64,000 nucleotides of DNA from Spirochaetia bacterium (GCA_965226055.1 CBDDCA010000006.1:1-64000), one strand, 5' to 3'; counted from the stretch's first letter, positions 1 to 64,000 are shown. Notes: generated from the letters alone by a model not told the origin. Numbers and translations: made by a program.

Positions 1-131
1 ACAAATACTATTTTTTGTGTTATCTCTATAAATTAAAAAAAAAAAAAAATGGGATGAAATACACAAAAATATACATACACTATAGTAATATATACTAATA
101 ATGCTACAATAGAAATAGTATGAACAACAAA
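1..131. repeat. Copy 1 of a ~130-bp intergenic module with an A15 tract (35-49); ends in the rdgB start
   Basis: ACAAATACTATTTTT-TGTGT...AATT(A15)TGGGATGAAATACACAAAAATATACA...AATAATGCTAC.ATAGA.AT..TATGAACAACAAA recurs at 44567-44695. Confidence 0.9.
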
Positions 132-821
132 GAACCCATACAACTCATTGTTGCCAGCTCAAATACCCATAAAATACAAGAGATACATCAAATACTTCCA
201 CACATTTCGTTTAGTAGTATATCCGATATTCAACAAGCACATACTATTCCTGATACAGCTGATTTTTTTACGCCTCCCGAAGAAACAGGAAAGACTTTTT
301 TTGAAAATGCAATGATAAAAGCACAATACTATTATCGCACTTTGCAAGTGTACTATAAAAACACTGAAAAACAGAGTTTCAAAAACATAGCAGTAGTAGC
401 AGAAGATTCTGGTATTAGCATCGATGCTTTAGGGGGAGCTCCTGGTATTTTTTCTGCTCGCTATGGCAAAGACAAAGTAAGTAAAGAAACACAACAGAGG
501 AACGCTCAATGGCAACTTGATTATGTATTGAAACATATGGAAGGAAAAACACAACGTAGTGCATACTTTACTTGCTCTGTAGTAGTGCTATTTTCTGATA
601 ATAATTTTATAAGCTCACAAGCTACATGGCATGGAAGTATTATAGACACTCCATCGTATACATTACAAAATGGCTTTGGATATGATCCTATTTTTTATCT
701 TCATGAACAACAATGTACCTCTGCTATGTTATCCTCTCAAGAAAAAAATATACTTTCCCATCGAGCAAAGGCATTTACACAATTAGCTCCATTATTTTAT
801 TCATTAAATCTGATACACTAA
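120..821 (+). CDS. rdgB: Non-canonical purine NTP pyrophosphatase (RdgB/HAM1)
   Basis: ASSNxHK, EETGKTFxENA, EDSG, GAPGIFSAR, GFGYDPIF and SHR motifs. Confidence 0.95.
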   Translation: MNNKEPIQLIVASSNTHKIQEIHQILPHISFSSISDIQQAHTIPDTADFFTPPEETGKTFFENAMIKAQYYYRTLQVYYKNTEKQSFKNIAVVAEDSGISIDALGGAPGIFSARYGKDKVSKETQQRNAQWQLDYVLKHMEGKTQRSAYFTCSVVVLFSDNNFISSQATWHGSIIDTPSYTLQNGFGYDPIFYLHEQQCTSAMLSSQEKNILSHRAKAFTQLAPLFYSLNLIH

Positions 822-853
822 TAATAGTATATAACACAATATAAGGAGAAACT

Positions 854-2668
854 ATGTCAGATACAAAACAACAGAACATGCTTAAAAACAGAGAGGATAT
901 ACCAGTTCAAGACACATGGAACTTAGAGCTTTTGTATAAAAATACAGTAGCATGGGACTCTGCATATGAAGAGATACAAAAAAGAATACAAGCATTTACA
1001 CAATTTGAAGGCAGTATACAAGAAGATGAAACACATTTACTTACCGTATATGAAGAGCTTTTTTCTTTACAAAGAAAAGTTCATCACTTAGCTACTTATG
1101 CTATGCTTAAAATGTCCGAAGACGCCATCAATCCTGAACATCAACAGTTATATGCAAAAGTACAATTTTTGAGTACAAACTTTAGTAAGGCAACTGCATT
1201 CTTACCACAAAGCATGTCACGCCTATCAGATGCTTTTTTAGAATCTCTGCTTGAAAAAAACGCTTTTTCTGATTACAAACAAACAATTCGTACTTTCTTA
1301 CGACAGAAACAACACATACTCTCTTTGAGCGAAGAAAAAATACTTGCACAACAAAGCCTATATGAAGATGGATTTGAAGCAAGTTTTTCTGCCCTGATGG
1401 ATGCAGATTTACGCTTTGGTACAATACAAACACCAGAAGGAGAAATAGAGCTTACCCATAGTACTATGTCTGTGCTGATGGAACACAAAGAGAGACAGGT
1501 ACGAAAAGATGCATACACAAAATACTTTACAGTACTCACTGAGCATACACAGGTGTTATCTCGCTTATATACAAGCAGTGTACAACAAGATTGTGTACAT
1601 GCAACTATACGCAAATACAACAGCGCGCTTGAAGCAAGTATTCATACACAAAATATCCCTCTCTCATTGTATTCTACACTTATTGATAACTGTCGTTCTT
1701 ATTGTAAAGAATTACATGACTATTATGCCATGCTAAAACAATACGCACAGTTAGATGATTATAGCGTATATGACACTCGTGCTCCACTTTTTGAACATCC
1801 TCCCCATGACATGAGTTATGATGAAGCAGTAGCACTCATTTGTGAAGCACTTGCTCCGTTAGGAACAGAGTATATTTCTATTATGAAAAAAGGTCTTACC
1901 AGCGATAGATGGGTAGATAAATACGAAAGTAAAGGCAAACGTTCTGGTGCTTTTTCCAGTGGCGTATACGATAGTGAGCCCTACATTCTGCTCAATTATC
2001 AAAATAAATCACTCGATCAAGTATTTACGCTTGCCCATGAGGCAGGACATAGCATGCACAGTTACTTTGCACATAAAGCTAACCCTTACCCTATGTCTAG
2101 CTATACTATTTTTGAAGCCGAAGTAGCGTCAACACTTAATGAGTATCTTCTCCATCGATACCTCATTGATACATGTAACAATGAGAAATATAAAGCATAT
2201 TATCTTTGGCATGAAATTCAAGAATTTACTTCGGTATTTTTTCGACAAGTAATGTTTGCCGAATTTGAATTACAGTGTCATCAACACATAGAACAAGGAA
2301 AACCATTAAGCGCTCAATTTTTTCTTGAATTAAGCAAAACATTATTACAAGACTATTACGGCTCTGCTGTTACGATACCCGAGCTTTCTCATATACTAGG
2401 ACTACGGATACCTCATTTTTATCGTGCGTATTATGTGTTTAAGTATGCTACAGGAATATCAGCAGCAATAGCAATAGGAGCCAACATATACAAAGGCAAC
2501 AGTGATACACTTAATGGGTACTTTGAGTTTCTCAGAAGTGGAGGATCGCGTTTTCCTATAGAGTCATTACAACTTGCAGGAGTAGATTTTATACACGGCA
2601 CTCCTATTACTGAAGCATTAGATGATTTTACTAAAAAGAAAAATGAACTAAAAAAACTACTAGCATAA
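854..2668 (+). CDS. pepF: Oligoendopeptidase F (M3B)
   Basis: HEAGHSMH zinc motif, GKRSGAFS, AEVAST, PHFY; AAGGAG RBS. Confidence 0.95.
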   Translation: MSDTKQQNMLKNREDIPVQDTWNLELLYKNTVAWDSAYEEIQKRIQAFTQFEGSIQEDETHLLTVYEELFSLQRKVHHLATYAMLKMSEDAINPEHQQLYAKVQFLSTNFSKATAFLPQSMSRLSDAFLESLLEKNAFSDYKQTIRTFLRQKQHILSLSEEKILAQQSLYEDGFEASFSALMDADLRFGTIQTPEGEIELTHSTMSVLMEHKERQVRKDAYTKYFTVLTEHTQVLSRLYTSSVQQDCVHATIRKYNSALEASIHTQNIPLSLYSTLIDNCRSYCKELHDYYAMLKQYAQLDDYSVYDTRAPLFEHPPHDMSYDEAVALICEALAPLGTEYISIMKKGLTSDRWVDKYESKGKRSGAFSSGVYDSEPYILLNYQNKSLDQVFTLAHEAGHSMHSYFAHKANPYPMSSYTIFEAEVASTLNEYLLHRYLIDTCNNEKYKAYYLWHEIQEFTSVFFRQVMFAEFELQCHQHIEQGKPLSAQFFLELSKTLLQDYYGSAVTIPELSHILGLRIPHFYRAYYVFKYATGISAAIAIGANIYKGNSDTLNGYFEFLRSGGSRFPIESLQLAGVDFIHGTPITEALDDFTKKKNELKKLLA

Positions 2669-2744
2669 TAATACTAATTGGAGCTATATACTATACAACC
2701 TCAAAGAAAAACTATCTATGTTCTTTTATATGTAATATGTATAT

Positions 2745-3056
2745 CTAGCTTGATTCAAAAAAATTTTTTGCCAGTACAAGCATATAAAAAATAATCACGT
2801 TAGATAATATAGCTACCGCTATCGCCCCAGCAAAAGAAAAAAAACTTTTAATTTTACCTTCTTTCATAGATTTTAATTCATTTTCCAATGCTTTCAAATC
2901 TTCAGATTTTGCTAATCCTTTTATATCTTGTGACATTGCATCTATTTGTTTCTCTATATGCTTATATTGAGCTTCCAAAACACCTAGTCTCTCAACAACA
3001 TCAATCGAGAATTTATTCATACTAAAATTTTGTGCTTTATTTACTTGGTGGCTCAT
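2745..3056 (-). CDS. Small coiled-coil protein with a C-terminal transmembrane anchor
   Basis: 103-aa ORF with AAGGAG RBS; heptad-like region followed by a hydrophobic helix. Confidence 0.65.
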   Translation of the reverse strand: MSHQVNKAQNFSMNKFSIDVVERLGVLEAQYKHIEKQIDAMSQDIKGLAKSEDLKALENELKSMKEGKIKSFFSFAGAIAVAILSNVIIFYMLVLAKNFFESS

Positions 3057-3285
3057 ATATCACTTACTCCTTATATATATAATAACAGAAAAAGAAATAT
3101 ATTGCTTGAGTATTTTTTATAAAATGCGGATTCAAGGACTAAGTACGACAGCAAAGGCTTTAGCGGAACAAATATTTTGACTTTGTTGGGGTATCATTAC
3201 CGTTGTATAAGTTTCCTATGAGTGTATATACACTATCAGTAGTATTTATACTATACTATATACAGTATATACAAGGCTTGTACAT

Positions 3286-3359
3286 GGGGCTATAGCTCAA
3301 TTGGCTAGAGTGCGACAATGGCATTGTCGAGGTTGGCGGTTCAATTCCGCCTAGCTCCA
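3286..3359 (+). tRNA. tRNA-Ala(GGC)
   Basis: GGGGCTA/TAGCTCC acceptor stem with G3:U70; anticodon arm CGACA-ATGGCAT-TGTCG; GGTTCAATTCC T-arm; CCA not encoded. Confidence 0.97.
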
Positions 3360-3436
3360 TACACATTCTGTACCCACCTATAGCTCAATTACTCAGTATA
3401 TAGAATAAAATATGCTACTGCTCTGTTTTAGTTCTT

Positions 3437-5206
3437 TTATGTGCCGTAATGTTCCCCTAAATAAATTTCACGAGCTCTCACATCGTTCATTATTTCTTCT
3501 CGAGAACCAGTTACCATAATCTTTCCATTATGGATAATAAATGCACGATTAGTGATCGAAAGAGTATCATGTTCATTATGATCTGTTATCAAAACTCCTA
3601 CCCCTCTTTTTGCTAATGCAGCAATAATTTGCTTCAATTCATATCGCGCTTTTGGATCTATTCCTGTAAAAGGTTCATCTAACAAAAGAAAACGTGGCTT
3701 TAATGCCATTGCTCGTGCAATTTCCGTACGTCTCCGCTCCCCTCCCGAAAGGGTGTATGCTTTTTGCTTTCTTAAGGAGAGTAAGCCAAAATCACGCATA
3801 ATACTCTCAAGCCGTTCCATACGCTCCTGACGCTTCAATCCCGGAATAGTTTCTAAAATAGCAAGAATATTTTTTTCAACAGACATACGTCTAAATACCG
3901 ATGGATCCTGTGGCAAATACGAAATTCCGAGCTTAGCACGCTTATGCATAGCGAGCTTATTGATTACATTTCCATCCAATACGATAGATCCTTTTGTAGG
4001 GATAATAAATCCTACTATCATATAAAACACTGTTGTTTTTCCTGCTCCATTAGGCCCTAAAAACCCTACTACTTCCCCTGTACTGACACTGAAACTTACC
4101 CCTTGCACCGCTCTCTTTTTACCAAAATACTTATGAAGTTCTTGTACATGTAATGTATGCATTGCATGACTTTCATTGTATTGATCTAACGATTCCTGTG
4201 CAAATATTGTCTGAACAGTATGCCCTTTAGAAAGATCAGGAGACATATCAGAAGAAGTACCAGTAGAAATACTGTCAGTGCTTTCCTGTCCTTTACGTAT
4301 AGTCTGTGTTGGAGTTTGTATCTCATCAAACTCAGAGGCTACTTTCTCAGTACTCTGCTGTATAGCAATATCCTGCTCTGTATCACTTGTTTGTTTCTGT
4401 TTTTTCTTCAATAGACGAAAAAGAGAATTTATGCGAAATATGCTAAAAAAACGCATAAGTAAAGATTGACGTGTTTTTTTTCTCAGCCTTCCTTCTTCAA
4501 GAACAACAGTAGCAGGATGTTTTTTCATTGGCGAAAATTCATGTACTTCTTTCGTTTGTTCTATTGCTTCGTTAGATTCTCTGTTCTCCTTTTGCTCTTG
4601 TTCTTGTATATTATTTTCTTGCGTATCATTATTTGCAGTAACAGTACTGTCTTCTCTATCGTTTACTGGTGTAAACAAAGGAGATATACTTGCATCTGCA
4701 GTGGGTATTACACTTACCTCTTCCTGTACTGGTTTTTCTGCAGATTTTTCTGCTTCATCAGTGGGTATTGTGCCCACCTCTTCCTGTACTTTCTCTGTAG
4801 GTTTTTCTGCAGATTTTTCTGCTTCATCAGTGGGTATTGTACCCACCTCTTCCTGTGCTTTCTCTGCAGATTTTTCTGCTTCATCAGTGGGTATTGTGCC
4901 CACCTCTTCCTGTGCTTTCTCTGTAATGTGTGATGCTACCGTTTTAGTACTTTTACGTTTCTCTCCACTCTCTTTTTTTATAGCAGTACGTTTTTTTTGT
5001 GTGCTTTTTCTGACAGTCTTTTTTTCTTCTATTGTCGGATTTTTTTCATCATCAGATTTTTGCACATCAATAGAAGTAAGAGATTGCATTTCTTCTTGTT
5101 TCTCTTTATTCCTTGTTTGTTTATGTTGCACTCTTTTCTTGCTTGTATTATTTGTATGATGAGTTGAAGTACTATTCTTTTCTTTTGTAGAGTTTTGTTT
5201 TTCCAT
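3437..5206 (-). CDS. lptB: LptB-type ABC ATPase with a ~350-aa low-complexity N-terminal extension
   Basis: GPNGAGKTT, YLPQ, LSGGERRR, LLDEPF, ITDHN; lies downstream of lptC-lptA. Confidence 0.9.
   Translation of the reverse strand: MEKQNSTKEKNSTSTHHTNNTSKKRVQHKQTRNKEKQEEMQSLTSIDVQKSDDEKNPTIEEKKTVRKSTQKKRTAIKKESGEKRKSTKTVASHITEKAQEEVGTIPTDEAEKSAEKAQEEVGTIPTDEAEKSAEKPTEKVQEEVGTIPTDEAEKSAEKPVQEEVSVIPTADASISPLFTPVNDREDSTVTANNDTQENNIQEQEQKENRESNEAIEQTKEVHEFSPMKKHPATVVLEEGRLRKKTRQSLLMRFFSIFRINSLFRLLKKKQKQTSDTEQDIAIQQSTEKVASEFDEIQTPTQTIRKGQESTDSISTGTSSDMSPDLSKGHTVQTIFAQESLDQYNESHAMHTLHVQELHKYFGKKRAVQGVSFSVSTGEVVGFLGPNGAGKTTVFYMIVGFIIPTKGSIVLDGNVINKLAMHKRAKLGISYLPQDPSVFRRMSVEKNILAILETIPGLKRQERMERLESIMRDFGLLSLRKQKAYTLSGGERRRTEIARAMALKPRFLLLDEPFTGIDPKARYELKQIIAALAKRGVGVLITDHNEHDTLSITNRAFIIHNGKIMVTGSREEIMNDVRAREIYLGEHYGT
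4701..4923 (-). repeat. Intragenic tandem repeat of ~57-69 bp, 3 full copies plus 1 partial (QEEVGTIPTDEAEKSAEK)
   Basis: TCTGCAGATTTTTCTGCTTCATCAGTGGGTATTGT.CCCACCTCTTCCTGT repeated. Confidence 0.92.
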
Positions 5207-5261
5207 ATATATTCCAGTATATTACTTTTTGTACACAGATAGGAAATACCTTTCTGTATAT

Positions 5262-6167
5262 CTATTGACTATCTTCATTTATTTCAGATGGAGAAGCATT
5301 AGTGCTACCCTCTTCTGTAGTTACTGTTATGTTATCAGCTGCTTCACCGATATTTTCTGTTTCAGTGCTAGCTTCACGTACCTCTTCTGTTACAGCGGTA
5401 GTCTCACTTATCTCTTCACTCTCTGCGGTAGTTTCATCTACAGTTTGCTCTTGAGATATAGGCTCTTCCTCTTCTTCTGTATTACGCGTAGATATAGTGC
5501 CTTTCACTTTTCCTTCAAGATGCACCTCATCATTATCAAGATTGATACTTACTCGTTCAGCACTGTACTCATCATCTTTCCATAACGCATAGGGAAATCC
5601 CGAAAGCTCAAGAATTTCTGTTTCACGATAATAGGTAAGAAATTCACTACGCGCACTTAACTCTTCTTTCTTGGTTATTTTTACACCTAATTGTACTACC
5701 ATAAACTTACCATCTTCCTTTGATTCAAGAAAACGTGCTCTTATGACTACATCGTTTTGACTATCCTGCATAACGACATTGCCTTCTGCCCGTAATAACT
5801 TCTCTTGTCTATCATAGAACAAACGATCCCCTTCCAGAGAAAAATCGTTTTTTAAGTCAAGTGCCTTAAATCTCCCCCCTACCTCTGCAAACTGAAAATC
5901 ATCTCCATATAACTTTATCTCTCCTGCAGTAATAAGAACATCATCAGCAGTAACTTCAGCATTTCCACTTAAAAGAGTAAATTCTTTTCCTTCTGCTAAA
6001 TTGGCAGTAGTACTATCTGCCGAAAATGTAAAAATTTTTCTCTCTGCATAGAGAGATGCAACGGAGACAGTATACACTGCTACAAACAACATTGTTGTAA
6101 CGAGAGTACGAAAGCATATATATTTTTTACTCAACATCATGTTTATACTTTTACTCATACTAATCAC
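5262..6167 (-). CDS. lptA: LptA/OstA-family protein with acidic tail
   Basis: Signal peptide, beta-jellyroll pattern (LSGNAEV, AEGNVVM, LELSG.P); located between lptC and lptB. Confidence 0.8.
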   Translation of the reverse strand: MISMSKSINMMLSKKYICFRTLVTTMLFVAVYTVSVASLYAERKIFTFSADSTTANLAEGKEFTLLSGNAEVTADDVLITAGEIKLYGDDFQFAEVGGRFKALDLKNDFSLEGDRLFYDRQEKLLRAEGNVVMQDSQNDVVIRARFLESKEDGKFMVVQLGVKITKKEELSARSEFLTYYRETEILELSGFPYALWKDDEYSAERVSINLDNDEVHLEGKVKGTISTRNTEEEEEPISQEQTVDETTAESEEISETTAVTEEVREASTETENIGEAADNITVTTEEGSTNASPSEINEDSQ

Positions 6168-6943
6168 TGTTCCGTACTATCAACAGTACCTTGATCCAAG
6201 CTATCATTTGAGTTGTCAGCATTTGAGTTATCAGTGGTAGCAGCATCTTGTTCTGTGCTATCATTATCAGCAGCTACGCTCTCTTCTTCATCAAACCCTG
6301 CAAAAATAATAGCAGTTTCCTCATCAACAGGAAGCTCTTCTTCGCTAACTGTCTCTTCATCTTCAACTACCAGTTCCCCTATGACTTGACGTTCTAATGT
6401 AAGGTTACGCGAATCAGCATCTCCTACAAAGCCATATCCTTGAATTTTAGAACCATCATCTCTTTTAATAGTCAATAAATCATCTTGATTACTTTCTATC
6501 ACTCTTTGACTATCTTTCCATTGAATAAAATTTGTCTGTAACTCTGATTCATCTTTATTGGAACGTACCCAAATATCTCCCGTGAGAGTTACATCATTAT
6601 TTTGTGTATTGATACTTGCTTGATTCGCTTGTCCTATCATACGTATTTCACCACTTTTAGACATTTCACGAAACTCTATATCTTCAACATCATATTTATC
6701 ATAATCCGAAAATATATTGATATTCTTAGAATCAATAACAACAATAGTCCCTCGTACATAGGTAATTGATGCATCTATCATCTGTATATCAGGAATATCA
6801 CTATCCAGACCTTCTGCTAAATCTGCAGTACTATAATCAAAGGAGCAAGAAAGCACGAGTATCATCCATACCGTACTCACAGCGATAAATATACTATGTA
6901 CAAGAAAGCTATATTTCATACTATCTATTTTACGATTATCCAT
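6164..6943 (-). CDS. lptC: LptC-family protein
   Basis: N-terminal hydrophobic/lipobox segment (LSC), LTGDIWV, IQGYGF; operon position. Confidence 0.75.
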   Translation of the reverse strand: MDNRKIDSMKYSFLVHSIFIAVSTVWMILVLSCSFDYSTADLAEGLDSDIPDIQMIDASITYVRGTIVVIDSKNINIFSDYDKYDVEDIEFREMSKSGEIRMIGQANQASINTQNNDVTLTGDIWVRSNKDESELQTNFIQWKDSQRVIESNQDDLLTIKRDDGSKIQGYGFVGDADSRNLTLERQVIGELVVEDEETVSEEELPVDEETAIIFAGFDEEESVAADNDSTEQDAATTDNSNADNSNDSLDQGTVDSTEQ

Positions 6944-6978
6944 ACTATAATATAAAAAATAATATCACAAAATATACT

Positions 6979-8625
6979 TTATTGTTTTGTCTCTTTGTTA
7001 TCATTTTTCATATGTATACATGCCTGTATAAAACCAACAAATAAAGGATGTGGTTCTACTGGCATTGACTTAAACTCAGGATGAAATTGCACTCCTACTC
7101 CCCAAGGGTGACCTGGCCATTCTACACATTCTACCAATATCCCATCTTCAGTAGTGCCAGTAATAGCTAGCTTTGCTTTTTTCAAATCTTCAACATATTT
7201 TGTACTTACTTCGTACCTATGACGATGTCTTTCAGAAATAATTTTTTTTCCATAACAATGATGAACAATACTTGTATCGGTAAGTTTTGAATTGTTAGCA
7301 CCCAATCGCATAGTACCACCAAGGTTTACTACCCCTTCTTGCTGTTCAAGCAAACTTATAACAGGATATTCAGTATCAGGAGCACATTCTGTGCTATGGG
7401 CATGTTTCCATCCTAATACATTACGTGCATATTCAATAACTTGTATCTGCATTCCCATACAAATGCCAAAGTAAGGAATTTTATTGATACGGGCATATTC
7501 TGCAGTCTTTACCATTCCATCAACACCACGAATACCAAAACCTCCTGGAACGAGAATGCCATCACAGGTCTCCAGGAGAGAAAGCACTAATTTATTCTTT
7601 TTGTATACCTCTTCAGCATCTATTTTATGAATCACTACCTTTGTTTTTCTTTTAATGCCTGCATGACATAACGCTTCATCTATTGATTTATACGAATCAG
7701 CAAGTTCAACATATTTTCCTACCATCGCTACATGCACTTCTTGTTCAAAATGCTTACAAATATTTACTACGTGCTTCCACTTATTCACTTTTTCATTAAC
7801 AACTTTGTGTACCGTAAGCCCTAGCTTTTTTAGTATCAATACATCAAGGTTTTGTTCCATATATCCAAAAGGAACATCATAGGTAGTCAATGAATCATGT
7901 CCAGAAATAACACATTCTTGCTTGACATTACATAAACGCTCAATCTTTGTTTTCAATTCTTGACTTAAGGATCTATGCGAACGACAGAGCAAAAAATCAG
8001 GCGATATACCAGTACTCCGTAATTCACGAACAGAATGTTGAGTAGGCTTTGTCTTTAGCTCTTTATTAGTGAGTTCTGGCACAAGAGTAAGGTGTACACA
8101 ACACACATTGTCTAACACTAGCTCGTACAAAATTTGACGAATACATTCTAAGAAAGGAAGTGATTCTATATCACCTACTGTTCCTCCTACCTCAATGATA
8201 GTAATATCCGTATCATCTCTTTGACCAACAGAATATATTCGTTTTTTTATTGCATCAATAATATGAGGAATAACCTGTACTGTGCGACCTAAATATTCAC
8301 CTCTACGTTCAGCTTGAATTACATCAGAATAAATTTGTCCTGTAGTAATAGAATTAAATTTTGACATATTTGCATGAGTAAATCGACTATAGTTTCCTAA
8401 ATCAAGATCTGTTTCTGTACCATCATCAGTAACATATACTTCACCATGCTGATAAGGATTCATTGTTCCTGCATCAACATTAAGATAGGGATCTATCTTG
8501 ATGAGTTGTACTGTATACTCACGAAATTCCATCAAACAACCAATGGATGCAGCTGCTATGCCTTTTCCTAGGCTAGAGCTTACCCCACCAGTCACAAATA
8601 TATATTTTCCTTTTTTTGTGCTCAT
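6979..8625 (-). CDS. pyrG: CTP synthase
   Basis: GGVSSSLGKG, DPYLNVDAGTM, KTKPTQHSV, GICMGMQ, QFHPE. Confidence 0.98.
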   Translation of the reverse strand: MSTKKGKYIFVTGGVSSSLGKGIAAASIGCLMEFREYTVQLIKIDPYLNVDAGTMNPYQHGEVYVTDDGTETDLDLGNYSRFTHANMSKFNSITTGQIYSDVIQAERRGEYLGRTVQVIPHIIDAIKKRIYSVGQRDDTDITIIEVGGTVGDIESLPFLECIRQILYELVLDNVCCVHLTLVPELTNKELKTKPTQHSVRELRSTGISPDFLLCRSHRSLSQELKTKIERLCNVKQECVISGHDSLTTYDVPFGYMEQNLDVLILKKLGLTVHKVVNEKVNKWKHVVNICKHFEQEVHVAMVGKYVELADSYKSIDEALCHAGIKRKTKVVIHKIDAEEVYKKNKLVLSLLETCDGILVPGGFGIRGVDGMVKTAEYARINKIPYFGICMGMQIQVIEYARNVLGWKHAHSTECAPDTEYPVISLLEQQEGVVNLGGTMRLGANNSKLTDTSIVHHCYGKKIISERHRHRYEVSTKYVEDLKKAKLAITGTTEDGILVECVEWPGHPWGVGVQFHPEFKSMPVEPHPLFVGFIQACIHMKNDNKETKQ

Positions 8626-8733
8626 ATATCTCGCATTATTTTATAACTGTTTGTTACTATAATAGTACAAAGACAAGTAATTTGCAGAGTATTGCATATT
8701 AGTCTATACTCATATACATATTATATTATTTAT

Positions 8734-9378
8734 ATGATAAAAAAAACACTTACTATACAAGTACTAGGACTCATAGAATATCAAAAAGCACTTGAAATAC
8801 AGATTGATTTACAACAAAAAAGAATACATGATGAAATACCAGACACAATACTTCTGCTAGAACATCCTACCGTTATAACGTTAGGAAAAAGAGGCAAAGA
8901 AAATGACATTCTCTTATCTAAAAAATTTCTCCATGACAAACACATAAACATTGTAAAAACAGATCGAGGAGGAGAAGTTACTTTACATTCTCCGGGACAA
9001 TTAGTATGCTACTTTATAGTAAAACTAAACAATACTGTAGGAGCATTACGGTCATTCTTATCTATCGTTGAACAAAGTCTTATTAGCACTTTGCACAGCA
9101 TAGGTATCACTGCTTCGGCTTCTACAAGCAATGTTGGTATTTGGGTAGAAAATAGAAAGATAGCCTCTATAGGAATAAGTGTCAATCACAGGGTAACACG
9201 ACATGGCTTTGCTCTTAATATCAGCAACGCGCTGGATTATTTCTCTTATATTGTCCCTTGTGGACTAACAAATACCTCAATTACCAGTACAGAAAAAGAA
9301 CTACAAACAAAACAAAACATGCAGTCTATTATTGAAATATATACAAACACAATTCAATATATGTATAAACAGCTATAA
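8734..9378 (+). CDS. lipB: Lipoyl(octanoyl) transferase
   Basis: LLEHPTVITLG, DRGGEVTLHSPGQ, KIASIG, HGFALN, PCG; ATG at 8734 preferred as start. Confidence 0.95.
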   Translation: MIKKTLTIQVLGLIEYQKALEIQIDLQQKRIHDEIPDTILLLEHPTVITLGKRGKENDILLSKKFLHDKHINIVKTDRGGEVTLHSPGQLVCYFIVKLNNTVGALRSFLSIVEQSLISTLHSIGITASASTSNVGIWVENRKIASIGISVNHRVTRHGFALNISNALDYFSYIVPCGLTNTSITSTEKELQTKQNMQSIIEIYTNTIQYMYKQL

Positions 9379-9409
9379 TTATTATAGTAAGTATAGTACT
9401 ATTATTATA

Positions 9410-9493
9410 GCCCGAGTGGTGAAATTGGTAAACACGCTAGATTCAGGTTCTAGTGGTCATATGACTTTGGAGGTTCAAGTCCTCTCTCGGGCA
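9410..9493 (+). tRNA. tRNA-Leu(CAG)
   Basis: GCCCGAG/CTCGGGC acceptor stem; anticodon arm CTAGA-TTCAGGT-TCTAG; long variable arm; GGTTCAAGTCC. Confidence 0.97.
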
Positions 9494-9508
9494 AAAACAA
9501 GTATCAAT

Positions 9509-10375
9509 TTAAGGTAAGGTATATACGCATTCTAACTGTACTCCATGCTGTATAGAATACCCTTTAATACCAACAGAGGTTATTTCACCACGATTAAATA
9601 TTATTTGTTTTACATCATTTATTTCCTCAGAGAGAAAAAATTTTACTGTATATCCAAAAATAATTTTTATGTCACGATTACTAATTTTATCAAATACCAT
9701 ACCAGTGGAAATACTGGTATAATAGCTTGGACTCGTAAGACGTTCATCAGAATCATCTATAATATTACTATAATCTGATTTCTCTAAAAATATTTGTGTT
9801 GAATCCTGAAAATACCCGTAGCCTCTAAAAATAGGATATGTTATCCCTATACCAGAAGAAAGATACACACCAATATTAGTATATTGACGTAAGGTAAATA
9901 TAAATCTTACATTTGCATCCCCACTCATATCAATACTTCTGTACTCAAAAGATTCTTTACTACTAGAGTATTTAGCTCCAGCATTCACAAAACTTCCTCC
10001 TACTCTTGCATAGATATCCATTGATATTGGAATAGTTATTCCAAATATATAGGGTAAATCTGTACCAACCACAAAAGAAGTGTTGACAATAGAAGATATG
10101 TAACCAAGAGAAAACGGCACTGTTTGACTATCAACAGAAATACTATCTCTGCTATTACTTGATTGTGCAAGCACTGCTTCAAGTCCAATAGGAAATAAGT
10201 ATTCAAAACTCCCTCCTAAAAAGAGAGGGCGTACTTTTCTTATAGCTCTATTTGATTCAAGGGCTTCTGTTCCTTCAAGTATTCTTTCAGATTCTTGTGA
10301 AAAAAGAGAGGGAGAACAGAGCAGAAACAGAAACATACATATATACTTCATATGTAAATATATAAGTCTACGCAT
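9509..10375 (-). CDS. Exported hypothetical protein, possible outer-membrane beta-barrel
   Basis: Signal peptide (..SLFS/QE), amphipathic Gly/aromatic-rich strands; start at 10375 chosen after AGGA. Confidence 0.6.
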   Translation of the reverse strand: MRRLIYLHMKYICMFLFLLCSPSLFSQESERILEGTEALESNRAIRKVRPLFLGGSFEYLFPIGLEAVLAQSSNSRDSISVDSQTVPFSLGYISSIVNTSFVVGTDLPYIFGITIPISMDIYARVGGSFVNAGAKYSSSKESFEYRSIDMSGDANVRFIFTLRQYTNIGVYLSSGIGITYPIFRGYGYFQDSTQIFLEKSDYSNIIDDSDERLTSPSYYTSISTGMVFDKISNRDIKIIFGYTVKFFLSEEINDVKQIIFNRGEITSVGIKGYSIQHGVQLECVYTLP

Positions 10376-10395
10376 GATAACTACTATTCCTGTAT

Positions 10396-12108
10396 TTACT
10401 TCTTCGTTGCAACATAAATGCCATTCCACGATGGAGGGGGTGGGGTACTTATATACATATTACATCTATCAATGAAAATAGTAGAAAGTGTATCGGTAGC
10501 ATCCATTGTTTGCACCTGCCTAAAATACTCTACCGCTCTTTGAAATTGTTTATTACAATATGCTTCAAACCCTTTATTATGAATAGTAAATAATGCTTCC
10601 TTTTCGGGAGTCATATGTATATCAGTGGTATAAATTAGCTCTCCGCGGGTTTTTCCTTTTACTTGCACTAAATCTACAAAGCGAGATACCATAGTATCGG
10701 GTAGCTGTTGTTGTACAGAATGGGAAAAAATAAAATCAACTCCGTACTGTTTTGTAAGCCCCTCTAAACGTGATCCTAAATTCACTTCATCACCAATAAT
10801 AGTATAATCCATCTTCTTTTCTGAACCAATATTTCCCACTGTAGTAAGTCCATAATTCAATCCTATCCCTGTCCTAAACAGAGGTAGTCCTTGCTCTTCT
10901 AAGGCTTGATTAAAATTGTCAATAGCAATTCTCATTTCATTACACGCTTGCAATGCAACATAAGAAGGATTTTCAAGTTCCATTGGCGCTCCAAAAAACG
11001 CCATAACAGCATCCCCTATATATTTATCAATAATTCCTCCATGATTAGTAATAATTTCCACTATAGTTTCAAAATATGTATTCAATACCTTTACAAGCTC
11101 ATCAGGAGTAAATTTTTCCGAAATAGTAGTAAACCCACGTATATCGGTAAATATAATAGCTATCTTACGACTCTGTCCTTCAAGCATTTTTGTAGGGTCC
11201 TTAAAAAGATCATTGATAACTGAGTTAGGAACATATTTTTGAAAAATATTTCTAATCTTATTTTCATTTCTCTTAGCAAGAATAGAAGAGAAAGCAAATT
11301 GCTTTATACTCTCTGATGCTTTTTCAAGCTCCTCAATCATGATATTAAATGTTTTACTTACCTGCCCAACTTCATCCTTATATTCTACTTTTACACGTTC
11401 TGTAAGATTATTCGTTTTAATGATATTTTTCATAGAATTGAGCATTTGTTTTAGCGGAGCTACTAATGTATTGGTAAACATCAGTATAACAATAATACCA
11501 GCAATAATAGCTATTATAGTAATAATAATGGTAGTAGTCGTTATATCATATACTGGTTTGTAAAAAGTACTCACTTTATTAGAAAGAACAAAAGTCCATC
11601 CTCTATCATCAAAATCAAAATAATACCCAATTCTATTTGTATTATCTATTACAAAATTTTTCTGCAAAAAATTTCCTAAATGCACATTTTGTTTTTGCTC
11701 AGCTATTATCTCATTCAACAATCGTATATCCTCTTGCTTTATATCAATACTATCCGAAGCAAATACTATTTCATATACTTTCTCCCCTTCGCTATTAGTT
11801 ATGGGGTTGCTATTATATACAAATATCAATTCACTTTCTTCTTCAATAAGAGTACGAATAGCATATTCTCGCACAGTGCCAATAAAAGCATCCAAATATT
11901 CAACTTGAGTGCTTAAGTCATCATCTACTAGTAATGCCCATTGCTCATTCGTATAATTTTCAAGCTGTATAGACTTAAAGGAGAGAGAACGAGATGCTAA
12001 TCGAGTAATACCAATTCTTGTAAAAAAAATTGAAATGATACCAACAAGAGCAACTATTGCTATAATAAGAGGGATTAAGACTAAAATAATTTTTGTTCGA
12101 ATACTCAT
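10396..12108 (-). CDS. Membrane class III adenylate cyclase (periplasmic sensor, HAMP, cyclase, TPR-like tail)
   Basis: Two TM helices, HAMP (DEVGQVSKTFN), FTDIRGFT, DKYIGDAVM, DYTIIGDEVNLGSRLE. Confidence 0.92.
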   Translation of the reverse strand: MSIRTKIILVLIPLIIAIVALVGIISIFFTRIGITRLASRSLSFKSIQLENYTNEQWALLVDDDLSTQVEYLDAFIGTVREYAIRTLIEEESELIFVYNSNPITNSEGEKVYEIVFASDSIDIKQEDIRLLNEIIAEQKQNVHLGNFLQKNFVIDNTNRIGYYFDFDDRGWTFVLSNKVSTFYKPVYDITTTTIIITIIAIIAGIIVILMFTNTLVAPLKQMLNSMKNIIKTNNLTERVKVEYKDEVGQVSKTFNIMIEELEKASESIKQFAFSSILAKRNENKIRNIFQKYVPNSVINDLFKDPTKMLEGQSRKIAIIFTDIRGFTTISEKFTPDELVKVLNTYFETIVEIITNHGGIIDKYIGDAVMAFFGAPMELENPSYVALQACNEMRIAIDNFNQALEEQGLPLFRTGIGLNYGLTTVGNIGSEKKMDYTIIGDEVNLGSRLEGLTKQYGVDFIFSHSVQQQLPDTMVSRFVDLVQVKGKTRGELIYTTDIHMTPEKEALFTIHNKGFEAYCNKQFQRAVEYFRQVQTMDATDTLSTIFIDRCNMYISTPPPPSWNGIYVATKK

Positions 12109-12409
12109 ATATACTACTTTTTAAGTGTAAAAAAACAGCCTTACTGCAGTACCAATTTTATTACTATTTGTACTGCTTTATAAAGATGCAGCTGATTAAT
12201 ACACAATGTTTTACTTTTATTACTATAATTATAGTATATGCGTACATTTTTTTCTTATTGTTTACTAAGAATTAATTTAAAATAGTACTCAATACTTATA
12301 AAATAAAACCTGATACTTATTATAGTAAGTATAGTATGTATTACTATTATAAATATAAGAAAAATTGTTTAGTATAACAAGTGCTATATTTTTTCTGGTA
12401 TAAAAAATC

Positions 12410-13882
12410 ATGGATGTAGAAAAAACATTATTAGAACATAGCGAAAGTCTCTCATCAGAAGAAAGGGAAAGAATATACGAAGAGATAGACGAGATGGTGA
12501 TGAAAACAAAAGCAGGAGTTGATAATTTTGATTTCAGCACAAAAGAAGCAAAAGTTGGATTACAGTTTCCTCTTACTATCATCATATCTCTTGTATTGCT
12601 TCTCAGTGGTTCTATTTTTGGAGTATGGCTCTATTCAATGAGAGCAGAACAATCTGTTCTCACTCTTAATGCCAACAAAATTAACTCTGAAGCCTTGCTT
12701 GCTAAAATACTTATTGAGGAAAACAAAAAAAAGGCAGCAGAAGCAGAGAGTAAAATTAAAAATATAGAAAGTGATCTACAAACAGCACTTGACGAACGTA
12801 AAAAACTTGAAGAAAACTTTGAAAGCAGAGTAGCAGAAAGAAAAAGAGAGCTGGAACAAAAAGTAGATGCAGAACTAAGTGCTTTAAGAGAGAAGTTAGC
12901 ACAAGAAGGCACAAATCAACAAGAAATAGATAAGCTCCTTGAAGAAGAGCGAAAAAAGATAGAAAATGAGAATAATCAGCAAATCAATGCATTTCGTTCT
13001 CAACTTGACGAAGAAAAAGCTGCTCTTACTTCAGAATATGAAAAACAAGTAGAAAATCTACGATCACAGCAGCTGCAACAAGAATCAGCACTTATCAATC
13101 TACAATCAGAAATTGAACAGCGTGAAACAGCACTAGAAGAACAAGCACAACAGACAAGCATAGAGCTTGCTGCTGCACAAGAAAATCTTAATCAATTAAG
13201 AAGTAACAAAGAAGCAAGAGACAAAGCTATACGCACCTTTGATATATATTTTAGAAATATTAAACAGAACATCACAGCAGGAGATTATAACAAGGCAATT
13301 GGAAGCATTCAACAAGGAAGATCAGAGATAAATAAAAGTGCGTTTTCCACAGATCAAATAGCTTCAATTTATTTATCTGCATTTGATATACAAGAGAATA
13401 TTATAAAAAACTTAATTGCATTCCAAGATGAAGCAAGCAATGATATTGCAGGACAAGCTGCATTACTTACCAATAATATTACTACCATTACAAGACAACT
13501 AGAACAAGCACAGGAGGATTTACAACGGACACAAAATTTACTTACACAAGAACAAAACGAGAAACAACAAGACAGAAACACAATTCAATCGTTACAAAAT
13601 GACATACAAAAAACCGAACAACAGCTAAACAATACATTGACACGTCTTGAAAATGCAAGCAATACCTATTCTACTGTTGAAGCAAATCTCCGTTATTCAC
13701 AAGAAAGCACTTTATCAAATATAGAAAATATTATAACATATATCAACGACAAAGAATCTGGTACTGCCAATGAAGCACAGAAACAAGAAATTACTGATTT
13801 ATTACAACGTCTTCCTATTTATTATCAAATTGGAACAATTCTTACTCAACAAATTACTAAGAGCGATACTGCTTTTCCGTAG
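12410..13882 (+). CDS. Membrane-anchored long coiled-coil hypothetical protein
   Basis: One TM helix followed by E/Q/K-rich heptads. Confidence 0.75.
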   Translation: MDVEKTLLEHSESLSSEERERIYEEIDEMVMKTKAGVDNFDFSTKEAKVGLQFPLTIIISLVLLLSGSIFGVWLYSMRAEQSVLTLNANKINSEALLAKILIEENKKKAAEAESKIKNIESDLQTALDERKKLEENFESRVAERKRELEQKVDAELSALREKLAQEGTNQQEIDKLLEEERKKIENENNQQINAFRSQLDEEKAALTSEYEKQVENLRSQQLQQESALINLQSEIEQRETALEEQAQQTSIELAAAQENLNQLRSNKEARDKAIRTFDIYFRNIKQNITAGDYNKAIGSIQQGRSEINKSAFSTDQIASIYLSAFDIQENIIKNLIAFQDEASNDIAGQAALLTNNITTITRQLEQAQEDLQRTQNLLTQEQNEKQQDRNTIQSLQNDIQKTEQQLNNTLTRLENASNTYSTVEANLRYSQESTLSNIENIITYINDKESGTANEAQKQEITDLLQRLPIYYQIGTILTQQITKSDTAFP

Positions 13883-13997
13883 GGGTATATTGCTGTTATA
13901 AAAACTGTTATACAATATAGGCAAACAGTTACATAAAAAACTAAAAAGATAGCATATGTACGAATACCTACAATATGCTACAGTGTAAATAAGCAAA

Positions 13998-14612
13998 ATG
14001 CGTAGTACCTTAAATATAGCTATTCCTAAAGGGAGACTTACAAAAAATATATTTTCTCACTTTCAGCAATGTGGTATAGAGGTCCCAGAACATAACCGAC
14101 AGCTTATTATCTCTGTTCCATCAGCTCGTATAAATATACTATTAGTAAAAAATACCGATTTAAGTGCATATGTTGCTAATGGTATCGCATGTATGGGAAT
14201 TGTAGGATCTGATATTTTAGAAGAATCAAAGATTTTTTTCTATTCACTAGGAACCTTTCATTTTGGAAAAACCAATATGTGTCTTATTAGTAAAAAAAAT
14301 ACCCCTCACATAGAAGAGAGTACACAGGCAACTATAGCAACAAAGTATATTCATTTTACAGAGAATTTTTTATCAAAAAGAGGCATAAACGCTCACATTA
14401 TTCCTTTACATGGTTCTGTAGAATTGGCTCCTTTGCTTGGGCTTTCACAGTATATAGTCGATATAGTAGAAACAGGACAAACAATAAAAGAAAACGGATT
14501 GGTCATCCAAGAAGAATTAGAAAGAATATCTGTACAGCTTATAGCAAATCCTGCTCAATATAAATATTTTAATAAAGATATAGATGCTTTTATGCGAACA
14601 TTAAAGCTATGA
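13998..14612 (+). CDS. hisG: ATP phosphoribosyltransferase, short form
   Basis: IAIPKGRL, GIVGSDILEE, IATKY, GSVELAP, IVDIVETG. Confidence 0.95.
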   Translation: MRSTLNIAIPKGRLTKNIFSHFQQCGIEVPEHNRQLIISVPSARINILLVKNTDLSAYVANGIACMGIVGSDILEESKIFFYSLGTFHFGKTNMCLISKKNTPHIEESTQATIATKYIHFTENFLSKRGINAHIIPLHGSVELAPLLGLSQYIVDIVETGQTIKENGLVIQEELERISVQLIANPAQYKYFNKDIDAFMRTLKL

Positions 14613-15205
14613 ATCAACCAATACAAAAAGAACGAAAAACAAAAGAAACTCACATTAATGTTTCTCTTACTTTTAATACTCCTACTTCTCCTGATTCGCT
14701 TACCCTTGATACTCCTCTTCCTTTTCTTAATCATATGCTCCATGCAATGCTCTTTCATGGTGCTTGGTCGGGAACTATCACGGCTAGAGGCGATGTAGAC
14801 ATTGATTATCACCACTTAGTTGAAGATATGGGCATAGTATTAGGAAGTGTGTTTGCACAACAAGCATTTAATAGTCAACCAATACAACGTTTTGGTCATG
14901 CCGTAATCCCTATGGATGATGCACTTGGAGAAAGCACTGTTGATTTTTGTAATCGTGCTTATATGTGTTTTAATGTTCATTTTCCACAACAGTACATTCT
15001 TCTGTTTGACACAGATTTATGCAGAGAATTTTTTACTGCATTTGCACATAATGCTCATTGTAATCTACATATCAGATCGCATTACGGCTTAAATAGCCAC
15101 CACATTGCAGAATCAATCTTTAAGGCAAGTGGAAAAGCAATATACAATGCATTACTTCCTAACACTGTGCACCATAGCACCCCATCTACAAAAGGAAGCA
15201 TATGA
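14609..15205 (+). CDS. hisB: Imidazoleglycerol-phosphate dehydratase
   Basis: RKTKET, FLNHML, DYHHLVED, PMDDAL, NSHHIAE, PSTKG. Confidence 0.96.
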   Translation: MNQPIQKERKTKETHINVSLTFNTPTSPDSLTLDTPLPFLNHMLHAMLFHGAWSGTITARGDVDIDYHHLVEDMGIVLGSVFAQQAFNSQPIQRFGHAVIPMDDALGESTVDFCNRAYMCFNVHFPQQYILLFDTDLCREFFTAFAHNAHCNLHIRSHYGLNSHHIAESIFKASGKAIYNALLPNTVHHSTPSTKGSI

Positions 15206-15603
15206 TATACGATACAGAACAACAAGTATCAAAAGAAGCTCTTATTACAAAAGCAAAAAACCTTATTGCACATCATAACACACAACAGACAAACAGTAAC
15301 AATACTGCAGATACTTTCTATCAAAGAATTACAAAAAAACCACATGCTCTCAATATATCAGCTCCAGAAAGAGTCAAACTTATTCAGTATGGCAATAAAT
15401 GTTTGAATGAGAAAAATATAGAACATGCGAAACAAATATTTACTGCTATTGAATACAACGAAGGATTAGAACGTATAGCACGATACTATGCAGAGAACGG
15501 CAATATGATTGAAGCGTATCTCTTGTTTAAGCAATCAGGAGCAAAAGAGAAAGAAGTGCTTGAACAACGCATTGTACATACTATCAAAGCATTCCTTTCA
15601 TAA
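15202..15603 (+). CDS. Hypothetical helical (TPR-like) protein
   Basis: ATGA overlap with hisB; 133 aa. Confidence 0.7.
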   Translation: MIYDTEQQVSKEALITKAKNLIAHHNTQQTNSNNTADTFYQRITKKPHALNISAPERVKLIQYGNKCLNEKNIEHAKQIFTAIEYNEGLERIARYYAENGNMIEAYLLFKQSGAKEKEVLEQRIVHTIKAFLS

Positions 15604-15667
15604 ACCGTCATACACAATATGTATTATTTTTCTCATTATTTGATATAATCATAGAAAGCAATCTTTT

Positions 15668-16702
15668 ATGAGTAATTTAGATTATTTTAGCAAAATATAT
15701 CATTATGCCTCCAATGTACATACTATCAATACCATATTTCAAAAATGGGGATATAAAGCTGTCCTCATTCCTCTCATTGATACTGCAAGTTCCTATGCCC
15801 ATACTTCTCTACTAGAAGAAGAGGTGTTCAAAACACTTAACAAAAACAACGAGATCATGCTTCTCCGTTCAGATAGCACTCCTTTTCTTTCTAAAATACT
15901 TGGTTCACATATTCAAAAAAAACTTCTTCCGTTGCGTCTGTATTATTCAAATAGTATATTTCAAACAAACATACAATACGATGTAAAACAGTGGCAAAGT
16001 GGGGTAGAGCTTATTGGGGTTTCCTCCCCTACTGCTGAGTTTGAAGTCATTTCCTTACTGTATGCTCTGACATATTCCCTGATTGATAACTTTCGTATTC
16101 ATATTAGTTCTCGTAAGCTGTTAATAGAATTGCTAAAACAAAATAGCACTCCTATTGATGAACAAGAGTATACTGATATATTTTCTCTTATTATCTTGCG
16201 CAACATACAGGAGTTACAGAAGCGACTTGACAAACATATCATGGAAAGTATCTTTTATATTGCTGATAACAAAGAATATGCAAAATGGAAAAAGCACATA
16301 GTATCTATTATTGATAAAGGGATGCATAATACTGCATTTCTCTTTTTTACTACTTTCTTTGAAGCATTACTTGCTATAGATACAAAACATAGAATGTGCT
16401 GCGATTTGTCTGAGTTAGGCAATCATCATTACTATACTGATACGGTATACACAGTGTTCTCCCCTACGCTTGCTACTCCGCTGGCAAAAGGAGGGAGATA
16501 CGACTCTTTGCTTAAAAAATACGGCTATGATACTCCTGCTATAGGGTTTTCTCTCTATCCACATCTTATCGCTCACGATCTTATTCATAAGAACAAAAAC
16601 CCAACAAAAGAAAAAGATAACCCCTTTCATTCACTTTACAAAGAAAAAACACCGAGCATAGAAACATTAACATCTCGCTTTTATCAGATCAATTCAGAAT
16701 AA
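15668..16702 (+). CDS. hisZ: ATP phosphoribosyltransferase regulatory subunit
   Basis: LRSDST, PLRLYY, QSGVELIG, YYT, GGRYDSLL, AIGFS; near short hisG. Confidence 0.88.
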   Translation: MSNLDYFSKIYHYASNVHTINTIFQKWGYKAVLIPLIDTASSYAHTSLLEEEVFKTLNKNNEIMLLRSDSTPFLSKILGSHIQKKLLPLRLYYSNSIFQTNIQYDVKQWQSGVELIGVSSPTAEFEVISLLYALTYSLIDNFRIHISSRKLLIELLKQNSTPIDEQEYTDIFSLIILRNIQELQKRLDKHIMESIFYIADNKEYAKWKKHIVSIIDKGMHNTAFLFFTTFFEALLAIDTKHRMCCDLSELGNHHYYTDTVYTVFSPTLATPLAKGGRYDSLLKKYGYDTPAIGFSLYPHLIAHDLIHKNKNPTKEKDNPFHSLYKEKTPSIETLTSRFYQINSE

Positions 16703-16709
16703 TAAAAAA

Positions 16710-18893
16710 TTGTATATGAAAAAAAGACGACTTATTGTCCGTATACTTATTATCATTGTTGGAGTGTTGTTTATTGCTCTGTCAACTGCGTATTTTCTCC
16801 GTAATATTATCATAGGTTCAGCATTAGAAACATATTTAAGCAAAACTTTTGAAACAGAAGTACAGCTACAAGGCTTTGATTTACAACTTTTTTCTAAAGC
16901 ACTTGATATTGATAGTGTTTCTATTCTAAAAAAAGATGACAAGAGCGTATACTTAATCAAAACAGGAAACATTGAAGTTGCTCTTGGCCCTCTTCTTCCT
17001 ATGATATTTGATAAAGACATTTCAATCTATAAGATCCATTTTAACAAAGTGCATTTTCTTGTGCCTGTAAACGGGACAAAAAGCAATAATGCTACTTCTT
17101 CTGAGCAAGATAGAGCTGATATATTTGCTTTGCTTAATTCTATTGATAGTACTGCTCTCTTAACAGAATATGCTGATACATTACAAAGCATTGATCTTGC
17201 TCATTCTCTTTTACTTGATATACAACAATACGAAACTGCTGTTACTACACAACTAAAAAAAATAGATCGCATCAGCAGCATAGCACGACAAGAAATAGAA
17301 GCAGAATCTTCTCTCTCACTAAATTCATTAGAAGCAGCAAATGCCTCATTACAACAAGCACAGAGAAGGTATGCAACAATACAAAAAGCATATGATGAAA
17401 GTAAGGAAATAAAAAATGCTGTTCTTTCATATAAAGATACTCTAAAGCACAACATTGAAGATATAGAACATAGAGTAAACAAAGATATTGCATATATTAC
17501 AGAAGACATTGCTCAGCCCAAACGACTTGCTACCAAACTGAGTATATCGTTGCTTACACAGATGCTCAATGCGCCTGTCACAAAATACCACACAATACTG
17601 AGTGCGTTGCTTGAATTTCTACAAACTATACCATCGAAAAACAATCCACATACTACAGCTACTCCTTTGTCAGTTCCAATCAAACAATTTCTTACTATGC
17701 TTACTGCATCTCTATCTCCTCGTATACCCTCATCCTCTAACACCGCATACACAGATATATCTGTACCTTCCGTTCCTTCTGTTCAGTCTATCCCTTCAGT
17801 ATCTCCCTCTACAGTAACAGTACAAAATACAGCATCGCCCATACAACAGGCACAAACAGTACCTAAAGTTCCCACAATAGATACGAGCAATACAAATACA
17901 GAGCACACAAGTTCATCCCTAACAGCACAACATAATAATGATACACAGAGAAAAGAACAACAGCAAAAGGAAACAGCAAGGAATAAAATGTCAATTACTA
18001 TACATGACTTTCTTCTCTCTGTTGGAATACAAGAACACCCACTGTTTACTTTGATTGCATCAAAAATATCTATAAGTGATACAATATACACAAGCCCAAA
18101 CCCTATACCATTTTATATTACCAATAGAGATCGTGTAGAGCTTGAAGACATTAGCATCTCTTCTGTACAAGCAGGCGAGTTTATAGGAGAAGGAGCATTG
18201 AGTCTCAACCCATCCTTGCCTATGCTTGTTGCTACTATTGCTGTGGGGGCAACTCCCATAACAATAGATACAGGACTAGAACACATACAAGTGAAAAAAC
18301 TAGAGAGTGTTCTTAGTTATCAACTTGAGCTCACTATGCATAATACAAACAACGCAAAAGCAACTTTATTGCTTGCAAACAGAAACATGCAAGCATATCC
18401 GATGACTAAATCAGATACAGGCATAGTGGCACAGACTATCAATGAAACATCAGCTCTTGATATTAAAAGCACTATTGATATAAAAGAAAGCAAAGCACCT
18501 GCGCTTACATTTAATACAGATATGCTTAGTGCAATGATGCTTCCTTTTGTTGAAAAAAATATACAAGCAGTAACAAAAGAGATACAAAATCAATTACAAG
18601 TAACATTATATACACAGATCAATAGCGACATACAAGAAGCAAATACCATACTCTCTGCTCAGATAGAAAAAGCAAACAGTAGTATACAACATAGCCAAGA
18701 GGTGCAACAGTTACAGCAAGATGTTATTACTTCTACTGAAAAAATAGTGCGAAATTACATTACACAACAAGCAAGTGAAGAAGCTGCACGCATACCACAA
18801 CAATTAGAAGAAGAGCAAAAAAAGATTCAAAAAGAACTGGAAGAAAAAACAGAAAATATTATTGAAGATTTAAGTTCCAGCTTTGGATTTTAG
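16710..18893 (+). CDS. AsmA-like membrane-anchored hypothetical protein
   Basis: N-terminal TM and beta-rich segment, coiled coils, S/P/T-rich linker; exact start uncertain. Confidence 0.55.
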   Translation: MYMKKRRLIVRILIIIVGVLFIALSTAYFLRNIIIGSALETYLSKTFETEVQLQGFDLQLFSKALDIDSVSILKKDDKSVYLIKTGNIEVALGPLLPMIFDKDISIYKIHFNKVHFLVPVNGTKSNNATSSEQDRADIFALLNSIDSTALLTEYADTLQSIDLAHSLLLDIQQYETAVTTQLKKIDRISSIARQEIEAESSLSLNSLEAANASLQQAQRRYATIQKAYDESKEIKNAVLSYKDTLKHNIEDIEHRVNKDIAYITEDIAQPKRLATKLSISLLTQMLNAPVTKYHTILSALLEFLQTIPSKNNPHTTATPLSVPIKQFLTMLTASLSPRIPSSSNTAYTDISVPSVPSVQSIPSVSPSTVTVQNTASPIQQAQTVPKVPTIDTSNTNTEHTSSSLTAQHNNDTQRKEQQQKETARNKMSITIHDFLLSVGIQEHPLFTLIASKISISDTIYTSPNPIPFYITNRDRVELEDISISSVQAGEFIGEGALSLNPSLPMLVATIAVGATPITIDTGLEHIQVKKLESVLSYQLELTMHNTNNAKATLLLANRNMQAYPMTKSDTGIVAQTINETSALDIKSTIDIKESKAPALTFNTDMLSAMMLPFVEKNIQAVTKEIQNQLQVTLYTQINSDIQEANTILSAQIEKANSSIQHSQEVQQLQQDVITSTEKIVRNYITQQASEEAARIPQQLEEEQKKIQKELEEKTENIIEDLSSSFGF

Positions 18894-20669
18894 CACAGCT
18901 TTTATTCTTCGTACTCCTCTTGATGAAGATTGTTCTTTGTCTATCTTAAATATACCAAGTTCTTTTGTATTTTTAACATGTGGTCCTCCGCATACTTCTT
19001 TTGAAAACTCTCCGATAGAGTATACTTTTACTTGCTCATCATATTTCTCTCCAAAAAAAGCAAGTGCTCCCCGCTTTTGTGCTTCTTCTAAAGACATGGT
19101 CTGCATGGTAATTGGCAAATCTGCTTGTATCTGATCGTTCACTATTTGTTCGACAGATGTTACTTGTTCTGCTGTCATTTTTTCCTCGTGAGAAAAATCA
19201 AAGCGAAGCCTCTCTTTTGTAATATTGCTTCCTTTTTGTGATACATGCGTTCCTAACACTTGTCGTAGTGCTTGATGCAATAAGTGGGTAGCGGTATGCA
19301 GTTTTGTTGTTTCCTCAGAATTATCAAGCAATCCGCCCTTAAAGGTCTGATTGGTATCTGCTTTTGATTTTTCTTGATGTTCCTTAAATGCTTTTTCAAA
19401 TCCAAAATCATCTATACTCAGCCCTTGTTCTATGGCAAGCTCTACTGTAATTTCTTTTGGAAAGCCGTATGTATCATATAAGTGAAATACATCATTGCCT
19501 GTTATGGTAGAAACATTTTTTTTGCGTAATTGTTCAACGAGCTTATAAAATTCTTTTTCCCCTTTTTTAAGGGTTTCGGAAAATTTTTTTTCTTCCATTT
19601 CTAGCTCATGGAGTATGCTAGCTTTTTGGTGTTGTAACTGGCTATACTCTACTGCATATGTTTCAATGATTACTTCGGCTATATCTTTAAGAAATAATCT
19701 ATCAATTTCAAGCTGTCGTCCATAGCGCATAGCTCTGCGAATAAGTCTGCGTAAAATATATCCTTGTCCTATGTTGGATGGATTCACTGCTCGCTCATCT
19801 CCTAAGATAAATACTGCTGCTCGTATATGGTCTGCAATAATTCGCATTGATTTATCGTGTATTGGAGATGTTTCAAAGCGATATGAACTTATAGTTTCTA
19901 AAGTATGTATAAGGGGCATAAACAATTCTGTATGATATACTGTGGGCTTGCCTTGTAAAATACTAGCGGTTCTTTCGAGTCCCATGCCTGTATCAACGCA
20001 TGTTCTCTGTAACGGTTCAAAGCTCCCCGAAGCGATTTTATTGTATTGCATGAACACATCATTCCATATCTCTAAAAATCTCCCATCATCGCTCGCAGGG
20101 TTACTGGAGGTGTCATTATTGCTATGAGTATCAATAAACATTTCGCTATCAGGACCACAGGGGCCTGTTTGCCCAGCTGGTCCCCACCAGTTGTGCTGTT
20201 TAGAGAGAAAAAATATTTTATCACGGGGAATCCCCAGCTGTTCCCACAGCTTTGCTGATTCTTCATCCGCTGACACTTGGGAGTCTCCCTCGTATACCGA
20301 TATAGCAAGATCTTCAATCTTCAAGTTAAGCCATTTCGCATCAGTAAGAAATTCAAAACTCATCTCTATGGCTTCTTCCTTAAAGTAATCACCAAGAGAC
20401 CAGTTTCCTAGCATTTCAAAAAAAGTGAGATGAGAGGTATCTCCTACCTCTTCTATATCTTTCGTTCGTATACAGCGCTGACAGTTTACCAGACGCCTTC
20501 CTTCTGGGTGTTCTTGCCCCATAATATACGGCACCAAAGGATGCATACCAGCGGTCGTAAACAATACAGTGGGATCATTCTCGGGGATAAGAGATGAGCC
20601 TCTAATTTTAGTGTGTGCCTTATGGGTGAAAAACTCATAAAATTTATTTTTTAATTCAAATGCTTTCAT
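18870..20669 (-). CDS. alaS: Alanine--tRNA ligase, short form lacking C-Ala
   Basis: LFTTAGM, TFFEMLGNWS, DTGMGLER, HTATHLL, CGGPHV. Confidence 0.97.
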   Translation of the reverse strand: MKAFELKNKFYEFFTHKAHTKIRGSSLIPENDPTVLFTTAGMHPLVPYIMGQEHPEGRRLVNCQRCIRTKDIEEVGDTSHLTFFEMLGNWSLGDYFKEEAIEMSFEFLTDAKWLNLKIEDLAISVYEGDSQVSADEESAKLWEQLGIPRDKIFFLSKQHNWWGPAGQTGPCGPDSEMFIDTHSNNDTSSNPASDDGRFLEIWNDVFMQYNKIASGSFEPLQRTCVDTGMGLERTASILQGKPTVYHTELFMPLIHTLETISSYRFETSPIHDKSMRIIADHIRAAVFILGDERAVNPSNIGQGYILRRLIRRAMRYGRQLEIDRLFLKDIAEVIIETYAVEYSQLQHQKASILHELEMEEKKFSETLKKGEKEFYKLVEQLRKKNVSTITGNDVFHLYDTYGFPKEITVELAIEQGLSIDDFGFEKAFKEHQEKSKADTNQTFKGGLLDNSEETTKLHTATHLLHQALRQVLGTHVSQKGSNITKERLRFDFSHEEKMTAEQVTSVEQIVNDQIQADLPITMQTMSLEEAQKRGALAFFGEKYDEQVKVYSIGEFSKEVCGGPHVKNTKELGIFKIDKEQSSSRGVRRIKAVLKSKAGT

Positions 20670-20709
20670 AATATAGCGTACTTACTTTAATTATACTATA
20701 TGTGTGTAC

Positions 20710-21276
20710 TTAAAAGTATGCTTGCTTAAATTGTTGGAGGGTAAGGATGTCTGGCATTTCACCTCCTTCAAGAATTATCCGATTTAAACAAGCTTTTACT
20801 ATCTCTCTTCCACGACAATAAATGAGTATTGATTTATATATTGATTTCCCTATTGGTTTCATAATATTATCTCTAGACTCTTTTAATTGATTTTTTACAT
20901 GCTCTTCATCCATAAAGTAACCATCCGTTGCCTTAAGCTTTAATTCTACTAGTAGAAATTGAGCATTATCTAAGCCTATTACCATATCCACAGATTTACA
21001 TCTATTCCCTATAATACACTCTAAATTTATTGCTTTTGCATCCTCGTTAAAACGAACTTCAGTATAATCATTACATTTACAACTACGCTCTCCTTTATAA
21101 TAAAAATGACTTTCTTCTTCCACAATAGCATTTATACAATCAATATCTTTACGCTCTTTATATTTTTTATGTTTTGCACGTTCGTTATCAATAAAATTTT
21201 TTATTTTATCAGATCCAATAATAGCATATCCTAGTTCTACAGTAGTTTTTTTACAATACTTACATGTCTCGTTCAT
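20710..21276 (-). CDS. Hypothetical protein with a PD-(D/E)xK-like motif; ATPase partner, copy B
   Basis: KSVDMV...LLVELKL; paralog of 22713-23228; start set by alignment (MNET). Confidence 0.65.
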   Translation of the reverse strand: MNETCKYCKKTTVELGYAIIGSDKIKNFIDNERAKHKKYKERKDIDCINAIVEEESHFYYKGERSCKCNDYTEVRFNEDAKAINLECIIGNRCKSVDMVIGLDNAQFLLVELKLKATDGYFMDEEHVKNQLKESRDNIMKPIGKSIYKSILIYCRGREIVKACLNRIILEGGEMPDILTLQQFKQAYF

Positions 21277-22615
21277 CATTTGCACCATAGCTACGTATCC
21301 TATTCATTGCATCATTAAATGAACCAAAAATCTTCTCTATATCTCTCCCCCTATCTATAAAGGTATATCTATCATTACCTTGTTTCTCTTCTAAGTAAAA
21401 TCTACATGTATCACCTACACCCTCTTTATTGGTAATATATTTTATAGCACTTACCATGTCAGGATGATGGGAAGAGATAAAAAATTTAACTCCTACTTTT
21501 TTATTCAACAACACAACCAATCGTGCATACTCTACTACCCATTTTGGATGTAAGTGTGCTTCTGGCTCATCTAGTACCAATAGTGTTTTGTTAGTCAACC
21601 AACCATTTTTATACAACATTTGTAAAATAGCAAGAGATTTTATCCCCGTTGCACAAGTTGCGACTCTAAATGGCCTATCATTACCATTTCTGTAAAACAT
21701 TAGTTCACCGTTCTGTTCATCTAATATAATTTCTCCATCTAATATATCTGGAGACATAAAAATTCTCTGTAACTCATTATAAGTCTCCGTATCCCTTATC
21801 TTTTCTATTTGACTTATATTTTTCCGTTTTAAGTAAAAATCTAGATCTTTCCAATGATAAAAATGCTCTATTTCTATATCTCTATTTCTCCAACCATATG
21901 TATATTCTGGGTTTTCCACAGCCATAGGACTATCTATATAAATAGCATGAGAAATAACTGCAAATTCTCTCAAAATTGTATCTTCTTTGCTAATAATATG
22001 TTTCCCATATTCCTTTACTGAAAAATCTTCTAACTTTTCATTATAAATATTTCTTACTTTATTTTCAAATAAATTTTTGCTTCTCTCATCAACTTTTTCT
22101 TGAAATTCCTCATATATTTTTTTTACTATTTTCTGTAAAGCATCAAATATTTTACTCACTGTATCAGTATCAGTATCAGAAATATAATCGCGAAAATTAC
22201 TCATTATTACATTTTGTGCATAAAATATCTCTTCTTTATGATCTTCTTGTATCTCTCCTTTATAATATTCTTGCACCTTTGTTATTGTAGAAAGCATCTC
22301 ATCTTTGTCTTGTATACCATTTATTCGCCTTCTGAAGGCGAATCTAAAATTTGAAAGATCGCCTAAAATCATTCTTATATCCTGCATTTTATCATTCAAA
22401 TCTTTTTTCAAAAAATCATTATATTCTCTAGAGATTTTGACTATATAATAGAATAGTGTAGAAAGAGTACTTTTCCCTGTAGAGTTTTCGCCAGCTACTA
22501 CTGTAATGCCATCTAACTTAATGGTAGCTTCTTTTATCGCTCTAAAGTCTCTGACACTTAATTCTAACAAACTTTTTTCTTTTTCTTTTGCATTATCTTC
22601 CATAAACTCTGCCAT
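21260..22615 (-). CDS. ABC/AAA_15-AAA_21-type ATPase, copy B
   Basis: Walker A GENSTGKS, CATGIKS, Walker B LVLDEPEAHLHP, SSH. Confidence 0.88.
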   Translation of the reverse strand: MAEFMEDNAKEKEKSLLELSVRDFRAIKEATIKLDGITVVAGENSTGKSTLSTLFYYIVKISREYNDFLKKDLNDKMQDIRMILGDLSNFRFAFRRRINGIQDKDEMLSTITKVQEYYKGEIQEDHKEEIFYAQNVIMSNFRDYISDTDTDTVSKIFDALQKIVKKIYEEFQEKVDERSKNLFENKVRNIYNEKLEDFSVKEYGKHIISKEDTILREFAVISHAIYIDSPMAVENPEYTYGWRNRDIEIEHFYHWKDLDFYLKRKNISQIEKIRDTETYNELQRIFMSPDILDGEIILDEQNGELMFYRNGNDRPFRVATCATGIKSLAILQMLYKNGWLTNKTLLVLDEPEAHLHPKWVVEYARLVVLLNKKVGVKFFISSHHPDMVSAIKYITNKEGVGDTCRFYLEEKQGNDRYTFIDRGRDIEKIFGSFNDAMNRIRSYGANDERDM

Positions 22616-22644
22616 GAGTATAGTATACCATAATACTTATATTT

Positions 22645-22678
22645 AGATGCTTTCTGGGTACTCTTGCCCTATAATATA
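22645..22678 (-). pseudogene. Short alaS relic at the duplication junction
   Basis: AGATGCTTTCTGGGTACTCTTGCCCTATAATATA resembles alaS 20491-20528 AGACGCCTTCCTTCTGGGTGTTCTTGCCCCATAATATA. Confidence 0.6.
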
Positions 22679-22712
22679 GCGTACTTACTTTGATTATACT
22701 ATATGTGTGTGC

Positions 22713-23227
22713 TTAAAAGTATATTTGCTTAAATTGTTGGAGAGTCATAGGCTCTAATGGTTTAAGCTCATGCTTTTTATCATAAATAAGCTCATACTCT
22801 AAATTATCAAGACTGTCTCTTAGACTTTCTTTATCACAATAAATAAGTATTGATGTATCAATATCTTCTTTCATCCGTTCTTTAGAAGAGACTACTTGAT
22901 CTTTTGCTTCTTGTATTCTCTTTGATATGAAATCTGTCTCTACACAAAGTTTGAGTTCTACTAGCAGAACCTTAGCATTATCTAAGATCATTACCATATC
23001 TACAGATTTACAGCCATGTTCTCCTTTTGTAATGCAATCGAAATCTATTGCTTCTGCCCCCTCAAACTTAATCGTTTCATAATCAAAACATCGAATTTCT
23101 TTTGTTTCTTTATGTTTACTTCCTCTCTTTACAATCTCATCTATGAGTTTAACACAACCTCCTCGTTTTTCTTTAGCAATAGGATGTTCTTTAGTCTTTG
23201 TTTGACTGTACTTATCTGTTTCATTCA

Positions 23228-23228
<1 letters not shown>
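22713..23228 (-). CDS. Hypothetical protein with a PD-(D/E)xK-like motif; ATPase partner, copy A
   Basis: KSVDMV...LLVELKL, C-terminal TLQQFKQxYF; TAATG coupling to the ATPase. Confidence 0.68.
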
Positions 23229-24694
<1,466 letters not shown>

Positions 24695-24712
24695 GATTAT
24701 AGTATATCATAA

Positions 24713-26088
24713 TTACTTTCTTTCTACATACATAACATTTCCTGCGTTCACTCCATATACGGTATGTATATACTGTTCAAGAGTTTTGGCTATCTCTTGC
24801 ATAGCAGTGGTAAAATGAGCTGTCTCACTTTCATTGAGTGACACTTTACTCTCAGGAATAATACGCGCAGTGAGATACCACGATAAAGACTGTATAGGAC
24901 GCTGCAACAGATATGCAAAAAACTCGTTCTGCACCAAATAAGCATGTGTCTCATCGTAGCCGTTATACGCAAAAAACCGCTTCCATATGCTCTGCTCTTT
25001 TGTGCTCAGCTGTTGCCACACAGTAGCCACATAGTCCCGCAGTTGTTCATCGTGAAAATAAAATGTATGCAATAACTCATGACATAGCAGTGCAGTAATA
25101 AGCTCTTCACTGTAGGTCAACGCTATACTCACCATATAATGCTTTGCGGAAAGTATAGGCATATTTGCAATCATGTTGTAATCAATATCCCTTGTCTCTA
25201 TAGTAGCGTTTAGTAATGTTTTATCTTTTTCTGACACCAGTAAAAAACCCTGTCGTATCAATAGATACTTTAAGTCTAGCTCCTCTGTATGAAAAGGAAA
25301 TATACCTGTGGTAGCATCAAGGCGAGGAAATTTCTGTGTTCTTCCCTTTTCAAAAAATACTCGTATATCTTCCATAGTATAGTTATGAGCCCCCCACCCC
25401 TTACGGTGAGCTATTTGCTCATCGTACATAATAGAGCCACGCGTCCCCCGCTTTTCCACAAAAAAAGCAAGCCTCTTAAGATACCGTGCTTGGACTTGTT
25501 TATCCTTAAAGAAAAAGACTAGCACATTCGGGTATTGTTGCCACCGAAACACAGTGTAGTCATTATTTGGATTCATAGCACGCCAGTGCATCATATCATA
25601 TAACGAGGCAGGCTTTACATCATCTGTCATAGTATGTATCTGCCCTCTCAGTGATAAAGAAATTATATCAAATATATTGGATGGGACAGTAACATAGGTA
25701 TTTGACTGAGCTACCTCAGTACTGTTATTATCAAGGTAGACAGGGCGAATATGCATAAATTGAATATCACAATCAAATTGCTGTGCATACCAATAGAGAA
25801 AATGAGTACCTTGTTGAAGACGAACTATGTAGTGATGGTTTACAACATGCATATCACCACGTATTACCAGTGCATCTCTACATTGCAAGTTTACTTCTAA
25901 GCCAACTGTCTGATAAGAAAACTGCAATAATTCACTGTCAGTCACAGTGTAGCGAAGCTCTAAGGCTTCAGACTGCGTCAATACTCTCCCTATATTGATA
26001 GTGGCACTGTTTATAGTACTGTATTGTGCAAATACAGAAGCAAACACAGAAATAGAAAAAATACTTAAAAAAAAACACTCTTTAGCAT
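24713..26088 (-). CDS. Secreted HExxH (zincin-like) protein; 5' end frameshifted at a T9 tract (in-frame part 24713-26047)
   Basis: CHELLH...NEFFAY; ATG at 26088 plus one extra T gives a signal peptide. Confidence 0.65.
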
Positions 26089-26273
26089 GTTCAAGACCCC
26101 ATTATACATATTCTTATACCACTACTCGTATAGCATGCATGAGTGTCATATATCTCTGTTTCTCTTGCAATGCTCCATAGTTCCTAATTATACTTACCTA
26201 ACTATACTTACCTAACAATAATGTAATGTATGTTCCATTATACTGTAATGTATTTTATATTATACTATAAGAT

Positions 26274-28709
26274 ATGATAATATACACTCTTACTATTAAA
26301 GGTATGCATTGTGCCTCTTGTGCTACTGCGGTGCAAAGCAATCTGGAGAAAATACCTGAAGTAACTCAGGCTTCAGTCAACATATTAAATGAAAAAGCAG
26401 TAATCCATTGCAGTACCTCTATCTCTCAAAATATATTATCACAAGCAGTACAGGCTGCAGGATATACATTAGACTCAGTACATAATGATGAATCTTCTCA
26501 GACATTAACAGATACTGTTATTTCACAGCAAGATACATTGAATAAACGAAGGACTACTATACAGCTTACTATAGCATGGTTGAGCTTTGGTATTATTATG
26601 TTTCTTATGTTCTATGGCCATACTATTCTTTCCAGTCTGGTAAAAGATATACTCTTGGTGAGCATATCTACTACAATAAGCATTATTATCGGAAAAAACA
26701 TTTTTAGTTCTGCAATCAAAGCACTAAAAAAAAGAACAAGCAACATGGATACCCTCACCAGTATTGGAGTAAACATGGCACTTCTCAGTGGACTACTTGC
26801 TCTTGCTCGGTACATACATCCAAGCATTGCAGAAGCAATTTACATACAAAACTTTTCGGGCTTAGCTGCCATGATACTTACTCTTGCGATAACAGGAAGC
26901 ACTATAGAAACTTTTTTGAGAAAAAAATCAATAGGAGCACAACAAGCATTACTTAATCTTTTACCGCGTTTTTCCACTGTCATAATATTTACCGATGATT
27001 CAAAAACAGAGTATGAAAAAGAAACAAAAGAAACAAATACCCTAAAAATACATGACATAGTACTCATAGAACCAGGAGAACAAATCCCTTGTGATGGCAT
27101 TGTCATAAAAGGAAACAGCACTGTCGATGAATCGATGATAACAGGCGAAAGTCTTCCTATTGAAAAAGAGCAAGGAAGCAAAGTCATTGGAGGGACAGTA
27201 AACCATCAAGGACAGCTTATTGTACAAGTGGCACAAAACGGAAAAAACAGCACTTTACAGAAAATACTAAAAGCAGTAGAACATGCACAAAGCACAAAAC
27301 CAAATATACAGCTACTAGTTGATAAAGTAACAGCATCGTTTGTTCCTTGTATTATAGGACTTGCAATCATAAGTTTTTTTGCATGGCTACTATTTCCTAA
27401 TGTACTATTACATGGAATACTCATAATTATACAATACACATGGAACTATGGAGGCAGTCTTATCACTCCATTGATAGCCCTACCACTTCCTTTAAGTGAA
27501 GCATTTATTCAACAGTATGCACAAGGGCTTATTCAAAACCCCATTGATTATCTAGAAATCTCTCAGCTATCATTAGCAATCTATGCAAGCATCTCAGTAC
27601 TGGTAGTAGCATGCCCTTGTGCATTAGGGCTTGCTACCCCTGCCGCAATCTCTGTTGGCATAGCAAAAGCAAGTAGGTTTGGAATATTTTTTCGTTCTGC
27701 AGAAATCATTGAACGCTTAAAGAATATAAACTGCATAGCACTTGACAAAACTGGCACTCTCACACAAGGAAAAATATCTCTTAGCAGTATACACAGTCTT
27801 AATGCAAGCTCCGAAACAGAACTCTTATATATTGCAGCTGTCCTTGAACAAGGCTCTGAACATCCCCTTGCAAAAGCAGTAGTAAGAAAATATCAAGAAA
27901 CATCCTCTCGTACACTTCGTTTAGCAGATGATTTTAAGTCGTTTGCAGGAAAAGGAGTCAGTGCAACTATAGAAAACAAACAGTATTTCTTAGGCACAAA
28001 ATCCTTCATTAGCCAATCTTTATACAATACAAAAGATACTCCTTTTCCACACGAAATAGAGACTATTATTACAGATGAAGCAAAGCAAGGCAGAAGTGTA
28101 AGCATATTAGCAGACAAAGAGACAGTGCTAGGCATTTTATCGTTTGCAGATAGCATACGTCCTAGCAGTAAAAAAGCAATACAATACTTTCATTCACATG
28201 GGTATAAAGCTGCCATATTGTCAGGAGACAATGCATTAGCCACACAGCACATAGCATCACAATTACACATACAACATATTTACCCTGAACTCAGGCCTGA
28301 AGACAAATACAGCATACTATTAGAATTACAACAAAACCATAAGGTACTCATGATAGGAGACGGCATTAACGATGCTCCAGCATTATTACAAGCAGATGTT
28401 GGAGTAGCTATGGGAGGCGGCACAGATACCGCAAAAGAAGCGGGCGATGTCATCTTATTTAGAGAAAATATTGAAGACATTGTACACACACTACGATTAT
28501 CAAAACACATAAACAGAGTACTTGCACAAAATTTGTTCTGGGCTTTTTTCTACAATGTAGTCATGCTTCCTTTTGCTATGCTTGGCATAATCTCTCCCAT
28601 CTTTGCAGAAATTGCAATGGCATTAAGCTCTATTTCTGTATTATTAAATGCAAACAGGCTATGGCTGATAAAAAAAGAGATACACCTCTTTTCTAATAAA
28701 GGTACATAA
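26274..28709 (+). CDS. copA: Cu(I)-translocating P1B-type ATPase
   Basis: GMHCASC, TGES, CPCALGLA, DKTGT, SEHP, GDGINDAP, YN, MALSS. Confidence 0.93.
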   Translation: MIIYTLTIKGMHCASCATAVQSNLEKIPEVTQASVNILNEKAVIHCSTSISQNILSQAVQAAGYTLDSVHNDESSQTLTDTVISQQDTLNKRRTTIQLTIAWLSFGIIMFLMFYGHTILSSLVKDILLVSISTTISIIIGKNIFSSAIKALKKRTSNMDTLTSIGVNMALLSGLLALARYIHPSIAEAIYIQNFSGLAAMILTLAITGSTIETFLRKKSIGAQQALLNLLPRFSTVIIFTDDSKTEYEKETKETNTLKIHDIVLIEPGEQIPCDGIVIKGNSTVDESMITGESLPIEKEQGSKVIGGTVNHQGQLIVQVAQNGKNSTLQKILKAVEHAQSTKPNIQLLVDKVTASFVPCIIGLAIISFFAWLLFPNVLLHGILIIIQYTWNYGGSLITPLIALPLPLSEAFIQQYAQGLIQNPIDYLEISQLSLAIYASISVLVVACPCALGLATPAAISVGIAKASRFGIFFRSAEIIERLKNINCIALDKTGTLTQGKISLSSIHSLNASSETELLYIAAVLEQGSEHPLAKAVVRKYQETSSRTLRLADDFKSFAGKGVSATIENKQYFLGTKSFISQSLYNTKDTPFPHEIETIITDEAKQGRSVSILADKETVLGILSFADSIRPSSKKAIQYFHSHGYKAAILSGDNALATQHIASQLHIQHIYPELRPEDKYSILLELQQNHKVLMIGDGINDAPALLQADVGVAMGGGTDTAKEAGDVILFRENIEDIVHTLRLSKHINRVLAQNLFWAFFYNVVMLPFAMLGIISPIFAEIAMALSSISVLLNANRLWLIKKEIHLFSNKGT

Positions 28710-28753
28710 TAAAGATATGCAATACCTTTTATGCTATCATAAAAAAAGAAACT

Positions 28754-29629
28754 ATGAATATACAGCTCCATAATCATTATCAGTTTATTGCTCTGACACA
28801 GCTAGAACAACACAAACAACATTTACTTATAAAAGGCAAAGAGCTTCACATAAAAGGCACTATCTTACTTGCTCCTGAAGGGATAAATATAGCTATATGT
28901 GGAGAAGCCTCTGCACTTACTGCTTTAGAGAAATACATGGAGTCCTTATTTTGTACCACTATTCATCCGTTCATCACTCCCATTGATGAACACCAAGATA
29001 TACCATTTCAGAAATACAAAGTAAAAGTAAAAAATGAGCTTATAAAACTAGGCATACAAGAAGCGAAAATGGTACAGACAGATCACTCTTCCTGTGTAGT
29101 TGGAACACATGTTGCTCCGCAACATTGGAATGAGCTTATTGAAGATTCTAACACTATCCTCATTGACACGCGTAATCACTACGAGTACTCCTTAGGACAT
29201 TTTAAGAACGCACTCAATCCCCAAACCTCTTTCTTTACTGAGTTTCCTGCCTATTTACACGATACCTTTAAGGACAAAAAAAATTGTTCTATTGCCATGT
29301 ACTGTACTGGTGGCATTCGCTGTGAAAAAGCCTCATACTACATGGGGTTACAGCAATATACCACTGTGTACCAACTTGAAGGAGGGATACTTAATTACTT
29401 TAATACAATCCCATACGAACAAAGCCTATGGGTAGGAGCCTGTTTTGTATTTGATGATAGAATTGCAATAGGACATGATATGTCCCCTACTACTCTTTCC
29501 TTACAGGAGAAACCAGAATCTCTCTCTCATAAAGATTCGTACAATGACAGGCATATACAATATGTGTATAAAAAAATTGCTCAGCACTTACATAGCCATA
29601 CTGCTGATGTTCAAGCAATAAAAAACTGA
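28754..29629 (+). CDS. trhO: Rhodanese-domain tRNA hydroxylase (TrhO/YceA)
   Basis: GTILLAPEGIN, DTRNHYE, YCTGGIRCEK, LEGGIL, CFVFDDR. Confidence 0.9.
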   Translation: MNIQLHNHYQFIALTQLEQHKQHLLIKGKELHIKGTILLAPEGINIAICGEASALTALEKYMESLFCTTIHPFITPIDEHQDIPFQKYKVKVKNELIKLGIQEAKMVQTDHSSCVVGTHVAPQHWNELIEDSNTILIDTRNHYEYSLGHFKNALNPQTSFFTEFPAYLHDTFKDKKNCSIAMYCTGGIRCEKASYYMGLQQYTTVYQLEGGILNYFNTIPYEQSLWVGACFVFDDRIAIGHDMSPTTLSLQEKPESLSHKDSYNDRHIQYVYKKIAQHLHSHTADVQAIKN

Positions 29630-29765
29630 TTCATTAAATCTGCATCTTTTTTTATTTTACCTTGCTCTTTTTTGCTCCTTTGTCGCATTTAATATTTGCA
29701 CTTGTGAGGTAAAATTTCAATAAAAATTTATAAATAGTATATAATGTAATAAAGTGAGGAATCTT

Positions 29766-30224
29766 ATGAAGTCTATGATATTAGCGAATACAATGATTTA
29801 TGAATTTAATAGGATAGATGAAATAATCCGTCAAATGAAATTACAAAAATTATTATATTTTTTTGTAGGTTTTACTTATAAAGAAACAGGAAAGTATATA
29901 TTAGATGAGGATTTTTACAAATTAGATTATGGTCCTGTTTGTATAAACATTTACCGTAAATTTAAGAATCAAAAACATCATCCCTTAAAACAAATAAAAT
30001 CACAAAATGGTAAAGTATACATATATGATTTTGAAAAAGATAATAATGAAATAGATAAAATATTAAAAAATATTATTGAACACTATGGATATTTATCTGA
30101 CTTCACACTATCAGAAATGACACATAAAACAGGAAGTCCTTGGGACACTGCAGAATACTCTTTTCCTATTGAAAAAAAGAGTATACAAGATTATTTTACA
30201 AAAATAGACATAGGTGCATTTTAG
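29766..30224 (+). CDS. Panacea (DUF4065/SocA) antitoxin
   Basis: MKLQKLLYF, YGPV, LSEMTH, PW; GAGGA RBS. Confidence 0.9.
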   Translation: MKSMILANTMIYEFNRIDEIIRQMKLQKLLYFFVGFTYKETGKYILDEDFYKLDYGPVCINIYRKFKNQKHHPLKQIKSQNGKVYIYDFEKDNNEIDKILKNIIEHYGYLSDFTLSEMTHKTGSPWDTAEYSFPIEKKSIQDYFTKIDIGAF

Positions 30225-30225
30225 T

Positions 30226-30543
30226 ATGAATAAAAATAGCAAAAATGAAATAGATAATATAAAAGCACATGAAATACAAAATATAAACAGACAACAAAAG
30301 ACAGAATTTAATCCTGAAGAAGCCAAGCATATAAGATATGAAAAAAGATTGAGTATAATTTTTTGGACTATAAACTTTTGTTTTATTATACTCATAATAA
30401 CAGTAGGAGTAATATTATATGATAGTTGGAAGGATGAGGGTACAGGATTAGCAAATGACACAACATTAGCAATATTGATAACTGTAGTATCTACAACTCT
30501 TACGACTGCAGTAGGTGTAGTAATAGGATCATCAATAGACTAG
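30226..30543 (+). CDS. Small two-TM protein, putative Panacea-paired toxin
   Basis: Starts 1 nt after the antitoxin stop; two hydrophobic helices. Confidence 0.55.
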   Translation: MNKNSKNEIDNIKAHEIQNINRQQKTEFNPEEAKHIRYEKRLSIIFWTINFCFIILIITVGVILYDSWKDEGTGLANDTTLAILITVVSTTLTTAVGVVIGSSID

Positions 30544-30780
30544 AATATTTATATCATCTCTATATACTCTCCGTTTCAATAAAGCCCAAAATCTCTCCAT
30601 TATGTTTATATGTGCCATTTTATCTATATGCTACTTTGTACTATGATTTACTGACTTATGAGTATATCCATAATAATGTAACACTTGAACTCGTGGTGTA
30701 TGCAATATACAGTATAAGAAAAAAAACATATTGTTTAGTAAAATGTAATATACATACATTAAAAATAAGGAAACAACAGC

Positions 30781-31458
30781 ATGGCTCAGTTTGAAACACT
30801 TAGAAATACACTTACTCATACAGTACTTAATGTGGAACATCTTACTGATGAAACATTCAGTGTCAAATTTACTCGTGGAAACCTTGATTTTCAAGCAGGA
30901 CAGCACATTTGTGTAGGTCCACATAATGACTTAAATATGAGAGAATATTCAATTTATTCTGGTACTTCACAAGATTTTCTAGAAATTTTAGTAAAAGAAA
31001 TACAAAATGGATATGTGTCAAAGCTACTAAAACAACTACAGCAAGGACAGTCTATTAAGGTAGAAGGTCCCTTTGGGTATTTCACTATTGAAGAAGCCGA
31101 AAAAACAAAGGCACTGTATGGCATTGCCACAGGCACAGGCATTGCTCCATTTCATTGCTTTGCAATAAGCCATCCTCAACTATCATTTTCTATTGTACAT
31201 GGCATACGACATAGAAAAGAACAATATCATAAGGAGATATTTGAGAATACTGCTTTTCACTATACTCCTTGTATTTCAAGAGAAAAACAGGATGTGTATT
31301 ATCAGGGACGTGTAACAGATTTTTTGAAAACAAATACTATAGATGTACATGGCATTTATTTTCTTTGTGGAAACTGCGACATGATTTATGAAGTGTTTGA
31401 TATTCTTCAACAAAATGGCGTGCCTTCTAAACATATAAAAGCAGAGGTATATTTTTAA
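30781..31458 (+). CDS. FAD/NAD(P)-binding oxidoreductase (ferredoxin-NADP reductase family)
   Basis: REYS, GYVS, GPFG, ATGTGIAP, CG, C-terminal EVYF. Confidence 0.9.
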   Translation: MAQFETLRNTLTHTVLNVEHLTDETFSVKFTRGNLDFQAGQHICVGPHNDLNMREYSIYSGTSQDFLEILVKEIQNGYVSKLLKQLQQGQSIKVEGPFGYFTIEEAEKTKALYGIATGTGIAPFHCFAISHPQLSFSIVHGIRHRKEQYHKEIFENTAFHYTPCISREKQDVYYQGRVTDFLKTNTIDVHGIYFLCGNCDMIYEVFDILQQNGVPSKHIKAEVYF

Positions 31459-32966
31459 TGAAATACTATCTACTCAGTCTTGGTTGTCAAATGAATATAT
31501 CCGACAGTGAACGGGTAAAAACCGTACTCAATACTATGGGATTTACCGAAACTCAACAAGCAGAAGAAGCTGAACTATTAGGAGTAATGGCTTGTTCGGT
31601 CAGACAAAAAGCAATAGATAAAGTGTACAGCCTCATTCATAAATGGAATACATGGAAAAAAAACAAACATTGTATCACTTTTATCTCTGGATGTGTGTTA
31701 CCAAATGATAGGGAAAAATTCTTAAAAAAATTTGATATACTGTTTTCCATAAATGAACTGCCTCAATTACCCGATATTATTCGCAATTACGGAGTGAGCA
31801 GTCCTTTTACAGAAAAAAGCAAATCACAGAGTACATGGGAAATAGACGATATCCATATTCAAAACAACACGGAACTTTCTGTTACACAATCTACACACAA
31901 AGCTCATATCACAAAAAAAACATCAGCTTTATCCGAAACAAAACTATATGTTCCTACAACAGCACGGCATACACCGTTCTCTTCCGAAACAGAATCAAAT
32001 GATTTAGCACGAGGGTTCTGGAATGTAAAGCCAACATATTCCTCTCATTTTGATGCATATATCACTATACAGAACGGCTGTGATAAATTTTGTACATTCT
32101 GTGCAGTTCCTTATACTCGAGGAAGAGAAGTTTCACGTTCATCAAGTGAAATATTAAAAGAAGTATACGATCTTATGCAACAAGGCTATAAATCTATTAC
32201 TTTGCTTGGACAAAATGTCAATAGCTACGGTATTGACATGAATGGAAAAGAGCTTACTTTTGCTCAATTATTAGAACGAATAGGGAATCTTGCAAATGAA
32301 CTTGAACATACATGCTGGATATACTTTACCTCTCCTCATCCACGAGATATGGGAAAAGATGTATTAGAAGTAATGGCACAATATCCTTGTTTAGCAAAAC
32401 AAATTCATCTTCCTTTACAAAGCGGGGATGAAAAATTACTATTTAAGATGAATAGAAATCATAGTATGTCAAAATATCGACAAACCGTAACAGATATACA
32501 TACTATTCTGCCAACAGCTACGTTGTTTACTGATATTATTGTTGGGTTTTGTGGAGAAACAGAAGAACAATTTAACAATACCAAAGATGCCATGAAAGAG
32601 TTTGCATATAATATGGCATATATTGCAATGTATTCACCTCGTCCAGGAGCAGCAAGCTATAGATGGCACGACACTATTTCTCTTGACGTAAAAAAGCAAC
32701 GTTTACGCGAACTGTCAGAGATATTACAAAACACAGCAGAAAAAAAACATGAACAATACATTGGAACAAACATACAAGTACTCGTAGAAAGTGTAGGAAG
32801 AAGCGCCAACACATTACAGGCAAAGACAGAGGGAAAAATTCCTGTCATGCTTACAAATACTACTCCCTATGATTTTAAGACATTAGAAGGAAAATTTATA
32901 TACGCTACTATCACAGGACAGAAATCACTTTCTCTTTTAGCAGAGACCTATGGAGAGCCATTTTGA
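31458..32966 (+). CDS. miaB: tRNA methylthiotransferase MiaB
   Basis: GCQMN, CSVR, GCDKFCTFC, RGRE, LGQNVNSY, YSPRPG. Confidence 0.92.
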   Translation: MKYYLLSLGCQMNISDSERVKTVLNTMGFTETQQAEEAELLGVMACSVRQKAIDKVYSLIHKWNTWKKNKHCITFISGCVLPNDREKFLKKFDILFSINELPQLPDIIRNYGVSSPFTEKSKSQSTWEIDDIHIQNNTELSVTQSTHKAHITKKTSALSETKLYVPTTARHTPFSSETESNDLARGFWNVKPTYSSHFDAYITIQNGCDKFCTFCAVPYTRGREVSRSSSEILKEVYDLMQQGYKSITLLGQNVNSYGIDMNGKELTFAQLLERIGNLANELEHTCWIYFTSPHPRDMGKDVLEVMAQYPCLAKQIHLPLQSGDEKLLFKMNRNHSMSKYRQTVTDIHTILPTATLFTDIIVGFCGETEEQFNNTKDAMKEFAYNMAYIAMYSPRPGAASYRWHDTISLDVKKQRLRELSEILQNTAEKKHEQYIGTNIQVLVESVGRSANTLQAKTEGKIPVMLTNTTPYDFKTLEGKFIYATITGQKSLSLLAETYGEPF

Positions 32967-34522
32967 AAAAGAATACACAGTTAGACATACCAGTAAGCTC
33001 ATCTTCGTTTAAGAATGCTCATACTACTGCTATGCAGCATAAAGAACATGCTCCCGTAGTTGCAATTCAAACGCTAGGATGTAAACTTAACCATGCAGAA
33101 AGCGATTCCATTGCTACCCGATTAAAACAAATGGGATTTGAGGTGATAAACAGAGATAGCCTTGATAAAAGAAACTCCTTTACTCACGCTAAATATATTG
33201 TCATAAATACATGTACGGTAACTGCAAAAGCAGATAGAAAAAGTCGACATAGCATATACCAAGCAATAAAAGGAAATGGATATTTTCGTAATACAGAACA
33301 TACAGAAGACTCCACTGCCCATAGAGATACTTCACATGGCTCATCATCTCATACAGAAACAACAAGCCCTCCCATAGTTATTGTTACTGGATGTTTTGTA
33401 GGAAGTGCAAAAAAAAATATAGAAGATATGGATATTGATTATATTGTCGACAACAGCAAAAAAAGCTATATTCCCGAAATTATAGATGCCCATGAAAAAG
33501 AGCAAATATTTGACTACAACGCACAGGAAGCAAATTATTTTAGTGCTACCCCAGCTGATCAAAGTTTCCATACCAGAAACAATCTCAAAATTCAGGATGG
33601 ATGTGATAATTTTTGTACTTTCTGTATCATTCCTCTTGTTCGTGGTACAGCACAAAGTTTACCTCTAAAAAAAGTAGTAGAAAATGCACGTACTATGATA
33701 GAAAACGGGAGTAAAGAAATAGTGCTTACTGGAGTAAACATGAGTCGCTACAGCGACCTATGTGAAGGAAAAGAGCATTCTTTTTCAGACTTACTTGAAG
33801 CTCTCTTAAAGATGGGCAACAATCATAACTGTAGGTTTCATATTTCATCATTAGAACCAGATAGATTAGACGATAAATTTTTTGATTTATTACAAGATCC
33901 AAAACTATGTTCACATCTTCATTTATGCTTACAAAGTGGTAGCGAAAAAATTTTGCTAAAAATGAGGCGTATGTATACAGTATCTGATTATATGAACTGT
34001 ATAGAACGTATCAAACAGTATGACAATAACTTTAACTTTACTACTGATATTATAGTAGGGTTTCCTGAAGAAAGTGATCATGATTTTATGCAAAGCATGA
34101 AGATTGTAAAAGAAACTGGATTTAGCCATATACATATTTTCCCCTATTCTGTTCGGCAAGGTACAAGAGCAGAGCGCATGAAAGCAGTAGACACAAGAAT
34201 ACAAAAAGACAGAATACAACAAATGCAAGCGTTATGCGATGAACAGAAACATCAGTATAGAATTTCTATGTTACATAAAAAACAAGAAGTACTCATAGAA
34301 AAAACAATGAACGATGCTAATGAAGGATACGGCTTTACTAACTATTATATTCCTGTACATGTATACAACACAAACACACACACTACTTTTACTGCTGCTC
34401 CAATACAACACAATAGCTTTATAGAAATTACTCCAACACAATGGAAAAAAGAGAGAGAACTTGTATTACTTGCAAACATAAGTAATCACTTTACAGAAAC
34501 TACCGATGCTAGTGGTCATTAG
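32963..34522 (+). CDS. mtaB: tRNA t6A methylthiotransferase MtaB
   Basis: TLGCKLN, INTCTVT, KIQDGCDNFCTFC, SSLEP, HIFPYS. Confidence 0.9.
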   Translation: MKKNTQLDIPVSSSSFKNAHTTAMQHKEHAPVVAIQTLGCKLNHAESDSIATRLKQMGFEVINRDSLDKRNSFTHAKYIVINTCTVTAKADRKSRHSIYQAIKGNGYFRNTEHTEDSTAHRDTSHGSSSHTETTSPPIVIVTGCFVGSAKKNIEDMDIDYIVDNSKKSYIPEIIDAHEKEQIFDYNAQEANYFSATPADQSFHTRNNLKIQDGCDNFCTFCIIPLVRGTAQSLPLKKVVENARTMIENGSKEIVLTGVNMSRYSDLCEGKEHSFSDLLEALLKMGNNHNCRFHISSLEPDRLDDKFFDLLQDPKLCSHLHLCLQSGSEKILLKMRRMYTVSDYMNCIERIKQYDNNFNFTTDIIVGFPEESDHDFMQSMKIVKETGFSHIHIFPYSVRQGTRAERMKAVDTRIQKDRIQQMQALCDEQKHQYRISMLHKKQEVLIEKTMNDANEGYGFTNYYIPVHVYNTNTHTTFTAAPIQHNSFIEITPTQWKKERELVLLANISNHFTETTDASGH

Positions 34523-35417
34523 TACTTCCTCTGCTTTATTTACAGCACTGAGTACACAACTGCAGTACACTGTGTATCGAGAACAAGATTATGAGCTTTT
34601 ACAGCATATAGCACTAGCTGCCCCTTTACCATATATTGTTTCTCTACATACACAACATTCCAGTAACTATGACTTTCATCATAATAGTATACTTGTTCAA
34701 ATACCTAACTCATCTTCATTATCATCATCACATATGAAACAAGAGTTAGCTATGCTCTGTGGTATACTGTATGCATTTCCTGTGCAAATACAATGTATAT
34801 TATATCTTGATATCATGCCTACACAGATATTTCACGAACAGAGAAACCTGTTTAAGGAAGAGGTGTCCTCACAGTACCGTACTATAGATTATTTTTTTGC
34901 ACATAGCATATATGCTGATACACATAGTTCCTGTCTTTATACCGATATACTCTTGCCTACTCTGCCACATTTTGCAGTAGCACATGCTCCTCTCCATTTT
35001 TTTAGTACTTTGGTACAAAAATATTGGAGTAGCCATTGTATACAATCTTTGCATATCATAGATAAAAATAGCACAGACACATCTCCTGTGCAAATCAAAA
35101 AAAACATGCCTGCCATTTTGGAATGTATACAGTCCTTACAGTCACTCAATACAGAAATTAGGTTTACAAGCACTATACAAAAACAACTACAAGCATTAAA
35201 ATTTCATTTTGGTTTTTCTAAAACACAGATGGCAAAGCTCTATACCTTGATACGCGGACAGTTACAAATAAACACTGATATACCAGATATTTTTTCTTTG
35301 GCACAAACAATAGCAAGCAATATGTCTTCTAAAAAATCTACCACTCAACACACATTCTCTGTACTCAACAGAAACACACTGTTTGTACAACTCTGTGAGC
35401 AACTACTAGAGACATAG
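34506..35417 (+). CDS. Hypothetical protein
   Basis: 303-aa ORF overlapping the end of mtaB; no recognised motif. Confidence 0.5.
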   Translation: MLVVISTSSALFTALSTQLQYTVYREQDYELLQHIALAAPLPYIVSLHTQHSSNYDFHHNSILVQIPNSSSLSSSHMKQELAMLCGILYAFPVQIQCILYLDIMPTQIFHEQRNLFKEEVSSQYRTIDYFFAHSIYADTHSSCLYTDILLPTLPHFAVAHAPLHFFSTLVQKYWSSHCIQSLHIIDKNSTDTSPVQIKKNMPAILECIQSLQSLNTEIRFTSTIQKQLQALKFHFGFSKTQMAKLYTLIRGQLQINTDIPDIFSLAQTIASNMSSKKSTTQHTFSVLNRNTLFVQLCEQLLET

Positions 35418-35559
35418 TGTATCATGCATGCTTCCTTTTCCATAAGGAATATTATACTAATGGAGAGAAGGGAATTACAGACAATTTAATCTTTTGGAGT
35501 GTTATTACTGTCTGATGTTTCGCTACTATTTACTTTTTTTCCATTTGATTATCAACTAC

Positions 35560-36015
35560 TTACATTAAATTTTTATAATGCTGTTTTATTAGTTCTCTAT
35601 TTATCTCAGCTCCTACTTGTTTCTCATTGATGGTAATAGTCCATGGAGTCTCATGTTTATGTGTTATATCGGATAGCTCCCAATCAGTTAAATTACCATA
35701 TACTTCTAATACTTCTAGTATCAAATCATATTCTTTTTTATGTTCTTTTTCATTATAAGTAACATCAGTTTTTATAGGAGATTTTATAGGATTAAACATA
35801 TTTCTATGTTCTTTTTTAATTTTCTCATAAACAGTTTTACAGACAGGACCATAAGGAAAAGCATAAAAATCATCATCAATAAGCCATCTATCATAATTAG
35901 CAATATACCATCCGCATGAAAAGTATAATAATTTCTGTAATTTCATATTACGTATAGGGTCTTTTTTATCTATAAAGTGCTGTAGTATTATATTAGTTGC
36001 TACTAAAGTATCCAT
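35560..36015 (-). CDS. Panacea (DUF4065/SocA) antitoxin, orphan
   Basis: MKLQKLLYF, YGPV, LSDITH, PW; AAGGAGG RBS. Confidence 0.9.
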   Translation of the reverse strand: MDTLVATNIILQHFIDKKDPIRNMKLQKLLYFSCGWYIANYDRWLIDDDFYAFPYGPVCKTVYEKIKKEHRNMFNPIKSPIKTDVTYNEKEHKKEYDLILEVLEVYGNLTDWELSDITHKHETPWTITINEKQVGAEINRELIKQHYKNLM

Positions 36016-36051
36016 TTTTACCTCCTTATCAACATAGATTCATCTGTTTAT

Positions 36052-36082
36052 ATACTATCACAAATTGTAATTTTTATGTCAA
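36052..36082 (-). promoter_or_regulatory. Sigma70-like promoter of the Panacea gene
   Basis: TTGACA followed by TGaTAGTAT on the minus strand. Confidence 0.5.
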
Positions 36083-36186
36083 ACTTTAGAAGACACACGA
36101 GATAGTAAAAGTATAGGCAAAACTCTATAAGTACGGTAATATATTATACTATATAGGAAGGTATATACAACTACCCTAAATACACT

Positions 36187-37197
36187 ATGCATTTTTCCCA
36201 CATATATGTAGAACACAATGTAATGACAGCCTCCATAAGCAAAACAATACTGTCACAATATCCAAATGCACAAGTAATACCTATTGAAAACTATAAACAG
36301 TTTTTTAACAGAAAAAATCAAAATTTTACATTACAAAGAAAAAGCCGAAAATTGATATTAGCAAAACAAAAACATCATTTCACTTTCTTAGGAACTGAAC
36401 GCGTCCGTAGCTTTGGCAACAAACATATTTACTCTTGCTCTATGATTCGAAACTGCAAGTATCACTGCGAATACTGTTTTTTGTCAGGCATGCACGAGTC
36501 TGCTCATATAGTATTATATGTCAATATAGAAGACTACATACAGAGAGTTACACATATTTCACAAAAAATGTATAAAGAGCATCCACAAGATAGTATATAT
36601 CTCATAACATCATATTTAAGTGATCTGCCTGCATTTGAAGAGCTATATCCTCTTTGCAAAACATGGATAGAAATTATAGACAGGCTTCCTAATGTAGAGC
36701 TAGAAATACGAAGTAAAAGCGATGCCTATACTTCTATAAGAAACATTCCTGTATCAAAAAAAGCTATTCTCGTGTGGTCTTTTTCTCCTCCTGAGATCAT
36801 TCGTACCTATGAACATGGCACGGCCTCTTTCCATACACGAATTTTACAAACAAAAGCAGCTATAGAAGATGGGTGGCGTGTACGGTTATGCTTTGATCCT
36901 ATTATATATTCTCCTCAATGGAAACAGCATTATATTGAAAGTTTACAAAAAATTTTACAGTACTGCCACCCTGACACCATTGAAGCAATAAGTTACGGAG
37001 TGTTCCGTATGAGTAACAACCATCTACAAAAAATGAGAAAAGAAAGGCCTGCTTTACGACTATTACATCAAAATATTGAAATAAAAGATTCATTAGGAAC
37101 ATATACTCCCCCTATTCTAAAAGAAATACAAGAAGAGTTTATACACGAGGCTTCTAAATACTTTCCTAAAGAGAAAATACATTTTGTACATGGATAA
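36187..37197 (+). CDS. Spore-photoproduct-lyase-like radical SAM protein
   Basis: NCKYHCEYCFL, EIRSKS, WSFSP, RLCFDPII. Confidence 0.85.
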   Translation: MHFSHIYVEHNVMTASISKTILSQYPNAQVIPIENYKQFFNRKNQNFTLQRKSRKLILAKQKHHFTFLGTERVRSFGNKHIYSCSMIRNCKYHCEYCFLSGMHESAHIVLYVNIEDYIQRVTHISQKMYKEHPQDSIYLITSYLSDLPAFEELYPLCKTWIEIIDRLPNVELEIRSKSDAYTSIRNIPVSKKAILVWSFSPPEIIRTYEHGTASFHTRILQTKAAIEDGWRVRLCFDPIIYSPQWKQHYIESLQKILQYCHPDTIEAISYGVFRMSNNHLQKMRKERPALRLLHQNIEIKDSLGTYTPPILKEIQEEFIHEASKYFPKEKIHFVHG

Positions 37198-37264
37198 ACG
37201 CATACTATATCTTTCTCTTTTTATTACATACATTTTCATTACACAAATATAGTATACTATTACT

Positions 37265-38395
37265 ATGATTTCAACAGAAAAATTTGTACATAAACTACTT
37301 GAATCAAAGATCCATTTTTTTACTGGAGTCCCTGATTCTCTCTTAAAAGATTTTGGCAATTACATATACAGTCATATTTCTGCTAACAATCATATTATCG
37401 TAGCAAACGAAGGAAACGCAATAGCACTAGCAGCAGGGAGCTACCTTGCTAACAGTACCATCCCACTTGTGTATTTACAAAATGCAGGATTAGGAAATAT
37501 TGTCAACCCTCTGCTTTCTATGGCAGATGCCTCTCTATACGCTATTCCTATGATTATTTTAGTAGGCTGGCGAGGAAAAGACGGAAAAGATGATGCAGAA
37601 CAACACTTACAACAAGGAGCATGTACTCCCTCTTTGATTGAGGCTATGCAGTACCCTTTTTGTGTTCTTTCTCAACAAGAAGAAACAGCATTACAACAAA
37701 TAGACAAAGCAATAAGATCCATTACTGAAACTCCTCAACCATACTTTTTGTTAGTAGAAAAAGAAACATTCAGTAGCGTCCCTCTTACAAAAAAAGTTGC
37801 TTCTGCAAGCAATATGTCTCGCGAAGAAGCGTTACGTATTGTAGCTCGTTCGTTACCAGAAGACTACTTTGTAGTAACAACAACAGGAAAAACAAGTAGA
37901 GAATGGTACGAAGTACGCGAACAACTACAGCAAAGCCATGATAACGATTTTTTGACTGTAGGAAGCATGGGACACACTTCTAGTATTGCACTTGGCATGG
38001 CAACGCAAAGCAACGCTCATATACTTTGTGTAGATGGAGATGGATCTATGCTCATGCACATGGGTGCTCTTGCGGTTGCTGGCTCAGTACATTTGGAAAA
38101 TTTTCATTATGTACTTATCAATAATCTTTCGCATGAATCAGTGGGAGGATTGCCAACAAATATACATCATATACATTTCGAACAATTTTTTCTCTCCATT
38201 GGGTTTGATGCATATTTTCGTGCCGATACTCCTGAAAGTCTTGAAAATGTAATACACAATTTTATCAACACAAAACATGCAGTACTAGAGATACGAGTAA
38301 AACAAGGGTCTCGAAAAGACTTAAGTCGCCCTGACAAAACATCGGGACAAATATCACAAATATTACGTGAACAATTTATAAAAGCAAAGGAATAA
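37265..38395 (+). CDS. aepY: Phosphonopyruvate decarboxylase
   Basis: GVPDSLL, NEGNA, QNAGLGN, GSMGH, DGDGSMLMH, HESVGG; adjacent to pepM. Confidence 0.94.
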   Translation: MISTEKFVHKLLESKIHFFTGVPDSLLKDFGNYIYSHISANNHIIVANEGNAIALAAGSYLANSTIPLVYLQNAGLGNIVNPLLSMADASLYAIPMIILVGWRGKDGKDDAEQHLQQGACTPSLIEAMQYPFCVLSQQEETALQQIDKAIRSITETPQPYFLLVEKETFSSVPLTKKVASASNMSREEALRIVARSLPEDYFVVTTTGKTSREWYEVREQLQQSHDNDFLTVGSMGHTSSIALGMATQSNAHILCVDGDGSMLMHMGALAVAGSVHLENFHYVLINNLSHESVGGLPTNIHHIHFEQFFLSIGFDAYFRADTPESLENVIHNFINTKHAVLEIRVKQGSRKDLSRPDKTSGQISQILREQFIKAKE

Positions 38396-38398
38396 ACT

Positions 38399-39703
38399 AT
38401 GAAAAAAATATATCTTTCAATGGCTGGAGACATTATCCATCAAGGACATATCAATATTATTAAAGCTGCTACTAAACATGGAGAACTTATTGTAGGTTTG
38501 CTTTCTGATACTGTTATTGGCAACAATAAACGCATCCCTATTATGAATTTTGGACAACGAAAAGAAATAATTGAAAACATAAAAGGAGTAAGCCAAGTAA
38601 TAGAACAAAACAGTATTGAATACACCGATAACTTAGAGAAACTAAAACCAGAGTTTGTAATTCATGGGGATGATTGGAAAGTTGGAAAACAAGCATATAT
38701 TCGACAACAGGTAATTGAACAATTAAAGCAATGGAATGGGGAGCTTATAGAAATTCCATACACAGATGGTATCTCTAGTTCTTCAATAGAAGAGCTATTA
38801 CAAGAAAGAGGTGTAAGTGCAGGCGAAAGAAGAAAGCGTTTGCAGCTGCTTCTTTCCACTAAAAATATAGTAAGAGTACTTGAAGCACATAATGGGCTTA
38901 CGGGTCTTATAGTTGAAAAAACAGTGTTACAGGAACATGATGAACGAAAAGAGTTTGATGCTATGTGGATATCCAGCCTCTGTGATTCTACTGCAAAAGG
39001 AAAGCCTGATATAGAGCTTGTAGACTATACTTCGCGCATCAATACTATCAATGAAATTATTGAAGTGACAACAAAGCCAATCATCTTAGATGGTGATACG
39101 GGGGGACTTGTTGAGCATTTTGTATACAATGTCCGCACCTTAGAACGATTAGGCGTAAGTGCTATTATTATAGAAGATAAGGTAGGATTAAAAAAGAACA
39201 GCCTTTTTGGTACCGAAGCTGCCCAACAACAAGCTACTCCTGAAGAATTTGCTCATAAAATTCGTGCAGGAAAACAAGCACAGCTGGGAAACTCCTTTAT
39301 GATCATTGCAAGAATAGAATCGCTTATCCTTAAGCAAGGGATAGACGATGCATTACATCGTGCAAAAGTATATATTGAAGCAGGCACTGATGGAATTATG
39401 ATACATTCAAAAGAAAAAGATGGCAGTGAGATAAAAGAATTTTTACAACGATATAAACAAGAAGTTCCTCGTACAGTACCAGTAGTAGTAGTGCCTACCA
39501 CCTACAATCATATCACAGAACAAGAATTTTATGCTATGGGAGCAAACATAGTCATCTATGCAAATCACCTTATACGAAGTGCATATCTTGCCATGAAAGA
39601 AACTGCAGAAACTATTTTACGTAATGAACGCAGTGCAGAGGTAGACAAGCAATGTCTTCCAATTAAGGAAATACTTACCCTCATTCCACAAATAGTAGAT
39701 TAG
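38399..39703 (+). CDS. pepM: Phosphoenolpyruvate mutase with an N-terminal cytidylyltransferase domain
   Basis: HQGH and HGDDW (cytidylyltransferase); EDKVGLKKNS PepM signature. Confidence 0.96.
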   Translation: MKKIYLSMAGDIIHQGHINIIKAATKHGELIVGLLSDTVIGNNKRIPIMNFGQRKEIIENIKGVSQVIEQNSIEYTDNLEKLKPEFVIHGDDWKVGKQAYIRQQVIEQLKQWNGELIEIPYTDGISSSSIEELLQERGVSAGERRKRLQLLLSTKNIVRVLEAHNGLTGLIVEKTVLQEHDERKEFDAMWISSLCDSTAKGKPDIELVDYTSRINTINEIIEVTTKPIILDGDTGGLVEHFVYNVRTLERLGVSAIIIEDKVGLKKNSLFGTEAAQQQATPEEFAHKIRAGKQAQLGNSFMIIARIESLILKQGIDDALHRAKVYIEAGTDGIMIHSKEKDGSEIKEFLQRYKQEVPRTVPVVVVPTTYNHITEQEFYAMGANIVIYANHLIRSAYLAMKETAETILRNERSAEVDKQCLPIKEILTLIPQIVD

Positions 39704-39745
39704 AGAAAATACACTGCCTTACCTTTGCCGCAGACTATTTATACA

Positions 39746-39780
39746 AGGAAAAAGAGAGTGCTATGCACTCTCTTTTTCCT
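39746..39780. terminator. Bidirectional intrinsic terminator
   Basis: Perfect 16-bp stem AGGAAAAAGAGAGTGC-TAT-GCACTCTCTTTTTCCT between convergent genes. Confidence 0.9.
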
Positions 39781-39788
39781 ACACTACC

Positions 39789-42700
39789 CTACGATGAGGG
39801 ACATGCTACTTTATCAGTTTTATCCTTTGGGTACTGTGCTGTTTTGCCAGCCATAGCTGAACCCTCAAACTCACTTTTACCTGATGATAATTGCGTTTTA
39901 CACAATTTCCATGATGATAAATCTTGATCAAATGCACTAGCTTGGAAAAATACCAAAGTTACATCAGTAACATTCCTTACCTTCCAATTTCCTATATCTT
40001 GATTAAAGGCGTTTGTTTGAGCAAACATTTGATTTATATTCATTACATTTTCCACATCCCAATCTCCTATATCTTGATTAAAAACACTTGCAACAAGAAA
40101 CATGGTAGTCATATCCGTTACTTTTGCCACATCCCAATCTCCTATATCTTGATTAAAAACACTTGCACCCGCAAACATACCCCTCATACTAGTTACACTG
40201 CTGGTATTCCACCGTATTATGTCCCCATTAAAAGCACTATCTCTAAAAAACAAACCACCCATATCAGTAATAGCACTGGTGTCTATCATGTTGAGATTGG
40301 GACTAGGGTTACTACTCTTCCCTCCTGTAGCTTGTCTTGTCTTTTCTTCACTGATAATAGTTTGTAGTTCTGACGTTTTCGTTGGTCTATAATAGGACTC
40401 TGCTTTTCCTGATGGTGCTGTTCTTAACTCTGTCTGTATAACAATAGTCGCTGGTACTTTTTTCTTTGAAGCGGTTATTGTACACTGTGCTACATCATAG
40501 AAATAGCTAGTAATAGCAGGGTCACGTATATTGGATTTGTTTGCTATGCCTGTTATGGTAACTGTTTTGCTACTCTGATCAAACGATACTGTAAGGCCTG
40601 TCTCTTTTTTGATTTTCTCTGCATCTGCCTCTAGTATGTTTGCATCACAGGTAAAGGCAGAGTTACTAGTAAGTACTCTTGTAGTATTTGATGCTAGTGC
40701 TGTGCCTACTTCTGCTGATACTATGCTAGTGTTTCCTATAGATATTGCACTTACTTCAAATTCGTGGCGTTGTCCTGTTGATACTTTTGTGTCATCAGTG
40801 CTGTTTACTGCTTGCACTACTATTTCGTAGGTCGTTCCGTTTGTCAATCCTGTCAGGGTAGTGTTGGTTGTTCCTGCTGCTACTGTTGTGGGGCTTGAGT
40901 CTGCTTGTTTTATTGCTGCTACACTTCTTGCACTGCCACCTTTGGCTACTTTGTATACTTTGTACGATACTTGTGCTACTGTTAGGGTAGCTCCTGTGTT
41001 TGTTTTGTGACTTGCACTGAGGCTAGGGGCTGTCCACGATACTCTCATACCTGTCTGGGCTACTCTTGTTTGTATACTGCTTACTTCTGCGGGGGCAGTC
41101 GCCTGCGATGCTGTCGTTACACTTGCCACTGTCGATACTGCTTTTTTACTTGTGTCTGTTTTTATTGCTACTTCTACCACAAAGTAGTACTTTGTCGCTC
41201 CTTTTATTGCTACTACTGGTGCTGTGTCTGAAGACAAGCCTAAACTGGCAAGGGACTGTACTGTGTACACTCCGCTTGTTACACTGCCTAGGTTTATCTT
41301 TCTGCCTGCAAGTACTTCTGCTACAGTAGCTGTGCCGTCTTTCTGTAAGCCATACACTGTGTATACTAGCTGATTGCTTGCTGTTATGTTTGTGCCATCG
41401 TAGTCTTTTGCTCCTGTAAATGTGCTTAACTCGGTAAGTACCAGCTTTATTGTGCCTGCTGTGTTTGTTGACGGTGATACTACCAGCTTTCCTGTCAGTA
41501 ATGACTGGCTGGGTGCTACTGCTTTGGAAGTATAGATTTCCTTTATTTCTGTTACATCGGTGTAAAAGCCTGCAGGAAAGAGCTTGTCGCTATTTGTTGC
41601 ATCGTAATTGGGGGATGTTGTGTTTACTATCCTCACTCCTATGTAGTAGTCCTTTGCTGTTTCTATGGGCGTTGCTCCTGCATTGCTTCCACTGGTACTG
41701 TCTACTATTGCTATGGATATTGTGTCTTGAGTTGTTCCTGTTGCTTTTGTGTATTTTGCTACTTTTACACTACTTTTTTCCACTGCCCATAAAGCCGATA
41801 CGCTGGCAGGCTTTCCTGTGCTATCTTCTTTCTTGAGGTATAGCACATAGTACGCAAGGTCTGTCGCTTCAAGGGCATTGCCATTTGCCTTGCTCACTCC
41901 TGCTATTGCTGAGGCATTTACTTGTACTGTTATGACTTTTTTCCCTCTATTGCTTCCTGTGCTAGGCACTGCAAATACCACTGCATTATTTGTAGTATAG
42001 GTTGTTACTTTTGGTGTGCTTGGGGGAGCAGTAAGGGTTGCTTTCTTTATTGTTGCTGATGTTCCTGTACTATACGAAGGATTGAGGCTGTTTATCGCTT
42101 CTACTCCTGCGGTATAGTCTGCTCCTTTTGTTCCTATAAATGTTACTTTTAATTCTGCACTGTTTCCTGCTAGCTCCCGTGTTTGTACTCCTGCAAGGGC
42201 TTTTATTTCGTCTAGTGTCTTTGTGCTGTGGTCTCCTGCTACTATGTATACTTTGTATTGTATTTGTGCTTGCGTGAGTTTTGCTCCACTGGGTGCTTTG
42301 TTATCATTGGTAATAGTACCTGCACTAAATGTATAGACTGCTGTTGCGGTTGTTTGTGTTACTGACTCTACGGAGAGCTTTGCATCTTTTGCAGCGGGCG
42401 GTGCTGTCGAGGTGCTATCGTATACTGCTACTGCATCACTCAGTGCGGTTACGGGGCTTACTCTGTTATTTGCTATTTGCAGAAAATCAAAGCGATAGTC
42501 TTTTTTATTTGATTGGCTCTTAGGTACTTCTAAGCCATCTGCTATGCCAAAGCTAATGGTGGTTGCTGTTCTTGTTATGCTTTTTTCTGCTATTAAGGTA
42601 GCTCCATCTTTCATACGCAGGGTGTAGTATCGCCCTATGCCAGGAGCATTCTTAAAAGTTGCTTTTATTTGTATTGCTCCTGTTGTATCAAGAGTAGGCT

Positions 42701-44504
42701 TGCTTTGAAAGAGATCTTCTGAGGGAGCTGTGAGTGAGTTGGGGGTTGTTATGTCTTTTGTTGCTTGGCTACTTTTGTTTTCTGAGTAATCAAGCGTGAG
42801 TATTGTTATTGTGTATGTTTTTCCTTGCGTGAGTTCTTCGACAGAGAGCGATGTTGTGGGATAGGGTATTTTCTTCTCGCTCAGTACTGTGGTGCTTGTG
42901 CCTTTTTCTGCTATGCTTATGCTGTATTCTTTTATGTCTTTGTTATTGGCTTTTGTTACATCGGGTGCTGTCCATGTTATCTGTGTGCCTATCTTTGTGG
43001 GTGATACAAAGGGATAGCTTGCTTGTATGCTTGTTACTGCATCGGGGGCGGTGCTATCTGCTGCAGTAGTGACTGTAGCATTTTCTGCTGTTCCTTTGTT
43101 GCCTGCACTGTCCATCGATACGACTGCCACTGTATACTCGGTGGTTGCTTTGAGGCCTGTTATCTGTGTATTGCGTACTGTTCTCTCTGTTATTGTTACT
43201 GTCTTTGCTGCTGTTGTGCTGTCCTTTTCTGTTGCTGTTATAGTCACTCCTGCATAGTCTCGTACATCAGGGGCTTGCCAGCCTACTACTAGGCTTGTTG
43301 CTCCTCCTGTGGCACTTACATTACTTACAGGTTCTGTGCTTTTGTCTGTTGTTGCTTGTTCTTTTGACACTGCAGTGGAATACTTTCCGTTTTGAGAAAC
43401 ATACACTTCTACTTTGTAAGTAAGCGTGCCATAGAGTTTTGTGAGTGCTATGCCATCTTTTGCTACATACACAGTGGCGTACTCTTGGTTGTCTGCACTT
43501 GCTCCGCTGACATTTGTTGCACTTGTATCTTTGTCTATTGTCTCTTCTGCTACTACTGTATTTGTTGCAGTTGCTATCACTCGTACTTGGAGGCTTTTTT
43601 CTGTACTTCCTGTTCCAAAGTCAAAACTCCCCCACTTGATAAGCAGGCTTTCATCGGCTGGGCTATTGCTTTTATCGTTTGCTGTTACTGTAAGGTCTGA
43701 TGCGGAAAGTGGCGTTACTGTTTGTGAGAGTGCTGATGGCACTATGCCTCTGAGTGCTTGCTTTGCCGTGCTTTCGTTACCGTTGCTATCTTTGTACACT
43801 ACCACTATATCATAGGCTATGCCATCTATAGTGGGGACAGCAATGCTCACCTCTCCTTGTGTTACATCTTGTACTGTTACTTCTGTCTTTACCCCAGTAG
43901 TTCTTTCTATCACTTGTATTGTGGCTTCTGCTATGTCTGTCTTGCCTGATGAGAGCAGTGCTTTGTCCCATGTTATCTTTATGCCATTTGTTGCTGATTC
44001 TACTGCTACCTGTGTAAAGGTGTCCTGCGGTGCAGTTTCATCGGTTAGTGTTGTCACAGAGCGGGTTGTTTTTGGTGATACTTCTGAGTCTTTTTGTGCT
44101 TCTATCTCTACAGTATAATCAGTGGTAGCATGCAAGCCTCTGAGTACATAGGGTCTGTTTTGTTGAAACAATGCACGATATTCTATTGCAGGAACACGCA
44201 CTTGTATGGACTGTGCTGGTGCAGTAGATGTAGCTTTTACAACTACATGCGTGGCATCGCTGGGAGCTTGCCAGCGTAACGAGAGTGTCCCATCGTTGCC
44301 TGCTGCGTGTATCTGCACATTGGACACTGATGCGAGTGTCGGTGTTACCTGTTTTCCCCCTCCGCCTGATGAACTGCTACTTCCCTCCGAACATCCTACG
44401 AGTACGAGGGTAATCATTGCTAGCACTAAAAATAGTGCAACAACTATAAATATATTCAGCTTACCATTTAGCTGATAGTTTAGTTTTTCATTACTTTTTT
44501 TCAT
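39789..44504 (-). CDS. Large surface lipoprotein with FN3-like domains and C-terminal DUF285/BspA-like repeats
   Basis: Lipobox LVGC plus S/G linker; WxAP...GL...T.Y FN3 patterns; FNQDIGxWxV repeats; AAGGAG RBS. Confidence 0.88.
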   Translation of the reverse strand: MKKSNEKLNYQLNGKLNIFIVVALFLVLAMITLVLVGCSEGSSSSSGGGGKQVTPTLASVSNVQIHAAGNDGTLSLRWQAPSDATHVVVKATSTAPAQSIQVRVPAIEYRALFQQNRPYVLRGLHATTDYTVEIEAQKDSEVSPKTTRSVTTLTDETAPQDTFTQVAVESATNGIKITWDKALLSSGKTDIAEATIQVIERTTGVKTEVTVQDVTQGEVSIAVPTIDGIAYDIVVVYKDSNGNESTAKQALRGIVPSALSQTVTPLSASDLTVTANDKSNSPADESLLIKWGSFDFGTGSTEKSLQVRVIATATNTVVAEETIDKDTSATNVSGASADNQEYATVYVAKDGIALTKLYGTLTYKVEVYVSQNGKYSTAVSKEQATTDKSTEPVSNVSATGGATSLVVGWQAPDVRDYAGVTITATEKDSTTAAKTVTITERTVRNTQITGLKATTEYTVAVVSMDSAGNKGTAENATVTTAADSTAPDAVTSIQASYPFVSPTKIGTQITWTAPDVTKANNKDIKEYSISIAEKGTSTTVLSEKKIPYPTTSLSVEELTQGKTYTITILTLDYSENKSSQATKDITTPNSLTAPSEDLFQSKPTLDTTGAIQIKATFKNAPGIGRYYTLRMKDGATLIAEKSITRTATTISFGIADGLEVPKSQSNKKDYRFDFLQIANNRVSPVTALSDAVAVYDSTSTAPPAAKDAKLSVESVTQTTATAVYTFSAGTITNDNKAPSGAKLTQAQIQYKVYIVAGDHSTKTLDEIKALAGVQTRELAGNSAELKVTFIGTKGADYTAGVEAINSLNPSYSTGTSATIKKATLTAPPSTPKVTTYTTNNAVVFAVPSTGSNRGKKVITVQVNASAIAGVSKANGNALEATDLAYYVLYLKKEDSTGKPASVSALWAVEKSSVKVAKYTKATGTTQDTISIAIVDSTSGSNAGATPIETAKDYYIGVRIVNTTSPNYDATNSDKLFPAGFYTDVTEIKEIYTSKAVAPSQSLLTGKLVVSPSTNTAGTIKLVLTELSTFTGAKDYDGTNITASNQLVYTVYGLQKDGTATVAEVLAGRKINLGSVTSGVYTVQSLASLGLSSDTAPVVAIKGATKYYFVVEVAIKTDTSKKAVSTVASVTTASQATAPAEVSSIQTRVAQTGMRVSWTAPSLSASHKTNTGATLTVAQVSYKVYKVAKGGSARSVAAIKQADSSPTTVAAGTTNTTLTGLTNGTTYEIVVQAVNSTDDTKVSTGQRHEFEVSAISIGNTSIVSAEVGTALASNTTRVLTSNSAFTCDANILEADAEKIKKETGLTVSFDQSSKTVTITGIANKSNIRDPAITSYFYDVAQCTITASKKKVPATIVIQTELRTAPSGKAESYYRPTKTSELQTIISEEKTRQATGGKSSNPSPNLNMIDTSAITDMGGLFFRDSAFNGDIIRWNTSSVTSMRGMFAGASVFNQDIGDWDVAKVTDMTTMFLVASVFNQDIGDWDVENVMNINQMFAQTNAFNQDIGNWKVRNVTDVTLVFFQASAFDQDLSSWKLCKTQLSSGKSEFEGSAMAGKTAQYPKDKTDKVACPSS
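39905..40300 (-). repeat. 75-bp (25-aa) DUF285-type repeats, about 5 copies
   Basis: ACATCCCAATCTCCTATATCTTGATTAAAAACACTTGCA repeated at 75-bp spacing. Confidence 0.88.
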
Positions 44505-44566
44505 AATGATCTCCTTGTTGGTATCTCTATTGTGTAATTATCATTACACCTAAGCATCATTATAGC

Positions 44567-44695
44567 ACAAATACTATTTTTGTGTATATTTCATAACATA
44601 TAAAATTAAAAAAAAAAAAAAATGGGATGAAATACACAAAAATATACAGCAAAAAGTGATAATAATGCTACTATAGAGATGCTATGAACAACAAA
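44567..44695. repeat. Copy 2 of the A15 intergenic module (A15 at 44608-44622) with a relic rdgB start
   Basis: Aligns with 1-131; ATGAACAACAAA at 44684. Confidence 0.9.
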
Positions 44696-44729
44696 ATATA
44701 TACTAAATACATTATAATATAAATAGTAT

Positions 44730-45890
44730 ATGAAAAAGTCTCATTCACATGTTAGTAATAACATACAAAGAAATATATTGCTTAATCCAGGTCCTGCCAC
44801 TACCAGTGATACGGTAAAGTATGCTCAAGTAGTACCAGACATTTGTCCTCGTGAAGAAGAATTTGGAGCATTAGTACTCTGGATACAAGAACAGCTATGT
44901 ACATTTGTAGGAACAAAAGAAAATACACAATGTGTTCTTGTTGGCGGGAGTGGTACTGCTGCAGTGGAAATGGTCATTAGCAGTGTTATCCCTCAAAATT
45001 CTGCACTCATAGTCATAAACAATGGTGCTTATGCAGAACGTATTATAAAAATAGCGAGCATTTATCATATAGAGGTAATAGACTTTCCTTCTCCTACTGA
45101 TAAAGAAGTAGATTATACTGCACTTGAAGAATGCATCGTACATAACAAAAAATTGTTAGCACAAAAAAATAAAACCTTAAGTCACATGGCTGCAATACAC
45201 CATGAAACAACAAGTGGCTTACTTAACAACATGAAAAAACTTGGAAGCATATGTAACACTCATGCAATATCTCTCATATCAGATGCAATGAGTAGCTTTG
45301 CTGCTATTCCTATAGATATGGAATCAGATAACATAGAGTATGTTATTGCTTCTTCAAACAAGAATTTACAAGGAATGGCAGGTATTGGCATAGCACTTTG
45401 TAATACTGACGCTTTAGAAAATACAAAAACGATAGAAAAAAGAAATCTGTATCTCAATCTCTATGATCAATATTCTTACTTCTTAAAAACACGACAATTT
45501 AGATTTACTCCTCCTGTACAAACACTCTACGCAATGAAGCAAGCCATACAAGAATGCATCACAGAAGGGGTAGAAAACAGATACACCCGCTACCTTAACT
45601 CATATCAAATACTAAGACAAGGCATGCAATCTCTTGGGTTTCGTGTTCTTGTACCAGAAGAAATTTCATCTGGATTGATCACAACATTCTTTGAGCCAGA
45701 AGATACAAAATATAATTTTGATACGATGCATGATTATCTTTATGAAAAAGGATTTACCATTTATCCCGGAAAAATAAGTCAAGCTCATACATTTCGTTTA
45801 GCAAATATTGGAGACATATACAAAGAGGACATACACAATTTTCTGCATTGTCTAAAACAGTATTTACAGACATACAATATAAAAGTGTAA
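44730..45890 (+). CDS. aepZ: 2-aminoethylphosphonate aminotransferase (AepZ/PhnW family)
   Basis: LLNPGP, GSGT, NGAY, HHETTSG, DAMSS, SSNKNLQG, RFTPP, IYPGK. Confidence 0.92.
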   Translation: MKKSHSHVSNNIQRNILLNPGPATTSDTVKYAQVVPDICPREEEFGALVLWIQEQLCTFVGTKENTQCVLVGGSGTAAVEMVISSVIPQNSALIVINNGAYAERIIKIASIYHIEVIDFPSPTDKEVDYTALEECIVHNKKLLAQKNKTLSHMAAIHHETTSGLLNNMKKLGSICNTHAISLISDAMSSFAAIPIDMESDNIEYVIASSNKNLQGMAGIGIALCNTDALENTKTIEKRNLYLNLYDQYSYFLKTRQFRFTPPVQTLYAMKQAIQECITEGVENRYTRYLNSYQILRQGMQSLGFRVLVPEEISSGLITTFFEPEDTKYNFDTMHDYLYEKGFTIYPGKISQAHTFRLANIGDIYKEDIHNFLHCLKQYLQTYNIKV

Positions 45891-45899
45891 GCTGGTAAT

Positions 45900-46643
45900 T
45901 TATTTATATGCCATTTTTTTCACATAATCACAAATTCGCTGATAATCTTCTATAAAGTCAATTTCACTCCAAAATGTACCAGCAATATCAATAACAGAAA
46001 TAGGATGATCTTTATGTTCTACCAACGCAGATTCCCACCAAGTAGCATGCTGTCTTTGTTCTAACATAGCAGTCAACTGTACATACAATGTATGCACAAA
46101 ACTCTTAGGAATAAGCGCAACATCTACACTTTCTGCCATAGATACATGAGGAATATCTTTTCCATAGGCGTCTAAAACATTTTCTTGATTATAGGTAACC
46201 TTTACATCGGCAACATTCTTTCTGCTAGAATCTACAAGCAGTATTGGGTTTTCTGTTTTTTGTATAGCATCAAATGCCATACAAAAAATGCTTGTGTCCA
46301 AAAAAGTGTCTGCGTTCATAATTATGGTAGCCTCTGTCTCTTGTAAAAGAATATCCTTTGCAAACCACAGGGACCCTATTGAATTGACTATATAGTAAAA
46401 CGGATTATATATACACTGTACAGTTTCGTACTGAGAAAGACTGTCTTCTACTTTCTTATGCTTATATCCAGTAACTACTGTAATATGCGATATTCCCTGC
46501 TGTAACAAAGAATCAACTGTATATGCAATAAGAGGAATAGCATCTCTTTCCGATGTATGTATCGGCAACAAACATTTATGTTCTTGAGAAATATGCTGTG
46601 CTATTCGGCTACCAATTCCAGCAGCAAGCAAAATTGCTTTCAT
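45900..46643 (-). CDS. LicC/PntC-like cytidylyltransferase
   Basis: LLAAGIGSR, KCLL, VVTGYK, NSIGSL, WSEIDFIED; phosphonate context. Confidence 0.82.
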   Translation of the reverse strand: MKAILLAAGIGSRIAQHISQEHKCLLPIHTSERDAIPLIAYTVDSLLQQGISHITVVTGYKHKKVEDSLSQYETVQCIYNPFYYIVNSIGSLWFAKDILLQETEATIIMNADTFLDTSIFCMAFDAIQKTENPILLVDSSRKNVADVKVTYNQENVLDAYGKDIPHVSMAESVDVALIPKSFVHTLYVQLTAMLEQRQHATWWESALVEHKDHPISVIDIAGTFWSEIDFIEDYQRICDYVKKMAYK

Positions 46644-46704
46644 AGTTATAGTATAGTGCTATTATCACAAAATTGTAATATATTATTTTTACTGTTGTTA
46701 TATC

Positions 46705-48078
46705 CTACGCTACCTGCTTTGCAATATCTACCAGTACCTCTGCACTCTTTTCCCCTGCTCTCCCTATATTGCATACAGCGTTGTCTCTCAATGCCTGTAT
46801 TGATGCTATGTACTGTTGCCGAGACGCTATCGTAGAATCAATAAGAGAAGGCAATTTCTGTATTTCGTCTGAGTGTATTACTGCCCCAAGCTGTTCAAGA
46901 ACATCTAGCTCCCAAGCGTTCCATGGAATATCATTTCCTTCCATACCTAACAATACAGGATGCGTGTTATGAGTAATGACAGGTTTTTCAAAAATAAAAG
47001 CAAAATCAAAAATGATACCGCTCCTATCAGAGATCAATACATCAGCATTCTGTAAAGAAGCAAAGTTATCGGCATTCATGTCCCATGTGATATTCGTATA
47101 CTCCTTAAATGTATGTTGCAAGTGTTCTATGAAATCACGTTCAACAAGCACACTCTGCGGATGAGGACGAATAATAATAGCATAATTACTCTCTATAAGC
47201 GACCGAAGCATCGTTTCTCCGCATATATTGAGCAGGCTTGATTGTCCCCATGTAGGAGCTACTAGTACAGTAGCTTGATGTTCCGTATCTTCTTTTCTTT
47301 GAGTATCATCTGTAATACTATTATTTTTACGATTCCATAGCTCATCCATGTATGTACATCCAACAAGATAACTTTGCTTTTTATGAGTATTGCGTAGCTC
47401 TTCAAGATGACGCAAAGATTTTTCCTGATGAGTACCACTCAATAGTAATGAATCATAAAAATCAAACGCAAACAATTTATACAAATGGAGATCAGTAGGA
47501 GCATGAATAATATGAGCATAATGCTTTACTTGTTTTGATCTACGAATTTGCAATACATCAAGATTAGGAGTAGTTAAGGCACATACATCTGCTTTCAATA
47601 AATTCAAATGAAAAAATGCCTTGTTCCCTTTTCCTATATACTTTGTATGTACCATTTCAGATTCAAATGTAAGCCCAGGATCTTCTTTATCAGAGCTAAG
47701 GTAGGTACATGAAATTCCTTGTGAATGAAACGCACGGAGTATGGGAGCAAAAGTATTCCAGTACTGTCCTCCTTCACTATAGAACACAATAGATTGAGTT
47801 GATGTCACACTTACATCAATATCCTCTTTTTTACGAAATATCCCTCGTATCATCATGAAAGATGTATACCATACACTGCGTATAACAAATATCAAAGTAG
47901 ATACTATGCCAACTACAACAGCAAGCAACATACTTCCTGTTCCAGGATCAAGGTATGCATACAAGGGCTGTGTATACACAAGCAAAAACATAAAAATAGC
48001 TATTACTCTATACTGTGTAAAAATTTTCTTCTTCATATACAATAGTATACTCCTTTTTATTATTTTACTTTTTTCCAA
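46705..48078 (-). CDS. CDP-glycerol:glycerophosphotransferase (TagB/F-like) with an N-terminal YLDPGTGS membrane module
   Basis: LVAPTWG, RPHPQ, LISDRSGIIFDF; true start may be 48037. Confidence 0.82.
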   Translation of the reverse strand: MEKSKIIKRSILLYMKKKIFTQYRVIAIFMFLLVYTQPLYAYLDPGTGSMLLAVVVGIVSTLIFVIRSVWYTSFMMIRGIFRKKEDIDVSVTSTQSIVFYSEGGQYWNTFAPILRAFHSQGISCTYLSSDKEDPGLTFESEMVHTKYIGKGNKAFFHLNLLKADVCALTTPNLDVLQIRRSKQVKHYAHIIHAPTDLHLYKLFAFDFYDSLLLSGTHQEKSLRHLEELRNTHKKQSYLVGCTYMDELWNRKNNSITDDTQRKEDTEHQATVLVAPTWGQSSLLNICGETMLRSLIESNYAIIIRPHPQSVLVERDFIEHLQHTFKEYTNITWDMNADNFASLQNADVLISDRSGIIFDFAFIFEKPVITHNTHPVLLGMEGNDIPWNAWELDVLEQLGAVIHSDEIQKLPSLIDSTIASRQQYIASIQALRDNAVCNIGRAGEKSAEVLVDIAKQVA

Positions 48079-51000
48079 TTCTTTTGTTCAAACATAGTAT
48101 CTGTTACTATATATTTATCTTTTATTGGAAAAGAATTTTTTGTCCGTAGCATTTCTTCCCAACCCAACAAGGGGGTTATGTAGCTCACAAGCTCTCTTCC
48201 TTCCTGTTGTCCTTGTGTAGGATCTGGTATTATTGTATCGGGACGACTAAAATCTTCAATACCATGAAAAGCAATGCTTGCTGTATCGGCATTACTCATA
48301 AAACGATTATCAACGCTAAGAGGATCAGTACTACCAATATCTTTTACCATAAGTAGTGCATGTAATAAAAAAAACACATCATCTCCTTGACGTCCAAATG
48401 AAATAGGAGCAACATTGTTGATATTCATAGGATCACTTTGTCCTGTTGTTGAATGATCAGACACAAGTATTATTTTCGTATTATCGTATATATTATTTTC
48501 TTTCAGCCAATGAAACCATGTACCAAGTGACATGAGTGTACACTTTAAAGTATCATAGATGCCATCATCTTTAGCATCTGGAGTTTCATAGTATAAAACC
48601 TTACAATCAGGGCCTAAGCTATACGGAGAATGCGTAATATGAGTATGTAAAAATGTAAATGTCCCATGTTGCTCTTGCTTTTTAACTTGCTGTTCGTCTC
48701 TTACATTTGATAGATATGAAAGTGAATCTACAAAAGACCAATCTCTTAATGTTGAGAAATACACATCACGATAGCTTTTTTGTAAAAGGCCATGCCATTT
48801 TTCATCATCATATATCATTCTTCTAAAAGTAATAGGAACAGAACGGAGTAAACTTGCTAATAGAAACAAGGAAGTTTTTTCTTTTGTTGTTTTTGCAACT
48901 AATGCAGTACTACGCGATATAACACTATCATAGAGTTGTTTTTGTTCAGGATGCCTTTCTAACCAAGGGCTTTGATAACTTTCAATTATTTCATTTTTTT
49001 CTATACATATTACCTTTTTTTTACGAACACCAGCACAACCTTCATTTTGCTCCTTTCCATAAAAAGAAAGACCAAAATGTCCCACCTGATACTTATAAGA
49101 TTGAAATGTATCTATCATAGTATCATGAGCAGCAGTAAACTTTTGTGCTACATTCTTCCCTTCTATATCTACTATATTCTCAGGAGTAAACTGCCATCCT
49201 CCCATCATTGAAGGCTTGCTTGCAGTGGTATTATTGCCAATACTAAGGGTATTAGGATACCATGTAAATCCACGATATATTTCCGCTAACTGTGGAACTT
49301 CTTCTAACACACGTTGTACTAATCCTCCATTTGCCATATCCAATAAAATGACCACTATGTTCCGTTTCTCTTTTGAAAAAGAGAGTAGCTGAGAAGGAAA
49401 TGTTTCCGCTACTGTTATACCATTATTCTCATCCTTTCCTTGCAACACTATAGATGTATTTTCTCTTCCCATGTAATATCTACTGTACCATCCACTAAAA
49501 TCTACAATTCTTACTAATACTAATCCCAAACACAGCGTTGCTACAATACTTATTATCCCTATCTTTTCCATCACTACACGATACAGCACCAGTATAAATA
49601 CAGTAAGAGCAATCCCTTCTGCCATATACATAAAAACAGTCAAAGTCAACCTCTCTGGAAAAAACAATATGAAGTGATCCATTTTTCCCATATCAAAAGG
49701 AACAAATACACTGTACAGTAACAACAAACCTAATACAAGTATACAGATAAATGCTACCTGTCGTTTTATTCTCTTTGGAACAAGCATATACAATAGTACA
49801 GGAGCTACTATCATCCCTAGCATAATCCATATTGTATTCTTTACTATATCTGTAAACAATATCCTCACATCATCAGGAGAGCTCCTATACAATTCTGCTG
49901 GAAGCTGTATGCATATAAGCAATGCTACTGTTATGCTTAGCACTAACAAGGTATACACTCCCCATTTTTGTTTTCCTTGATGTATTCTTTTTACTGAGAT
50001 ACTTTGCTGCTTCTTAGTAGTAAAAGCTACCAAAGATATAAAATACGGAAATAGTACCCCATTCATACTTACGAGTAATGCAAATGATACTAATTTTATA
50101 ATATATACACTTCTCGTTATATCTTCATCTGGTATATAAAAATAATAGAGTAGCAACAGCATACCAATACTCATGCTTATACAGAAAAGCATTCCTATTA
50201 TATTTTTCTTTCTCTTACTTTTAGTATTCTTACAGTATGACAATAGTAATATACAAGCACTCACTACCAATATTGTTATAGCTATTCCCAAGATTGTATT
50301 AGGTACTGCTAATCTTAAATGTCCTTCTGGTATCAATAAAAATGACAAACATATGTACCCTGCAAATATCCATGCAATGACAACAGTGTTTACTACTTTC
50401 TTATCATTTTCTATAAAAGATGTTATTTTCTGTTTTATAATGCGATAAGTACTCTCCTGCTTTCCACTATAATTTTGTTGTGCATTTTTTTGTAATCGAT
50501 GTGCTAACACAATATTCTTTAGCAGTGTAAATACATTGTTACAAGTCCAGTACAGCACTAATCCCGATGGCATAGCATATAACAACACAAAAAATATCAA
50601 TGCCATATTCCATGCTGACATTAAGGAGTTTGGATCTACTCTTCGCGTGTACACATTTGCTGCCATAATATTTATTGCAGTCATAATAAAAGGAAGCACA
50701 TTGATACGATAGCGACCAAACGGAAACAACGCATCTGCTTTTGACAGATCTTCAATGAATAAAAACGAAACTCCTTCCAGTGCAGTAAAATCCCTTAACA
50801 TATGATATGCCGCAAAGAAAAATGGTATTTGTATAAGCAAAGAGCCTATAGACCGTAAGCCCAGCACAGGATGATACTTATGCAGCCGATATAAACTTTG
50901 TATCATCATAAACCGCTCTTGTCCTTGAAAGCTCTGCTTAATTTCATCTAACTTTGCTTGCATGGACTGTCGCTGTAATAATTCCTTTTTTTGTAAGCGT

Positions 51001-51146
51001 TCTGCCAGCATATACACAGGCAACAATAGAAGTGAAATAAAGAAACTTAACAGAACAATGGCATATCCATAATTATGCGAAAATTGATACAAGAATAGAA
51101 AGATATATTCTAAAAAAGACTCCAGAATAGAAAAAAACGAAAGCAT
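48060..51146 (-). CDS. YidC/Oxa1::membrane::LtaS/sulfatase-like fusion, copy 4 (divergent C-terminus)
   Basis: IQIPFF and PSGLVLYW..NN (YidC); ILLDM, NTLS...T, HITHSPY, SDH. Confidence 0.85.
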   Translation of the reverse strand: MLSFFSILESFLEYIFLFLYQFSHNYGYAIVLLSFFISLLLLPVYMLAERLQKKELLQRQSMQAKLDEIKQSFQGQERFMMIQSLYRLHKYHPVLGLRSIGSLLIQIPFFFAAYHMLRDFTALEGVSFLFIEDLSKADALFPFGRYRINVLPFIMTAINIMAANVYTRRVDPNSLMSAWNMALIFFVLLYAMPSGLVLYWTCNNVFTLLKNIVLAHRLQKNAQQNYSGKQESTYRIIKQKITSFIENDKKVVNTVVIAWIFAGYICLSFLLIPEGHLRLAVPNTILGIAITILVVSACILLLSYCKNTKSKRKKNIIGMLFCISMSIGMLLLLYYFYIPDEDITRSVYIIKLVSFALLVSMNGVLFPYFISLVAFTTKKQQSISVKRIHQGKQKWGVYTLLVLSITVALLICIQLPAELYRSSPDDVRILFTDIVKNTIWIMLGMIVAPVLLYMLVPKRIKRQVAFICILVLGLLLLYSVFVPFDMGKMDHFILFFPERLTLTVFMYMAEGIALTVFILVLYRVVMEKIGIISIVATLCLGLVLVRIVDFSGWYSRYYMGRENTSIVLQGKDENNGITVAETFPSQLLSFSKEKRNIVVILLDMANGGLVQRVLEEVPQLAEIYRGFTWYPNTLSIGNNTTASKPSMMGGWQFTPENIVDIEGKNVAQKFTAAHDTMIDTFQSYKYQVGHFGLSFYGKEQNEGCAGVRKKKVICIEKNEIIESYQSPWLERHPEQKQLYDSVISRSTALVAKTTKEKTSLFLLASLLRSVPITFRRMIYDDEKWHGLLQKSYRDVYFSTLRDWSFVDSLSYLSNVRDEQQVKKQEQHGTFTFLHTHITHSPYSLGPDCKVLYYETPDAKDDGIYDTLKCTLMSLGTWFHWLKENNIYDNTKIILVSDHSTTGQSDPMNINNVAPISFGRQGDDVFFLLHALLMVKDIGSTDPLSVDNRFMSNADTASIAFHGIEDFSRPDTIIPDPTQGQQEGRELVSYITPLLGWEEMLRTKNSFPIKDKYIVTDTMFEQKNWKKVK

Positions 51147-51150
51147 AGTA

Positions 51151-54100
51151 TTATTGTACCTTGTTCCAGTTCTTTAGTTCAAATATAGTATCGCTAACAG
51201 TATATTTATTTTTTATCTTAAATTGTTTCTTCTCTTTTATTAAATCTACCCAATTATAAAATTCAGTATGATATATTGGCACTGTTCTATCAGGTACTAA
51301 TTGCTTTGCATAATCAATTTTGTCAAAGGCATGTGCATCACTGGGAGGAACATACCTCTCTATGCTATGGTACATCATTGCTGCCGTATCAACATTACTC
51401 ATCAACCTTGTATCTATACTAAACGCATTGTTTTGATTAAAATCTTTTACTAATAACAGAGCATGTACACGGGTAAACACATGTGGATAATCTATCCCTA
51501 ATAACTCAGAGCTTATGTTGTTACTATTCATATAATCACTATAAAAATTACCTCCATGATCAGATACTATAATGATTTTTGTATTATCATATACATTATG
51601 CTCCTGCAACCATGTAAACCACTGTGTGAGTGATTCTATGCTACATCGAAAGGAAAAATAGGCAGAGTTTCCAGTATAGTTATTCTTTACATCTTCATCA
51701 GGAAATTCCTTATTTTGTAACCTACAGTGTTTATCAAGAGCATACGGTTGATGAGTAACAGAATTGTGTATAAATGTAAATGTTCCTGAAATATCCTCCA
51801 TTGAATATGTTTCCCTATCATCTTCTAAACGAGAAGAAGTACTTTGTAAAGAATCAAGCACTGCCCATTCTTTTATTGCATGCCTATATCCAATTTGATT
51901 CTTAAATTCAGAGTCACTCAAATTCCAATTTCCAAGATCATATACCGCATATTTCATCATCACTGGCACTGAGCGTAGTACCCCTGTCAATATCAGCAAT
52001 ACAATATTTCTCTCTGAAAGAGAAATGTCTATTTCTTTCTGCTGTTCTCTATTATTCTGTTTCCAATAACTCACAAAAGAATCATCCCAATAATCAAGAC
52101 AGGCAATATCCTGCTTTTCCAGATCCTTACACTGAGCATACTGTCCCTTATAGTACAAGCTACCAGTCATTCGTATCAGATAATTATATCGCTTAAAGCG
52201 AGAAAACATAGTATCATAGGCTCCCACTACTTTTTCCGCAAGATTGTCCCCTTTAATATCAACAATATTTTCAGGAGTATAGTTCCAGCCTGCCATCATA
52301 GCTGGCACACTTGTACTTGTATAGGCAGAAACACTGAGCGTATTAGGATACCATGTAAATCCTTTTAAGCGTTCTTTTATATTAGGCCTCTCATCTAAGA
52401 CCCGTTGCATATCACCACCATTTGCCATATCAAGCAACACCACCACTATATTTTGCTTTGTAGAAGAAAAAGAAAATAAACGATCAGCAATACGAGGAAC
52501 AGAAACATCTTGTGCATCTCCACTCTCCACTCCTGATGAGGCATCTTGCTTGTATGCCTCCGATATTCGTGCTACCACAGCATCATTTTGCAACCACAGC
52601 CCAAAATCAACCAACATATATGTAAACACTCCATTGACTGCCACTAACACAGTAATTATTATTTTTCTATTGTTACTATTCTTTAAAAAAGAAAATATCC
52701 AAAAACAAAAACATATCAAAGCTATCCCCTCTAATACATATATACTAACACGAGGCGAGAGAGATTGCGGTGACATTAAAATAAAATGATCAAGCCCTCC
52801 TATATCAAAAGGAATAACTAATGCGTATAACAATACTACAGACGATAGCACAAATACAATACAACTCACGTAGTTCTTTACTCTATACGGACAGCATATC
52901 CATATAAGCATAGGAATAACTATACTTGCTATAATATACGGCAACACATATATCAGTACAGCAGTAAACGACACAGATACAGACACAGGATCACTTTTAT
53001 ATATCTCTGCAGGAAGCACTAAAAAAATAAGCAAAGCAACAGCACCACTGCTTGCTAGCAGGATATACCACCACTGTCTTAGCTCTGCTTTCCTTTTAAG
53101 AAAGACAGCAGAGGACTCTGTATATGTATGCGATAAACGATATAACACAGACACCACATAAGGAAACAACACGGCGTTAGGAAAAATAAGAATAGCAAAG
53201 GCACTTAGCTTAAACAGTATAGCATCCCTATCTATCATAAACACTGGAAGCTGAATATAATAATATATCATAGCAGATCCAATGATCATACATGCAACAC
53301 TCCCAAAAAAAATGCTATACTTTACAATAGAAATACTATACACACGAGGAGCATTCTTACTGTTATAGTGTTTAGTATCATGCTGAAACTTTTTCTGTAA
53401 CTTTTCTTTATGTATCTGCTTTCGATAAAAATACAATAAAAGAATACTTTCACTTATCACCATTGCAACGATAGCAATTCCTAACAAAGTATTTGGTACT
53501 TCCCCTCTCAATCTATTTACTAAACGGAGCATATACGCAAGCACTAAATATCCACCAAACAACCACAGAAAGAATACAACCTTTATCACCTTTCTATCGT
53601 TCTCTATAAACATAAGTAATTTCTTTTGTATAATCTGCCAAGCACTCTCTTCTTTGTTTTTATTCTTTTGTAAACGAAGCGATAATATAATATTCTTTAG
53701 CAGTGTAAACACATTATTACAAGTCCAATACAGCACTAATCCCGATGGCATAGCGTACAACAACACAAAAAATACCAATGCCATATTCCATGTTGACATT
53801 AAGGAGTTCGGATCTACTCTTCGCGTGTACACATTTGCTGCCATAATATTTATTGCAGTCATAACAAAAGGAAGCATATTGATACGATAGCGACCAAACG
53901 GAAACAACGCATCTGCTTTTGACAGATCTTCAATAAATAAAAACGAAACTCCTTCCAGTGCAGTAAAATTCCTTAGCATATGATATGCCGCAAAGAAAAA
54001 TGGTATTTGTATAAGCAACGACCCTATAGACCGTAAGCCCAGCACAGGATGATACTTATGTAGCCGATACAAACTTTGTATCATCATAAACCGCTCTTGT

Positions 54101-54324
54101 CCTTGAAAGCTCTGCTTAATTTCATCTAACTTTGCTTGCATGGACTGTCGCTGTAATAATTCCTTTTTTTGTAAGCGTTCTGCCAGCATATACACAGGCA
54201 ACAATAGGAGAGAAATAAAGACACTTAACAGAACAATAGCATATCCATAATTATGCGAAAATTGATACAAGAATAGAAAGATATATTCTAAAAAAGACTC
54301 CAAAGGAGAAAGAAATGATGCCAT
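51151..54324 (-). CDS. YidC/Oxa1::membrane::LtaS/sulfatase-like fusion, copy 3
   Basis: Same architecture; THQPY, SDHG. Confidence 0.85.
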   Translation of the reverse strand: MASFLSPLESFLEYIFLFLYQFSHNYGYAIVLLSVFISLLLLPVYMLAERLQKKELLQRQSMQAKLDEIKQSFQGQERFMMIQSLYRLHKYHPVLGLRSIGSLLIQIPFFFAAYHMLRNFTALEGVSFLFIEDLSKADALFPFGRYRINMLPFVMTAINIMAANVYTRRVDPNSLMSTWNMALVFFVLLYAMPSGLVLYWTCNNVFTLLKNIILSLRLQKNKNKEESAWQIIQKKLLMFIENDRKVIKVVFFLWLFGGYLVLAYMLRLVNRLRGEVPNTLLGIAIVAMVISESILLLYFYRKQIHKEKLQKKFQHDTKHYNSKNAPRVYSISIVKYSIFFGSVACMIIGSAMIYYYIQLPVFMIDRDAILFKLSAFAILIFPNAVLFPYVVSVLYRLSHTYTESSAVFLKRKAELRQWWYILLASSGAVALLIFLVLPAEIYKSDPVSVSVSFTAVLIYVLPYIIASIVIPMLIWICCPYRVKNYVSCIVFVLSSVVLLYALVIPFDIGGLDHFILMSPQSLSPRVSIYVLEGIALICFCFWIFSFLKNSNNRKIIITVLVAVNGVFTYMLVDFGLWLQNDAVVARISEAYKQDASSGVESGDAQDVSVPRIADRLFSFSSTKQNIVVVLLDMANGGDMQRVLDERPNIKERLKGFTWYPNTLSVSAYTSTSVPAMMAGWNYTPENIVDIKGDNLAEKVVGAYDTMFSRFKRYNYLIRMTGSLYYKGQYAQCKDLEKQDIACLDYWDDSFVSYWKQNNREQQKEIDISLSERNIVLLILTGVLRSVPVMMKYAVYDLGNWNLSDSEFKNQIGYRHAIKEWAVLDSLQSTSSRLEDDRETYSMEDISGTFTFIHNSVTHQPYALDKHCRLQNKEFPDEDVKNNYTGNSAYFSFRCSIESLTQWFTWLQEHNVYDNTKIIIVSDHGGNFYSDYMNSNNISSELLGIDYPHVFTRVHALLLVKDFNQNNAFSIDTRLMSNVDTAAMMYHSIERYVPPSDAHAFDKIDYAKQLVPDRTVPIYHTEFYNWVDLIKEKKQFKIKNKYTVSDTIFELKNWNKVQ

Positions 54325-54328
54325 AGTA

Positions 54329-57300
54329 TTATTTTATCCTTTTCCAGTTCTTTAGTTCAAATATAGTATCGCTAACAGTATATTTATTTTTTATCTTAAA
54401 TTGTTTCTTCTCTTTTACAAACCCCACCCAATTATAAAATTCAGTATGATATATTGGCACTGTTCTATCAGGTACTAACTGCTTTGCATAATCAATTTTG
54501 TCAAAGGCATGTGCATCACTGGGAGGAACATATCCCTCTATACTATGGTACATCATTGCTGCCGTATCAACATTACTCATCAATCTTGTATCTATACTAA
54601 ACGCATTGTTTTGATTAAAATCTTTTACTAATAACAGAGCATGTGCACGAGGAAACATATATGAAAAATCTGTCCCTAACAACTCAGAGCTTATGTTGTT
54701 ACTATTCATATAATCTCTATAACCATTACCTCCATGATCAGATACTATAATGATTTTTGTATTATCATACATAGCATGCTCCTGCAACCATGCGAACCAT
54801 TGTGTGAGTGATTCTATGCTACATCGAAAGGAAAAATACGCAGAGTTTCCAGCATAGTTATTTTCTATATTTTCATCAGGAAATTCCTTATTTTGTAACA
54901 CACAGTGTTTATCAAGAGCATAGGGACGATGCGTAATATTATTGTGTATAAATGTAAATGTTCCTGCACTGTCCTCCATTGAGTATGTTTCTCTATCATC
55001 TTCTAAACGAGAAGAAGTACTTCGTAAAGAATCAAGTACTGCCCATGATTTTAATGCATACCTATATCCTTCTTGATTCTTAAATTCAGAGGTATTTATA
55101 TTCCAATTTCCATGATCATATACCGCATATTTCATCATCACGGGCACTGAGCGTAGTACCCCTGTCAATATCAGCAATACAATATTTCTCTCCGAAAAAG
55201 ATACATCTGTCTCTGCCTGTTGTTCTCTATTATTCTGTTTCCAATAACTCACAAAAGAATCATCCCAATAATCAAGACAGGCAATATCCTGCTTTTCCAG
55301 ATCCTTACACTGAGCATTATCTCCTCCGAGGTATGATACACCAGACATTCGCATCAAATAATTATATTGCTTAAAGCGAGAAAACATAGTATCGTATGCT
55401 CCCACTACTTTTTCCGCAAGATTTTCCCCTTTTAATATTACCATATTTTCAGGAGTATAGTTCCACCCTGCTATCATAGCTGATATACTTGCACCCGTAT
55501 AGGTAGAAACACTGAGCGTATTAGGATACCAAGTAAATCCTTTTAAGCGTTCTTTTATATTAGGCCTCTCATCTAAGACCCGTTGCATATCACCACCACT
55601 TGCCATATCAAGCAACACCACCACTATATTTTGCTTTGTAGAAGAAAAAGAAAATAAACGATCGGCAATACGAGGAACAGAAACATCTTGTGTATCTCCA
55701 TTCTCCATTCCCGATGTAGCATCTTGCTTTTGTGCATCTGATACTTGTGCTACCACAGCATCATTTTGCAACCACAGCCCAAAATCAACCAACATATATG
55801 TAAACACTCCATTGACTGCCACTAACACAGTAATTATTATTTTTCTATTGTTACTATTCTTTAAAAAAGAAAATACAAAAAAACAAAAGCATATCAGAGC
55901 TATCCCCTCTAATACATATATACTAGCACGAGGCGAAAGAGATTGCGGTGACATTAAAATAAAATGATCAAGCCCTCCTATATCAAACGGAACAACTAAT
56001 GCGTATAACAATACTACAGACGATAGCACAAACACAATACAACTCACGTAGCTCTTTACTCTATACGGACAGCATATCCATATAAGCATAGGAATAACTA
56101 TACTTGCTATAATATACGGCAACACATATATCAGCACAGCAGTAAACGATACAGATACTGATATAGGATCACTTTTATATATCTCTGCAGGAAGCACTAA
56201 AAAAATAAGCAAAGCAACAGCACCACTGCTTGCTAGCATGATATACCACCACTGTCTTAGCTCTGCTTTCCTTTTAATAAGCATAGTAGGAGTCTTTGCA
56301 TGTATCCCTGTATACTGTAAACGATATAACACATAAGGAAACAGCACTGCGTTAGGAAAAATCGTAATAGCAAAGGCACTTAGCTTCAACAATACAGTGT
56401 CAACATTTATCATGAACACTGGAAGCTGAATATAATAATACATCATAGCAGATCCAATGATCATACATGCAACACTCCCAAAAAAGAGGCTATACTTTAC
56501 AATAGAAGTACTATACACACGAGGAGCATTCTTACTGTTATAATGTTTAGTATCATGCTGAAACTTTTTCTGTAACTTTTCTTTATGTATCTGCTTCCGA
56601 TAAAAATACAATAGAAGAATACTTTCACTTATCACCATCGCAACGATAGCAATTCCTAACAAAGTATTTGGTACTTCCCCTCTCAATCTATTTACTAAAC
56701 GGAACACATACGCAAGTACTAAATATCCACCAAACAACCACAGAAAGAATACAACCTTTATCACCTTTCTATCGTTCTCTATAAATATAAGTAATTTCTT
56801 TTGTATAATCTGCCAAGCACTCTCTTCTTTGTCTTTATTCTTTTGTAAACGAAGCGATAATACAATATTTTTTACGAAGGCAAATATATTATTACAAGTC
56901 CAATACAGCACTAATCCCGATGGCATAGCATATAACAACACAAAAAATATCAATGCCATATTCCATGCTGATACTAAGGATTTTGGATCTACTCTTCGTG
57001 TGTACACATTTGCTGCCATGATATTTATTGCAGTCATAATAAAAGGAAGCATATTGATACGATAGCGACCAAACGGAAACAACGCATCTGCTTTTGAGAG
57101 ATCTTCAATGAATAAAAACGAAACTCCTTCCAGTGCAGTAAAATTCCTTAACATATGATATGCCGCAAAGAAAAATGGTATTTGTATAAGCAACGACCCT
57201 ATAGACCGTAAGCCCAGCACTGGATGATACTTATGTAGCCGATACAAACTTTGTATCATCATAAACCGCTCTTGTCCTTGAAAGCTCCCTTTAATTTCAT

Positions 57301-57499
57301 CTAACTTTGCTTGCATGGACTGTCGCTGTAATAATTCCTTTTTTTGTAAGCGTTCTGCCAGCATATACACAGGCAACAATAGGAGTGAAATAAAGAAACT
57401 TAACAGAACAATAGCATATCCATAATTATGTGAAAGCTGATACAAAAATATAAAGATATATTCTAAAAAAGACTCCAAAGGAGAAAAAAATGATGCCAT
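54329..57499 (-). CDS. YidC/Oxa1::membrane::LtaS/sulfatase-like fusion, copy 2
   Basis: Same architecture; THRPY, SDHG. Confidence 0.85.
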   Translation of the reverse strand: MASFFSPLESFLEYIFIFLYQLSHNYGYAIVLLSFFISLLLLPVYMLAERLQKKELLQRQSMQAKLDEIKGSFQGQERFMMIQSLYRLHKYHPVLGLRSIGSLLIQIPFFFAAYHMLRNFTALEGVSFLFIEDLSKADALFPFGRYRINMLPFIMTAINIMAANVYTRRVDPKSLVSAWNMALIFFVLLYAMPSGLVLYWTCNNIFAFVKNIVLSLRLQKNKDKEESAWQIIQKKLLIFIENDRKVIKVVFFLWLFGGYLVLAYVFRLVNRLRGEVPNTLLGIAIVAMVISESILLLYFYRKQIHKEKLQKKFQHDTKHYNSKNAPRVYSTSIVKYSLFFGSVACMIIGSAMMYYYIQLPVFMINVDTVLLKLSAFAITIFPNAVLFPYVLYRLQYTGIHAKTPTMLIKRKAELRQWWYIMLASSGAVALLIFLVLPAEIYKSDPISVSVSFTAVLIYVLPYIIASIVIPMLIWICCPYRVKSYVSCIVFVLSSVVLLYALVVPFDIGGLDHFILMSPQSLSPRASIYVLEGIALICFCFFVFSFLKNSNNRKIIITVLVAVNGVFTYMLVDFGLWLQNDAVVAQVSDAQKQDATSGMENGDTQDVSVPRIADRLFSFSSTKQNIVVVLLDMASGGDMQRVLDERPNIKERLKGFTWYPNTLSVSTYTGASISAMIAGWNYTPENMVILKGENLAEKVVGAYDTMFSRFKQYNYLMRMSGVSYLGGDNAQCKDLEKQDIACLDYWDDSFVSYWKQNNREQQAETDVSFSERNIVLLILTGVLRSVPVMMKYAVYDHGNWNINTSEFKNQEGYRYALKSWAVLDSLRSTSSRLEDDRETYSMEDSAGTFTFIHNNITHRPYALDKHCVLQNKEFPDENIENNYAGNSAYFSFRCSIESLTQWFAWLQEHAMYDNTKIIIVSDHGGNGYRDYMNSNNISSELLGTDFSYMFPRAHALLLVKDFNQNNAFSIDTRLMSNVDTAAMMYHSIEGYVPPSDAHAFDKIDYAKQLVPDRTVPIYHTEFYNWVGFVKEKKQFKIKNKYTVSDTIFELKNWKRIK

Positions 57500-57503
57500 A
57501 GCA

Positions 57504-60500
57504 TTATTGTACCTTATTCCAGTTCTTTAGTTCAAATATAGTATCGCTAACAGTATATTTATTTTTTATCTTAAATTGTTTCTTCTCTTTTACAAAATCT
57601 ACCCAATTATAAAATTCAGTATGATATATTGGCACTGTTCTATCAGGTACTAATTGCTTTGCATAATCAACTTTGTCAAAGGCATGTGCATCACTGGGAG
57701 GAACATATCCCTCTATGCTATAGTACATCATTGCTGCTGTATCAACATTACTCATCAACCTTGTATCTATACTAAACGCATTGTTTTGATTAAAATCTTT
57801 TACTAATAACAGAGCATGTGCACGGGTAAACATATATGGATAATCTATCCCTAATAACTCAGAGCTTATGTTGTTACTATTCATATAATCTCTATAACCA
57901 TTACCTCCATGATCAGATACTATAATGATTTTTGTATTATCATACATAGCATGCTCCTGCAACCATGCAAACCATTGTGTGAGTGATTCTATGCTACATC
58001 GAAAGGAAAAATACGCAGAGTTTCCAGCATAGTTATTTTCTATATTTTCATCAGGAAATTCCTTATTTTGTAACCTACAGTGTTTATCAAGAGCATAGGG
58101 ACGATGCGTAATATTATTGTGTATAAATGTAAATGTTCCTGCAATATCCTCTGTTGAATATGTTTCCCTACCATCTTCTAAATGAGAAGAAGTACTTCGT
58201 AAAGAATCAAGTACTGCCCATTCTTTTAATGCCCACCTATATCCATCTTGATTCTTAAATTCAGAGGTATTCATATTCCAATTTCCACGATCATATATCA
58301 CATTTTTCATCATCACTGGCACTGAGCGTAGTACCCCCGCCATTATCAACAACGAAATAGTTCTCTCTGAAAAAGATATATCTGTCTCTCTCTGCTGTTC
58401 TCTATTATTTTGTTTCCAATAACTCATAAAAGAATCATCCCAATAATCAAGACAGACAATATCCTGCTTTTCCAGATCTTTACATTGAGCATTATCTCCT
58501 CCATAGTATAATACACCAGTCATTCGTATCAGATAATTATATCGCTTAAAGAGAGAAAACATAGTATCGTATGCTCCCACTACTTTTTCCGCAAGATTTT
58601 CCCCTTTAACATCAATAATATTTTCAGGAGCATAGTTCCAGCCTGCCATCATAGCTAGTTTACTTGCACTCGTATAGGTAGAAACACTGAGCGTATTAGG
58701 ATACCAAGTAAATCCTTTTAAGTGTTCTTTTATACTAGGTCTCTCATCTAATATCCGTTGCATATCACCACCATTTGCCATATCAAGCAACACCACCACT
58801 ATATTTTGCTTTGTAGAAGAGAAAGAAAATAAACGATCAGCAATACGAGGAACAGAAACATCTTGTGTATCTCCATTCTCCATTCCCGATGTAGCATCTT
58901 GCTTTTGTGCATCTGATACTTGTGCTACCACAGCATCATTTTGCAACCACAGCCCAAAATCAACCAACATATATATAAACACTCCATTGACTGCCACTAA
59001 CACAGTAATTATTATTTTTCTATTGTTACTATGTTTCAAAAAAGAAAATATCCAAAAACAAAAACATATCAGAGCTATCCCTTCTAATACATATATACTA
59101 GCACGAGGCGAAAGAGATCTCGGTGACATTAAAATAAAATGATCAAGCCCCCCTATATCAAACGGAACAACTAATGCGTATAACAATACTACAGACGATA
59201 GCACAAACACAATACAACTCACGTAGCTCTTTACTCTATACGGACAGCATATCCATATAAGCATAGGAATAACTATACTTGCTATAATATACGGCAACAC
59301 ATATATCAGCACAGCAGTAAACGATACAGATACTGAGGTAGGATCACTTTTATATATCTCTGCAGGAAGCACTAAAAAAATAAGCAAAGCAACAGCACTA
59401 CTGCTTGCTAGCAGGATATACCACCACTGTCTTACTGCAACTTTCTCTTTAAGAAAAACACCAGACGCCTTTGCCTTTCTATACTGTAAACGATATAACA
59501 CATACACCACATAAGGAAACAGTACTGCGTTAGGAAAAATAAGAATAGCAAAAGATCGTAGCTTAAACCATACAGCATCAATATCTATCATGGACACTGG
59601 AAGTTGAATATAATAATATATCATAACAGATCCAATGATCATACATGCAACACTCCCAAAAAAAATGCTATACTTTACAATAGAAGTACTGTACACATGA
59701 GGAACATTCTTACTGTTATAGTGTTTAGTATCATGCTGAAACTTTTTCTGTAACTTTTCCTTATATATCTGCTTTCGATAAAAATACAATAGAAGAATAC
59801 CTTCACTTATCACCATTGCAACGATAGCAATTCCTAACAAAGTATTTGGCACTTCCCCTCTCAATCTATTTACTAAACGGAGCACATACGCAAGCACTAA
59901 ATATCCACCGAACAACCACAGAAAGAATACAACCTTTATCACCTTTCTATCGTTCTCTATAAACATAAGTAATTTCTTTTGTATAATCTGCCAAGCACTC
60001 TCTTCTTCTTTGTCTTTATTCTTTTGTAAACGAAGCGATAACACAATATTTTTTACGAAGGCAAATATATTATTACAAGTCCAATACAGCACTAATCCTG
60101 ATGGCATAGCGTACAACAACACAAAAAATATCAATGCTATATTCCATGTTGACATTAAGGAGTTTGGATCTACTCTTCGCGTATACACATTTGCTGCCAT
60201 AATATTTATTGCAGTCATAACAAAAGGAAGCACATTGATACGATAGCGACCAAATGGCAGCAACGCATCTGCTTTTGACAGATCTTCAATAAATAAAAAC
60301 GAAACTCCCTCCAGTGCAGTAAAATCCCTCAACATATGATATGCCGCAAAGAAAAATGGTATTTGTATAAGCAACGACCCTATAGAACGCAACCCCATCA
60401 CCGGATGATACTTATGCAGCCGATACAAACTTTGTATCATCATAAACCGCTCTTGTCCTTGAAAGCTCCCTTTAATTTCATCAAGCTTCTTTTTCATAGC

Positions 60501-60689
60501 CTGTTGCTTAAAAAGCTCCTGTTTCTGCAACTTTTCTGCTATCATATACACAGGCAAAAGTATACTATTTACAATGATACTTAACAAAATGATAGAAACT
60601 CCATAGTTATTTGAAATACTATACGAAAAAGTAAAAAGATACTGCAAGAATATTTCAAAAGGAGAAAAAATAGCTGCCATACTACCCAT
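57504..60689 (-). CDS. YidC/Oxa1::membrane::LtaS/sulfatase-like fusion, copy 1 (divergent N-terminus)
   Basis: Same architecture; start may be the ATG at 60680. Confidence 0.85.
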   Translation of the reverse strand: MGSMAAIFSPFEIFLQYLFTFSYSISNNYGVSIILLSIIVNSILLPVYMIAEKLQKQELFKQQAMKKKLDEIKGSFQGQERFMMIQSLYRLHKYHPVMGLRSIGSLLIQIPFFFAAYHMLRDFTALEGVSFLFIEDLSKADALLPFGRYRINVLPFVMTAINIMAANVYTRRVDPNSLMSTWNIALIFFVLLYAMPSGLVLYWTCNNIFAFVKNIVLSLRLQKNKDKEEESAWQIIQKKLLMFIENDRKVIKVVFFLWLFGGYLVLAYVLRLVNRLRGEVPNTLLGIAIVAMVISEGILLLYFYRKQIYKEKLQKKFQHDTKHYNSKNVPHVYSTSIVKYSIFFGSVACMIIGSVMIYYYIQLPVSMIDIDAVWFKLRSFAILIFPNAVLFPYVVYVLYRLQYRKAKASGVFLKEKVAVRQWWYILLASSSAVALLIFLVLPAEIYKSDPTSVSVSFTAVLIYVLPYIIASIVIPMLIWICCPYRVKSYVSCIVFVLSSVVLLYALVVPFDIGGLDHFILMSPRSLSPRASIYVLEGIALICFCFWIFSFLKHSNNRKIIITVLVAVNGVFIYMLVDFGLWLQNDAVVAQVSDAQKQDATSGMENGDTQDVSVPRIADRLFSFSSTKQNIVVVLLDMANGGDMQRILDERPSIKEHLKGFTWYPNTLSVSTYTSASKLAMMAGWNYAPENIIDVKGENLAEKVVGAYDTMFSLFKRYNYLIRMTGVLYYGGDNAQCKDLEKQDIVCLDYWDDSFMSYWKQNNREQQRETDISFSERTISLLIMAGVLRSVPVMMKNVIYDRGNWNMNTSEFKNQDGYRWALKEWAVLDSLRSTSSHLEDGRETYSTEDIAGTFTFIHNNITHRPYALDKHCRLQNKEFPDENIENNYAGNSAYFSFRCSIESLTQWFAWLQEHAMYDNTKIIIVSDHGGNGYRDYMNSNNISSELLGIDYPYMFTRAHALLLVKDFNQNNAFSIDTRLMSNVDTAAMMYYSIEGYVPPSDAHAFDKVDYAKQLVPDRTVPIYHTEFYNWVDFVKEKKQFKIKNKYTVSDTIFELKNWNKVQ

Positions 60690-60756
60690 TATATACCATG
60701 CATTGTATTCTATGCATATTCACTAGAAACAGACAAACAAGAACATGAAATAAATA

Positions 60757-62130
60757 CTACGAATATGAAGCCCGCATTATACGATCGTACAAAGCACTAT
60801 GACAACTATACTGAGGAATACATACAAATAATGCATCAAGCTGCAACCTATCACTAGTAGCAAAATATTCATACAGCCTCTGGGCTAACTCTTGCCAAGA
60901 AGAAAATAAACGTACCATACTGAGAGACGGTATTATACGCGTATCTACAATAGCATTATACAACACTTGATACATATCCTGAGAAATAGGACCTAACACA
61001 AGGCCAATAGTATGATACTGATGTACAAGATCCTTTTGTAAAAACGGAATAATACTATCGTATACTATTTTTTCTACACCTTGTTTCCTGTCTTTTTTTA
61101 TAGAGAATGTATTTGAACATGCACTATTATCATCATTATCAAACACAATAGTATCAAGAGGAATTACTTTTGCATGGGGAGCATAATGACGATACTTTGT
61201 CCCTGGAACCGATGCTATAATAGGAGCAGTATGAATACGAGAAACAGAACTGTCTTCATACATGGTATTTCTTTCTGATAGAGTACTTGTATCTATAGTG
61301 CGTACTTCTTTTGTTTTTTGCTGATGATGTTGCACCATATCTATTACTTGCAACCCTGTCTTTTCATGGATAGTATGTGCGTTAATACTTCCTGCACGAA
61401 CAATACACACACTATTACGGTATATATCTCCATCACTCTGATAGGCATCACTATGATTACCCCTTTCTTTATGCTGAGCATTATGACGCAAGGATATTCC
61501 AATAGAGTCAACAGTACAATCAACAATGGTAGACTCCAATCCAACATCACACTGACCACCGTCCACTATAGCAGAAACTCGACCAGACATCGCTTCCCAT
61601 GCCATAAGAGCATTCGTAGGACTAGGAAACCCTGAGACATTAGCACTCGGAGCAGCTAAAGGCTTTCCAAATGCAGCAATAATATCCTTAAATACAGAAT
61701 GCGCAGGAATACGTAAGGCAACCGTCTGCCCTCCTGCTCTTGCTATCGTACTTACTGCTTGACTAGCAAATGTAATAACACTTATAGGACCAGGAGCAAA
61801 CGCTCTTAAAATTGTCAGTGCCTTATTATAAGTACATGTATACCAATCAATCATCTTTTGCTTATCTTGTACAGATTCCAAATCTTCACTTCCTTGTGTA
61901 TAGTTCCAGCACATATACTGCTGTGCCATCTCTACATCAGAACAATGTACAATCAAAGGATTATCAACAGGACGATTTTTCAATACAAAAATATTTCTAC
62001 ACGCTATATCAGACTCAGCATTCCCTGCAAGCCCATACACAGTCTCAGTAGGAACAACAACAGGTTGATTTTGTTGCAAATAGCGTATTACCCTGCTATA
62101 CTCCTTTGTTTCAATAAGATGTGTTCTCAT
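60757..62130 (-). CDS. sua5: L-threonylcarbamoyladenylate synthase (Sua5 type)
   Basis: PTETVYGL, KNRPVDNPLIVH, AAPSAN, GLESTIVD, PGTKYRHYAP. Confidence 0.93.
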   Translation of the reverse strand: MRTHLIETKEYSRVIRYLQQNQPVVVPTETVYGLAGNAESDIACRNIFVLKNRPVDNPLIVHCSDVEMAQQYMCWNYTQGSEDLESVQDKQKMIDWYTCTYNKALTILRAFAPGPISVITFASQAVSTIARAGGQTVALRIPAHSVFKDIIAAFGKPLAAPSANVSGFPSPTNALMAWEAMSGRVSAIVDGGQCDVGLESTIVDCTVDSIGISLRHNAQHKERGNHSDAYQSDGDIYRNSVCIVRAGSINAHTIHEKTGLQVIDMVQHHQQKTKEVRTIDTSTLSERNTMYEDSSVSRIHTAPIIASVPGTKYRHYAPHAKVIPLDTIVFDNDDNSACSNTFSIKKDRKQGVEKIVYDSIIPFLQKDLVHQYHTIGLVLGPISQDMYQVLYNAIVDTRIIPSLSMVRLFSSWQELAQRLYEYFATSDRLQLDALFVCIPQYSCHSALYDRIMRASYS

Positions 62131-62282
62131 ATATGTATAATAGCACTAACATATACCTTACACCAACCTAATAGTACATATTATGGTATAGGATATTGTT
62201 GCTATAATGTACATTCTTTCTTTCTTGCATCCATCCCGTACAATTATGGTTTTTTTGCTATACTTATTATGGAGGACAGTAT

Positions 62283-63086
62283 ATGCTTATCTATTATAAT
62301 CAGAACGATACAAAAAATTCACTTAATTATATTACAGAGTTACATGGCAAACATAGCACCATGCTCATGGACTTTGCTTTATTACAGCTCAATAATGAAA
62401 GCTACCGCTTTCATACACAGAACAAAGAGCTTGCATTGCTTTTGATGACTGGGGAAGCTACGCTCAAATGGGGAAATAGCTCAGAGAAAATCAAAAGAAC
62501 ATCCCTTTTAGACGAAGCTCCCATTACTTTGCATTGTCCTTGTGATACAGAAATACACATAGAAGCTCATGGCAAAGTAGAGTTTGCATTACAACTCACA
62601 GAAAACAGTACTCAGTTTACTCCTCTCTTATACAATGCGTCCAATATACGCAATGAATACTTTGGAAAAGGAAGCATGCAAAATACATCCACAAGAAATG
62701 TACGAACTATATTTGATGCAGCAACAGCACCACAGTCAAACATGGTTATTGGTGAAGTGGTTAATTATCCCGGAAAATGGTCTAGCTATCCCCCACACAA
62801 TCATCCGCAACCAGAAGTATACCATTATCGTTTTTTCCCTGAACATGGCTTTGGATATGGCGAAGTAGGTGATGCTATTTATAAACTCAAACATAAATCT
62901 ACTCTTTTGATTGAACCATGGGTAACACATCCACAATGTTCTGCACCTGGCTATGCCATGTACTATATATGGATGATACCTCATCTTAAAGACGCAAAGT
63001 TTGGTCCAGACAGTCGTATGTTCGTAGACGAACATAAATGGCTTCTAGATCCTCATGCTGATATTTGGCAAGCTCCAATAGAATAA
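62283..63086 (+). CDS. iolB: 5-deoxy-glucuronate isomerase (IolB family)
   Basis: GKWSSYPPH.H..PEVY, HP...APGY.MYY.W; GGAGG RBS. Confidence 0.88.
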   Translation: MLIYYNQNDTKNSLNYITELHGKHSTMLMDFALLQLNNESYRFHTQNKELALLLMTGEATLKWGNSSEKIKRTSLLDEAPITLHCPCDTEIHIEAHGKVEFALQLTENSTQFTPLLYNASNIRNEYFGKGSMQNTSTRNVRTIFDAATAPQSNMVIGEVVNYPGKWSSYPPHNHPQPEVYHYRFFPEHGFGYGEVGDAIYKLKHKSTLLIEPWVTHPQCSAPGYAMYYIWMIPHLKDAKFGPDSRMFVDEHKWLLDPHADIWQAPIE

Positions 63087-63118
63087 ACCAGATAAATTAC
63101 AAAGAGCATATACAACTA

Positions 63119-63904
63119 CTAGATTGCATGTATTTGTTCTAAAAAAAGCTTTGTTCTTTCACTTTTTGGATTAACAAAAAAAGTTTCTACTGGTTGTTCC
63201 TCAACTATATTCCCTTCATCCATAAAAATAACCCTATGAGCCACTTTTTTTGCAAACCCCATCTCATGAGTAACACAAATCATAGTCATCCCATCCTTTG
63301 CTAACTCTATCATTACATCAAGTACCTCATTAATCATTTCTGGATCAAGTGCCGAAGTAGGTTCATCAAACAGCATAATATCAGGTTTCATACAAAGACT
63401 CCGTGCAATCGCAGCACGTTGTTGCTGTCCTCCTGAAAGCTGTGAAGGATATTTATACGCATGATCTACAATACGTACACGATCTAAATACTCTAACGCT
63501 TGTTCTTCAGCTTCTTTTTTTGATATTTTTCGTACTAGTATAGGAGATAAAGTTAAATTCTGTAACACAGTGAGGTGAGGAAAAAGATTATAGCTTTGAA
63601 ATACCATCCCAACCTCTGATCGAATAAGTGTTATTTGTTTACTATTATTTGTAAGTTTCTGTCCATGTACAAAAATATCACCTTTTTGACATACCTCAAG
63701 TCGATTTATACAACGAATAAGAGTAGATTTTCCTGATCCTGAGGGACCACAAATAACTACAATTTCTCTTTTTGACACAGTAAGATTAATATCTTTTAAT
63801 ACTTGAAAATCACCATACCATTTATTGACATTTCTCATTTCAATAATATGCTCTGATGTATCTGTAGGCAAATCAAGATGCGTAACTTTTTTTATATCTT
63901 CCAT
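63119..63904 (-). CDS. Polar amino acid ABC transporter ATP-binding protein
   Basis: [36 protein letters not shown]. Confidence 0.95.
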
Positions 63905-63922
63905 TATAATGAAACTCCTCTT

Positions 63923-64000
63923 CTATCTTTATTGATTCTTTTATCGGCTATACGCACAAATGTAGCGATAATATAACATAGCACCCAATACAGTATGCCA
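63923..64000 (-). CDS. C-terminus of an amino acid ABC permease (partial)
   Basis: ...GILYWVLCYIIATFVRIADKRINKR*, upstream of the ATPase. Confidence 0.65.

Follow-up and report, generated by a model that had tools for sequence, protein, structure and literature searches.

The window, a stretch of 64,000 nucleotides from a Spirochaetia bacterium (GCA_965226055.1, CBDDCA010000006.1:1-64000), contains four tandem intact open reading frames, a1 to a4, all on the minus strand, free of internal stops, separated by 4-nt spacers and lying exactly where an earlier note had placed them. The units are ~3.2 kb long, run head to tail and have one junction sequence in common. All four copies match the Pfam families 60KD_IMP (86–90 bits, cut-off 35) and Sulfatase (28.5–46.4 bits, cut-off 25), and copies 2, 3 and 4 are 88, 86 and 49% identical to copy 1 at the protein level. 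The region is probably a tandem array of four working paralogs encoding membrane enzymes. The features of the array are as follows:

57504..60689, minus strand: a1 (gene 1), 1061 aa; A-type head, shared YidC core and X-type tail with ectodomain type X1
54329..57499, minus strand: a2 (gene 2), 1056 aa; B-type head, shared core and X-type tail with ectodomain X2; ortholog b2
51151..54324, minus strand: a3 (gene 3), 1057 aa; B-type head, shared core and X-type tail with ectodomain X3; ortholog b4
48060..51146, minus strand: a4 (gene 4), 1028 aa; B-type head, shared X-lineage core and Y-type tail; ortholog b5
60473..60689, minus strand: A-type head of a1 (gene nt 1–217, aa 1–72), the sole part of the array unique to copy 1
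60015..60689, minus strand: YidC-like domain of a1 (aa 1–225)
58881..59996, minus strand: extra polytopic membrane region of a1 (aa ~232–603, ~nine predicted helices)
57507..58847, minus strand: alkaline-phosphatase-fold ectodomain of a1 (aa ~615–1061)
50506..51146, minus strand: portion of a4 (gene nt 1 to ~640) that also occurs in the other copies and marks the right-hand limit of the repeats

The following genes lie around it:

60757..62130, minus strand: Sua5/TsaC-family gene, the unique upstream flank of the array, kept in the sister genome
46705..48078, minus strand: TagF-like glycerophosphotransferase-family gene, overlapping the end of a4 by 19 nt
45900..46643, minus strand: MobA-like/NTP_transferase nucleotidyltransferase gene, last of the same-strand run
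44730..45890, plus strand: 2-aminoethylphosphonate aminotransferase (PhnW/AepZ; TIGR03301 392 bits, cut-off 360.8)
38399..39703, plus strand: cytidylyltransferase-PEP mutase fusion
37265..38395, plus strand: TPP enzyme, phosphonopyruvate-decarboxylase-like

A gene of the TagF-like family adjoins the fusion gene or genes in all five loci examined, and the TPP enzyme and PEP mutase fusion can be placed as phosphonate (AEP) synthesis genes (PMC6697681). On balance, we favour the view that the array belongs to a gene cluster that makes 2-aminoethylphosphonate and decorates the cell surface.

Architecture of the encoded proteins

The N-terminal module scores above the cut-offs for PF02096 in all four copies (86.1–90.3 bits, cut-off 35) and for TIGR03592 in a1 and a4 (91.5 and 94.1 bits, cut-off 84.3). 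An AlphaFold 2 model (pLDDT 88.4) has the predicted five-helix YidC core fold and, in Foldseek, superposes on E. coli YidC 6al2_B with an rmsd of 4.0 Å over 211 columns at 27% identity. In profile matches and predicted fold the module thus resembles the YidC/Oxa1 insertases; it differs from them in being fused to an enzyme and in missing the groove arginine, which we take to be R366 in E. coli YidC. That position holds Asn in a1 and Ser in a2–a4 (in an alignment with 3wvf, the Arg of ‘fivRgimypl’ pairs with the Ser of a4), and across 59 family members the column reads N27/T16/S13/G2/Q1, with R or K never found. The same genome encodes a separate housekeeping YidC of 585 aa with the Arg kept (‘LLIRLSTYPI’).

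Beyond the YidC-like module (aa 1–225), the model shows some nine more long helices (aa 232–603), followed by an ectodomain that the predicted topology would place outside the membrane. Although no sequence-level PDB match was found for the tail, Foldseek matched the ectodomain to PbgA (6xlp, 1.8e-7), EptA (5fgn, 1.1e-6) and LtaS (2w5r, 3.3e-6), with E-values of 1e-7 to 1e-5 across PbgA, EptA, LtaS and sulfatases. All 59 family members examined have D636, T673, D926 and H927, and 58 have H862; each of these residues occurs in a1–a4. By analogy with LtaS/EptA-type enzymes, the Asp, Thr and Asp-His would be a putative metal site and Thr nucleophile, where true sulfatases have a formylglycine derived from Cys or Ser.

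LtaS, EptA (MCR-1) and PbgA (YejM) resemble these proteins in the Sulfatase family match, in fold and, putatively, in the invariant Asp, Thr and Asp-His, although true sulfatases score equally well by fold. The membrane part, in contrast, is far larger here: the five-helix N-terminal anchor of the LtaS/EptA type was not found in the model, which has the YidC-like module and about nine helices instead. It is reasonably likely that in each protein a YidC-like module lacking the arginine is followed by some nine further helices and then by an LtaS/EptA-like extracytoplasmic domain with putative phosphotransferase activity.

Mosaic structure and breakpoints

Segment by segment, DNA identities bear out the mosaic proposed earlier, in which copy 1 has a unique head, copy 4 a unique tail and the middle copies are hybrids. 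Over nt 1–210, copy 1 is 0.68, 0.67 and 0.64 identical to copies 2, 3 and 4, which are 0.93–0.96 identical to one another; over nt 211–640 every pair lies at 0.92–0.96; and from nt 641 to the end copy 4 falls to 0.54–0.55 against the others, while copies 1–3 stay at 0.92–0.93 among themselves, patchily so (0.76–1.00 per 100 nt). A divergent first 217 nt (64–68% identity) is thus found in a1 only, and a divergent last ~2450 nt (54–55%) in a4 only. Synonymous divergence follows the same segments: between a4 and the other copies, dS is 0.14–0.28 in the YidC core and 1.7–1.8 in the tail (54–55% nucleotide and ~36–39% amino acid identity between Y and X tails), between the a1 head and the B heads it is 1.0–1.5, and among the X-type tails of this genome it is 0.11–0.13 (7–8% DNA difference). 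The central YidC DNA, described as near-identical in all four copies, is indeed alike in all of them, although the term is slightly generous for sequences in which 4–8% of bases differ.

The motifs quoted as marking the switch points were recovered where the earlier note had them: copies 1 and 2 read KGSFQ and NNIFAFVKNI, copies 3 and 4 KQSFQ and NNVFTLLKNI, the corresponding DNA sites being 219–221 and 622–639. Switch points do differ between the two middle copies, but the informative sites of the shared core form a checkerboard in which patterns A, B and C are interleaved, so that each copy carries several short tracts rather than one clean crossover.

Breakpoints were sought with a max-chi-square test restricted to sites that distinguish copy 1 from copy 4 and at which the middle copy agrees with either, using 2,000 permutations, for which p = 0.0005 is the floor. 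Copy 2 is copy-4-like at 77:16 sites to the left of nt 591–606 and copy-1-like at 972:41 to the right (p = 0.0005); in copy 3 the counts are 86:18 and 950:48 on either side of nt 639–652 (p = 0.0005). The best breakpoints were:

~56903..56918 (alignment nt 591–606): best single breakpoint of a2, from copy-4-like to copy-1-like
~53682..53695 (alignment nt 639–652): best breakpoint of a3

All five middle copies of this genome and its sister gave significant breakpoints (p = 0.0005 each). A PHI-type test was significant for the nine copies of the two genomes (nt 1–700, p = 0.001) and for the seven X copies (p = 0.001); it failed to reach significance when restricted to the window's own four copies (whole gene, p = 0.99; nt 1–700, p = 0.999), which have 92 interleaved parsimony-informative sites and in which the recombination signal comes from singleton sites together with the breakpoint test.

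Some 1.6–2.0 substitutions per site separate Y from X in the tail, whereas the YidC tree places Y within the X copies. Congruent trees for the two ends, which the earlier note had named as grounds for abandoning recombination, were looked for, and the histories proved strongly incongruent; the idea therefore survives. The four genes are real patchworks made by recombination.

Comparison with outgroups and a sister species

The outgroup protein P0009 gives the transfers a direction. It is sister to the X tails (100/100), its head has 77% amino acid identity to the a1 head versus 49–52% to the B heads, and in the core tree it clusters with all nine genes (99/99). The combination of A head and X tail is thus ancestral and that of B head and X tail a derived chimera, in keeping with the middle copies being hybrids. 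The ‘B’ gene a4, by contrast, does not hold up as a plain parental gene: its core belongs to the X/P0009 lineage (99/99), so that it too is a mosaic. In a head tree of only 72 columns, B heads fall inside the clade of A heads and P0009 (96/98), which weakens the case for B as the native head of a distant Y lineage. Nor do outgroups establish the ancestral two-gene pair that had been proposed: the pair in G008 arose by a duplication of its own, and G002 carries only one such gene. As a control, the G008 tandem pair has no homogenised block (71–80% identity in YidC, 41–79% in the tails). Outgroup identities are 49–80% in the core and 31–62% in the tail.

The array is known from two genomes only, both apparently metagenome-derived assemblies. 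The sister genome, a single contig from the same genus, has the same layout and flanks with five genes against four here; copy number, as the earlier note had supposed it might, does vary. All seven junctions between copies in the two genomes, each made up of an X 3′ end, 4 nt and a B head, are near-identical, as predicted for unit duplication by unequal crossover, a process that had also been proposed.

Different parts of the gene give different relationships between the species. In the membrane region (nt 660–1780) the X copies are species-monophyletic at 100/100, and AU tests rejected both (a3,b4) (p = 2e-10) and (a2,b2) (p = 9e-6); in the ectodomain region (nt 1800–3330) the positional orthologs pair as (a2,b2) at 100/99 and (a3,b4) at 100/100, and the species grouping (a1,a2,a3) was rejected (p = 4e-9), all of these p-values being post hoc, as the groups were named after the site-pattern counts had been seen. 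The core (nt 222–640) gave a star without resolved branches, in which AU tests rejected neither an (a4,b5) clade (p = 0.057) nor one uniting the window's four copies (p = 0.354). Sites common to all b copies at nt ~499–525 suggest post-speciation conversion between X and Y cores. Gene conversion within the YidC module, as proposed, is present, but it is not confined there, since the X membrane half (nt ~660–1780) is also grouped by species.

Paralogs grouping by genome in one part of the gene and orthologs in another constitute concerted evolution: conversion homogenises the 5′ half while, we infer, selection keeps the ectodomain types apart. X tails within a genome (dS 0.11–0.13) are closer than positional orthologs (0.15–0.22), the a4 and b5 tails are 95% identical at the nucleotide level, and paralog-specific ectodomain residues adjoining the invariant Thr are common to positional orthologs in the sister species. 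The A head extends to nt ~217 in this genome but only to nt ~157 in its sister. Since three ectodomain types recur, copy for copy, in the sister species, at least three X copies and Y predate the species split. The array is older than that split, old and stable, with copy number changing only occasionally.

Discussion

The best explanation of the whole, to which, as to its crossover step, we give a probability of roughly 60%, is a patchwork array made by recombination. Its history would have started from a gene with an A head and an X tail, followed along the DNA by one with a B head and a Y tail. The YidC core of the Y gene was, on the evidence of the core tree, overwritten by an X-lineage core. 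Unequal crossovers in the shared core would then, still ahead of the divergence from the sister species, have generated the B-head/X-tail hybrids and extended the array. Since then, conversion has kept the 5′ half homogeneous in each genome (the YidC core across all copies and, in X copies, the membrane region in its entirety) and has nibbled the A head from its 3′ side to its present ends in the two species. X1, X2, X3 and Y have stayed distinct, probably through selection.

The strongest competitor, possible but clearly less probable, puts duplication first: an A-head/X-tail gene was triplicated, and gene conversion later pasted B heads from the Y gene into the middle copies, anchored on the left by the homologous X 3′ end that precedes each gene; copy 1 escaped only because its Sua5 flank has no homolog, and crossover hybrids are not needed. 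Conversion is demonstrably active, having moved the A/B boundary in the sister species (from nt ~217 to nt ~157), the core is a checkerboard of short tracts, right breakpoints differ even between ectodomain orthologs (a2 591–606, b2 639–643), and edge copies of tandem arrays typically escape homogenisation, all of which suits this scheme. It nevertheless requires more events, two or more duplications plus, in each species, one or more conversions for every middle copy, where one unequal crossover gives the observed order directly, and the seven near-identical junctions fit unit duplication at least as well. Crossover-made hybrids and later conversion-imported B heads cannot be told apart here.

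Less likely still is an all-X array whose last copy retained its YidC module but exchanged its tail for a Y tail of foreign or distant paralogous origin, in a one-sided recombination event at the domain boundary that was anchored by homology. Such an event would account for the X/P0009 affinity of the Y-gene core and for the sharp boundary at the YidC domain end in both species, and one tree gives weak support (82/87) for placing the Y tail with the G008 genes instead of X; that grouping, however, lost its resolution when more outgroups were added, and the GC content of the a4 region (0.33–0.34) matches its surroundings. Replacement would also predate the species split, given the 95% identity of the a4 and b5 tails, and it leaves unexplained both the B/A head difference (dS 1.0–1.5) and the B heads on all middle copies.

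Two further readings are very improbable. Stronger purifying selection on the YidC module, the most conserved part of the family, might make old paralogs look alike without recombination, but core dS is 6–12 times below that of the tail, the a1 head in the same domain is far more diverged, the YidC regions of the G008 pair are only 71–80% identical in nucleotides, and the breakpoint tests, using only sites where the parents differ, are unaffected by rate differences. An assembler that mis-joined or duplicated the middle copies is equally improbable: short-read contigs from public runs break at repeat edges (those of other samples stop at 50543, in the last shared portion of a4), with no contig covering the array from end to end, yet the copies differ at 6–8% of bases overall, each with its own intact reading frame, contigs from two independent runs bridge two X-tail/B-head junctions, and the one-contig sister genome has the same layout with copy-by-copy ectodomain orthologs.

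The array had been likened to a recombination accordion. Like gene accordions, which amplify and collapse rapidly in tandem under selection, it consists of head-to-tail units and varies in copy number among relatives; unlike them, its units are not near-identical (X tails 92–93%) and its copy identities have been kept across a species split. A fast, recent expansion was accordingly not supported.

Concerted evolution by conversion or unequal crossover is familiar from tufA/tufB, rRNA operons, Helicobacter babA/babB and the Treponema tpr genes. The array shares with these cases paralogs closer than orthologs in part of the gene, discordant trees along the gene, short mosaic tracts, edge copies that escape homogenisation and occasional changes in copy number. 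It differs in that homogenisation is split by domain, the membrane half undergoing conversion and the catalytic ectodomain keeping three pre-species types, and in that the converted module links X and Y subfamilies whose tails are synonymously saturated. These genes probably encode membrane enzymes that decorate the cell surface, with ectodomain types presumably differing in acceptor or donor specificity, and they provide a new example of a known process, concerted evolution, in an unstudied gene family.

Array layout and encoded proteins

Four open reading frames with a YidC fusion are arranged head to tail, with 4-nt spacers, on the minus strand of the window at 48060–60689:

57504–60689, minus strand: a1 (copy 1), open reading frame
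54329–57499, minus strand: a2, open reading frame
51151–54324, minus strand: a3, open reading frame
48060–51146, minus strand: a4 (copy 4), open reading frame

Each product contains a YidC domain (PF02096, aa ~26–215, 86–90 bits; cut-off 35) and a Sulfatase/alkaline-phosphatase domain (PF00884, aa ~600–930, 28.5–46.4 bits; cut-off 25). An AlphaFold2 model of a1, built with 59 family members as input (pLDDT 88.4, pTM 0.75), consists of a YidC-like module (aa 1–225), about nine more long helices (aa 232–603) and a globular domain (aa 615–1061). Foldseek searches with this predicted structure matched the globular domain to PbgA, EptA and LtaS as well as to true sulfatases (E 1e-7 to 1e-5), which assigns the ectodomain to the alkaline phosphatase superfamily but does not tell transferases from sulfatases. 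A search of PDB chains with the a4 sequence returned YidC entries only (seven sequences), leaving the tail without a match.

Residues D636, T673, D926 and H927 were invariant in all 59 family members and H862 was conserved in 58. The ectodomain fold resembles that of LtaS, EptA and PbgA, and by analogy with LtaS and EptA these candidate residues would act as the Thr nucleophile and the metal ligands. The modelled a1 N-terminus likewise resembles E. coli YidC (rmsd 4.0 Å over 211 columns), but the column of the E. coli groove arginine is occupied by Ser or Asn in a1–a4, and none of the 59 family members has Arg or Lys there. A separate 585-aa housekeeping YidC encoded in the same genome retains the groove Arg; its length is of the diderm type, in keeping with a spirochaete. 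Scanning positions 45000–63000 for promoters and terminators did not reveal operon structure (78 promoter-like sites versus 86.6 expected; 5 terminator-like sites versus 7.3 expected).

Mosaic structure and tests for recombination

Pairwise identities, calculated in 100-nt windows and by segment, divided the four genes into three parts. Over nt 1–210, a1 was 64–68% identical to the other copies, which were 93–96% identical to one another; over nt 211–640, every pair was 92–96% identical; and from nt ~640 to the end, a4 was 54–55% identical to a1–a3, which shared 92–93% among themselves. We refer to the two 5′-end types as heads A (a1) and B (a2–a4), to the shared YidC part as the core and to the two 3′ types as tails X (a1–a3) and Y (a4). 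A unique copy-1 head, a unique copy-4 tail and a near-identical centre are what an earlier note on this DNA had described, and the peptide differences that it quoted were all found in a1–a4.

At single-base resolution, a1-specific sites predominated up to nt ~207 and a4-specific sites from nt ~606 on. Within the shared core, sites at which a1 agrees with a2 (219–221 and 622–639), with a3 (399, 469, 541, 576 and 579) and with a4 (273, 364 and 457) are interleaved, so that each middle copy comprises several short tracts, with no single clean switch.

Among 41 genomes searched, including the window's own (G000), a sister genome of the same genus (G001) carried the same locus on one contig, flanked as in the window but with five members (b1–b5). 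As in the window, the A-type head occurs solely in the first gene and the Y-type tail solely in the last.

Synonymous divergence (dS) between a4 and the X-type genes was 0.14–0.28 in the core (aa 73–216) but 1.7–1.8 in the tail, and that between the a1 head and B-type heads was 1.0–1.5, a contrast that cannot stem from protein-level selection. A maximum chi-square test, limited to sites differing between the first and last genes, placed the best breakpoints at nt 591–606 in a2 and nt 639–652 in a3 (permutation p = 0.0005, the floor of the test). Together, the dS contrast and these breakpoints confirm the proposal that the locus is a recombination mosaic. A custom-written PHI-type test was significant for all nine copies over nt 1–700 (p = 0.001) and for the seven X copies (p = 0.001), but not when restricted to the four window copies (whole gene, p = 0.99; nt 1–700, p = 0.999). 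With four sequences, most of the mosaic signal lies in singleton sites, to which a PHI-type test is blind, and we do not count this negative result against a mosaic. As a control, a tandem fusion pair from another family of the same order (G008) showed no homogenised block, with YidC parts 71–80% and tails 41–79% identical.

An assembly artefact is unlikely, given that the copies differ at 6–8% of bases, that they have copy-by-copy orthologs in the sister genome and that junctions between X tail and B head are bridged by contigs from two other sequencing runs (records 5 and 14). Public sequencing runs yielded ten rows with part of the stretch, all as contigs and none listed as RNA. Contigs from four runs, when aligned to the window, showed no joints, did not span the array and ended at repeat edges; breaks are to be expected here in short-read assemblies. 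At 50081–50082, within the a4 tail, contigs from three runs in three studies match a4 from 50082 upward, and below that point all three share one unrelated 30-base sequence, absent from the window, G000 and G001. These contigs may represent a variant last gene with another tail, or another organism.

Age of the array and concerted evolution

Biallelic sites among the seven X genes fell into two regions: 30 sites split the genes by species (a1, a2 and a3 versus b1–b4), mostly within nt 312–1758, while 40 sites joined a3 with b4 and 21 joined a2 with b2, mostly within nt 1825–2989. Trees followed the same division. The membrane region (nt 660–1780) grouped by species (100/100), with AU tests rejecting (a3,b4) at p = 2e-10 and (a2,b2) at p = 9e-6, whereas the ectodomain (nt 1800–3330) recovered (a2,b2) at 100/99, (a3,b4) at 100/100 and (b1,b3) at 91/91, the species grouping being rejected at p = 4e-9. 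The groups were chosen after the site-pattern counts had been seen, so these p-values are post hoc, though extreme. AU tests on the core (nt 222–640) rejected neither an (a4,b5) clade (p = 0.057) nor a grouping of the four window copies (p = 0.354).

In the X tail, dS within a genome (0.11–0.13, omega ~0.5) was lower than between positional orthologs (0.15–0.22, omega ~0.25). Sliding windows over aa 661–960 gave a pN of ~0.06–0.12 between paralogs versus 0.01–0.05 between orthologs, and the paralog differences there are amino-acid changes kept between species. Just past the invariant Thr, for example, the residues read TSASKLA in a1, TGASISA in a2 and b2, and TSTSVPA in a3 and b4.

Trees, dS and site patterns thus indicate that at least three X types (ectodomain types X1–X3) and Y predate the split of the two species. 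After the split, conversion has made the 5′ half uniform in each of the two genomes, and the ectodomain types have been kept apart. The extra gene of the sister genome, b3, has an X1-type ectodomain like that of b1 at a dS of 0.14, so even the change in copy number in that genome is not recent. The array is therefore an old, selectively maintained instance of domain-partitioned concerted evolution. The earlier note had read it as a "recombination accordion" expanded from an ancestral two-gene pair and possibly variable in copy number; the mosaic and the variation between species (four versus five copies) stand, but a rapidly breathing accordion does not, since the types predate the species split.

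A loop between membrane helices (a1 aa 394–429, window ~59403–59510, and likewise in a2 and a3) was hypervariable among both paralogs and orthologs, with a pN of 0.19 versus a pS of 0.13 within the window's own genome. Such variability could reflect diversifying selection or relaxed constraint.

Origin and direction of exchange

An outgroup protein from another assembly, P0009, is 62% identical to a1 and falls as sister to the X tails (100/100).

Identity of P0009 to the nine array genes, by part
Head: a1 77%; b1 67%; B heads 49–52%
Core: 76–80% to all nine genes
Tail: X tails, a1 61% and b1 62%; Y tails 35–36%

This placement makes head A plus tail X the ancestral combination and head B on tail X a chimera, in line with the view of the middle copies in the earlier note. 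P0009 and all nine cores grouped together (99/99), which shows that the core common to all copies came from the X lineage; the Y gene is therefore a mosaic too, with a B head, an X core and a Y tail. Type-A sequence extends to nt ~157 in b1 versus nt ~217 in a1, and as the a1 version agrees with P0009, it was in the sister lineage that a conversion tract eroded the A head.

The seven junctions between copies (X 3′ end, 4 nt, B head) are all near-identical, the outcome expected if an A-X gene had undergone unequal crossover with a following B-Y gene, giving A-X, B-X and B-Y and then further units. We give this course of events a probability of roughly 0.6. A less probable history, though one deserving some weight, is that the X genes were duplicated first and acquired their B heads later by conversion. 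Replacement of the last gene's tail is improbable. In the head tree, which has 72 columns only, the B heads fall inside the clade of A and P0009 (96/98), a position that weakens the case for B as the native head of a distant Y lineage.

Distribution of the fusion family

A further genome of the same family as the window's (G002) has one fusion gene and G008 has two; a TagF-like gene adjoins the fusion gene or genes in all five loci examined. A homolog search retained 563 of 7993 scored candidates at E ≤ 1e-10, and family members are mostly annotated as plain 'YidC'. Class-wide, 30 of 201 genomes had a match at E ≤ 1e-40. Several of these (for example G068, G041, G071, G161 and G188) have fusion genes, at least two or three, lying a few kb apart, so clustering is common in the class; with three candidates scored per genome, such copy numbers are lower bounds. 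A search of genome contigs with P0009 returned only the sister locus already known, and literature searches turned up no account of YidC fused to a sulfatase or LtaS-like domain.

The window's genome also encodes a fifth, distant fusion paralog (contig 4, locus L032 1629–5893; 984 aa, ~30% identity), in which Pfam at E ≤ 1e-5 finds a YidC domain only. It is preceded by its own TagF-like gene, with an LtrA-family gene upstream and flagellar rod genes downstream.

Neighbourhood and probable function

Downstream of the array lie a TagF-like gene and then a nucleotidyltransferase gene. The TagF-like open reading frame, listed with a TTG start, shares 19 nt with the 3′ end of a4 (48060–48078), which points to coupled translation or to a true start further on. 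Further along are a 2-aminoethylphosphonate aminotransferase gene (PhnW/AepZ, 44730–45890; TIGR03301, 392 bits, cut-off 360.8) and, at 37265–39703, a TPP decarboxylase-like gene and a cytidylyltransferase-PEP mutase fusion gene; together these two regions provide a complete gene set for 2-aminoethylphosphonate synthesis flanking the array. Rice et al. 2019 (PMC6697681) describe cytidylyltransferase-PEP mutase fusions as producers of CMP-activated aminoethylphosphonate, with which the cell surface is decorated.

Between the phosphonate genes, at 39789–44504 (minus strand), lies a gene for a 1571-aa protein with four fn3 and two DUF285 stretches, in DNA whose G+C content is 42–43.5%, against 31–37% in the surroundings, and whose AT skew is strongly negative. 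Elsewhere in the window are two AAA_15/AAA_21 ATPase genes with a SocA/Panacea antitoxin-domain gene (21260–24694 and 35560–36015), which may be defence or toxin-antitoxin genes, and tandem radical-SAM/UPF0004 (MiaB-like) genes (31458–34522; 502 and 519 aa).

As enzymes that attach distinct phosphate or phosphonate groups at the cell surface, the three or four types of ectodomain are obvious candidates. YidC is also reported to act as a lipid scramblase (PMC11997395), making a lipid-handling role conceivable for the arginine-less YidC-like module. One could go further and imagine this module as a non-insertase 'constant region' that faces the lipids, perhaps scrambling or flipping a lipid-linked phospho- or phosphono-head group made by the TagF-like enzyme and tied to that single partner, with conversion keeping module and membrane domain uniform and the ectodomains serving as 'variable regions' with differing acceptor specificities; taken as a whole, we regard this picture as doubtful.

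Significance

Concerted evolution is a well-known process; a good new example of it is provided here by this gene family, with its sharp split between conversion and selection. The array offers a clean, well-controlled bacterial case in which the two act on separate domains within one set of tandem genes: the membrane half evolves in concert, and the catalytic half bears paralog identities that predate the species. A widespread, unstudied enzyme family comes into view as well, one amplified here beside aminoethylphosphonate synthesis genes; its YidC-fusion members should not carry the name 'insertase'. Were the YidC-like module indeed a constant region joined to variable ectodomains, inter-copy recombination would be a built-in means of reshuffling or resizing the set of surface decorations of this spirochaete lineage.
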